From positions 16,926,001-16,990,000 of the forward strand of contig NC_086381.1 of NCBI RefSeq assembly GCF_036588685.1: a stretch of 64,000 nt of DNA. Reading direction: 5' to 3'. Positions 1-64,000 of this stretch are shown here, piece after piece. Source of the stretch: Mytilus trossulus (taxonomy: Eukaryota). The first letter of the stretch is position 1. The number at the start of each line of letters is the position of its first letter. The translations under genes were made by a program, and so were the position numbers. The notes below the pieces were generated by a model. That model saw nothing but the letters and a program-made list of their open reading frames with translations. It searched no databases and was not told where the DNA came from.

Positions 1-943
1 GTGAAATCAATTTTTAATGGTTATGAAACTTATAAGTATTTGTAGTTTCGTATGAATATAAATCCTTATATCAACATACCATTACCAATAAATCACTACG
101 TTAAAAAATCTAAATCCCCAAAATACGGGGGACACTTATATACTATATAAAGGTACGCAGTTACAAACGACAAAAGTTGCGTGATCAGTCGTGAACCATT
201 TGGATGTTATTTTCACTGTGTGTTATTTGTTAATGCAGACCGTATAAAAAATGGAGAATTAAAAAATAAACAGATCAATGAGCATCTGTTACATGAGAAT
301 TCAAATACACAGACAACCTGATAGTATCCGCGATAGTTTTGACGAGATGTTTTCAAATTCACAATTATGAGCCCAATAAAGCTCCAGTTCTAGTAGCAAT
401 TTGTTATTTAGAAAATCGTGACAGGAATCGCAAGCACTGGAATATTGTATTTAAAAGAGATACATAGAAACAAGATATAGTATGAGTGCCAATGGCCAAT
501 GAGAATACTCTCCAAGTCACAATATCTGCAGTAAACAATTATAGATTATATAGTCTAAATACACGTACTAGTACTTATGTTTTTCTGTGATAAGGTTTCT
601 ATCAATTGATGGCTTCAAATGTTTTATGTATTCTCTGTGTACATAAAGGCAACAGTAGTATACCGCTGTTCAAAACAAAAACTAAAATCCATGGACAAAA
701 AAAACAAAATCGGGGTGACAAACTAAACCAAGGGAAACGTACATAAGTTGTGCAAGTTTACTTATCTACGACCACTGGGTCTATGACATTGAGGTTGAAA
801 AAGACGTACGAAAGATACCAGAGGGCCAGTCAAACTCATAAATCAAAAATAAACTGACAACCCCATGGCATGATGTTGCGGTTCCCTTTGATTGTATTTG
901 CATGTCAGCTGAGCGCTTATGTGTTGACATAACCTCATATCAC

Positions 944-1250
944 AAGCCCAGTAGTCAGCACTTTTTGTGCTGACATGAATTGTCATTGATATGGTTATAT
1001 TTATAAATTTACTGTTTACCAATTTTTGAATCTTTTGAAAAACTAAGGCCTTTCTCCCTCAGGCATATATTACCTTAGCTGTATTTGGCAAAACGTTTAG
1101 GAGTTTCGGTCCTCAATGCTCACCAACTTCGTAATTTATTTGGCCTTTTTAACTTTTTTGGATTCGAGCGTCACTGACGAGTCTTTTGTAGACGAAACGC
1201 GCGTCTGGCGTATATACTTAATTTAGTCCTAGTATCTGTGATGAGTTTAT
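944..1250 (+). mobile_element. Penelope-associated / non-LTR retrozyme-type repeat, partial monomer; a second degenerate partial unit follows at ~1300-1420
   Basis: The same sequence (gtagtcagcact...taccttagc.gtatttggca...tcctcaatgctc...gagcgtcactga) recurs at 49509-49800, 54371-54657, 14900-15200 and, inverted, at 47650-47910 and ~4040-4280. Confidence 0.75.
1168..1211 (+). ncRNA. Minimal type I hammerhead ribozyme, intact core
   Basis: Stem I GCGTCA/TGGCGT; core CTGACGA (CUGANGA); stem II GTCT-tttgt-AGAC; GAAA; short palindromic stem III CGCGCG; GTC cleavage triplet with the cut after 1205. Confidence 0.85.
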
Positions 1251-2090
1251 ATATAAACTGCTTATAAACGTTTCATTTTTTTTCCAAAAAAAAATCAGAA
1301 AAAGTACCTGTATGTGACAAAACGTTTCAGGCTTTTTGGGTCCTCAATGCTTTCAACTTTTACTTTATTTGGCCTATTTACCTTTTTATTCGATAGTCAC
1401 TGATGATTCTTTTGTAATTAGTTATCAACGGTATCATAGGCGTTGAATGCTTATAGAATGACTAATCGAAGAATTCATAAAGAAAACTATTCAACGAGTG
1501 AGCGAACAACACATTAATTCACGAATGCTCGTAGTGCATGAGTTAACTATCAGTGTAGTTTGGTCACGAATTGAATATTTTTCGATTTTTGAATTCTTTA
1601 ATTTGTTATTATTCTTATTACATTGGCAAATGGCTTTTTTTAAAAGAAATTATGTAAAACATGTAAAACTATATATTTTTTTCTACGCATTCACAATTTT
1701 ATTTTATCTGCCGTTATCGGTGTCTTGACAACGCCTATTGTTGTATGTCGTCAGAGAGTGAAATAACCACGTTCATTTTATATCGGTTTTTATTTAACTG
1801 GGAAATCAATATAATTAATTGCAACCAATGTAATATTTTGTTTTGATAAAGGTAAAGTAGTATATATTGATCTTCAATAATCGTAATTAGATTTAGCAAA
1901 AACAAATCAGGAGAATAAATTAAAACCGATGGAAACACTATGAGAAGAAAACAACGAAACAACAGTAAGACCAGGTGGATAAAAATTTAAAAAAAAAGGA
2001 TCTTACAAACAATGTTTGATCATATTATTTATAATAAAATACACATAGTTCCTTTAAAAAGAATACCTATTTGGTCGGTTTATGTTTCAG

Positions 2091-3152
2091 GAAATGATTA
2101 TATACATCTCATTTCTGCCAATAGTTATCATGAACTAAGTGTGTATGTAGAAGACTTCAATGGCCGCCACGCTTATGCCAACTACTCACACTTTGCAATA
2201 GGTGATGAGAGTACTAAGTACCTGCTAGATATACATGGATTTGTTGGTGATGCAGGTAGAAAAAAAATATGTACTACAATTGCATGTAACAATAATAAAA
2301 TATTAGAATTTGAATCTTATAAATAATGTATGTTGGCCCGTCCATTTATACTCTTTTTACAGTATAAATGTGAGCTAAGGACGACAATCGAACATACTTT
2401 AAAAAAATGTTTCACATTTATGCACAGGGGAACTATCTGAAAGTCGGGGGAAAAAATCGCTTGTAGATACAATCTAAACTATTCTAACTGTTGTCACGCA
2501 TGGTATTTTTTGTTAAAATTATTCATTAGCGACATATATCATACATCAATTGTTTTCAATTCTAAATTAACAAAGTAACAAAATAATTCACATTAAAACC
2601 AGAGCGGTCAATTTCAAATAAAAAAGTGCACCACATTTCGAGTTTTGTTTTGAGCAGGTATTAAATGTAATCATCAATTGAAGTGGCTGTCAATAACTTA
2701 TCAGTCATTGGAACTATTATATCCAGGTTTATGGCTTTTGTCGTGTATAAAGTCTTTTTTCTAGGACATATATTCTTCCAATTAAGAAAAGTTTGAATGC
2801 TTTAATTGGAAAATTTGATCTTAAACTATAGATCTCAGCTATTATGATATTATATTTGAACTATACTGTATCTTGTTCTAGTTTTCTATTAAGATACTTT
2901 TCTGCTCGTTTTGCAGGCGATGGATTAGATGATGGCAACGGAATGAAATTTAGCACGAAAGATTCAGATAATGATAAGAACAGCGGTAATTGTGCTCATG
3001 ACAGGCATGCTGGCTGGTGGTTTAATAGTTGTGATTATGCCAATTTAAATGGGAGATACAGTGACACACAGGGTGCTGGTAATTACTGGTATCGATGGAG
3101 ACAAAATACAAAGCCACTAAAAAAGTCTATTATGATGATTAAAAGAAAATAA
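2091..3152 (+). CDS. Fibrinogen-related protein (FReD) copy 1, last two exons 2091-2255 and 2917-3152; upstream exons not seen in the window
   Basis: ag|GAAATGAT...GCAG|gt and ag|GCGATGG...TAA. Translation GNDYIHLIS..ELSVYVEDFNG..AYANYSHF.IGDESTKY.L and GMKFSTKDSDND..NCA...AGWWFNSC..ANLNG carries fibrinogen C-terminal motifs. Confidence 0.93.
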
Positions 3153-4509
3153 GATTTAAAAAGACTGTAGCTGTTTTTGTTTCGATCCCGATTTTGAGTG
3201 TCTTGTCAATTTCTGTTCGTTTGTTTGGTTCATCGTATGCTTTTGCTTATTTTAGTTTTTTGATTTATTGTTTGATTCAATTAATTATACCTTGTTTGTT
3301 GTATGTGTGTAATTGATTTTATATTTTATTCTAAGAGCATATTGTGTTAATGACCCAGGACATATGCCGGATTCAAGAAAGAATCGTTCACCTCAAAGTG
3401 TGTCTCTTGAACATTTAAACAGTATGCATACAAATGAATTCACCGCCCTTACTAATCTTAAATCCTCGTTCAACTCATATTGGAAAACTGAACTGATAAA
3501 AATTTGAGCTAAAATAATACAAACTTGCATAAAATAGAAAGAGAGAGAGAATACTGCTTCAGGACAACGAAAACCCAAAGATTCGAAAAAAAACCAGACA
3601 AAATCATGACCACAAATAAAAGAAAGAAAAAAAGGACCAACAAATTAAGGATCATAAACATTCCTACCATGAAAAGAAACCTGGAGCCAAAAAAATACGC
3701 ATCAAAACTAAGGGTTAATTAGTGTGCTATGGAAAAGGGGCGGTACCTGCTCTACTAGAGACACATGAAGTGTTACCAAACGCAATTATGAATTCAGTGA
3801 ACAGTCGCATTTGATGATCAACATTACGTAAATAAGGGCGAGAACAAACAAGCAAGAACATTGCAAACTTGAATATTTATTTTTTGGCTTATTTTGACAA
3901 AATTTACCAAACTGGCTTCTTAAAAGGAGTTATTTTATAATTTCATTTTTATTCATGATTAAACGAAACTTTCGATCTTTGTTATTTGTCAATAATAAAA
4001 AGTGGCAGTACCATCAATAAATCTTACTTAACAAGTGAATTGATAAGAATGAAATATTATATTCACCAGTAACGCTCAAATCAAAAAAATACAGAAAGTC
4101 AAACATAAACAAAGTTGAAGATCATTGGTGACATGGAATTCTAAAAAGTGGCGCCAAATACTTCTAAGGTTAACTATGTCTGGGATAAGAAAATCATAAG
4201 TATTGAGAACAATTCTTAATTTTGAAACTGTAAATTTATAAAAATTACAATATAACTGATGTTCATGTCAACACCGAAGTATATAGAATAATAAATTATC
4301 AGAACCTCAACTAAAAACAACAACATTTAACAATATCTGATCAGAATTACAAATACAACATCATGACTAGATACATTAATTTTGAATAGCAAAGTACCCT
4401 GACACATCTTATAGTAATACAAAACCACACTCAGCAAAAAGAATAAAGTACCTATCAATTGCACAATTCAACTTTCGGAATCATTAACATGTATGTATAA
4501 AGAAATTCA

Positions 4510-5080
4510 GAGATAAGTGACGCTGTCAAATTAAACTTCCAAAATATATACGGGTTGTTGAATTGAGTCGTCAAAATGCTAACTCTGAATTACAGTATGC
4601 TAAGTTGAATCTGCGCTATGTTGACTTGCAATGACAAGTGCATTAGTCGTGATAGTATAATGATAAGTCACGATGTTGTGATGATATGCCAAACATACAA
4701 GTTGAGTTTAAAGTAAATGATGTGAAGTTGACGTTGCATGATGTTAGCTTGCAGATGGATAATGCTGTCATCCACTTCGATTACTATGATAACAAATAAC
4801 ATAAATAGCTTAAATGTATGGTGCTGACTTGTTATTAATTAATGTTGAGCTGAGATAGTACGATGCTATCTCATTGTGAAATTGCTATAGGTCTATCATG
4901 CAATCTGTTGATTTGATTCACCATGATGTACAGTTGAAAGTACATGATGTTAAGTTAAGATAACACAATGCTACACAACTATATCGAAACGAAAGGACTA
5001 CCATACAATGTGTTGACCTAAAACAACACAATGCAACGTTGAAAGTACACGATGTTAAGCTAAGATATCACGATGGTTTA
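4510..5080. repeat. Degenerate 21-bp-period minisatellite (core atgatgttaagttga)
   Basis: The motif recurs at 4576/4597/4618, 4717/4738 and 4923/4944/4965. Confidence 0.55.
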
Positions 5081-5169
5081 TCAATATAATCTTTAGACAT
5101 GGCGTTGTCAGTTGATTTTCGAACTATTAGTTTGAGTGTCCATCTGCAATCATTAGCTCCATCTTTTTA

Positions 5170-5765
5170 AAGATATTTTTATTTCCTAATCATAGGGCTC
5201 ATAACAAGCATTTAATCACACAAAGTAAAAATAAAAACCCTTTCTCTCCCACTCGCATACACTCACACATACAACTATCGTTCTGATAAAGGATGATTGA
5301 TTTAACAGTACAACATGTAAATGAAAAAAATAGCATACATATAAAAATACCAATACAAAAGTATTTGTTTTATGAGGAGAGTCAGTTGCCTTCATTGTAT
5401 ATATATGGAACGAAGGATAACTCTTACTGCCCAGAAAAGAACAATTTATATTATGTTACAATGAACTGGTGAAGACTAGAAATAAGTTTAATAATTTCAG
5501 TTAAGCAAATACTTAGTTTCTCAATGTGTAAAATGAGGATAGCAATTCACATAATTTAGAGTTAAAATGAAGGCTATCGTTTGACATAAAACAAATAAGC
5601 AGATTACTATCAGATATTTGGGATAGATATGGGTATTTTGCCAAGAGTTCATCCAGAAAGGTTTTTCTTTCCTTATTATAAAGGGTACATTTAAATAAAA
5701 AATGCTCTTCGTCTTCAACCGAGTTCATTGAACAAAACTGGCATGTTCTCTCTGATCTTGGCAGT
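5170..5765 (-). mobile_element. 3' fragment of a non-LTR retrotransposon (C-terminal CCHC motif plus 3' UTR)
   Basis: Translation LPRSERTCQFCSMNSVEDEEHFLFKCTLY (CX2C...HX4C) is typical of a LINE ORF2 C-terminus; an AATAAA-containing tail lies near 5175. Confidence 0.7.
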
Positions 5766-6246
5766 GTAATATTTTTTCCATGGTCAAAATATGTTTAGCA
5801 AAATATAATGCCAAAAAGATAAATCATTCCATCATCAACCTATTTTTTGTCATATTTAAGAACTTATTTTGAGCGAATCAGTGGGGTTCTATTGACGAAT
5901 TGTTAAGATTAGTGACATTCCACTGGGAAACAAATGTAAATGTTTTATTTCATGTTCGTACTTTATAACATAGGATAACGACATAAAAAAATGCGTACAA
6001 TCAGTAAGTGGGCACTTTACCGACTTTATAATGTGAGTACTTAGTAATCAAAATAGAAATGATACCGCACAAAGTACCTACTTCAAAATATCTTTCTGCT
6101 GAACCAGTTATTTGTTACTGATTGTTTGTAACGCTACTTACAGCAAGTGTTTTAATGTGAACAGGATAGGTAGTACTTTTATCAATTACTATAAACACAT
6201 TTTTCATTGATGTTGTCCGTATTAGGCAGATCATTGTCAACCTACA

Positions 6247-9200
6247 ATGATACTCTTAATTTTTATGTTTATGAGTTTTAAATTGTCAGTTTTGTGTGTA
6301 CCCAGTAGTTTGCCATGCGAAGGAGAACTATGTTCCAAAGTTATATCTTTGCCGCTTGTGGATAATATGAAAGCTTCGTTGAAGGCCGATATTGATGTTT
6401 CACAGATTAATAAGTATCTTAAAGCATATATAAAACAGGAGATCAATACTGAAATACGTACTATAATGAAAGGTGTTGTTGAAGAAATAATCGACAACAT
6501 AACTAGCAGCAGGAAGGCAGAAAATGTTAAGTTAAAAGGTAAGTTATGAAATATATATGTACATTTTTAGTGTACATTAATTAAGAAAACCTAAAGTTAT
6601 ACAGGGCTTCCACCAGGGCTTTATTTTTCTACAAAATATTAGTTCAATTTGTTGAACTAAAATAATAAAATCACAATTGCAACAAGGAAACAATATTATT
6701 AATAGCACTCTTGTTTATTTTCAAGCTCGGAACATTTGACTTTTGATCTCTACAATGTTATTGTTTTTCCTTTGGCGCAAAATAAAGTGGGATTTGTAAT
6801 TGAACAACTTTTCCGTTGTTTATACATTAGATGATTTGAAATTATAGATAAAAGTCTCAACGAATCCTGCTCATCCACACGAGAATGTAGAGAAACATTA
6901 ACCTGTGAAAACTGGTATTGCAAATGCAGTGGTACAAAACACTGGAATGGATTGCAATGTTTAGAAAGTAAGTAATATAGTTAAACATTTATTTACACGA
7001 TATACCGTATAGCGGGTTATTTTCGCGGGTGTAAAATTTCGCGATTTTCATTGAATAAGGTATACGAAAAATTTTGGCGGTTATTATTTTGGCGGATTCA
7101 ACATTTTTAACAATACCTTTGCATGTACACTTTTAAATAGGCGGAATTTATTTTGGCGATTTTGTTCTATCCGCGAAAATAAGCGAAAATTTACACCCCG
7201 CGAAAATTACCCGCTATACGGTATTAGTAGTTTTAAATAAATATACTTTCATACTTGAAATGAAGGAAAATCATTGCAAGTTATCATTTGTGTATATGCA
7301 TATTATGAACATGCCATCTTCATGCCTTAACTATCATGTGTTATATTACGACGCTAGATTAAAACTGACGAAGAAAGGTAACTATCGGCCTCCGAAAGCT
7401 TTATTTTTGTGAAACCCAGGTAGTCGAGTGGTCTAGTTCGTCGGATACAGTGCAGGCTGTTTCGTGTCACCATATCTCAGAGCATGAGTTCGAATCCGGG
7501 CGAGAAAAAAACAATAAATTTGCGAAATACATTAGCAAGACTATAGATCTAACATTGTTGGGTTGACGAATTATATATCTGTGAATGTATATATGTAAGA
7601 CTCTAAAGTGCGATGGTACTCTAAAGTGCGATGGTCACGCTAAAGTGCGATGGTCTACGCTAAAGTGCGATGGTGTAAATCGCTAAAGTGCGATTGTTGT
7701 TTGTTTTTAAGTGTAAAAAGATGACACGCTAAAGTGCGATGGCATGACACGCTAAAGTGCGATGGTCTATGACAAGGTAAAGTGCAATTGTGTATGACAC
7801 GCTAAAGTGCGATGGCATGATACGCTAAAGTGCGATGGTGTTTGTCACGCTAAAGTACGATGGTATAACACGCTAAAATGCGATGGTATGAAATTATAAA
7901 GTTTTATGGTAGCACATTTGCACCGCTTACAATCAAGTATGTAACGGAAATTGGGTTAATGCAATGGTTATTTTTAGTGTTTTTGAAAGTCATTTTTTTG
8001 TTGTTGTATTATTTGTAAATTATGCCGTTGGTTTTCTCTTTCAAACTGTTTTACACTATTCATTGTGTTTCTAAATAGCCTGGTTCAATGTGCTCCATGT
8101 TGAAGGTTATAAAAAAAATATTTGCATACAGCAAAAATATTTGGTCTTTGGTAAATAGTTGTTTTGTTTACAAGTTTTTGTTATGTATTTAAATAAGACT
8201 GTTTCAATTATTTTCCGCTGGTTGTTGATAACTCTCGGTTGTATAAGATTACTTTTTGCAGGGTTATTTATACGGTAACCTATAGTTAATAAAAAACATA
8301 TTTTATTTTGTAAAGAGCCATATTGTCTCATTTGCATTCATTTTATAATACAGCACCTGTAGGTTTTTTGTTACTGGTTGGATGTCGAGTATTTATTTAT
8401 TTCCCGTAATTGTCTCATTGTCAATCAAAATATGATGTTACAAGTTGTGTTGATAAGTTACTGTCTTGTTGGCGAAAATCAATATATTAAACAAATGTAG
8501 TTTAAAACCTGTGACTTTGATGTAAAGTTATCTCATTGGCACTCATATCAATCTTTTTTTAACTCTATTTAATAAAATATAATTAATTAATTTCAAAGTG
8601 AAAAGTAGACTTTATTTGGCACAACTTTTAAAATGACATGGAATTCATAAAATAAATATCTAAATCAAATTCCGACGAATCAAATATTTTGAAACTTGGT
8701 GAATTTTGCCATTTTCAAGCTCCTTTTATGGTATACACCTTCCCTTTACTGTCATCATTTTCAATATTCATAACAAGTCCTTTCTTCCAATAGCCGGACA
8801 GAAAAACGTTTGTACCCGCGAACAAAGCTGAATTTGGGTTGAAGTCTATAACTGCATTAACTGCGGGATGAAAAGTTTCTGTAAGTTTGGATACTTTTTT
8901 AGGGAACAACTCTTCCGGATACAAGCTACTGTCCCATTCTTCACGATTCTAAAAAGCGTAAAAATAAAGTTACAATAAAATCAAACCAAGTAATGAAAGT
9001 AACAAATGTAACAAAGGAGTAGGTCCGGTAAGAACCGATTTTGGCCTCAAATTTCAGGTTCATCTTACGAAAGATTTTGACCACTTTTTAAACACTTAAG
9101 TGATTGATTGATTGTTGGTTGCTTTACGCCGTAAACACTTAAGTGTCTAATTCATTTGAATCAATAAGTTTATGTGAAACATGTGAAAGATTTTAACTGA

Positions 9201-12200
9201 TTTTGTTATTTAAAACGACCCGATTCAAGCTCAAATATGAAAAATCTACCAAATATGCCAAAAAGGGGTCTTACTGGGCCTACTCCTTTAAAGAGTTCAA
9301 GACGTGATTATGAATTAAGCAAAGTCCTTAATAAACATGATAAAAGAACATTATTATTTTTATTTTTTTAGTTTAAAAATTTAAATAATTTTACTATAAC
9401 ATTTAAAAGTACGTTCACAAATGTGCGTAATGGAAACGACGGCGTTTCAGGCCTGCTATACCAGAATCAGTACGTTGTATACATTTTCTTGCATACAAGT
9501 CTTTATAATATGGGCTAACTTCTGACTGAAAGCAAATAAGAAAAGGTTTAAAAAACTAACTTAAAAGTGTTGATAATTTTCAAATTTGTACACAAAATAG
9601 GCCGTTGGTGTTTTCGTTTTTGTTTACATAAATTTGTTATTTAAAGACATTCAGTTATACATAGCTAATCAATATGTATAAGTTTTGCTTTTTTTCAACG
9701 GCCGTACAGTGACAAATATTTGTAAACTTCTTTGATCAGTTAGTCTCTGTTAGATAGTTGTCATAACATGATGAATATTAAACTACATCTTCTTATTTTT
9801 ACATTTTCACTTTTTAAAACAAAAATATAATAGTTCAGTAATGTTAGTGCATTTTCAGATACATGAACATGTAGATGATGATAAACAAAATAACAGAGAT
9901 GACATCTGTATAACGTTTAGTACGCAGAAATAACTACGGATTTACATTTGTATAAAGAGTTTTACTCATAAAGCCGCAACTATTACCATGCAATAAAATA
10001 AAAGTACATTATGTTTAAAAATACCATTGAAGTTGATAGTGTTAAGGCAATATTTTTATAAACTACTTTTTAGTGATAAAATTTACGTACTTGATGTAAA
10101 CTTGTTTTGCGCATCATTTGAGAATTTGTGATATCTTGCATTTGGAGTTGCTGTTGTGATGGTATCATTTCGTTCAATCTATTGTAAGTCTGTACAGTAT
10201 TATTGACCTACAATGACAAAAATATTTTAATATTAAAATTGGGTATTCATTTTAAAAGTATAATGATATTTACAAAATGTTTTGGACAATTGAACTTTTT
10301 TTTTAAATAAAAACGTAAAATGTTATCAAAATACTAAATGATCCTAAATGTAAACATATTAGTATAATAGTACTAACCTCAACATTTTCTACGCCATTTA
10401 CGGACTCATTACTAGTTATAGTTGCATTTGCAGATATTGCCTAAAATGTAAAAAAAACCAACCAAACTTATAATTATTGACAAAGATGTATATTGTAATC
10501 AAATTATTAGCGACTCCACATAAATGTTATATTTTCCAACAATGTACATATTTTTTTTTATCCAGCAATTAGCTGAGTATTGTACAAATAAAGGGTAGAC
10601 ATATATTTTTTTGCTTTATTATATTTAGAGCTAATGATTTTGTAAATTAGTAATTTTTTACTTGTCATTTGTTTACGTAAAAGCAAGGATTTGTATACAA
10701 ATCCTTGGTAAAAGGTATTAAAATTGTGTTAAGAACGGCCTGTTTTTAAAAAGAAGTACACCAGTCCAGTAAATGAAATGTAAAGGCAAAATATAATTGT
10801 ATTTGTATTTATTTTTTAAATAAATAAGTGAAACTAAATTATCATTTATTAATGCAGTACAATAAAGTTTTTTTATGACTAACCTTGTGATTGGGGATGG
10901 TACGGACGACCATTAATTTTTCTTGTCTTAAACTCATCAATTACTGCACAAAGATCAGCATTATTAAATTCTTTGCCGTTATCAGTCTGGAGAATCCGAG
11001 GTGGGCCAAATATGTAGATGAATTTCAGAAGCAATTCCGACACTTCTTTTGCCGTCTTCTGTTTAAGATGTCCACCAAAGGCAAAGCGGCTGTAACAGTA
11101 AACTATGTTGCATATATAATTATAACCTTTGCATGGGGGCATTTTCTTCAGATCCATTTGCCACCTACTATTTGAATAGGTAGCCGGTATAGGTCTTCTG
11201 GTTATTTGTGTTTTTGGTAGATCAACAGCTGCTAGGCATTGGGAACATTTTATATGTTGCTTGAACAGTAATCTTGTATTTTCCCGAACTACGGGAAAAT
11301 AGGTCTTTCTAAGTGTTTCGTACACCGCGTCACTTTTACGGTGATCAATTTTATGGTTGGCATTTATTTCAGCTATCATTTGTTCTTTTGATAAAACTCT
11401 TCTGTGATTGTCTCCAATCTGAGTACTTCTGTGGTACAATGCACAGGTATCATCATCATAAAGAAAGTTGGCCAAATATTTTCTTATTTAGTTGCTCTTT
11501 TATTTTTTTAGCACCCCAGCTGTTTTCATCAAATTTCTTTTTACAAATTAAATTTACCTCTTCTAAAACCGACCAAAAGTGTTTCGGATTCGGATCATTT
11601 GTTTCTCTTTTCTTTCTTTTTTTGTCAAGAATAAATCCTTCATTTGGACACATATTTAGGTTTAACGGCAGCGGCACTTCCATTTTTGTTTGTTTGTATA
11701 AACGGCTTATAACGTCATAATAATAGTTAACGTTCCGAACGTAAATACTTTCGCGAACAAATGCACTTTCGCGGAAAACGCACTTTAGCGTATTGAGGCA
11801 TCGGACTTTAGCGTGTCCTACTTTATATGACATACCATCGTACTTTAGCGTATCTTACCATCGCACTTTAGCGTAGACCATCGCACTTTAGCGTGACCAT
11901 CGCACTTTAGCGTCCCCATCGCACTTTAGAGTCCTACATATATAATTTTGTATTGTCTCTCATAAATCTTTTTAGTCTGGCTCTTGTTTTATATGTGAAG
12001 TTGTTATATCATTTAAATGTTTTGTACGAGGTGTGATTTAAATAAAATAGTGTCTTGTTTGTCTAGTACTGTCAAGAAGAAAAAAACTAACTTTGCATTT
12101 CGAGCAATACTTTCCGTAGTTTATAAATAAGTAGATTTGAAATTATAGGGAAACGGATCAATAAATCCTGCTCATCCACACGAGAATGTAAAGAGACGCC

Positions 12201-15200
12201 ATGCATCGACACCGAAGTTATGTACAGAATCATTTTAAACGTCTTCTCTAGAGATTAGATAAATAACTTTCAATTTCCTGCACTCGCATTTTTCTTTCTT
12301 CTATTCTAATAACATTCTCATTAACTTCGACGCAAATACGCGCACATATACGAGCTTTTATTTGATTTTTAAAGAAGAAATAATATGGCCAGTTTATCAA
12401 TGATCATTGAGCATTTAATGAAAAAGATGTCCGCTACTAGCTATAGCCGAGTATGAAATAAGCCCCGCCTCACTACTAACCTAGTATCAAATATGGGTAC
12501 ATAGCTCCAGGCGGATGCTTTTGACCAAAAATATTCCTAGAAATGCATAGGAGGTAAGATAATAACTGTTGCTAAGTCTTTAGCGTTTTCATGTAGAGTT
12601 TTGTAGACTCTTGTTTACCATGTCGCAGTATTTGTTTTTTTTATGCCATACATGTATTTCTACCACATTAATATACTATCGGGACTGTATTTGGCAAACT
12701 TTTCCCAAATGTTGGCTCCGCAATGCTCTTCAACAACACACTTTGTTTGAACTTACATCTTTTTTATTCAGGCGTTACTTTTTATATCTTTTAATTATTA
12801 GCCAGATATCTTTTAAAATTTTATATAAAGTACACAAAATTCTTTTTTTTAAGGACAGCCTACAGAATGTGCTGACATAGCCTCTAATAAAGATGGAGTG
12901 TACACTATCATTCCAAAAGGAAGTTCTCAGGAAATATCAGTGTTCTGTATAATGAGAGGAGGAAACAAATGGACGGTAAACTAACAATAAATTTATCCAG
13001 AAGGCCTACATTTCATATGGTTTGTCTTTTTCTACAGGCTAAAAATTATTTCACGCGTTGGTGTTACATTGTTCATTTTGTATTGCATGAAACCCGGGTT
13101 TCACGTTAACCTTAATTATATCGTAAATTGTAAGACGCAATCGTAGTATAAACATGTTCAAAAATGGTAAATCCACTTTAAATATGCAAATAAAGAGAAA
13201 AACACAAGAGGGAATTTTGTGATTCAAAATAAAACGAGGCTGTATACTACCGAAGCTAATACAACTTAGTCAAAATGTTGCGATAAGACCCATTTGGTAA
13301 ATAGGTAGATGGGGTGTGAGTGCCAGCCAGTAAAACAACTGTCATTCCATTAGATTACTTCGTGATTTGAAACACAGAGAGCTCGATTGGTTAACAATTT
13401 TTTTTTTTTAAAGAAAATCAATATTATGATTTTTCTATTCGAATGTATTTCATGTTTCATTAAATGAAACATCGATGATGAATTATTCACTTAAATTCAT
13501 ATTCATATGACCTTGAATTAGCTGGAGCTGGAGTATGCACGACGTGTAAGGCTATTAATAGAAAAGAAGGTCAACATCGAATTTCAAAGTGAATAAAAAA
13601 TAAATCATTTGAATTATTGATTCGATCCACAAAAAAATCATTCTTATACAGATAAAATCGAAAATTAATTAAATCATTTCTTTTAACCTTAAAATAGAAA
13701 TTAAACAGACATAGAAAAACCCATTTACACGAGGTCCATACATCTATTGATATTTATTTTTATGTCGTGTTGTGTGACCGTCGGTTGTTTTCGGGGTCAT
13801 CTTGATAGTTAACTAGATAGCGTTTATACTATAATACACACGAAACGCAGCTATATATGATCGAGCAAATGCCCTGTAAATAATTTATTTGAGCCTTTTT
13901 TTATAATTTGGATAAATTTTCTTACATGGTTATTAATCTACTATGAAAAGTTAAGTCAAATAGGTGAGCATTAATTTAACAGCTGGTGTACCTCTAACAC
14001 TGTATTGAATCTCGTATTGTTTAATTAATGAACTGTGACCTGTAAAAATATATTGGTTATGTCTTTGTCCTCTGTTGTTTTTTTTATATATGCGACCTTA
14101 GATAATTAGTAGAATGAATATCCAGTGGCAAAGAAGCAAGAAATGTAGCATATGTTAATGTAAAACGCACTTCAGTAATGCATGCAAATCTTTACTTTAA
14201 CTCATTTTAATATAGTTTTACTTCAATAACAAAGTCGCATCGTAACACAAAATGATTTTTAAATACAAACACAAGTAAATATCATTTAGTTGGTAGAATA
14301 CTACATGTCATCCACTAAATAGATAAAATAGGAGAGGATTGATTTTAGGTAATACAAAGAAGGATCAATGGTAAAGAAGATTTTTATAAAACTTGGTCGG
14401 ACTATAAATCTGGATTTGGAACTGTTCAGACAGAATATTGGCTAGGTAAGTTAATGCTGCTTTTTTATAGAATATACTGACTTCATTAACAACCTCAAAA
14501 CTATGGGAAATTGTTGAATGTAGAATATTTCTAAATTGTTTCATTATTTTTGTTTCAATTTCCGTGACACTATATTCTCTTAACCAAGAACAGTAATTCA
14601 CGAACGTTGTTTAACCAATTTTTGTTTATGATTTTGGCCTGTTATCTATTTCTCGGATGAAGAGGTAGAACTGTTTGTATCACATTGCACGTAGTATGAT
14701 AAGAAAAAAATGATTACAAAAATCGTGATGTTTGTCAAAGATTCTGAAACTGAGATGACCGCAGTTGTGAAATTGGAGGTTAATGTCTAAATAGGAAACA
14801 AAAGATGCTACTTCAGGAGGATATACTAATTGGACCAAAAATGAAAAGTTTAGAGTCTCATAGTTCATAGCTGTTAAAGTAAAGTTATTCACAACCTTTC
14901 GGTCGATGCTACTACTGCTGGATGTTTCCTCCCCGAATGTATTACCACCCAAACCCGAAATTCTGGTTTGGCATACATTATGATTGATATGTATGTTTAT
15001 ATCATAAATAAAGTTATTACCACCATTATACTTTTCGAAAAAGAACAGGAAAATTATTACCATAGCTATATTATGAAAAACGTTTCGGAATTTTGGATCC
15101 GTAATTTTATTAAACTTTGTACTATATTTGGCCTTTTCACCTATTTTATGTGAGGTTCACTGATGATTCTTTTGTAGACTAAATGCGCGGCAGGCGTTTA

Positions 15201-16656
15201 ATTTTCTTAATAAAGGACACAGTAGTAAACCGCTGTTCAATAGTCATATTTCGAATTAGTAAAATTAAAAATCCGGGAAACAAACTTAAACAACGTATAA
15301 ACAATGTTTGAACATATTTTGTTTTATAATATAGAAAATGCAATTCCTTTAAAAATTACAAATATTAGTGTTGGATTATGTTTCAGGAAATGATAATATA
15401 CATTTCATTTCTGCTAATGGTGATCATGAACTAAGTGTGTATGTAGAAGACTTCAATGGCCGCCACGCTTATGCCAACTACTCACACTTTACAATAGGTG
15501 ACGAGAGTACTAAGTACCTTTTAAATATAACTGGATTTGTTGGTGATGCAGGTAAACAATAATATGAACTACAATTGGGTGTAATAACAAGACAAATATT
15601 TTAAATTGAACCTTAGAAATACTTTTTGTTGCCTCGTCCATGTATACCCTTTTTACACTTTACATCGATCAGGACAACTATCAAACGTATTTGTAAATTT
15701 GGTTTACATTTAATGCACAGGTAATATCTGCAAGACAGGAAATTTAATTAAGGACAATCCCGTTAGTACTTAAGTTAACTATTGGAACTTCATAGTATGT
15801 TTAAATAGGGACATATAAAATACGTCACTTATTTAAATATTCAAAATAAAAAAACCCGAAATAATTCACATTTAAACCAGAGCTGTCATGATCAAATCAA
15901 TCAAGTGCAACACAAGCGTTATTGGTTCACCTTTAGACTTCTGTTTTAGTAAGCCTCAATTTTCATTTGAATTTTCCTGGTTCTAACCAGGTCTATGGGT
16001 TTTTTTGGGTATATTTAGTCTTTATTTTTAAAAATATATTTTGCCACTTAAAAAAAGTTAGAACTCAGTCTGGTTCAATTTGAAATCGTGACATAAACAT
16101 ATAGATCAGTCTCAGTTAATACGATAATGCTTAATTAATTAATTTAATTTTTATATGGAATCCAGTTTTCAGAAAATCGGATTGCAAAACAAAAATGCTA
16201 AGGATTACGAGCTTTTGCAAACATATTTTTTAAGCCCTGCTTCGACATATCGTGATTCAAATGGATGATCTATTCGTATTAAATGAGGTTGCCTTTCCCT
16301 CGGTAAAATTTTATCTTACACCACAGATTGCCGCTATTATGGTATTAAATCTAAAACTTGTTGCATCTTATCTCATTGCAATTCTATATTTCTATACTCT
16401 TTTTTCGTTTGTTTTTACAGGTGATGGATTAACTGATGGTGATGGCATGAAGTTTAGCACGAAAGATTCAGATAACGATAAGAGCGCCAGTAACTGTGCT
16501 GTTGAAAGGCATGCTGGTTGGTGGTTTAATAATTGTGATTATGCCAATTTAAATGGGAGATATAATGACACAAAGAATTCTGGTAATTACTGGTATCGAT
16601 GGAGACGAAATACAAAACCACTGAAAAAGTCTATCATGATGATTAAAAGAAAATAA
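6247..16656 (+). CDS. Complete FReD gene, copy 2: exons 6247-6538, 6848-6967, 12854-12975, 14349-14445, 15387-15551, 16421-16656. Product: signal peptide, coiled coil, Cys-rich EB-like module and fibrinogen C domain
   Basis: All junctions are GT-AG with consistent phases (1,1,0,1,1). Exon 2 DKSLNESCSSTRECRETLTCENWYCKCSGTKHWNGLQCLE; exon 3 PTECADI..KDGVYTI.P....VFC.M.GGNKWT; exon 4 VIQRRINGKEDFYKTWSDYKSGFGTVQTEYWLG; exons 5-6 are paralogous to copy 1. Confidence 0.9.
7005..7221. mobile_element. Tc1/mariner-type MITE
   Basis: TIRs CCGTATAGCGGGT.ATTTTCGCGG / CCGCGAAAATTACCCGCTATACGG with TA on both flanks. Confidence 0.85.
7413..7502 (+). mobile_element. tRNA-derived SINE head or tRNA pseudogene
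   Basis: A-box-like GTAGTCGAGTGGT and B-box GAGTTCGAATCC; I could not fold a clean cloverleaf. Confidence 0.5.
7601..7887 (+). repeat. Left subterminal array, ~12 copies of CGCTAAAGTGCGATGG
   Basis: Direct repeats visible, mostly with spacers under 10 nt; inverted copies lie at the right end. Confidence 0.9.
8660..11683 (-). pseudogene. Decayed spliced transposase/integrase: 11683-10884 (frameshift near 11480), putative exons 10440-10378, 10207-10091 and 8948-~8660
   Basis: H2C2 finger (HKIDH...CSQC), RWQMDL, LQTDNGKEF and GRPYHPQSQG|gttagt donor. The third catalytic residue (expected GRVER) is lost after aaaacag|GC CGT at ~10740. Downstream exons have AG/GT ends and open phase-0 frames. 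Confidence 0.75.
9013..9289. mobile_element. Internally deleted Kolobok-like MITE nested in the Ginger element
   Basis: TIRs AAAGGAGTAGGTCCGGTAAG / CTTACTGGGCCTACTCCTTT; a longer inverted relative lies at 37564-38122. Confidence 0.75.
11777..11931 (-). repeat. Right subterminal array, ~7 copies of CCATCGCACTTTAGCG
   Basis: Reverse complement of the left array. Confidence 0.9.
12134..12198 (+). pseudogene. Truncated duplicate of the FReD EB-like exon 2
   Basis: gatttgaaattatag|...AATCCTGCTCATCCACACGAGAATGTA matches 6833-6890; the reading frame RKRINKSCSSTRECKET then diverges and stops. Confidence 0.75.
14690..15200. mobile_element. Penelope-like element remnant: RT fragment on the minus strand (~14700-14840) next to an oppositely oriented hammerhead-bearing repeat (~14900-15200)
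   Basis: VYPPE..SFVSYLDINLQFHNCGHLSFRIFDKHHDF resembles Penelope RT IYP.EL...SYLDL.......L..IYDKRDDF; degenerate hammerhead at ~15157-15198. Confidence 0.65.
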
Positions 16657-18030
16657 GATATAAAAAGACTGTAGCTGTTTTTGTTCCGATCCCGATTTTG
16701 AGTGTCTTGTCAATTTCTTTTTGATTGTTTGGTTCATCGTATGCTTTTGCTTATTTTTGTTGTTTTAGTTTATTGATTTGTTGTTTGATTAGTTAAAACT
16801 TTTTTGTTGTATGTGTGTAATGGATTTCATTTCATACACCTCTTTACTCAAAGAGCATAATATGTTAATGACCCATTTCCTATACCTGATTTAAGAACAG
16901 AATCGTTCACCTCAAAGTATTTCTCTTGAATATCTAAACAGTACGCATAATGTATTCAAACAAAATGTAAAATCACAAAAATACTGAAAATTCAATCATA
17001 AATTAATTCCCTAATCAAATGACAAAACACATCAAACGAATTGACAACAACTGTCATATTCCTGACTAGCTTGGTACAGGCATTCTCAAATGTAGGAAAT
17101 GGTGGATTGAACCTGGTTTTATAGCGCTAAACCTCTCACTTATATGACAGTCGAATCAAATTCTGTTATATTGGAAGAATCAATTCATCCCTCTTACACG
17201 TCTTTTTTTTTTTTTAACTTCATTCAACTCATATTGGAAAGCTGTACTGATAAATATTGAATATAAAAGAGAGAGAGAGGGAGAGAGACAAAAGCATGGC
17301 CAACAAAGATAAAAAGAAAAAAGGACAAACAATTAAAGAGTAAAGAAATATTCTACAATGGAAACAAAAACCAAGAGTAAATTACATATGGTGTACGATG
17401 GAAGAAGGGCTTCCTGATCCACGAGAGACACACAAATATAAACTCAGTGAACAGTAACAATGGGTGATGCTCCAATTAAGGAAATGAAGGTGGGAACAAA
17501 AGAGCTAGAAAATCGCCAATTTCTTTGTCAAGAACAATTACGTACTGTTCAGATTTTTTGACAAATGTACAGATAAAAAGTGAGAATTTCATACTTGTAA
17601 ATTTATTTCTTTGCTTATTTTGACAACATTGAACTAAACTGGCTACTAAACACAAATAATTATTTCATTATTTCCCTTTATTAATGATTGAGAGAAAAAA
17701 AATAATCCTATTAGTTTGTTTTTTTTAATATCTCGATACTAGTGCCCCTCTTAAATCTTTTCATATGGAAAGCATGCAAATGTTTCTATATATATAAAAA
17801 AGACTCAAGCCTTTCTTTATTATGCTATCAATGCTTCATTCAGGTATAATATGATTAATTAAATTCCTTAGTTGAATTCCTCATTACAGGTTATTACTAA
17901 ATCATTTTTTAAAAACTTTCATACTCATTTTTATTTCAAATCAAAGACAATTTTTTTTCTTCATTTTAGACTGCAAACTTTTGAACTTTGTCATTTGACA
18001 ATAAAAATGAGTTGCAGTACCATCAATAAA

Positions 18031-18465
18031 AGAGGTACAAAAGATAGTCAAACTCATAGATTGAAAATAAACTGACAACGCCAAATAAAAAGACAAACAG
18101 ACAAATAATAGTACAGAAGACACAACATAAAAAACTAAAGACTAAGCAACATGAATCCTACCAAAAACTGGGAGTGATTTCAGGTGCTCGGGAAGGGTAA
18201 GCAGATACTGCTCACATGTGGCACCCGTTGTGTTGCTTATGTTATTACAATTTCAGTAAATAGTCTTATTCGATAGGTGACATTCATGAAAAGGGAATGG
18301 TATTGTAGTTACTAAATAAGGAACATATCAGATAGCATCTGTGAAACGGCTATTCCCTAACGGTCAACCAACTCATGATGGCATCCGTAAAATCCGAAGG
18401 GATAATTGCAACATCATCATTTGGAACTGTTGGTTTAATAGCTTCCTAGTGAGCCGCCATCCTCT
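18031..18465 (-). mobile_element. Penelope-like 3' fragment inserted in the downstream flank of FReD copy 2
   Basis: Flanks gcagtaccatcaataaa | aatcttgcttaac match the uninterrupted site at ~4005-4035 in copy 1; the minus strand shows decayed similarity to the Penelope RT C-terminus. Confidence 0.65.
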
Positions 18466-18846
18466 AATCTTGCTTAACCAGTGAATGGATATGCATGAAA
18501 TATTTCAGCCACAGAAGCAAACAGCAATCCATTTACCTTGTTTTCAGACACAAATGGTGTTGCGTAATTAATTTTTAAACAAAATTACACAAGTATTTTT
18601 CCAGATAAGTCTTCACATCCTCACCAACTATTCCATTTTAAAGCAAGTAATAGATTTGGATTGAATTTTTATATTTGTTTTCCAATATTGTTTAAGAGTA
18701 TTGAAAGAAGCATTCTTATTGAATTCACAGTTACGAAAAAGCTAATTCAAGCCAATTTCAAGGAATTAATTTGGTGGTCTGTTTGTGACCTCTATCCAGT
18801 TAAAAAATAAAATCCTTACACCTACACTTCATTAATCTATAATTTC

Positions 18847-19864
18847 ATAATATCAAGTCCCCTTTTTATATTTAATCACAAAAGTGAATTAAAAATAAGA
18901 TATGAAGTAATAATTTTATACAAATGATTTTTATTATAAAATAAATTGTATTTTTATAACATGTTTGTTCTAAATAAAAATGTATAACAATCAACATTAT
19001 TAAAAAAATAACCATAAAAATATAAAATATATCACAGATTCAGTTTATTTCATTCAATATATCTAATAACAGTTCTTCAAACAAGGTAAAATTGCCGTGG
19101 CCCATAGTATCATATCTCCCAAATATCTTGATATTTTCTTCTGGAACTTCTGTCCTTATTAGTAAGGTGAATCAATTTCCTTGCTAATTATTGGGATATT
19201 CCAAATTAAACCTGCTATAATCCTGGAGGCTCTGCAAGAAAAAAAATATAGAAGTTAAGTTACATTAGTTATTTAACAGGTTTTCCCAATTGTACATTTC
19301 ACAGCAATATACATACTTACATTTGGGGTCCTCAATGCTTTTCATTTTGCCTTTTTGACTGTTTCGATTCAAAAAGGGACCAAAGGGGCAAAAGAATATG
19401 ATTTTGCCCTCAGTATATTAACTCATCTTTGACTTTTGACACTATTTTAGCTTTTACCATTTGAAGGAAAGCTTTATGCATAGGACTCAGTATATTTCAA
19501 GTAAATTAAATAATATGTATGTCAAATATTTTTTATAAAATATTCTAGTTTAAAAACATTAAAACTAGACAAATTACATATAACTTACATCTTCAAATAT
19601 AGGACTTCCATGTATTTGACCTGGTACATGAAGTAGTCCCTCATCTTTAAGATACAAGGTACCAGTAGTCTGATCAATTTTATAGTATAGCGGCCCATAT
19701 CTGTGGTATGTTGGATATTTTGTGATTGAAGGTAAATGGATGTGATCATTAACCTCTGTTCCCAACAGTGCCACATTATAGAACACAAACTGAAATGAAG
19801 AAAAATCATTACTTAACATAATACCAAACCTTGGTTTACATAAAGGGTCTTAAAATATAAAGTC
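18847..19864 (-). repeat. Segmental duplicate (copy A) of the last two exons and 3' UTR of the mega-TSP-like gene; exons 19789-19589 and 19231-19184
   Basis: Near-identical to 22193-23209; frames open; AG/GT sites and AATAAA retained. Confidence 0.9.
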
Positions 19865-21904
19865 CTCTATAGGTTGTTGTGTTACATCTGTGTACTTTTA
19901 GTTCTGTTTCTCTGTACTCACTGTCCTAAAAGTTGAATTTTCTGATTTCAAAAGTACTGCAAAATAAAAGTTGAAGAATTTTAATTAGTAGACATAAAAA
20001 AAAACACTAAAATTATAAAGATATACAGATATAAGTTACTACTATATAATTTAATTTTGGATGTAACGTGTCTTCTGATTGTCTGACGTTATTTTGTCAT
20101 CAGCCCATATACATAATTTAGTCATGTGACCCTGATGTCATCAATGTCTTTTCATAGTTTCAAGTTTACGGTTTAAAATGGAATTTATTAAATTATAAGA
20201 AATGACTGTAATATTTTTTCTGTCTATTCAAAATAACATAAAAAATTGGTGCTCACTGTGAAATGACTTGCTTATGCATGAACTTGTTTCACTTAAAGGG
20301 TCAATGTCTAAAAGTGATTAAGTCCTTCTAGAAATTGCATATAACTATAGAATACATTTAACCTCATGCCAGTACTAGGTTGTTATTGTTTTTTTGAATA
20401 TTTGTTTTTCATTGAACTATAACATAATTGGTCTTGTCTATTCTTTAAAATGTTAATTTTTGTGATAAGTTGTGTATCTATATATATGAAAGCTATACAT
20501 TGTTGCCATTTGTTGACAAACCTTTTATTGGCAGTTAAATCACAGATCTCTAATTTAATACCAAACTGCTTTTATTAGAAGATTTCTTGTTTCAATTTAA
20601 GTAATGTTATTTCTAAAACATACAGTAATAATAGATTTAAAAAAATATCTCCTGTCTTACACAATTTTGATAATATTCATGTTCATAAATCTATTGTCTA
20701 ATACTTTTGCCAACTCTATTAAATTAAGAAGACTCTTTATTTATCACTATTTTAAACTGTTAAAGAGCACTTATTCAAAATGGTGGACATTCAACTCCAT
20801 TGTACTTACCAAAAGATGTTGTGTCCAAATTATGTGTAAACACCAATCTTCCTGAATCCAAGAGTCATGTCAACTGAAGACTATCATCTGCACTACCCAT
20901 TGTCAATTGAATCAATTGGAACTTTTTGATCTAACACGTCTAAATCCACTGTAAAATTTATATTACTTTGTTCCTGATAGAAGACATCTTTGTTTGTTTG
21001 TTGTATGCATGTTCATGTCCAGTTCAAATTTTGAATATATGTTGGTCAAGGTTGCTTAGGGTATTGTTTCAATGTGATCCTTTTGAAATTTGTCCCTAAT
21101 GATAAATATCAATTGCCTAAATTTTGAATATTTGCATTTTGTTATATATTTAATTATAATAAAAAAATAATTATATATATGTTTTTTTATCTTTGATATT
21201 ATAAGTTATAATGGAAATATATACATAGAAGAAATGCTCGGCCCTTAATTTGGCCTCAAACTCTGTGTACATTAAATTATGGTACTTCCTGTCTTTACCA
21301 CTACACAGAGATAATGGAATCCAGATGGACATGGCACATTACATTTCTATCACATGACCAGCTCATATTACTAATTGAGATGAGAAAGATAATTTGTGTA
21401 TAAATAATTTTAAAATAATGATACTAGAAATTAAACTGCAGGTGAGGCTAAATTCATTTGATGGAAAATATTATAATTTAAGATATTGTTCATAGAAAAA
21501 TGTCACAAAAAAGTGACAAAAAGGCATAATACATTTTAATACATATAGAACAAAAATTATTATGCCTCAATCATTTAGATTAAATTTGTTGAAATAAATA
21601 CCAAAGTAGTATTTCCTTACAAAATATCTTAAATTGTGATAAACATGCAGTTTAGGAATTCATTATAAGCATTAATTGATATTTGAAGATTTATTTAAAA
21701 TAAAATGTTCAAAAATCCATATATATCTGAGTATAATGAAGTATGACCATAACAAATTTAGATAATTTGAAGTATCCATATCCGAATGTTCAGAGACGAT
21801 ATGTTGTGTATTATTTGAACCTAAAATCTTTAAAAAAAAAATCATATGTAATATTTTAAAATGCTTGAAATATTGGTGCATTACTATCATGTCTAACAAT
21901 ATTA

Positions 21905-22189
21905 AAGACACTTTTCTTGCAAAGTTGTTGCAAATAGCCATTCCTTAAATAATAAAAGAAAAGGTTCCTGCAACTTTCTGGCAAACAATTTCTTTCTTGC
22001 AACATTGCAGCAAACTTGCTCCAATTTTCTTGCAAACAAACTTTGTTGCAGTAACATTGCGAGAATATTGCAGGTAGCTGCAACAATCTGCAACTTTCTT
22101 GCAAACACATCCTGCAAACAAATTTGTTTGCTGCAATATTGCCGCTATATTGTTGCAATATTGCAGCAAACTTATCATTTCTGTAAGGG
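21905..22189. mobile_element. Partial MITE with TTGCA-rich internal repeats ending in ...CTGTAAGGG|TTAA
   Basis: Many ttgca/tgcaa motifs and a piggyBac-like GGG-TTAA end; the other end was not found. Confidence 0.5.
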
Positions 22190-22524
22190 TTAATAATATC
22201 AAGTCCCCTTTTTATATTTAATCACACAAGTCAATTAAAAATGTGAAGTAATAATTTTATACAAATGACTTTTATTATAAAATAAATTGCATTTTTATAA
22301 CATGTTTGTTCTAAATAAAAATGTATAACAATTAACATTATTAAAAAAATAACCATAAAAATATAAAATATATCACAGATTCAGTTTATTTCATTCAATA
22401 TATCTAATAACAGTTCTTCAAACAAGGTAAAATTGCCGTGGCCCATAGTATCATATCTCCCAAATATGTTGATATTTTCTTCCGGAACTTCTGTCCTTAA
22501 TAATAACGTAAATCAATTTCCTTG

Positions 22525-25500
22525 CTAATTATCAGGATATTCCAAATTAAATCTGCTATAATCCTGGATGCTCTGCAAGAAAATAAAAATATAGAAGTTA
22601 AGTTACATTAGTTATTTAACAGGTTTTCCCAAGTGTACATTTCACAGCAATATACATACTTACATTTGGGGTCCTCAATGCTTTTCATTTTGCCTTTTTG
22701 ACTGTTTCGATTCAAAAAGGGACCAAAGGGGCAAAAGAATATGATTTTGCCCTCAGTATATTAACTCATCTATGACTTTTGACACTACTTTAGCTTTTAC
22801 CATTTGAAGGAAAGCTTTATGCATAGGACTCAGTATATTTCAAGTAAATTAGATAATATGTATGTCAAATATTTTTTATAAAATATTCTAGTTTAAAAAA
22901 ACATTATAACTAGACAAATTACATATAACTTACATCTTCAAATATAGGACTTCCATGTATTTGACCTGGTACATCAAGTAGTCCCTCATCTCTAAGATAC
23001 AGGGTACCAGTAGTCTGATCAATTTTATAGTATAGCTGCCCATATCTGTGGTATGTTGGATATTTTGTGATTGAAGGTAAATGGATGTGATCATTAACCT
23101 CTGTTCCTAACAGTGCCACATTATAAAACACAAACTGAAATCAAGAAAAACCATTACTTAACATAATACCAAACCTTGGTTTACATAAAGGGTCTTAAAA
23201 TATAAAGTCTTTATAAACTATTCCCAACTACTAATCTGAACATTTCTCTAAGTTTTAAAAGTCTTATTCTTAAAAAAAACTTACTGACTTTTCTTCACCA
23301 AGTCAAATACCTACCCTAAATCCCAAGCCAAGTAAGGAATATGACAGTTGTTATCAAATAGTCTGTTTCTATGTATGTTCGTGGTTGGTTTTGTTGCAGT
23401 TCAGTGTTTCCATTGTTTCACTCGGTTTTAGTTTGTAACCTGGATTTGTTTAATCCAGTTATGACTAATGAACAGCAGTATACTACTGTTGCCTTTATGT
23501 ATATTATTTACCCCTTGTCGTGCAAGAGGGTAGGTGGGGTTAATAAAATGGAGAAGAATGGACACAAAGAGCAAAATAGAGGGCTAAAATTAAAGAATAG
23601 ATAAAAAAAAATATAGGCAAAACAAGTGAAACTGCGAGCTACTGCTCACTGATGACACCCCCGCCGCAAGTGGATAATATAAATAGTGTAAAAATATGCA
23701 CGTGTTCGGTAAACAGGAAGTTGTCAAGTGATGAATTTGAAAACGCATCACACAGTATAGCTGACTTACATAAATCCTGAAACCAAATTTCAGAAATCCT
23801 TGAATTGTAGTTCCTGAGAAAAATGTGACGAAAATTTTGAATTTGCTATCATGTGTAAAATCATACAAGTATTCGGTAAACAGGAAGTTGTCAAGTGATG
23901 AATCTGAAAACGCATCACACGGTATGGCTGACATATAAATGTTGATACCAAATTAAAGAAAGGTTGGATGTGTAGTTCCTGAGAAAAATGTGACGAAAGT
24001 TTCATGGGACTGACTGACTGACTGACGGACTGACGGACTGACAGACAGAGGTAAAACAGTATACCCCCCTTTTTTGAAAGCGGGGGTATAAAAATAAAAT
24101 AAAAAAAGAATAGATAATAATCAGATTCTAAATCATAAATAATACTGAAAAAAAAGGCGAAATAAATAGAGAAAAATGCTATAAAAACAATTTATATAAT
24201 CAAAGAGCAGATTACTCTGAGGGATACGATTGCCGTTGTTTCATTGACACATGTATATATGTAGCTGGATAATATTATTTTTAAAACAAATTCAACTGCA
24301 CATGTCAAATAGTTACAAAATAGCCAATCCCGGATAAAAGTGTGTGAACAATGTAATCAGACCTATTGTGTTTTATTTTTGTACTATCAAGATTTATTTT
24401 TGTACTATCAATTCCAAGTTTACTTTCCACAGCAGTCACTGAGACTCAGAGTGAGAGAAGGTTACAAGGTGTTTCACTTCTTATCTTATCACCTATTTTT
24501 TACGTTAATTCTAGAAGGAACCCCATTCCTAAGTCTTTAAATATTTAATTTCCTATGGGTCAGTGATCGTGACTCCTTTCCGTAAACATTTATCGGTTTA
24601 AATTGCGATCGTTTTTTTTTTTTATATAATACGACTTTTATTGACAGAACGAGCTGATTCACGATTTCAGAATTCACAGAAGTAACTTCCGGAAGGGAGA
24701 CAACTCGAAACGATAATATGAAAGAATTCCATTTCGACGAAAGGGGTGTTCTACGATGTCGACGATATTTATTTTAATTTAAATGATGCATATGATTTAA
24801 AACTATGCAACAACAACAACCCTCAATAGCGGACATATATAGAAAAGATCCCATGAGTTATAACTTAATTAATTGAGTGGGGAATCTAGAGCAACCATTC
24901 AATCTTAAACCCCTTGAAGTCAAGAAAAATATACGCATGCGCATGATTTCCAAAACAAACCCTGAAGCAAGAACATATATTAAAAGTTTATTAAACGACC
25001 TAGATGGTTCTCTATTTCTTTATGGAAGTACAGTCTCGAATATCAGTTTCATAACGGTAACATATAAGAAAAACTGCACTGCAGTTCTTATATGACAGAA
25101 ATAGATTGATCGGAATTCAGAGAATTCTCGCATTTTACCAAAACCGGGAATTCCCTCTGACGTGTTTCTAAATTTATAAATACACTAAATATAAATACTG
25201 CTTAATTCTGATTTTCCGTGTTGTTAAAAACACGCTTATAAGTCAAGGGAATTATCAAACATGAAGATTATGAAAAGAACATTATAGGAAAGTTGTTTAA
25301 GTTCAATCCCTTTGTTTGATTTTACCTTTTAAAGCAAGACAATCATAAGAATCCGAGATGTTCCTTAATGTTTAGAATAAAACGATTGACGTGAGGGAAA
25401 TGCTCTGAGCCACCGATATAAGTCTACAGATTGCTTGAAAGCAATCGTATCCCAATAAAAATTAGGAACCCTCCATCCACACTCTTTGCTACAGATCAGA

Positions 25501-27805
25501 TTGAACAGAACCTAAATCATTGATTAAGGTTAAAGTATTCATAAGTTAATGAGCTAATACAGGCGTCACACATCAGCCTATACCTCCGACGTACGTCGAG
25601 CATGATAAAATAATCATGTACGCTGCCAATACGCTAGTAATTTAAATGCATTGAACCTGTCAATGATATCTGTATCGTGTGCACAACAATCTTTAAGTGT
25701 GTATTGGGCGTACGAGAAGCGTAACTAAGCGTTTATCAAGTAACGTATGTTGGCGTATGCCTGGCGTTTATGTAATGTAGATGAAATGCACGTATCTGTG
25801 ACGATAATCTGTGCTTTCGGCGTGTCTGGGACATTTTATTGTGGGGTGTTTGTTACAAAAACACCTGCACACGTTTTTGTTAAAGTTGAACGATCTCGAA
25901 GCGTATACAACGTGCACTAAATGTGTCTCAAACTTATCTGTAGTATTTTAAAGGGGCTTGTAGCGTATGTAGTACGTCTGTGTGGCGTACAGGTATACGC
26001 CAGACAAACGCTTGAGCTGGATGAATTTTTTATGCTACTTAAAAATTAACCAAGAGTATACATTTAAATTTCAATGTACTTCAAACTTATGCAATACGCG
26101 TTTAACGATTGATTAGCGTTCCTCTGTAGTGCAACTAACGTATACCGACTTTGTGTTAATTATGTCTGTACGTATGGTGCACGCCAGTCTATACGCCAAT
26201 GTGTGACGTCGGCATTAGAGGAATTATGACCTAAAGTGAGATTTATTATGTGCTTACCTCATCAACATAGCCTTTATAGAAGTTATTGGAGTTTTTCCCC
26301 AGGTAAAATAAAGTATCTTCATCTGTGGTATATTGTGTCTAAAAATATAATTATTTTAATATTCAATTCAAGATGGCTATCTTGCTGGTATATAAAATTT
26401 GATGACAGCAACTTTATTGATCCTTTAAATTTGTCATTAAATGATGCAAAGGGAATCAAGTACAATATTGGTACTGTGAATGTTACATAACTTTTCCATT
26501 TTATGGCCTATAAAATCAACTAAATCTTGAGTAGATAAATATTTTTTATCTTTAACTAATGATGAAGAAAGTCAATGTACCTCGCCTTGTGCAGATTTGT
26601 ACATTGTGTCGTTAAAAATATATAAATATTCAAATCCATTAAACTCACCAGGTCAATAGGAGTAACATCACTAGTTACACCAACTGAGTTTCCATTCACA
26701 TACAAAGTCATTGAGTATTCTATAAAAAATTAAGACCATATGTCTATTTTAAAATAGAATCATAAAATCTTTAGTCGTAAAATGAGCCTGATGTATACAA
26801 TTAAAAAAATATATTTTTGAAATATATTTGAAAAGTTTTTGTCCCATTTTATCTTTAAAAAGAAACAGTATTAATAGTTCTCCTTTTGAAAAAAAAAAAG
26901 ATTTTTTTATTCAATCTTTAATAAGATAGCATCCCCATGATATTAGTAAACAAAAATTACCGATCAAGGTCAGCACGTTTTTCATCATCAAGAATGGTAT
27001 GTCCACACCTAATAGAAACCTCTTACTAAAGTTTAGCTCTCCATTTTCTAGGAGACAAATGTAACGCATTTCTAAACTTTATCAGGAATGGAAAATTTAA
27101 TTATTTTTTTAACCTTATTTAAGATATGAGCTGCGTCCGATAGATATAGACCTTATGCAAGTGCAGGTGCACATATTGTGAACATGTTTAAGATTTTGAT
27201 TGAATTTCAATTCTTGTTTCCTTTAGCTCAATCAATTGGTTCAACATTGAAGTAGTAAGGCATGAGGAACAGAATTTGCGTTACCAGCTACCAACCTTAC
27301 CTGGGTTGGGTTCAATATCGTAGCGGCCAAATAGGCCTATGTAGATTTATGACTATTGGATGTGAAGCTATCCAAGCCGCTACATAAATATTGAAGCAGC
27401 TAGGCTAGCTACTCGTTCAGTAGTCAAAAATCTACGTAGCCCTATGTAGCTAAGGATATTGAATGCAACCCTGAAAGACAGGTAGCTCAATCAATTGATT
27501 TTAAAATGAAGTAAAAAAGCATGATAAACAGAATTTGTGTTTCTAGCAAACAACCACCTGAAAACTCTTGCTTTATCTCATTTGAACTTTCTAGTATAAT
27601 CTCACCTGATTCATCATATATGTACAATAAACTGATCCATTGGTTTGTATTGATAGTGGATGTTGATGTTACTGTATTGTTTCCGTAAGATCCATGTACA
27701 ACACCTCCATCTAACCATAAACATATAGTTCTAGTGTCTGTACAAAATAATGGCATATCACCCCCTGCCAATGAGTCTACCTTAATCCATAGTCCAACGG
27801 AAAAA
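22525..27805 (-). CDS. C-terminal LamG/pentraxin-like region of the mega-TSP-like protein
   Basis: [11 protein letters not shown]...[20 protein letters not shown]...[25 protein letters not shown]. Confidence 0.8.
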
Positions 27806-30800
27806 CTGTTGATAGCAATAAATGCTTTTTAATACATCGATTGTTTTATAAAAAAAAATAAGGAAAAGTGAATATTTTTATTACTGTCGATTCATTATTA
27901 TTCATGAGATACCACTTTTGTTGATTTTGTGGGTACGGGTGAACCATGCAATAAAATGTTCAAAAAAGTACAGATTTTCAATAGGCTTGTTGAAGACTTT
28001 TGTAAAATCATGAAATCAAATATCCAAGTAAATTTTACTATGTCCTTAATCCATGGAAATTGGTGCCCACGAAAAAACAACTGACTCCACAGTAGTATAC
28101 AATCCAGCCAGTTCAATGTGCTGATTGAACATTTTAGTTAAAAAGCATGCAAAGTTTAAAAGGCGATGAAACTACTGATCTGTCATATAACCTTTCCCAT
28201 CAGAACTTGATGTGATTTCAATATTTTTTTTAAATGATTTTATGTTTTAATCTGTCAATCTAATTTCCTACATGCCAAATTTTTTAATTTGTTTATTAAA
28301 AAGCGAATTTTGGGTTTAAAAGAAATTAAGTTACAAAGTAGTTATAATTCAGATATATTTTTTTGGGAAAAATCCTGACAGTTTTTATACCTCAAGAATT
28401 AAATATTTCACATGTAAATTACAACAGAAGACATTATTTGTTATTATGCACTAAAACCATAAGGACATGGAAATGAAATTCAATAATTTGAATACAAGGT
28501 TTTATATCTATTCTCACCTTTGATAAATGTCTAAACGAGTGATATTGGTAAGTACAATATAATCATCCACTCCATCAAGATACAAAGCTTTATTGTCTCT
28601 GGGGAGGCACTGGACCTTCAGATCAGACCATAAAACTGATTCCTGGCCAAACTGGTACACTCCAACACGACCTCCAGTTATACTGGTGTCATAGATGTCA
28701 CCACTGTCAGCTAATAATGAATCTACATCATACAATTGGAATCTGAAATGATTATGAAAAATTATAACGTTTTGCTGTGTTTGGTTCTGGGTTTTGATAC
28801 ATATAGGAAGATGTGGTATGCGTGCCAATGAGACAACTCTCCATCCAAGTAACAGTTTATAAAAGAAAACCATTATAGGACAAGGTATGGCCTTCAACAC
28901 AGAGCCTTGGCTCACACGGAATAGCAAGCTATGAAGGGCCCCAAAAATTACTAATGTAAAACCATTCAAACAGGAAAACCAACGGTCTAATCTATATAAA
29001 AACGAGAAACGAGAAACAAGTATGAACTACATAAACAGACGACAACTACATGTACTGTACATCATATTTCTGACTAAGGACAGGTGCAAACATTTTGCAG
29101 CGGGATTAAATGTTTTAATGGTACCAAACCTTCTCCCTTATCTGAAACAATAGTATAACATCACAACATAGAAAGACACGTAATCAATTATCAATTGGAA
29201 AGCTTAACTCAATCAAAAAACGCAAATAAACACACAATGAACGAAAATAAATTTGATCTGTGATACCTGAATGCAAATACATGGTAAATAAAAATTATAA
29301 GGGATAAATAATTAAGGTCAAAAGTAAAAAAAAACAGGTTTAAACAAAGTAAAAGTATGATACCACTGTGAAATGTTAACAATTTTTTGAAAATCATCAC
29401 TTTTGAAAAAACCTGTGTCATATTATACACAGGTAAATGAAGCCTGCATTTGAAAGAAATCACCCAAGTGTTATCATTTTTTTTAATTTACATTTCATTT
29501 AAATGTACTCAAAGTTGCACTTCCAATTGTCCACAATAATTAAAGCATAAAAGTAAAATCGTCTTCTAGTTCTCCAAAATTAAACCCAACTAAGCAGGCA
29601 AATTGGATATATTTATCGATATTTATGACCTCTTTTTCTTTCCAGTGGTGTCAATAAAGCATAACAAGAGGTTGCAGCCAATATAGTATTCAAAGTAAAG
29701 TCCAACTGTGACATGCATTAAGTAAGGTATGAAATATTGTAGAAATAAATTTGTGATATAAATACCCATATATATATTTCCATCAAATATTGATGAAAGT
29801 GCCGACATACAATGTAGTCAGTATTGAAGTTGCATAAAGAATGAACCTATCATTTCAACAATCCCATTTTATAGATATAAAAATATCTGTAGATGTCTTG
29901 GTGTTCCGTTTTAAATCTATACTTTAGTTATCTACCTGATCTTATTTAAATCTGTATAATGCCATAGGAACCATTTATATGATGTGTAATTACTCCATCT
30001 TGTCATGTTACCATCCTGCCATAGTACTGTAACCTGGTTCACTGTTGTACTACTGTGCCATAGAGCATAAGCTAATGTTTGTCCAGGACCAGTATTGGAG
30101 TTCACTACCTATTTGTAAAGAAATATGGACACATTTAAATTAAATGATATGGACAATAATCATAGTTTCAAAAAGTACTTATTAAATTACAAAAGTCCAA
30201 TAAATAATACTTAAAAACATATGTTATCCGAAAGTATAAGTTGAACATGTTGAAACCACACGTCATAAACTGCATATCATGCAGATGAAAAAATACACAA
30301 CAATTTGACCCCTACATGCGTATTAAACTGACTTTTGAACTGAATAATAACAAATGAGTACTTAAAAAAAAAATGGATAGTAAGACACATTATACAATTA
30401 CCTGTTCATTACTTATACTGGACTATAAAAACTATTTTTTCTTGGAAACCTTAGGCTTTTAAGATGGAACTATCAATGGAATTAATTTTGTAACAAACTT
30501 CATTCTTATTCAAATATTCATATTAAAATAAACTTTGTACAATTCATAGAATAACAAAAGACCCTTGTTTTGGAATGAAAATTACCATGCATTAACATGG
30601 AACCCAAATGCAATGAAAGACAAGAGAGAATAGTTTCCCTCCAATTCAATACATTCAAACTTATAAAGGAGAAAAATTATCCTGCAGAACTTAAAAATAA
30701 TGCAATATACACACATATGTAAATAGTTTCTACAGAATTACCTTTAAGTTGAGTCCTTTAAGACCAGTCTGAAAAGTTGTAGTTTCAAAATTGTAATTAG

Positions 30801-33800
30801 TTGGTTTCCATGACAAGAGATAAAACTTCCTATTGTTAACATAACCAAACACTATTCCAATGTAGTTATCTCCCTTGTCTGATGGTACATAAACAGTTCC
30901 ACTGTATTTCATAGACCCATATGTCTGCTCACCTATTTATAAAATGATATATAACTGTGTACTATAAGGTTTTTTGCCAAGAAAGAAAGGAAACATTGGT
31001 GACCTAGCTTCTGCTGTAGTCTGTTCTATGGTCGGGTTGTTGTCTCTTTGACACATTCCCCATTTCCATTCTCAATTTATTCTAAAGTTATGAAATTAAG
31101 TCAAGAGTGGGTTTTAATCAAATATAACTTAATTCAGAATTCATCTATACAGACTTGCTTGGAAGACATTTTGAATAAATTTCTGTTGTATGTGTGTAAA
31201 ATGTCACTGATTTCACTTAATTTATTTCACAATTCTAATCTGTATCAGGTACTTTGTAACCAACAAACTGACCTATTAACATGACTGGTTTCATAGTATC
31301 AGCTAACTGGTATATCTCCCTGCCTACTGCCTTTACTCTCCATTCAGGATCTATACTGTAACCAGGATACAGATCAACAGAGAAATAATCAGAGAAGGAA
31401 GTTGTAGATATATATTTGTTATATGGACAGGTATCATTACTGTCATTCGCACCGTCCCCATCAGAGTCAACTACACAATCATCACCAACCTGGTCTCCTG
31501 AATAATACAATATACTTAAATTTCCAGTTTGAAAAAGAAACTTTTAACAGTTCAGTTAACAATTTGACATTTCGGATGTTTTATTTCATTAGAATTGTTA
31601 CAACAATGTTATGATGTCAATGTAAATTTTTTGAATTACATGAGGGTTATTTCTGCTATTAAAAAAGCAGCAAAAAATTACAAAAAAGGTTCATATAAGT
31701 TATGTTGTCCATTTATTTCAGCTTGCTTACAAGTGTCTTTTTTAAAAGTAAAAAAGGTACTAAAGATATGTACAAAATACTCATAAGTAATAAAGTGACT
31801 CCAACAGGACAACTGAAGTGGAGTGAAATATTAGGTGAAGATCTCATTTGGAAACATATATTCAAACTACCTTTTACAGTCACTGTCAATACTAAACTAC
31901 AGTGGCTTCAGTACAGAATCAACCATAGAATTCTTGCCACAAATAATTTTTTATGTAAAATCAAACTTATCGATAACCCTCTATGTACTTTTTGTAAATT
32001 AGAAGATGAAACCATTGAACATATTCTGTGGAATTGTGAGATTATCCAAAAAATTTTACAAGATGTAGATTATTGGTTCTTATCTGGTGGGGTAAGCCTG
32101 CCATTAAATAAGTTGAATTTTATTTTTGGAGATATAACAAAAGTTCGAAAAGGTGACCCATATAAATTGATTTTTCTATACATGAAACAATTTATATACA
32201 ACAGTAGATGTTTTTCAAAAGATCTTTCAATCAGTGCCATTAAAGAAAAGTTAAAATATATGTACAATTTAGAAAAAATAATGGCAGTTAAAAATAAGAG
32301 ACAAAAGCACTTTGATACCATGTGGAATGCATTCAAAGTATTATTTTTATAATTCAATTTGTCATTTGTTTTTACAATCTATATTTATTGTCAAAACAAA
32401 CATAAAATATTACTGTATCTAATAGCACAATTTATTATGTACTGAAAATCTTACGGGATATTTTTTATATTTTTTTCTTTTTTTACAATTCTTAAGTGCC
32501 ACACAGTGGTACATGAACATTTAACTCTAATAATATTTTTCTTCTGTACTTTCTTACTTCTTTTTTTCCATATAAATAGAAAAAATGAATTTACAACAAT
32601 GTTTATTGTCATAAATAAATATATATTCAAATTTATCGCTAATATTACTGTATGTATGTTTGATGTGTTGTATGATTGATTGATAATTGCTGAACTTCTA
32701 ATTATTGCATAAAATACCCTTCTTATGATGTGCCTACTGCTTCAATCATATACATACCGTTGATATCTGTCTGTAGAGGGTTATGTAGGTATGAACAATT
32801 ATCATCAGAGTTGTATATACATACCGTTGATATCTGTCTGTAGAGGGGTATGTACATATGGACAATTATCATCAGAGTTGTTTATACATACCATTGACAT
32901 CTGCCTGTAGAGGGTTATGTAGGTATGGACAATTATCATCAGAATTGTTTATACATACCGTTGACATCTGCCTGTAGAGGGTTATGTAGGTATGGACAAT
33001 TATCATGCTTATACATACCATTGACATCTGCCTGTAGAGGGTTATGTAGGTATGGACAATTATCATCAGAATTGTTTATACATACCATTGACATCTGCCT
33101 GTAGAGGGTTATGTAGGTATGGACAATTATCATCAGAGTTGTTTATACATACCGTTGACATCTGCCTGTAGAGGGTTATGTCGGTATGGACAATTATCAT
33201 CAGAGTTGTTTATACATACCATTGACATCTGCCTGTAGAGGGTTATGTAGGTACGGACAATTATCATCAGAGTTGTTTATACATACCGTTGATATAAGCC
33301 TGTAGAGGGTTATGTAGGTATGGACAATTATCATCAGAGTTGTTTATACATACCATTGACATCTCCCTGTAGAGAGTTATGTAGGTATGGACAATTATCA
33401 TCAGAGTTGTTTATACATACCGTTGATATAAGCCTGTAGAGAGTTATGTAGGTATGGACAATTATCATCAGAGTTGTTTATACATACCATTGATATCTGC
33501 CTGTAGAGAGTTATGTAGGTATGGACAATTATCATCAGAGTTGTTTATACATACCATTGACATCTCCCTGTAGAGAGTTATGTAGGTATGGACAATTATC
33601 ATCAGAGTTGTTTATACATACCATTGATATCTGCCTGTAGAGAGTTATGTAGGTATGGACAATTATCATCAGATTTGTTTATACATACCATTGATATCTG
33701 CCTGTAGAGGGTTATGTAGGTACATTTTTGTATGGACAATTATCATCAGAGTTGTTTGTACATACCGTTGATATCTGCCTGTAGAGAGTTATGTAGGTAT

Positions 33801-36800
33801 GGACAATTATCATCAGAGTTGTATATACATACCGTTGATATAAGCCTGTAGAGGGTTATGTAGGTATGGACAATTATCATCAGAGTTGTTTATACATACC
33901 ATTGACATCTGCCTGTAGAGGGTTATGTAGGTATGGACAATTATCATCAGAGTTGTATATACATACCATTGACATCTGCCTGTAGAGGGTTATGTAGGTA
34001 TGGACAATTATCATCAGAGTTGTTTATACATACCGTTGATATCTGCCTGTAGAGAGTTATGTAGGTACGGACAATTATCATCAGAGTTGTTGATACCATC
34101 ACCATCTAAATCAGGATCACAAACATCTCCTACATATATCAACATAAATACAGTCTTTCATTGAAAAAACATCAGTATCATTAACATCAATGACCCATCA
34201 CTTTTCATCAAGCTGCTTAGCAAAAACCGGTATTTTGTATTTCAATTAACTTTTTAGCCACTCACATATGTGATTTCACCATAGTCTGTATTCGCCTTTC
34301 CAAAGTCACGAGCACGTTATTAGTTGATTGCAGTTTTTTTTGCTGATTTATCTTTTTTTTTTATCAATCAGGTTGTTAGTTTTTTCATATGCATTTGAAT
34401 GTCATGTCAAGGCCTCTTATTGCTTACTATGCTGTATGGGATTTGCTCATTTTCAATACTTTTTACAATAATTTCAAAATGACCATACTGTGACCTATAA
34501 TTGCTCATCTATATAATTTGGTTTCTGATGAAAAGGAAACTTCTTATCAGTCATCACATCTTCTAATGAATATGACTAAAAACCATAATATTTTTAATTC
34601 TTTTTTTAAATTTGTTTCCTTGAATATGTTGTGGTAATTTATAAGGATAGTCATGGTTTATGACTATTTTTTTTTACTGTTTTTTTTTTTCATTGTGTGA
34701 TTTTTACTGCATTTATTAACTGGTATAGCAGGCAAACTGTCAACTGTTACATACACAAAAAAAAAAATTTTATGAAGTACATACGACCTTACCTATACCA
34801 TTCCCATCTGTATCTGTCTGTTCACCATTAGCTGCCTCCTGACAATTGTCACCGATGTCAAGGACACTATCTCCATCCCTGGAATGATGGTAATTAAACA
34901 TAAAATTATAAACAGCATCATTAACATTTCTATCAAAACAGAAGTCAAAATATCTCAACTGTTTTATTTCTTACTTATGATAATTTCTTGATTAAAAAGT
35001 TTCTATAAAACTCCTTTATCATTCATTTTTTTCAAATTTTGTTAAGAGGTTAAAGTTTATTACTTCTACAAATGTGTCATTCAATACAGAAATAACAAGA
35101 ATGTGTCTAAAGTACACGGATGCCCCATCCGCATTACCATTTTCTATGTTCAATGGACCGTGAAAATGGTAAAAAATCTCTAACTTGGTATACAAATTTA
35201 AAAGATCTTATCATGGGGAACACGTTAAGTACTACATTTCAGGTCGATCAGACTTCAATTTCATTAATAACTACCTCAACCAAAAACTTTAACCTGAAAT
35301 GGGACAAACGGACCAACAAATAAACAAACAGATTCACAGACCAGAAAACATTATGTCCATAAATGGGGCATAAAAATAGTGGTAATCAGCAAAAAAAAAA
35401 TTAAATCCTTAAATACAAAAAATAAATTACACTATTTTGTCACATTTTTCTTTAATGAAATTTTCAATATCATGCTTTTCGAGTCTAAAATCTAACTGTT
35501 ATTAGTTACACAAAAAGAGAATGTATGACATTATGAGACTATTTCCTTGACTATGTCTATGAAAACAGGATCTACAGATTTTCTACGGTCTTTCAAACTA
35601 AAGGATGTTTCCTGGTTATATCTCATCTCAAACTATACCCTACAAGGAGATAGAGGCTGATAAACACCCTCTTCTATGATAAAATTTTAAATCTTCAACC
35701 TGATAATTATATATGTATATATGTGTTCCTCCTCGGAAAACAAAAGAACACATTTAAATTTAATTAAGTTCATTTGATATTGCCTCACCAAAATAAATAA
35801 AATGCAAGTTTAAATTATTGCGATTAAATTCCTGTGTCATTATGTACAATAGCAAAAACATCACAATAATTTCTGTATTTACAGTTTGTCAAATAGATAA
35901 ATATAAACCAGTTGTAATTGACAAAGAATATGTTTTGATTTAAGGTGTGTTGATATACCTGTCCTTATTGATAGTGGGATCACAGCTATCACCATATCCA
36001 TTCTGATCTGTATCTGTCTGGGCAGGGTTTCCTATACTTATACAATTATCACAAACATCACCAACATTATCACCATCTGAGTCCACTTGTGTTGGATTGG
36101 TTTTCAATGGACAATTATCTGTACCATCTGGTCTACCTAAAATGAAGAACAAATTTTTAATTAAAACTTTAGAAGAACTAATTTCTACATTTGCTTCAGT
36201 ACTAGTGGATCTGACAAAAGAAGTAGCATTATTTTCATTCAAAATGTATTTACTGTGAATATGCTACTCCCCAGAAATAACCATATTTCAATTTTGATGA
36301 AAGTTGTCAATCTTAAGTTTTGCCTTTCATTCAAACAAATAATATTATGAAAACGATTCCATTAAATGATACTCTTCAAAGAATGTTGTCCGGCATGAAT
36401 TAGCACATGAATCTCAATTGCACATGTATATAATAATTGACACTGCTATTATATTCTGCCAAGCACAAATTGTTGTTTGGACTTCATTTTGTTTATTTCA
36501 TGCATAAATGTCATTTGATCATGCGATTACAACCCCACAAATAACCTGTACCAAAACATATCAGAAACTATGATATTGATCAATCCCAAAGGACAAGGTA
36601 AGATAAGGGCTGTATTTGAACCCCCCCCCCCCCTTTTTCCTCATTTTTCGAAATTCTGTTTTGGAAAGCTACTTATTATATTAAAACATTCCATGAGGTT
36701 TGAAGTTTGTTTAGATGAACTTCAAAACCACTAATTTTGCAACTGTGTTAGGTAAGGAGGGTTATCTTTCTGTTATTATTCAAATATTGTAAATTAAATT

Positions 36801-39800
36801 ATTATTCATTTTACAGGTGAGTTTACAACACTTTTTTATCGAATGAGAAGTGTTTTTGCTGTCTAAATCGCCTTTTTTTTCAGGGTCACATACGCACATG
36901 CTATTAAATTTTAAGAAATAATGGCCATAAATCATTATTTTTCTTTGTTGATGCCCTTTTACCCCCCTAATCTCACCCATTTTCTGAAATTAATGGTTTT
37001 GAAGTTCATCCAAACAAACTTCAAACCTTAGGGAATATTTTAATGTAATAAGTAGCTTTCCAAAACAAAATTTAGAAAATAGGGGGCCAAAAATAGGCTT
37101 TATCGTACCTTGTCCTTTAACCCTCAAAAAGTTTAAATTTTACAATAAGGGAAGTGTTTACATACCATCATTGTCATCATCAGTATCACAGGCATCACCA
37201 ACTCCATCTTTATCTGTATCTATCTGATCTGTGTTAGTGACGGACGGACAGTTATCACACACATCACCTACTGTATCACTGTCAGTATCTGTTCTATCCC
37301 AACTATGTACATACGGACAGTTATCCTGTAATCAAACAACAGTTAACAGGTAAAAGTTTTCACTTTTGATTTTTAAATGCTTATAACAAACAAAACATGA
37401 TGATTTGACATGAAATTTCTTATCAATTTGTACAAATACAGGTGGGAAAGAATTGTTCATACCGTAAGCACTTTTCTAAACACCTTTTTTGTTTTGTTTT
37501 GAGCAATAAATCATCAATGTAGCCTATTATTTGACCAATATATAAAAAGGGGGATGTTTCACCTAAAGAAGTAGGTTTAGTAAGACCTCTTTTTGGCCCC
37601 AAAATATAGCAGTCTTACAAAACAGATAAAATGTAATCCTTTAGTAGAATGTTTCTGCTGCACAAATATGGGGTGTTTTTGGCAATACAATGCACATATA
37701 TCGGGTACTAACATCATTAAGTCATGCTATATTACTGAAATCTTCACAATTTTAGCATTTTAGTTAAATTTTAGATGGTTTTCGTCCTAAATAAGTGGCC
37801 GCATTCGTGTTCATTCATAATATTAAAATGAACAGTGTATTTGATGATAAGAAATAACATATATGGATGAACATAGATGGGAAATTTTATTTTTGACAAA
37901 AAAAATCTGAAAAGTGACGATTTTTGGCATATTTGATAGATTTTTTATATTTAAGCTTGAATCAGAGCGTTTCTAATTACTTAATCAGTTAAAATCTTTC
38001 ACATAAACTAATTGAATCAATTGGAATAGACATTTAAGTGTTTTTAAAATATTTCAAAATAATTTCAATAGATGAACCTGAAATTTGAGGCCGAAATCGG
38101 CCCTTACCGGACCTACTCCTTTAGTATAATTTTAAATTTGGTATTCCTGTCGAGCCATAATTGTTGAATGCTTACAACATTCCATTTTTACTAACCACAG
38201 TTACTTATAATACCTACAAAAGTATCAAAGATACAATTGTTATCTAAATCATTATTATAGCCATCAGTTATTCGTTTACCATCAATAATAAGACTTACTA
38301 AAGGATCGATAGTGCCATCATTATCTGAGTCGTTATCACAATCATCACCGATTCTGTCTCCATCAGCATCTTCTTGTCCACAATTTGGTTTCATCCGACA
38401 ATTATCCTGTAATAAACATTTTAGAGTTAGTGTGACACTCATTTTCAATAAATTAGTATACATATTTGTTTAAAAAAGCTGAATTCAACTATGGGTGCAT
38501 GATTTTCTCAGTGTTGAAGACTCATTGGTAGAAGTAGGCTGTTTCTTCTCTTCAGTCTGGTTGATGTCTCTTTGACACATTCTCAATTTTATAAACATAT
38601 GGCTTTCCTAGTTGCAAGTTTGCTTAAGTTTTGAGAAGAAATACCATTCTTCATACTTTCATAATTGTATTTAGAAATGATATCCAAGGAACAGGGCTAT
38701 TCTAGTAGGTCCTTCCAAATGATATTGAATATAATACCAATTATTCAGAAAGGACTATCACAGAAGAAGTAAGAAGACAAAAAAATCCTGCTATTATGTT
38801 GAAGTCGACAATTACAGCTCTTCACTTTGTTCCTTTTTATAAATTTTCTTTCATATAACAATTACACAGACATTTTCACCTGTGCTTGTTGCATGATTCT
38901 TTTTTCACTTTTGGAAATCCTGTGAAAAAAATAGCATATAAGTATAAAAAAAATATAAAGGATTGATTAATTCTTTTGTTCCTCGATGACATTAAATGTA
39001 GAATCCTAAGAATAACCTCAGAAACCATTGATACGTACATGATAATATCCCCGGTCTGTACATGGTAATGTTATGTCTGGGTGGTCATCTAAATCGGAAT
39101 CTTAAGAATAACCTCAGAAAACATTCATACATACCCGATAACAACCCCAGTCTGTACATGGTAATGTTATGTCTGGGTGTCCATCTAAATCTGAATCAAA
39201 ACCACAGTATTTACCAGTACCTGTGTATCCAATGTTACACTGTAACAAAATATATATTTTATAGTAAAAAGCTTCTCATAGCAAACTATCAGTCAACTGT
39301 GTATATATTTTTATTCTTATCCTTTATTTTTTTCTTATGAAAAATGCTTAAGTTTAAATACAAAGCAATGGAATATGAGTGCACCTCAATTTGAACTAAT
39401 TAAACAAACAGCTGCCACAATTTAAGAATCATTTTTAAATTTTTGGGTGCTTTGTGAACTTGTTTGTTTTTTTTCTTTCTGCATTGGTAATTGTTATTTT
39501 ACACAAATGTATTTTCTTTTCAAATTTTAAATATAAGTTTTTGTGACAGTTTTAATTTTAAAAGGTATATGTTCTTAGTCTGAGTAAAAACTAGATCTGT
39601 CAAACTGACACGAATGGCCCCTCCCTAAAAGTGTGGACACATGTGGACACAAACATGATGGTAGTCTCACATATCAAAAATCAGCTCAAAATCTGAAAGG
39701 CGTATAGAAAAAAGTCTGTTTATAACTGTGATTTTCAACAATTTATCAAAGTCCAAAGGCTGTAATTTCGGCAAAAATTAGCAGAGCAGAACGAAACGTA

Positions 39801-42800
39801 AACTTGATCTGTAACTCATCATGGTCAACTTACATACCATAAATCAGCCCAATATCTGAAGGCGTTTAGAAAAAACTCTGTCTAATGGTTTGTTGTGGAA
39901 AGACAGAATGACGGAATTACTGAATTTTGGAATTTTGGAATTTCAGACAAGCGTAAAACTATATGGCATCAACAACTTCGTTGCGGGGCCATAAAAAAGT
40001 AGCATGCTCAGATAATTCTTAAACAACATCAATTGGTAAAATGATTGCAAACTCAACACAATACAAACCTCACAAGAATACTCCCCTGGTCCTAGGTAAA
40101 TACAGGTAGCATACTGTGAACAGGTGTGTTGTCCAGTCTGACAGTAGTTAGAAGAGTAACAGTTAATACTTGGTATACCAGCATACCCTTCTGCACAAAA
40201 CCCACAGTAGTAACTACCCTGTTAAAATAAATTATCACTGTTTATCATCTGTCCAAGTGTATGACAATCTAACACATACAAAACATCAATATGGAAACAT
40301 ACTTTTTCAAACGTAACACAGTCTTTTATTACCTCCTATTTGGTATATCAAATTTCTTTAACTATATTTAAGTATTCGTGTTTGAAGCATATTTTTGATA
40401 ATCTCTATTTAAAAAAATACAATCTAATATTACCTTTTATTCTTTTAATTTTTTATATGTCATATGTTCATTTATAATAATATGATTGAATCTAAACAAA
40501 GGAACAATACAGTTTACTAGTCGATATGAATATTGTAGTGAAATTCAGTCCAGCCATATTCTACCTGTTATCTAAACTACTTTTATATATGTAATCCTTT
40601 GTCAATATCATGATGACTATAATATTTGGTTTCTTTTCAGATATAGGAAATTGTTCGGTGAATTTGAATAACTGAAAATTATATATTTTTCTTACTATAG
40701 TATTAAAGCATGGAGACAATGGATCACATCTGCCGTTATCTGTTAGACACTCATTAATATCAACACAAATCTGTTCCTGTAGGGGAGCTAACTCTTGGTT
40801 CATTAGCTCAAACACTCGGACTGTATTATTCCATGCCAGTCCATCTTCATAGGTACCAGTATATCCATATGGGCATGCTAGACACTGGTAACCAGGAACT
40901 GTGTTTATGCAGGCTGATGTGTTCCAACAGGGATGATGTAATGCACACTACAAAAGATCAAAGTCAAAGACAGCAAATATTAAAACAAACTCTTATTTTG
41001 CATGAAATATAAAAGTAAATTGATGTAAAAAGGCTTGTAAATTTAATTGTTGCATGAATAGGTTAAAAGACAAAAGATTCAATTGTCCATTATTGTTTAT
41101 CTGGTATTCATCTTTAGAATCTATTTTTTAAATAAAGTAATTGTTATTGACTTTTTTGCTTTCTATTTTCATAGATGTACCATTTGAACAACACCATCAA
41201 TATTGGTAAGTGTGGACAAATTGATAAATTTAACACTCATGAAACTTTAAACTGATTATTTCAATTATTCTTAATAATTTTGCAGCATACTTTTAATTGG
41301 ATATAAATGTGTAATACAATTCTTTATTCTTTTGGTTACACTTATACTTTTGTTTGTTAATCTTCAGAATGACCTTATAAATAGTTAAGTACAAAAAAGT
41401 GAAGAAGCCAGATATCATATCACTCAAACTCAAAGTTATATAAATCATGTGATACCTCATCTATATCAGCACAGGTTACTCCATCACCAATGAATCCTAC
41501 TGGACAGTCTAGACACTCATAACTGCCTGCTCCTTTGTTTATGCATCCTGCTCTACTTCCCCCAGCTTTAAAACAGGCTGTATTTCCCATACAAGGGCAT
41601 TCTGTAGTACTAGTACAGGCTATACATCCTACTTTCCCGTCACCAAGACTATATGATCCAACGTCACATGCATTACAGCGGTCTTTTGACTTGCTGCTAT
41701 AGTAACCAGACAGACATTTTTTACATTCTGATTGGCCCGCCTCATCCTGATATAATCCTTCTGTACATATGGAACAAAATTCTAAAAAAATCAAACAAGA
41801 GAAAAGATAAATTTTATCAAATTTATGAACAGTTTCATTAACTTTTATTTTTTCTTCTACAGCATTATGAAATCATCCAGATAAATTGTATGCTCTCACC
41901 CAAGAAGGACCCACGGGCTTAATGTTTTGGGCAATTTACCAAGAGAATCTATATTTGACGACTAAAACTGATTGATTTAACACAAAATACCATAACAACA
42001 TTTGTACAAGCTTACCATCGGTGCCCTTAGAATAAGTTCCTGGGAGACAAACGTATCTCTGGCCACCTCTACATGCATGTCCAGGCTCACAAAGTGTACA
42101 TGTGTCAGGGCAGTATGTATCATTACATCCCAATACATATGTAAAATTAGCACATGGTGTGGCGTAACCATCCTTACATATCTACAAAATATAATGTATG
42201 TGTAAAATCCAGCACATATATATAATTATAAAATGGTATGGAATTTACATCCTTAAATATCTACAAAATAGATCATAAATGTAACATCAATCAAAGGAAA
42301 TATCACAATTATCCCTTGATATGAAAAAAATATGTTACATTTCAAAAATATATGTATTTAATTCCAGAACATATGTACTACGTAAAAGATACTCATCCTT
42401 ACTAAGTACATGTATGTTATAAACATATTTGTCCAATCCATGCTGAATTCTAGTTGTTTACTGGTTGTCTTAATGTGTTACTGGTTTTGTGTAAAGAACA
42501 TTTACAGCATTTGTCCCCTATTCACATAAACAATTTCCAAATTGACCTACAGATGTCTAGTTTAGATAATTTCTGTGGTTGGATTGCTTTTTAAGTGTAT
42601 AAAATATTAACATAACATAAGTATATAGAATAGTTCTATAAAACTTTCTTTAATAGAAGAATTCAAACTATATTAGATGTATTTTTTTGTGGTTTAAGGT
42701 TGCTATTTCATTTACGTTTAACCCACTCCTCTTTCTCTCTGACATATAACCCACACCTACTTCTCTCCATATAAATATCAATATCTACCCAACCATCCAG

Positions 42801-45800
42801 ACAAGGTAAACACTCTGACTGTGCACCAAATGAATGTTCTGTAGGACTTCTATCACATGGGTCAGTTGCATTCTCACATCGTCCACACATATGTGTTTCT
42901 CCATCTCCCAGGCAATAAGAGGAGGTATAACACCTCTCACAACTGGTATCATCTGTAAATATTAGGGGGAAAATCAGAGAGGATACAAGTTTGTAAATGC
43001 TTGTTAAAATCAAATATACAATTATTTTACTTCTTAAAAGAAACTAAAACCTAAAAAACCAGATGGCTGATGTTGGCTTTTTTCATTTCTTTAATAAATT
43101 GTTTGCTATACTAAAACTTGACACATGTAAATTTAAAAAAAAATGTCTTTTAATTCTATTTGATTTTTATAAAAAAAAAAGTTGAAAATAACCCTCCAGA
43201 ATAAATATCTCCTCTTTATGAATGGTTGTCTCATTTGCATGTATACCACATTAATATACTTTTTACTCATCCTGAAAGAAATATGCTGTAAAACAGTTTT
43301 AAACAGGTCTTAAGAATAAGAGAAATTTTGATGATGACATATTTCATAGCAAGTTGTTAAACCACTTAGAAAACATTTCCAGCTTACAATAATACTGTAG
43401 TGCTAGAGGACATCCAGACAACTCCATCCTTAATCCTATGTTGTTTGTCCAATTCCTGGGGTTAATTCTGATATACTGAGACACTATTGGTGGAACAAGA
43501 TCTGTAGTCCTTATAGTATCCTGGTCATTATTACCCAAAAATATCTAAAATTAGAAATAAATTATTTGTTCTATTGACATGGTTTAAAGCATATCAGGAT
43601 TAAAACTTATTGTCATCCCTATCAAGACAATACTATTATAGATTAGTTTTCAAATATGCACTTACGTTTCTTTATGATTCACAGCTTTCATAGCACACAG
43701 AAAATATTTTTAAAACATAAGATTTTAATATACTTATATGAACATGGAATGTGCCTTGTTAACCTAACAATACTTGAATTTTGAATTTTGAATTACAATA
43801 TTTGTCCAAGCTGGTACTACATAGTAAAAAAACCTTTCCAAACTTACAAATTCCCCGCGATCATTTTTGTAAAGTATCCAGTTTCCTGCTGTTTTATGAA
43901 AATAATAAACTCTGAATGATGTAACCCAATTAGCTTCATCTTGTTGGCCTTGTAAATGTATCTGTTTAATCTGATAGAATTCTTCCATGTTGACCTCTAT
44001 GTACTGGTCAAGGTCATTGGTGCCTGCTACCCATCCTCCAGTAAGGGGACCAAAAACAGCTGTAATATATAACAATGCCAGTGGACTCAATTGTAAGAAA
44101 GTGTGTCTACTGAAGAAGGACATACGTATTATTTAGATCAACCGACTGATGATTTTAAAAGTCTAGTGGTAAATATTACATGCATATCAGGACTATAATA
44201 TATATGATAAGATATGATTATAAACCTTGCTTTTTAATAAATCATCACACTAATCTAGATTCTTAACGTGATAGTTTTACAAGGTAGCAGCTATAAGCAG
44301 ATATATAAATCACCTTGAGCCACACATTATTCTAACCCCTCCCCGTCACATTGTTTTTTCTTTTCTAAAATAATATCTTTATTGCACTTTTCTTTGCTGT
44401 TTTGACTAAATACTCGACCTATAGCAGTTGGCCGAGTATCCCTGTGAATTAGTCACTGGATAATCATGGAATTTATTCAGTGGATTCATATCTATAGATA
44501 GTTTGTTAATTTTACACTTCATAGGTAACACATACATCTGAGGTATACATTTTACCAAAAAAAAAATATTGTTTCATGATTACGGAAAATGTACAGTTTT
44601 GTCCGGTTTTGTTTCTAAAGATTATAATTAAAAGATTGTTTAAAAATTCATTTCTGAAAAGTACATAAGCGTCTATGCTTTTTTGTTCATAATTTGGTAT
44701 ATGAGTTCTTTTATGGAATGAATATATTAAGATAGTTTGGAAGAGATTTATATCTTGATACATAGGATCATGAATGTTCAATAGCCCAGTGCTGAAGTTC
44801 TTAAATCAAATATATGTGACCCGATCTTGATTTTGCTTACAAGTACATATACTTTCTTCCAAAATGCATGTAAGAATTGACATTTAAGAAAAAAATAATC
44901 GTAATCTTCAGTCAGGTAACACAAGTCACACATACTTGAGTTTTGTGTGTTCCATTGTAATAGTAATTGTTTACATATGGATATAATGGAGTAATTTCCA
45001 TTTTAACATTATATATTTGTTATTAATAAAATAATTAAATGTAAATTGTAACGTATTATTTATTGGATTAAACGATTCTAGTTTGAAGATTTTTTTTCAA
45101 TTTGGAGAATCCTATTGGTCTCTCCACATTTATGTAATTTAGATGATTGTATATGTCTTTACATGACATATTTTCAATTAGCTCTGTTTTTTTGTTAACA
45201 GTCAAAGACAAGTTTAATTTTGTTTTTACAAAAGTTTTCAACGATTTGTCAGATTTTAATGTATTAACCCATGGTTTTGGAATAGAGTTTTTCAATTTTA
45301 ACAGTTCAGAGATACAATTAGGTTTCGATGTTTATTTCCCTAATATTACTTTTTGCGAAATAATCCCTTTTTGATCTATAATGTCATTAATGAAGATAAT
45401 ACCGTCTTTTTTCCAAATAAGGTAAACTAAACATTTTCCTTTAAATTTTATATTTTTATAACCCCACAACATTTGCTGCCTAATATTTCTGTAGTTAATG
45501 ATTGATGTGTTGTTTGAAGATGTTGATGTATTGTTTGATATATACACGCTCTTTAATATGTTGAAGTGACAAGAGGGTAGTGTATTACTTAAGTTAGGTA
45601 CTGAGTTTATGTTATCTGGCATCATATGAAATATAAGGTTGTTTTTACCAAATTTGTTGAAAAAATATGTTGGAATGACTTTCCAATTGGCAAATTCCTT
45701 TGTCGGTAATCGTTTAACCTATGAAATTTTTAATGCATATAAGAAATTATCAATGTCTGTTATTTTCAGACCTCCATTTTTATAATCTTTGGAAAGTAAT

Positions 45801-48800
45801 GAACGTTTACCTTTTCTTGTTTGTTATTCCATATCAAATTGTATATAATTTTTTTTTAAATCTTTTATGTCGATTTGGGGGTATCGAAACCACCGAAGCT
45901 AAAAAAGTAAGTTTGGGTAAAATAAGTGCCTTACCAATTGTTATTCGACCTATCATTGTTAAATTTCTTTTTTCCCAATCAAGTTTTCTTTTTTTTACTG
46001 TTTCATTGTTTTTTTCAATATTTAATTTATCACATTTATTTTTATTTAATCCAAGGTAGACACCTAAACTTTAATTAGTTCTTTATTCCAGTGTATATTT
46101 TCATTTTTTTAAGTCTGCTGAACCATATACCTTCTGTTTTAGATTTATTCAGTTTTAAACAAGAAAGCGTTCCAAATAATACTATTAGGTTCAATGCTTG
46201 GTGAATTTCATATTTAGAATTGAAAAAGAGGGTTGTATCATCAGCCAATTTAGACTATGTGTAATTTTATTTTACTCCTGACCTTCAAATACCAACTTGT
46301 AAATCTTTGGATTGACCTTGACAGGAACTAAATCTGAAACCTCTGGCACTTGATCTGAACATGCTATTTACAGCCTAAGTGTTGTAACATGCAACAATTT
46401 CTGCATTTCCTTTTTTATGTATTATTCATTAACTCAAATTAACACTGAATTTCGAATTCAAATCAACATCGTATAGTAACTTCATTGTATACGTGGAAGA
46501 CTTACGATCGGACGCATTATTTCCCAATCTAGCTCTGACAGGTAGGGTCAGCTTACTCCTGGATGAAGAAGCTGACATCTGATCATCTCTTATCAACCCA
46601 TTATATATACCAATATAATCTGAGCAGGCTAAAAGTAGATGTATTTGTATTAAATTATAAATAACCCATCATATATACCAAAATAATCTGAGCAGGCTAA
46701 AAATAGATAAATGGTAATAAATAACTGAAATGGTTGTTTTTAAGACATGTGATCAAAATAAAAAAAAACATTACATACATGAAAAGTTTAAAAGGTTTAA
46801 TTTTGGAACTCGAGTTCTGATTTCCATATGCCAAAACAATATCTTGATCAAAGTTTCAATATTATTATCACTGGTGAGACCTGAAAAAACTGAGGTCATA
46901 AAATGTATGTTGAGATAATTCTAGCAAACATTATATATTATGGAAAAATCTTTTGATAAAAGTGACTGGCAATTTTTTACAAGGCTTTGAAATATGACTT
47001 CCCTTTCTTATGTCACATTAAAACTTCCTTATAAGTGTACCAAAGGATAATCACAAGGAAATGACATGTGGAGTTTTTCACCTTTCAAATATAACTTATT
47101 AGCAATGTGAAAAGCAAGTTTCTGGTATTTTTTTTCAAATTTCAGAATTTTTGTATTCTATTTACAATATGGGTGTGAACAAATAATGATAGAACTTGTG
47201 GAGTAAAACTTACTATAATTAATAATCCAGTACCCTGGTATTCTGAGGTAGACATCACCAGACGATTGGTTGACTGTGAATAACATATAAGTTCTATCTA
47301 ACCACTCATCTATTAGACACGTATTACTGATATTGACTGTAACGTTGACAGCACTACCCCTTGGTGGTGTCCCCTGATCTATCCCAACTATCTCTAACGT
47401 TAGTTCTGTGCTACCATTGTACACCTGACGTCTGATATCAGATATGTTAGTGTAATCTACTGGTGGACTGAAAACAATATAATCTGGATCATTTTACTTC
47501 TTACAACTTTTACTGCATATCAACCTTCGAAACGTTTCGTTTTAAGCACATGAAGATGAGAACACAGTGATACTTTATACGTATCATTGGTATGTTGTAT
47601 TTTTAAACACTTCCTCAACAAGGCAATAGTACGAAAACTGTCAAATAATCTCATTAAAGATACCAGGATTGAAATTTTGTATTTACACTAGACGAACTTT
47701 TCGTCTTCAAAGGACTCGTCAATGATACTTGAATAAAAAAGGTTAAAAGGTTAAAAACAAAGTTGAAGAGACTTGAGGACCACACTAACTAAAATTTTTG
47801 GCAAATACAGCTAAGGTAAACTACATATATTTCTGATGTAGGAAAGCCTTGATATGTAAAAATTTCTAAGTTTTGTAAAAAGCTTATTTATAACTATGAC
47901 TATATAAATGATGTTCTCTGGTGTATAATGGCATTGCTTAAACGTTTAGAATAAATATGCTAGGGTAAGAGTATGATTTCCATATATGATGAGCTAAATG
48001 GAGGAAAAGAAAAGGTTCTAATGAGAGCATTAAAATATAGTATTGAAGAAAGATTCATTAGTATTAGCAGTTCAAATTTATAAAACACCACAGTATTTAC
48101 ATTATTTTAAGATACTATCAACAGTACTGTACAAGCAGAAATTATCGTTGAGGTTTGAACTTCATTTATTTCGTTGAAAGAATATCTCCATGAAATTAAA
48201 CCTCCCAAGTAAATTTTACCTACATATAATAACACTTAAATTTTATGGAAACAACGAAATTAAATCCCCATGAAATCTTTCATAGAGACAAAACCACATA
48301 ATTTTAACCCCACGAAAATTAATGTTTCTACCATATCTATTATTTTGTATTTACTCATCAGTTAATACCAATTTTCCAATCAATATTGACATCTCATATC
48401 ATCTCCTCAGAGGTGTACATCCTTAAAATAATTGATCTAACCTTTCATACATTACAGGTGATATGTAGACCTGTGTCTCAGCGTTGATCCCGCTGTCAGA
48501 ATCCATTGACTGTACATTAAACAGAGGATCTAACTGTAGGATAGGTCGTGGTGTGATGTACGATATACTGGTCAAACTTGGACAGTTGTCATTCACATCT
48601 TGTACACTAACCTGTACAGATAAGGTTCTTTCATATTAGTTATAATCACTCTTTTAGGTAAATAGATTAAAAGTTAGAACAATATTTTCAGCTCATACAC
48701 CTAAAAGAAACTTAGAAGTAATAATTTTATATATTGGACCCCTTTTGTTATATAGTTTAAAATACAAGAAAACTCATGTCAAATACTTGGTATTAATAGT

Positions 48801-51800
48801 TCAATATATGAAACTCATCCATATCGTAAATAAATGAATTGCTTCTGTCTTGTTTCATTTGTAAACGTGACTGTGAAATACTGTCTTTGAACCTGAAGAT
48901 GCAGGCATAATTGGCCAAACATGTTGATCACTTAAAGTTGTAAATTAAGTGGTGTTGTCAATATTGCAGTCTATTTAAGTGTATGATTCTGAAGTTTTTA
49001 CCATTATGACAAGGACGCCTGTCAAGGCTGAGCCTGTATCTGCTACTCTCAATTAAACTTACCCTTATGATAAGGGAACCAGTCAACCCTGAGCCTGTAT
49101 CTGCTACTCTCAAAGTAAGAGTGTAAGTTTGTTCCACTTCATAGTCTAATTCTGTCACCAAGGTCAACAATACTTTACTGGTATTTATAGTAAACATTTC
49201 TGATCCAGGTGTACTTGGTTCAGGAATCATTACTTTGGAAGCACATTCTAAAATAAATTCCTTTTCTTATCCTTTCAGTAAAAAATCAATGACTTTCATA
49301 TAATTGGTCTTAGGATAAGAAATGCAAATTCATAGTCTAACAAAAGATAACAAAACTTCTGTGAGGTTTTTTTTTAGAGCAAAAAGAATGCCCTGCTGCC
49401 TCCACTCGACTTGTCTATAAAAATAATTAATTTCAATTATCTTTCTTTTAACATGCAGAACAGGGAGCACAATTATGTATGCACATCCTCATTAAGTGTT
49501 TAACAAATGTAGTCAGCACTTCGGTGTTGACATGAATATCAATTATATGGTCATTTTTAAATTTTCTGTTTACAAAACTTTGAATTTTTCGAAAAACTAA
49601 GGATTTTCTTACCCCAGGAGTAGATTACCTTAGCCGTATTTGGCACAACTTTTTGGAATTTTGAATCCTCAATGCTCTTCAACTTTGTATTTATTTGGCT
49701 TTTTAACTATTTTGATCTGAGCGTCACTGATGAGTCTTATGTAGACGAAACGCGCGTCGGCGTATAAAATTATAATCCTGGTACTTTTGATAACTATTTA
49801 CATTACTTAACGACAGAGACAGAGAGACAGGCAGACAGACACCCTAAAAAAAACTTTGTTTGAAGGAATACTCAGAGAATGGAATGTCTTTTACTGAGTG
49901 AACCATACAAATTAAAGAAATACTCTTTTTTTAAGAGAGTAAAATGCTTACCAACGTATGACGCATTTGTGCCTGTGACAAATACATATTCGTAAGTAGG
50001 TGGAGTTACTGTTGTTGCAGCATTTCTGTTAGCTATTGTGTCTTCCTTTAGAGTAAAATGTCGTGCTTCATTTCCTAAAAAAATAAATATCATGAAATTA
50101 TGAAATGAGACTTGATGTCTTTTTTAATGTAAAAATATACTGTAAAGACTTTTTAACAATCGGTTGGGTTTATTAAATACATCTTTTTACTTTTGATGAA
50201 ATGTACAAAAATAAATAATTGATTGTGTAATAAAATTTCTGCAATTATTAATATTTGTGATTTCTTGGCAAAAGTTATTATTTTAAAAATTGTATCAATA
50301 ACAAATATCAATTTCCTTTGACTTGTTTGTTAAATATTTCAACTTTAAGTTTTTAAGTTTAACAGTCGAGCATTGCCATCTATCAAACCATCAACATTTA
50401 TGTGTGTTTACGACATTTTATTCTTATGTTTTGATAGTGAGAACAGTCTTAGAACTTCTTATATACTTAAATTACCTGATATTAATTCAACTTGAAATGA
50501 TGGACCTGTAGCAAAAATATCCCAGATATTAAAATTTCCCACAATTCCATTCAGATGAAGATCTTCTTTTGGGGTAAGATGATAATTAAATGGTAATGAT
50601 CCATTCTCTGGGAGATCTACATTCTCAAACTGAATAAACAACTCTGATGTACAAGGATGTCGCTCTGCATGGAAAATTTCAAATGGGTATGTTTCTCCTA
50701 CCTGTAATATGATAGCATGGCAAAGGTTAAAATGTTGTTTGTCCATGGAACTAATGACATAAATGTTGTTACTCTTACAACAATAAAAGTACAGTTTACT
50801 TTTCGTTATTTCTCACCCAGAGCAACGGACATTGTGAAGTCAAACCTAATAAACCAAGCTTCGTTATTCAAAAGTTTCATTCTGCGTGTGAATTGTCCTG
50901 TGGAGACGCCTCAAAACAAACAGCATTTTACTAAAGTTACAGTCACATCAATTGTAATTGTCAAATTGGTACTTTATTTGATATTTATTGACAACCATGA
51001 TATCCCCTTCATAAGTATATAACCAAAAGTATATAAAACAGTGTTGATCTACTAGATGAAGTTATATTCAGAGTATATATTTGCATACATCACTTACCAC
51101 TAGTTCAACATATACAGTTGCACTTGCAAGGGGAGATAACCCAACACAATCTCCATTTATTAAAACACCTTCTTCTGGTATAACATAGCCTCCTCCTATA
51201 ATTAACCAGAATAATTTTTGATATATGTATAGTTAATGAGCTCTAAAGTTTAAACCATGGTAAATTATTTTTGTTTAAACTGAACTGCTATGCATATGGA
51301 AAAACAAATATGTATAAAATTTCCATTTTTCAATAAAACCAAAAAAACAACCCACGGAAAACTAATAACTAAGGGTGGATTATTACTTAAAGTTGACAAT
51401 TTAATTTAGTATCATATTTACAAAAAAAAAGAAAATAATAAACTTAACTTTGACATGTAATCATATCTGAAAATAATATCTAATCTCGGTCTCTTAAATA
51501 TAGTTTCTCAGTTATTTGTAAAACATCATTATTTTTTCCTTGTAGAACTTGATTTATTTTGAAGTAATTTTATTAAGATCATCTGTATAAGTGGTGTGTT
51601 ACTTGATGTGATAGAAAATTGTAAGTATTAGCTTTGTTAAAATATGCATTTACCTATTGCTGCTGACAAATCAATTTTCTGGCAAGGTACATCAGAATTT
51701 GTCCTATTTTTCACAATTTCAACGACCAGTATCTTGTTTATAAATAACCATAGTTCTTCTCCACCACCTAAAGTTATGACCTCTGACCCACTGAAGGTTA

Positions 51801-54800
51801 TACCACATCTTAAGGCTGATGTGAAGCTACAAGGAATGTTGAATCAAATACAAAAATTGTAAAACAAGACAGTATAATCACCAATAACATCATTAAAAAT
51901 TATGAATAGCTGGGCAATATACACATATTATGTCTGACATCTCTTATGAATACTTGTATAGTCCTCAAACTCTATAAAGGTGAAAGTTATCCATAAATTG
52001 AAAATAATTGAGCTTGTGAAATCTAGACTGTCATTAACATGATGGGAATTTAGAGAAAAAAGTGTTTGTGCAATACACTTCATCAACAGTCTATGCATTT
52101 ATACATTTCTTGTAAATGCATCATTTTAACTAAAACTCTTAACGTATGAATAGGAAATAAAAAAAAAAACAATTTCAAATTCTAGATTGTGTGTTAAATT
52201 TAGGGAATATTCAAAGAAAATATGTTAGTATTCATGATTTGAATTGTCACTAAAGTCTCAAAAAACAATTTGCAACTATAAGAAAACACAGTATTAAGTA
52301 AATTTTACTTATATAGCTTAAAGCTGATAAATTACTTTCATTTCATTTTGAACCAGTGATTATGCCATATCACTACATTAAAAACTTGCATTGATCTGTG
52401 TTTGATAAAAGGACTTAAAAATTCTGTTTCAATGACAACTCACGCAAAGTTATGAAGTGTTCCACCACAATCTGTTTGACCTTCTGCTCCATAACCAGAG
52501 TTATCCACAGGAAAGAAGGAGCTAGTGTAATATCTAATAAAAGAAAATTATATATTCTGCTATATCAGCATTAATTCTGATACTTAAAAGAACTATCCCC
52601 AAAAAAATGAAAACCCAAATGGTTCACTATGTCAGATAGGTAAACTATTTTTAAAATCTTTGAGTATTATGCTACCATGGAGACAAGCTGTAACAGTTTT
52701 TGCACACACACACACACATCATTTCAAATAATGAAAACATAAACAGATTATGATAACACATGACTTCATTGTTCTGCATTTCTTTTTCTACTGGACAAAA
52801 CTTTGAAAACATAAAAACTAATAAAAAAAGGTTGAATCTTAATTTTCAACAACTGAGATAGATCTATCCATAGATAGAAAAAGACCTAAGGCAAATGCAT
52901 ATCTTATTGCAGTTTCAATTTTTTTATGAAAAGTCTGTGAACCCTATAAAACAGACCAAAATTCATCTTCTTTTTTCGATTTGAAAATTCTCAAATATGT
53001 TAAAGTCTAATACATGTATATGTGCCATTGCATTAGGTAGAATTCTTTCTGACGCACCTGAAATGTGAATCTAAAGGTGAAATACAGGCAGAAATTAAAA
53101 AAATGGTGTACACGAATTTTAAAGTTTGTGTATCTCTTACCTTCTAACATCTGAAGTAATAATACTGTCATCGTAAGATAGAGTTATTCCCCCTTGAACT
53201 ACAACATTAGATGATGCTGATCTAAACCATTCAGAGAATGTATCTACAGTTGGATCACTGGAAATAGACAGCCAGGAACCCAGTGGACTGGTCACTTGGA
53301 ATGGACTAACGGACAATATTCCGCTTGTAGAGCTGAAATCATCATATCCTGCACTAAAATCGTAAAATGTCATGTCCATGTTGATGTCCTTTGTGTTTGT
53401 TGTAACGTTGTTTTCTGTTGTTTCATTTCCTATCAAAATAAGTTGGTAAAATAAATCTATCATATAATTTTCTATGCTCATTTCAACATATATAGGTAGA
53501 AGTCATATTTGTCAGCATTTCATACCTTGCTTACGATTGGTATAATAATATTGACGGGTAAAGCATACCATTTTTAAATGAGCGTAGAGCTTATCATGAA
53601 AGATTTCTTGTTTAGATCTGATTTTCCTATATACAGTTTAGATAAAAACAAAATTGTACATTTTTCGTGTTTGTCATATGAAACGAGAGACCAAGGAAAA
53701 AAAATGAAAATCCAATTCTTAAACCAATGCATACATATATCAAAAACTTGGTCTTCTGTGCACGAATTTATCCTTTTTTAACATAAATTTTGAATAATCG
53801 TCAATTTTTTGGTGAAATATTGCAGGCATTTAAAGTTCGTGTTTTAAAGCAGAAATTGTAAACAATCCACAAAGATGCATGGATATTGCGCACGTGTTTA
53901 ACATGTACAATCAAATAATAGCTTTTTTTCAAATTCATATGTATTGCGATCACTGGATTTTTATGAGAGGGTCACGCTAAGGTCACTTAACATACGGAAA
54001 GTATGTCGTCGAACTGTTTCCTGGAAGCAAGAAATTATAAAAAGGAACATTCTTTTGAATATTAAAAACAAATCTTTAAAAAAAATATATATGTACATAT
54101 GTTAAAAAATGAAAACTATCCATTTTCTTATAAAAAAAATATATGCTTCTTTTTTTTTAATTTGAGGTTTAATGTTCAATATGACTTTAATCACAGAGAA
54201 TAATTAAAACAACCTATTACAGAAATTATTGTTTGTTTTTTTATAAATGGAAATAATGAGACTGAGTTGGTTTTAATATTAAGAACTTGTATCATGCAAA
54301 AAATAATGCATATATCTGTACATTTTTCTGCAAAAGAAATAATTGATCTTGTATTTTTTGTCCATCCTTGTGAGTCTTACGTAGACGAAACGCGCGTCTG
54401 GCGAACTACATTATAATCCTGGAACCTTTGAACACTATCAACGCCACTGGGTCGATGCCACTGCTGGTGGACGTTTCGTCCTCGAGGGTATCACAAGCCT
54501 AGTAGTCAGCACTTCTGTGTTGACATACATATCAATTATATAGTCTTTATTTAATAAATTACCTGTTACAAAACATTTGAATTTTTCGAAAAACTAAGGA
54601 TTTTCTTATCCAAGGAATAGATTACCTTAGCCGTAGTTGGAACAACTTTTGGAATTTCCTAAAATGTTTTAATAATAAATACACGCAATATTTATTTGAA
54701 ATTTACAATAATTGTGTTAGTTACTTACTAGTTCCTGCAATGACAGAAGCTTGGGTAAATATCAGTGTCGGTACACTCTTAGCACTGGTATATGTGTCTA

Positions 54801-57800
54801 CTGTCAACTGAATAACACATTCATATAAAGTCAGGGGAAGTAACCCATCCTCATCACTAAACGACACAGATGTAGTATGATCAGTTGATTTTTTACAATT
54901 TGGGTCAATAGTGCTACATTCAGTTATATGGTTATAAGTGGTATCAGCAGCTGTTGAGGTATAAGTGGTATCAGCAGCTGTTGAGGTATAAGTGGTATCA
55001 GCAGCTGTTGATGTATAAGTGGTATCATCAGCTGTTGAGGTACTTGATGTGACTGTTGTGGTGTCTGCAGTTGTATTGCAGGGTGTATCAATAATGCATT
55101 CTGAGAAATCTAATACAATTGTCTGTATTTTTGTGAGAGTTGCAGCAGTGTTACTGGTACATATCACTAAATATTCCCTAAAACACAAATTTTATAGTAA
55201 AAATACATTACTGAAATAAGTTTTTCTAAAGAACTCTTTACACTTCTATAACATTTGAGCTAACAAATCAAAGAAATCAATTGTTAGGTATATTTGGAAG
55301 GGGAACTGATATTTATGTTGGTATTGATAAGATGCTTGCTTCATGACATTCTATAATTCACTATTACTTCTTTAAAATACGATTTTAATTGCTATATGCA
55401 TGTCTTGAACAACAATTTTTTCCCGCTAAAACAAAAAATAACTTCTTTTAAAGTTTATAGAAAACTTTAGAATTGCCTGCTGAATCTTCACCCCTGCTTC
55501 CAAACTTTATTCTATCATTATATAATTTGCAAATTTAAGATTCAAAACTTTAACCAGGTCAATAACACAAATCCTATTTAGTTATACTAACCATGTTTCA
55601 ATATTGTTCGTCACTTTTTCCGCTGCTACAATTGCATCATTACTAGTATTAAATAGATAATACAAGTATGATGGTCTGGACCATGTTATAGTTATATTTG
55701 TACTTGATACTACTGTGCCTTTAATATTTTCACCACCTGAAAATAAAGTAAAATAGTTATCAAAGATATTTTTTTAAAACATGACGAAACTATAATATTT
55801 TCTAGATAAAATTTAAAAAAAAACCACACGTAGGCAAATAGCTCCTGCAGTCAAATTTTCAACAGGCACTTCAACTTCAATTGTGATTATCAAACTGTTG
55901 AAAGTAATAAACATTTTCAAAATAGTATGACCTATCGCCTTTTTTAAAAGATCCTGACTCATGTCAATAGAAAATTATTTAGAAAAAAAACCTAGAAAAT
56001 AGCCCTTTTACATAGTTGAGAAAAAGTCAAATTAAAAACTTTGAACTATACGTGTCATTTAATTTGTTAATCTGTTCGAAATTGTTCTAAAAAAAACTCC
56101 ATGAAAGGAATTGACTTACTACACTGGAACAATGCCACATCTTTCTTAGTGAAGTGGTCAGGACTGCTGGATTGTGAGGAGGCAAACAGAACCCCTTGTA
56201 ATGCTGTAGGACTGTAACACATGGTATTGGCAGATAGGCCACCCTTTACATTGTACAAACTTTCCACTGTTGAACACTCACAACCAAGAAAATTATTGTC
56301 TAAATTCCTATAGGAAATATTTAACATATAAACTTTTTGATAAATGAATAAAAATTTAGTTTCTTGCTTCTTAGTTGTCATATGAGTTCATTGTTAGATA
56401 TTGTATATATAGAATCAGATTGGTCAAAGAGACTTGATTTCATTATTCGCCTAGACCACTTGAAATTAAATTGGTATTTCCACAGATAATGATAAAAAAT
56501 GTTGCTGATGGGACAATATGAGTAGATAAGTTAACCAGGTCATGTGTTTTTCAAAGTGTTAATAATATATAAACAACAAATCTGTTAGATGTGTATTGAT
56601 TGTTACTTAAGTCTTGGATGTAAACTAAAACAGTTTGTACACTTATACTTATACATTTATCAAGTGTGCACACTTATACCAACACATTTGTCAATCAATG
56701 TGCACACTAATACATACACACTTCCTCCAAGATTGAGGACTCCTATTGCCTCAATCCTATTATCTGCCAAGTCAAGGGTTCTGATGGCTGGTAGTATGAC
56801 AGATGGGAAGTATGGTATGACATTTTGTCCTAAATCCAATGTCTGTAAAGAAGTCAGTCCAGTAAATGATCCTTCTTCTATATATTGGATCTGGTTCTCA
56901 TGGAAATCACTAAAAATTTAGTTCACCATAATTACAAATTTCTAAGCAAAACTTTATAGAACACTGTAATATTCGTTTTGATTGGATATGCAATAAATTT
57001 CAGGAAGATCAAATTCCTGATGTACGGTAATCTATCTAAAAAGTCATGAAACTTTTTTTTAAATGTTTCCTTCAACTTGTATTCAAATTCAGATAAAAAT
57101 ATACGTCGGTGTTAATGTTCATCCAGCTATTTCTCAGGTACAGTTCATACAGTTACTGCTATACATGCCAATGGCGTACAAGGGCAGTAAGTATTTCAGT
57201 AAGTTCATGCTTGCCAACTTACTGAAATCCGGCTCCATGCATAATTTAAAGCACAGTCAATAGGACCTAATGCATGTCATTAGTGTACATAATTAGAACA
57301 TCACTGTTTTAGAATGTTAAATTAAATGTTTTGCTCCTTTGAATGCTTTTCTAAAAGTAAAAAGTCTTATCAATTGAATGTTATATGACTCAGATCAACA
57401 CCTCCAAGGAGAAAGTAGATTTTTTGAAAACACATTCCTAATATTTATTTTTTTATACAAGCTTTTGTAAGGTTGTAAGACAATTATGTAGAGACAAACA
57501 TTACAACTTGGGATTAGTAGTTTAAGCTCATGTTTTAATTTTTGTTTCGACACTTTTAACATGTAAGAACCAAAGACTGAAGAGAAAGACAACGCGATTA
57601 CATGAAGAACGCATAGTGTCATCATATTTAGAAGTATTTCACTAAAATATTATCCTGCTTTTTTTCTTTTTTAAAATCACCCATTTGCGGTGATCACTGA
57701 TGGAAAGAATAGAAGAGAAAGATAGGAGTAAAATATATCTTTTGAACACATTTTACTCATTCAAAATAGGGATCACTTGTGCATAAACATATATTTTCAA

Positions 57801-60800
57801 ATAATATTCGCAGGTATCGTGATGAACAAGCAAGAAAGAAATGATCAATCACTATTGCATTAAATTTAGCAAGATCATTGTTGTTTTTTCCCTGTTTATT
57901 CTTGTCTCCAAGGACTAAAGGGATTTAATGCTAAACTGTAACGACCATTTATAAATTTTATCATGTGACTAAAAATACCATTACTACTCTATTTCAACAC
58001 ATTCAGATATATGTATTATATTTTCCTATGTAATAAATAAAGTCAACAGTAGTATATCATTGCTCAAAAGTTATAAATCGATTGAGAGAAAACAAACTAA
58101 AACACACCAACTATAAGAGGGAAACAACGAACCAACAGAAACACTGAAGTGCAACTTAATACAGGACATTTTTAGAAAAATGGTGGTTTAACCTTGTTTT
58201 GTGGCTAGACAAATCTCGCGCATTTATTACAACGTTTAATATATCACTAAAATAACATTATTACTTGACAGGAATAATGAACAAATAAACCAGTAATAAT
58301 TTATGTACACTGTTTAAGTTGATTCTTGTTAAGATGTTTTTCCGATATTTTTACTTTGTTGTTGCATTTATTATACTCTGTTGTTTCGTGTGATTCCGTT
58401 TAATCTCTGAATTCAAAACTATCATGTTGAAGGGTTCTCGGTAGTAATTTTAAAACATTGTATCTGTATTTCTCTTATTTGGGGATATTTTGTTAATAGA
58501 ATTTTGATATACCAAATATTTTTCAGTTTTAAATATTTAAGATTAGTTTGGCGCATTGTACATGCATGTTTTCAACAACAAACATCAACAAACTAATTTT
58601 TTTACAAATTATTGCTCATTATTCATTGAGAAAATTATCCAGTATTCTAATATATGTATAAATATCTTTCACTGACTGTTATAACACAATAACATAGGGA
58701 ATAAACAAAACATTTTAAAATTTGGACATGTGTGCATATCGTTTATTGTTTCGTGTAAATTGTTTCGAGTAAGTCAATAGAAATTGTAACTTAAATTAAA
58801 TTATATTTTTGAATGTGACAATAACAATCAAAACCAAGGAGTAAAACAAAGGACATTTACATCAACAGTTATAAATAATAATTAAGAAACAACACGAATT
58901 CCACTTAAAACCGGGAGTGAAATCATGTGCTCCGGAAGGGTTAGCATTTCTTGCGCCTTATATTGCACCCGTCGTGTTATTTCTTTGTTCAGTTCTGTAA
59001 TGATGAAAGGTTATTATGACTGAGGAAGAATATCAGATATGATTTCTGGCACACTTTTATGATTATAACACTGTTTTACAAGTAAAAATGATCCTGATTG
59101 CATTATGTTTACATATTTTGCATTTTTGATGTTTCTTTGCTAAAATATGCCTCTATATTCAATCCTTAATCATTCATCAGTGAGCCATAATGATAAAACA
59201 TAATGAACAGAATAATTTTAGAAAGTGTCGAATATATACATCAAAAATTATTTACAGGTACATGTATACTATGTTAGTCCAATGTATTAAGACAGATGTG
59301 TAAAACAGTGTCATTGTAGATATTTAATTATGTAACACAATATATTTTTACTGGTCAATTTAGATTGCCATTTCAGTGGTGTTGATTGCAATTCTTACTG
59401 CCACCTATGTCTGTTTGTAAATATATTGATATATTGTATCAGTTCTGTTTCTTGCACAAGGATAGAATTGGAACAACAGCATTTCAAAAATTAGTGGAAA
59501 TCTACATCTTATTTCAATACACATCTTGCTTAATGTTGTTTTCGATATCTGATATACAAGCTTTGATACTGATGGAATACTGTCATAACTTTTAATATTT
59601 GATTACTTGTGATTAAATAAGAAAACGCTCGTACCAAGTAAGTAGTATGGCAGTTGATATCCATTCATTAAGTGTTTTTCAACTTTTAAATTTGCCATTC
59701 GATCATGAACTTTTCTTTTTGAATTTACCTCCGAGATTAGTATTTTTGTGATTTTACTTTGAAACAATTTTTCTCTTTTATTTCTAAATATCTAATAAAC
59801 ATGTTTAACGAATTTATAAAATTGAATTTTCGAAGGATCTATATGCAAGTGTATACTAGTATCTAAAATACAGTAGCTGTTAGACCAATGTTTTCTTATT
59901 TTCAGGAAAGAAATTGGCAGAAGATGATTAAAATGGAGTATAAAAATGTATATGAATATCAATAGGAATAAACAAAAATCTATTCGATCGTACTTTATAT
60001 CATGTTACTGGTTCTACTGAAGAGTCACCAGTAAATTTAATTTATAACAAACCAATTTGAGCAATAATTAAATCAGAAAAAAGGCTTTTTATAGTTGAAT
60101 TAATAATTTCTATGCATCTTTTACCATATAAATTAAACTAAAACTTCGACTAGTGAAACAATCAATTAGCATTACTGATATAAAATAAACTAATATATTT
60201 TCAGGCTGATTCGGATGGTATATTGGTTTCATTGTGGAAGATCTTCTCCTCTAGAAATGTATATAGGCATATTGAAACTTGACCAACTGATGCAATGTGT
60301 TGGCCAAAAGGTTGAATTAGCAGTCAAAAGGTTTTAAAGTTGAGAGAGAGAAATTGTTGTTCACAAAAGCATAGAAGTAACTTAGTATGAAACACAGCTT
60401 CTAGAAGTGATGACAATAATCGGGGCAGATTGTGCTACATTTTCAAAGTGCAATTAAGGTAACAAAGGAAAAAGTGAAATGTTTGCCACTAAAATTTAGG
60501 AAATACAGCTATCAAAACATTCCTATAGTAATTCAAACAGTTATAAGCTTTTAAACATATTTTACTCCTTTCGTATTAACACGTTTGTAAACACCAGTTG
60601 GTATATGTGTACCACTACTACTTAAACAGTTGGTAATTTATTAGTAGATGGAGTGAGAAGACAAGTAGATTTTTGTGTTACAATAGTATTTACACATAGG
60701 AAAAGAAAATGTGGTATAATTGCCAATGAGACAGCTCTCTACAAGAAACCAAATCACACTGACATTAGAAATTAACAAATATAGATAACCGTATTACCTT

Positions 60801-63505
60801 CAACATGGTTGGCAAACAGGTAGCAGTAGTGATAAGCGCGGATGGTATATGTGTAATGATAGTACTAACGTGGTTATTAAAAAAGTAGCTGGAGTAAGTA
60901 CACAAGATGTAATTTGTGTAACAATAGTACTTACGAAGTAAGTAAAATGATACCAGAGTGAGAATACCATGTGATACATAGTGGTATGCTAAACGAATAC
61001 GATATATTTGAAGTCGGTTAATTCCAATTGTGTGAAAGCGAATTTAAGCTCGAATCCCAATATGGACTTTACTAACCCCATTTGTTAGCTAGACTAGTAG
61101 CCTATCACAGTGATCATAAGTATACCACTTCTAACCGTGAAAAGAAATAAACCGCGTCTTATAACCCCATATGACTAATAATTAGTCTTCATGCTTTTAA
61201 CCAATTATTTTCCTAGAAATGTATTTGAAGTAAGATAACAGTACTTACATGGTTCTCAAATTAGTAGCTGGAGATAAGAGACCAGATGATATTTGTTCAA
61301 CATTGTTGTTAAACATATATAAATGTTGTAATCTAGTCTGACTAACAAATGATCCTGTAGGTATTACACTGATCTCATTATTGTTCAAATATCTGCAAAT
61401 TAAAACAAAATATAAGTTGTACTTTCCAGAAAAAACTTATTAAATGAATACATTCTAAAATAGCATTCAATAACAGTCCATGAACGTTTGTCTTCAGTGG
61501 ATTTATCATTACCAGTTAGATACCATCTTTAGATATTTCATAGGTACATGTAGAGAACCCCATTTCTACAATTAAACCAAATTATAATTTTGTATAGAAA
61601 TGCATGCAGACTTAGATTGTCAAAACCATGAAGTCTTGTATAATAAAAAGTGCAAGTGTTCCTCTCCGTTTAAAAACAGATATCCACATTATATTTTACA
61701 GCACAAATATTCACCAAAGAAACAAGGACAAAACTATTATTCCTTTTCACAGGATTTATAAGCCAATATATATATTTCCTATTAACCTTGTGTTTAAAAT
61801 ATTCAGCCGTTCAATGACCACAATTCAATTTTGATCGTGTATTCTAAGGTATCGATTTCATTTAGTTCGTGTTAAGAATTCATTGTTAATTAATGGTTAT
61901 AATTAGGGGAACAAAAAACGTTAATGCTAACTGAAATGCTAATTCCTAGTTTTTCTGATTATGCTGGTGAAAAATAAAAAGAAAGGAAACACTCAAAATG
62001 TATTTTTATCTGATGCAATGACAAAAAATGAATAAATCCACATTAATTAAGATTTACTTTCGAACCATTTTACTTTTCTAGTATATTTTTTTCTTGTTTA
62101 TGGTACATTTCATATAAATCAAAAACCAAATAACGGAGAACGTGTCCGTCGGACACATATAAGTTTCCGCGCGCATATAAAAGCATAGAGGACATAAACT
62201 ATAACAATAAAAGTGACGCCACCCAGTTTGAACGTGGTCTGTTATTTGTGATACGTATAAAGCATTATAAATAAGTTTCATAAAAAGTCAAATCAGAAAA
62301 ATATCAAAACGGTAATTTGGTTGAATCAAATTCTGGATAGAGAATAGACACCTTTATATATTGATAGCATAACATCATTATATGATATATACTGTTTGAA
62401 CGTTAAATTCTTCTACAAATTATGAAGAATACATCAAAAACAAAAGAACAATTTATGCAAATGTGTTTCTGTAATACATATTCCTGGTCTGCTTTTTTAA
62501 AATTAGTTTATTTAAGGGAAAATGATGTAAATACGAAAGTATGTAATAGATGATAAGAATGGTTTCGTATATTTTTTGTAAATCTTTACCCATCTATTGT
62601 TTCATTTCTGTCATTAAATTAAAATTCTGTAATTTCTTGAAATCCAGAGTAAATATCTAGAGCCAACTCGACGGTTGCAATAACTTTATTTTAAAAACTG
62701 TTTGTAGTGTGTTATGAATCTTTTGGATATTCCGATAACTACTGATGTACAGTTTTCATGAGTATATAATGAACGCGGAGCTTTTAAAATTCTTATTTCT
62801 TGTCGTGCTTACCAGCGTGTAACGTTTGATCATCTTCGTCCTATAATTGCGTGACATAAATCGTCTTTTGCGCGACAAAACGCATGACATTAGAGTGAAA
62901 AATTACTACATTCTCGCAGATCTATTCAAATACATAAAAAAATAGACATAACTTCTAAAATAAAAAACTCAACAAAAATACTGTTGAAATAAACTGAAAC
63001 CAATTTACTTAATTTAACGAAAAAATGAATTAGTTGATTAATTTGAACTGTTTTATCGGTCATATTGCATACATATGTGTATGATTGAGCTGAACACACA
63101 AATAACTGTCAACCCATAGAAAAGTTTGAAACTCCATAACAAGATGGACTTCATTATCTCTTAGTTAAAAAAAAATTAACGATAATCTTAAATAACAAGA
63201 ATACAAGAATACAAGAATACAAGAATACAAGTACTAGACAAGGAGGGATCTATAATAGATGATTCCCTTGTCGATATCATCTGCATGCCTGTGCTTACAT
63301 TTGAAGTGGAGTAATTTCATTCAATGCTATGGGATAGACGGTCAGTCCATTATTTTGTAGGTAAATGTAATCCACATCAACATTACGAAATCCATCAGAC
63401 GTAATACTGGTTAATCCGTTGTTGTACATTTGCAGATATTCTACAGAGGATGTTCCACCAAAGATAGAAGATGATATGGTTTTTAGTTGATTATTATAGA
63501 GATAC
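22525..63505 (-). CDS. Mega-thrombospondin-like giant extracellular protein, 5'-partial, 38 exons: 63505-63299, 61392-61249, 56909-56718, 56307-56120, 55736-55592, 55177-54729, 53429-53141, 52533-52444, 51826-51654, 51195-51098, 50701-50476, 50074-49952, 49247-49063, 48611-48442, 47467-47214, 46628-46506, 44059-43848, 43544-43388, 42952-42789, 42181-42016, 41781-41456, 40947-40696, 40218-40069, 39239-39135, 38406-38299, 37325-37166, 36136-35959, 34878-34793, 34129-34034, 31497-31273, 30932-30742, 30108-29936, 28742-28518, 27805-27606, 26719-26649, 26338-26258, 23134-22934, 22572-22525
   Basis: Every exon is bounded by AG/GT, the phases chain without a stop (6631 nt in total) and the frame ends ...[15 protein letters not shown]. 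The EGF-TSP3-TSP_C core preceded by LRR, cadherin and discoidin modules fits my recollection of the described mega-thrombospondin class; the family name is unverified. Confidence 0.88.
23621..24091. mobile_element. HINE/Helentron-like (DINE-1/pearl-type) non-autonomous element
   Basis: AACAAG start, two ~170-bp internal repeats, (GACT/GACG)n microsatellite and terminal hairpin TATACCCCC...GGGGGTATA, inserted in an A/T run. Confidence 0.8.
25555..26218. mobile_element. Degenerate MITE, possibly PIF/Harbinger-like
   Basis: Imperfect TIRs ggcgtcacacat / atgtgtgacgtc; interior rich in cgta/tacg. Confidence 0.5.
27883..28093. mobile_element. TA-flanked CTGT...ACAG MITE
   Basis: tactgtcgattca ... 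tgactccacagta. Confidence 0.55.
28518..31497 (-). CDS. Last TSP type-3 repeat and TSP C-terminal (L-lectin-like) domain exons
   Basis: DPEWRV...GREIYQ, YSGTVYV....[67 protein letters not shown]. Confidence 0.9.
28808..29180 (-). mobile_element. Mollusc SINE fragment, Nin-domain-like
   Basis: aagatgtggtatg..tgccaatgagacaactctcc...ggccttcaaca also occurs, decayed, near 470-520, 60705-60805 and, inverted, near 8520, 31040 and 38570. Confidence 0.55.
31600..32620 (+). mobile_element. 5'-truncated L1/Tx1-like LINE, zf-RVT C-terminus, antisense to the host gene
   Basis: ORF 31702-32352: [46 protein letters not shown]; frameshifted upstream; AATAAA near 32613. Confidence 0.85.
32753..34093 (-). 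repeat. Tandem array of ~20 x 67 bp, each unit made of the 3' part of a TSP3 exon plus its splice donor
   Basis: Period 67 (ggacaattat at 33121 and 33188). The minus-strand unit reads [21 protein letters not shown]|GTATGT. Confidence 0.95.
34034..39239 (-). CDS. TSP type-3 calcium-binding repeat exons
   Basis: Repeated DNCP...N..Q.D.D.DGVGD.CD motifs. Confidence 0.93.
35094..35374. mobile_element. HINE-like element, same family as 63822-64000
   Basis: aacaagaatgtgtc.aaagtacacggatgcccc ... tggggcataaaaa. Confidence 0.65.
36588..37120. mobile_element. Foldback MITE with ~150-bp TIRs, Kolobok-like
   Basis: aaaggacaaggta.gataag / ttatcgtaccttgtcctttaa plus long inverted internal arms (ttttggaaagctacttatta...tttgaagtttgttt.gatgaacttcaaaacca). 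Confidence 0.85.
37564..38122. mobile_element. Kolobok-like MITE, longer relative of 9013-9289
   Basis: aaagaagtaggtttagtaag / cttaccggacctactccttt. Confidence 0.75.
39590..39995. mobile_element. HINE-like element
   Basis: aaactaga start, internal repeat (atctgaaggcgt.tagaaaaa), ggaatt microsatellite and 3' hairpin caacttcgttgcggggccataaaaa. Confidence 0.55.
40069..42952 (-). CDS. Cys-rich (GCC2/GCC3-like) repeats and EGF/cbEGF exons
   Basis: [22 protein letters not shown]; [18 protein letters not shown]; [15 protein letters not shown]. Confidence 0.88.
43388..46628 (-). CDS. Discoidin (F5/8 type C) domain exons
   Basis: [17 protein letters not shown]...RARL; GGWVAG.ND.DQYIEV; WVTSF; [22 protein letters not shown]. 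Confidence 0.92.
44345..46250 (-). mobile_element. Decayed L1/Tx1-like LINE ORF2 with multiple frameshifts
   Basis: LADDTTLF near 46240; [19 protein letters not shown]; [12 protein letters not shown]; SIPKPW; A-rich tail near 44350. Confidence 0.8.
47214..50074 (-). CDS. Cadherin-like repeat exons
   Basis: [18 protein letters not shown]; [11 protein letters not shown] (DxNDN); DSDSGINA; [11 protein letters not shown]. Confidence 0.88.
49509..49800 (+). mobile_element. Retrozyme/Penelope-type repeat with hammerhead at 49721-49763
   Basis: GCGTCA CTGATGA GTCTTATGTAGAC GAAA CGCGCG TC GGCGT; the core is intact but 1 nt is missing from stem I. Confidence 0.8.
50476..53429 (-). CDS. Fibro-slime / PA14-like domain exons
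   Basis: [18 protein letters not shown]...HNFAFTS...[27 protein letters not shown]...[21 protein letters not shown]. Confidence 0.8.
54371..54657 (+). mobile_element. Retrozyme/Penelope-type repeat starting in a 5'-truncated hammerhead
   Basis: tgagtcttacgtagacgaaacgcgcgtctggcg lacks the initial CTGA and is followed by the rest of the monomer. Confidence 0.75.
54729..55736 (-). CDS. FN3-like domain with an inserted Thr/Ser-rich repeat
   Basis: [11 protein letters not shown] ... WEYLVIC ... [12 protein letters not shown] (LxPxTxY). Confidence 0.65.
54934..55045 (-). repeat. Coding 27-bp tandem repeat (TSTAADTTY) x ~4
   Basis: ataagtggtatca at 54934, 54961, 54988 and 55015. Confidence 0.9.
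56120..63505 (-). CDS. Leucine-rich repeat exons and LRR C-terminal cap
   Basis: [34 protein letters not shown] and [15 protein letters not shown]; phase-2 introns typical of LRR genes. Confidence 0.9.
63195..63230 (+). repeat. (ACAAGAAT)n short tandem repeat, ~4.5 copies
   Basis: Seen directly. Confidence 0.8.
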
Positions 63506-64000
63506 CTGAAATTGAAATCTAGATATCTTAGTACCAACACATTTATTCAATTAAAAGATTTATAATTATTTACATTTTCATAATTTAATCCTATTCAACT
63601 TATTTTTTTCAAGAAAAAAAAATTCAACAAATAAATGAAACCATGATTTTGAGAATCTGAGAACATGTTTGTTCTAATCAGATTTCTTCTTTTATATCTA
63701 CCGTTTGGGACACATTTCAAAATTTAAGCGTGAAAATCAAAACATATTTTTTTCAATTCTTTAACATGTGTACATGGTGTATGTCTTTCAGATGAAAATG
63801 ATATGGAAAAATGATTGAAAACAATAATGTGTCCATAGAACACGGATACCCCACTTGCACTATCATTTTGAATGTTCAGTGGACCGTGAAATTCAGGACA
63901 ATACTGTAATTTGTCATAAAAATTTTAAAAAATCATATCATAGAGAAGATGTGAACTAAGTTTCAAGTGTAGTGGACTTCAACTTCATTAACAACTACCT

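Follow-up and report, generated by a model that had tools for sequence, protein, structure and literature searches.

The window analysed here, a stretch of 64,000 nucleotides of Mytilus trossulus contig NC_086381.1, carries on its minus strand a gene for a mega-thrombospondin, a very large protein predicted to belong to the extracellular matrix, in which the end of one exon, together with its 5' splice donor, is tandemly repeated. The features are as follows.

22934..64000, minus: host gene, mega-thrombospondin, running ~29 kb past the window end
31273..31497, minus: exon 40, where the TSP3 repeats end and TSP_C starts, in phase with donor 1 (Pfam, RNA contigs)
31498..32757, minus: original intron, which continues from the last donor; its beginning resembles the intron start of the array-free paralogue C9c
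31699..32352, plus: retroelement-like fragment (zf-RVT; PF13966, E 2e-7) within the exon 39-40 intron
32758..34033, minus: 19 extra units, each with an intact donor at its end (TRF, unit alignment)
32959..33018, minus: unit 16, net 7-nt deletion, shared with contig C58 (unit alignment)
33689..33765, minus: unit 5, 10-nt insertion, shared with C58 (unit alignment)
34008..34016, minus: three in-frame stops on donor 1 read-through (translation)
34028..34033, minus: donor 1, used in the observed RNA (all six junction contigs)
34034..34129, minus: authentic exon, exon 39 of the partial model, 96 nt, AG before and GT after; encodes one TSP_3 repeat (PF02412, E 6e-8); the unit derives from its last 58–63 nt (sequence comparison)
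34793..34878, minus: exon 38, spliced to exon 39 in X1, X3 and X5 (RNA contigs)
39001..39197, minus: donor duplication, exon 34 end plus donor, 96 nt x 2 (TRF, alignment)
42115..42270, minus: acceptor duplication, acceptor plus exon 30 start, 79 nt x 2, of which the upstream copy has decayed (74%)
48998..49113, minus: donor duplication, exon 23 end plus donor, 61 nt x 2 (TRF, alignment)
L022:6454-6893, past the window end: exon 8 donor array of the host gene, 110 nt x 4

Pfam matches on single exons assign LRR, cadherin, F5/8, ephrin-receptor-like, EGF, TSP3, TSP_C and LamG domains to the host gene, the LamG match lying just under the Pfam cut-off. The partial gene model comprises 47 exons and 2657 aa free of stops, with both ends missing and two acceptors placed a little short, and matches representatives of 2866 and 2900 aa at 42–43% over the C-terminal 1800 aa. 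This combination of LRRs, cadherin, F5/8, cysteine-rich, EGF, TSP3 and TSP_C domains with a second ConA-like domain is the architecture of mega-thrombospondins, and the domain order is that given by Shoemark et al. (2019; PMC6526912); in the available text of that paper such proteins are typically longer than 2,700 aa and are encoded by one or two genes per species, whereas the mussel has three copies in tandem on C9. The main text of the paper does not contain the word Mytilus. Among database proteins, P0002 from M. edulis displays read-through residues after exon 39 and a doubled start of exon 40.

The donor of exon 39 recurs with an identical core (G/GTATGT, exon/intron) to give 20 donors, whose first intron bases run from 34033 to 32757 on the minus strand: exon 34129-34034 is followed by 19 extra units, 17 of 67 nt, one of 77 nt and one of 60 nt, with a mean pairwise identity of 94%. 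TRF reports a period of 67, 20.2 copies and 91% matches at a score of 2193, by far the highest of the 18 rows for the window, and the array is thus not a product of chance. The first-pass annotation was right in describing about 20 copies of an exon end plus donor at period 67, in tracing them to exon 39 and in placing a 10-nt insertion near 33721 (unit 5); each extra unit consists of intron positions +1 to +9 plus the last 58 exon bases, and what it took for a 9-nt deletion near 33007 is a net loss of 7 nt. It also anticipated that read-through of donor 1 yields ...NGMYKQL, which is followed by three stops (34016-34008); since a stop is included in the extension to any of donors 2–20, only the first donor is productive. 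The retroelement-like fragment further downstream exceeds the entire corresponding introns of the paralogues C9b (619 nt), C9c (213 nt) and C57a (209 nt).

A GTAT microhomology had been proposed at the unit junction. Origin by microhomology is supported, and with the exon allele of paralogues C9b and C57a the motif amounts to 5 nt, GTATA being found at both unit ends; window exon 39 has changed at one of these bases. A 67-base piece, which joins the end of the exon to the start of the intron, would likely have been duplicated by slippage at this 5-base microhomology, with unequal exchange or unequal crossing-over likely responsible for expansion and turnover. The window gene and C9b have the duplication breakpoint in common, which suggests that a single duplication either predates their split or passed between them. 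Mapping of the paralogues covered 46 of the 47 exons (all except exon 21). The number of extra units is 19 in the window, 18 in C58, 6 in the tandem paralogue C9b and 0 in both C9c and C57a; C58 is taken as an allele of the window gene because exons 22–44 agree at 99–100%. Array length hence varies between haplotypes as well as between gene copies, and exons 22–47 (26 exons, 4382 nt) contain no stop in any of the five.

Tandem arrays are error-prone in assembly, but an assembly artefact is very unlikely here, since (i) the C58 array is collinear with that of the window except for the one unit it lacks, shares the 10-nt insertion and, in matching order, the 7-nt deletion, and has point differences of its own, and (ii) C9b has its own, shorter array. 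In X20, which is perhaps assembly-dependent, six short contigs over 33969-34073 likewise cross the donor or a unit junction, each falling short of the 31-letter bridging rule.

No run among those listed is annotated as RNA; X1–X5 were treated as such on the grounds that introns are missing from their contigs. Among the matches listed, all six distinct junction contigs (three from X1 and one each from X2, X3 and X5, that is, four runs of the three studies P1, P2 and P4) join donor 1 to the acceptor at 31497, even if the allele transcribed in the animals of X1 and X5 may be one that lacks the array. These contigs span the unique 5' part of authentic exon 39 into exon 40; two have no letter that differs from window exon 39 and one has C9b-type letters. 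RNA contigs of X1 and X5 are letter-identical to the window over 34033-34122. The X2 contig contains seven letters of the inner copy of a 131-nt acceptor duplication in C57a, joined straight to exon 39. Unit 1 (33960-34023) has an RNA contig depth of 0 in X1, X3 and X5 among the matches listed, and a decoy-donor isoform is absent from the listed matches to the contigs of the four runs, contigs being known to drop rare forms. Raw RNA reads of X21 and X24 (47 and 25 placed) include no joint at a depth too low for leakage of a few per cent, and a leak of that size from later donors may be compatible with the six contigs.

The array is a donor-spanning minisatellite, or ‘mirage’, of a kind already described in humans and lancelets: (i) its unit spans the exon–intron boundary of a real gene, (ii) the extra units keep their splice signals (19/19), (iii) its length is unstable between haplotypes and gene copies, and (iv) at contig level normal splicing is undisturbed and the most upstream donor is used. 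The 37-bp VNTR in intron 7 of human F7, as presented in the accessible text of Borensztajn et al. (2006; PMC1557585), likewise has its first unit over the exon–intron boundary, identical downstream donors, length polymorphism and use of the most upstream donor only; its unit combines 4 exon and 33 intron bases in 5–9 copies, compared with 58 and 9 bases in 20 copies in the mussel, where, unlike F7, the host is a mollusc and paralogues without an array exist. The same text reports minigenes, with which activation of downstream donors was assayed, the second donor alone taking over once the first is inactivated, and in which identical downstream donors do not compete, and cites human arrays of 10–25 reiterated donors in IFI6 (6-16), CBS intron 13, LMNB2 and PDGF intron 4. 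LMNB2 (100 bp x 10–15) and PDGF (81 bp x 16–18) resemble the mussel array in size and use the authentic donor only, whereas in IFI6 and CBS two pseudo-donors close by are used as well, a pattern not seen among the mussel contigs listed. The lancelet mirages in Adh3 and the globins BflGb6 and BflGb9, in the accessible text of Ebner et al. (2010; PMC3087553), are minisatellite-like tandem boundary duplications at 5' and 3' splice sites, many of whose units retain intact splice signals; their length differs between haplotypes, splicing is undisturbed, and the host is again a marine invertebrate, albeit of another phylum; the mussel has five such duplications in one gene. Somatic instability is reported there for Adh3, intron gain from mirages is proposed, and the birth of such repeats is called unclear. 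In the literature covered, which comprised few subscription journals and main texts rather than supplements, no report of such repeats in mussels was found.

Each unit keeps a donor equivalent to the first, as had been claimed: all 19 are intact at 8.9–9.8 bits, compared with 8.9 for donor 1, and 11 of them score slightly above it (9.8 bits). These scores could favour the suggestion of the first-pass annotation that copy number tunes the balance of productive and NMD-targeted transcripts, the extra donors competing with donor 1 and setting the share of stop-bearing transcripts, degraded or lacking TSP_C, so as to adjust paralogue dosage. Use of any extra donor leads to a premature stop with at least seven junctions downstream, copy number differs between gene copies, NMD would hide decoy transcripts from steady-state contigs, and the pseudo-donors of IFI6 and CBS (cited in PMC1557585) provide a precedent. 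We nonetheless consider such tuning very unlikely: among the matches listed, no decoy is used by any of the six junction contigs and unit 1 is left uncovered, the donors of the F7 minigenes (PMC1557585) do not compete, the array is absent from two of the five gene copies, all of which have an open frame, and arrays of this sort occur dispersed at unrelated loci. Moreover, the donor columns are no better conserved than the unit as a whole (3 of 7 vary, compared with 22 of 67; P 0.85), and selection on the donors, looked for in the variation of the units, was not seen, although the -1 to +6 core is unchanged in 41 of 43 extra donors of three arrays, which counts against a neutral reading. Of 16 distinct unit changes, 11 would alter an amino acid, compared with 80% among all possible changes, so that the units give no sign of coding constraint.

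Low constitutive use of donor 2 or 3, cleared by NMD and devoid of a regulatory role, is very unlikely as well. It could draw on the same IFI6 and CBS precedent, on the slightly higher scores of the 11 decoys and on the depth of the RNA data, below which use of a few per cent would fall; it is seen in no contig among the matches listed, and F7, LMNB2 and PDGF (PMC1557585) use the first donor only.

The cryptic acceptor noted in each unit exists insofar as an AG lies 13 nt ahead of every donor, yet it is the AG left unused inside authentic exon 39, and its scores fall in the bottom 2–12% of the real acceptors of the gene family. One might envisage that this AG and the next donor define 13-nt microexons, or that part of the array is recruited as new exons, in line with the proposal of intron gain from mirages (PMC3087553). 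Given the weak AGs, the frame shift imposed by 13 nt and the absence of a 13-nt insertion from the contigs among the matches listed, this can scarcely be entertained.

Boundary duplications are not confined to exon 39. In the gene family, donors are repeated in four arrays and acceptors are duplicated twice (including the 131-nt case in C57a), five of these six duplications being in the window gene, and the exon 8 array has 0, 3, 5 or 6 extra donors depending on the gene copy or allele. At all six the intact exon is joined through the first copy on the donor side and the last on the acceptor side, in each case the innermost acceptor–donor pair. Among the six other non-exonic arrays of the gene, three span donors, more than expected from random placement (P 0.002), and plain neutrality alone hence does not account for the density of boundary duplications. 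In a genome sample of 140 x 10 kb (1.4 Mb), 5 of 148 arrays lie at candidate donors, compared with 1.5% of 5920 controls (P 0.07), as judged by a donor classifier trained on the mega-thrombospondin gene family only, whose sensitivity on other genes may differ. The first 80 x 10 kb had given 3 of 74 arrays versus 0.7% of control placements, and the new half gave 2 of 74 (P 0.30); lower thresholds brought no excess either, and we make no claim that repeats are enriched at donors across the genome. Pfam supports two of the five genomic donor candidates weakly (E 0.016 and 0.083) and the acceptor candidate strongly. Pfam kinase matches, tried as a control for exon ends, were discarded since the 30 loci proved to be long matches within a single exon and tandem arrays. 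With the other duplications in the same gene and the five candidates in 1.4 Mb, boundary repeats look common in the Mytilus genome.

Taken together, the array is quite probably a donor-spanning minisatellite that is removed with the intron and likely near-neutral, since splicing from donor 1 is what the observed transcripts show. The choice of that donor could be explained by exon definition or 5'-to-3' scanning, which would fit all six boundary duplications of the gene family. It is tempting to speculate that the mega-thrombospondin cluster is a hotspot of splice-boundary duplication in which decoy number (0, 6, 18, 19; for exon 8, 0, 3, 5, 6) acts as a heritable dial that sends part of the transcripts of each copy to NMD, balancing dosage after gene duplication, but we give this only a very slim chance; copy-number tuning of NMD, if true, would amount to repeat-based dosage control between paralogues.

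The array itself is of little weight, its kind having been described in humans and lancelets and being seemingly common in the Mytilus genome. Such repeats may mislead gene prediction, as exemplified by P0002. The cluster, whose near-identical genes have 0, 6, 18 and 19 extra donors, with duplications on both the donor and the acceptor side, constitutes a natural series for the ‘innermost pair’ rule in a mollusc, and is also useful for studying the birth of such repeats.

The array begins at exon 39 of a gene on the minus strand, and its anatomy bears out the tandem amplification of an exon end together with its 5' splice donor that the first-pass annotation had described.

34129-34034, minus strand: authentic exon of 96 nt, preceded by AG and followed by GT, encoding one thrombospondin type-3 repeat
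from 34033 to 32757, minus strand: donors of the array, each unit ending G/GTATGT

Behind this exon follow 19 extra units (TRF: period 67, 20.2 copies, score 2193), each combining 9 bases from the intron start with 58 from the exon end; 17 of them measure 67 nt, unit 5 is longer by 10 nt and unit 16 is shorter by 7 nt, not by the 9 nt reported earlier for the short unit. Past the last donor, the sequence is similar to the beginning of the intron in a paralogue without the array. Reading past donor 1, the 5' splice site of the authentic exon, leads through six codons to three stops, which makes each of the 19 later donors unproductive, as had been claimed. The intron of the array also holds a zf-RVT retroelement-like fragment (window 31699-32352, plus strand), which three paralogues, with short introns here, lack.

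A partial model of the host gene built with donor 1 comprises 47 exons and 2657 residues with 0 stops and compatible phases throughout, and over 1625 columns it shares 94% identity with P0003; the closest named proteins come from Mytilus. Single exons match LRR, cadherin, F5/8, ephrin-receptor-like, EGF, TSP_3 and TSP_C in Pfam, with LamG just under cut-off, a domain layout shared with the bilaterian mega-thrombospondins as presented in the family paper (PMC6526912). A second copy of the penultimate exon of the model lies farther downstream in the window (22934-23134 and 19586-19792), contig C58 carries an inverted duplication of 3' exons (C58:7560-9032 and 17879-20000), and a Thr-rich exon at window 54933-55042 contains an in-frame 27 nt repeat in 4 copies, against 5 in the paralogue C9b.

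The array exon is present five times in the assembly, with 19 extra units in the window (C9:16926001-16990000), 18 in C58, 6 in C9b and 0 in both C9c and C57a, and exons 22-47 have an open frame in all five copies. C9b lies ~100 kb from the window, and its array has the same breakpoint. Within a single intron, C58 starts almost where C57 ends, and exons 22-44 of the gene that they share are 99-100% identical to the window's, so that we read it, from sequence comparison, as presumably the other allele of the window gene. The arrays of C58 and the window have common variants in the same order and differ by one unit and point changes, which an assembly error, considered as the source of the array, would not explain. 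Birth of the array likely occurred by microhomology-mediated duplication at GTATA, which stands at both unit ends when the exon is taken in its C9b and C57a allele, and unequal exchange would likely account for its growth. The C57/C58 gene is nearer C9b over most of exons 6-15 and nearer the window over exons 22-44, a switching resemblance that fits such exchange. Three tandem mega-thrombospondin genes occupy 16.95-17.20 Mb of contig C9 (assembly G000) and two occupy C57:1.10-1.26 Mb with C58:1-9000, the second of which looks like a mosaic of C9b and the window gene; one or two genes per species are given in the family paper (PMC6526912).

For donor use, public data were compared with the two array flanks, 31100-32830 and 33960-34900, and the runs behind junction contigs were treated as RNA on account of the skipped introns. 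At the first flank, four contigs (three of run X1, one of X2) enter acceptor 31497 among the matches listed; all four continue in the 5' portion that only the authentic exon has, and none in array letters. At the second, contigs of X1 (the same three), X3 (one) and X5 (one) leave 34033 for exon 40, and contig depth over unit 1 is 0 in X1, X3 and X5 among the matches listed. One X1 contig and the X5 contig show 0 other letters relative to the window exon over 90 bases. Donor 1 is thus used in six of the six distinct junction contigs listed (four runs, three studies), a count in which rare forms are dropped by contig building and which comes from animals that need not carry the window array. One X1 junction contig bears C9b-type letters, which suggests that the 6-unit paralogue type also splices from donor 1. 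Raw reads, only 47 and 25 in number, gave no joint among the matches listed. Run X20, which need not be RNA, has six short contigs across 33969-34073.

All 19 decoys score as real donors (8.9-9.8 bits). Over 43 units, neither donor columns (3/7 variable versus 22/67 overall, P 0.85) nor residue changes (11 of 16 distinct unit changes altering a residue, with ~80% expected without constraint) give any sign of selection on them. The cryptic acceptor noticed previously retains its AG in every unit, but the same AG is unused in the real exon and falls within the bottom 2-12% of real acceptors. The proposal that copy number tunes productive versus NMD-targeted transcripts is not supported and is improbable; the array is probably a near-neutral, donor-spanning minisatellite of which the first donor is used. 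It belongs to an already described kind: the donor-spanning repeat of F7 is a precedent borne out in the literature (PMC1557585), and the 'mirages' of lancelets occur at both boundaries, are unstable in length and leave splicing undisturbed (PMC3087553). Every tested feature of the 'mirage' kind is found in the window array; our literature search found no paper on mussel cases of such repeats.

A genome sample drawn at round positions on C1-C13 (140 stretches, 10 kb each) holds 148 arrays, of which 5 pass a rough test for exon end plus donor (controls 1.5%, P 0.07, not significant); a genome-wide donor excess apparent in the first 80 stretches did not hold in 140.

L132:6232-6481, L143:3884-4029, L153:924-1131, L190:7996-8423 and L222:7549-9156: the five donor-spanning candidates
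L140:351-495: acceptor-spanning candidate, LDL-receptor class A exon

The five donor-spanning candidates are plausible by eye, with Pfam support weak or absent; the L222 array comprises about 20 copies, with an insert of ~200 nt present twice. If most are real, simple scaling would place thousands in the genome. Near-identical protein-kinase reading frames, mostly without stops, are arrayed in tandem with a period of ~1.7-1.9 kb at C1:26.00-26.03, C3:16.31-16.36 and C4:20.13-20.15 Mb (G000; L070-L087).

Within the host gene, TRF arrays of period at least 25 number eight: 4 at donors, 1 at an acceptor, 1 in-frame exonic and 2 intronic.

110 x 4, 61 x 2, 96 x 2 and 67 x 20 (TRF): donor-spanning arrays of the host gene
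79 x 2 (TRF): acceptor-spanning array of the host gene
L022:6454-6893 (G000:C9:16996454-16996893): end of exon 8 (LRR) plus donor, 110 nt, 4 copies
L013:6800-7047 and L014:2719-2968: exon 40 acceptor plus exon start, in C9c and C57a, 131 nt x 2

The exon 8 array, with microhomology of about 10 bases, has 7 copies in C9b and 6 in the C57/C58 gene and is single in C9c and C57a. Of the two copies in the 131 x 2 duplication, the inner one is the intact exon, and its letters stand in the RNA contig of X2; at the same position, the start of the exon is doubled in the M. edulis protein P0002. Across all six boundary duplications of the gene family, the acceptor and donor of the intact exon form the innermost pair, a pattern that would agree with exon definition. 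With the focal array set aside, three of the six remaining arrays outside exons span a donor, above random placement (P 0.002), and the host gene may therefore be a hotspot for boundary duplication.
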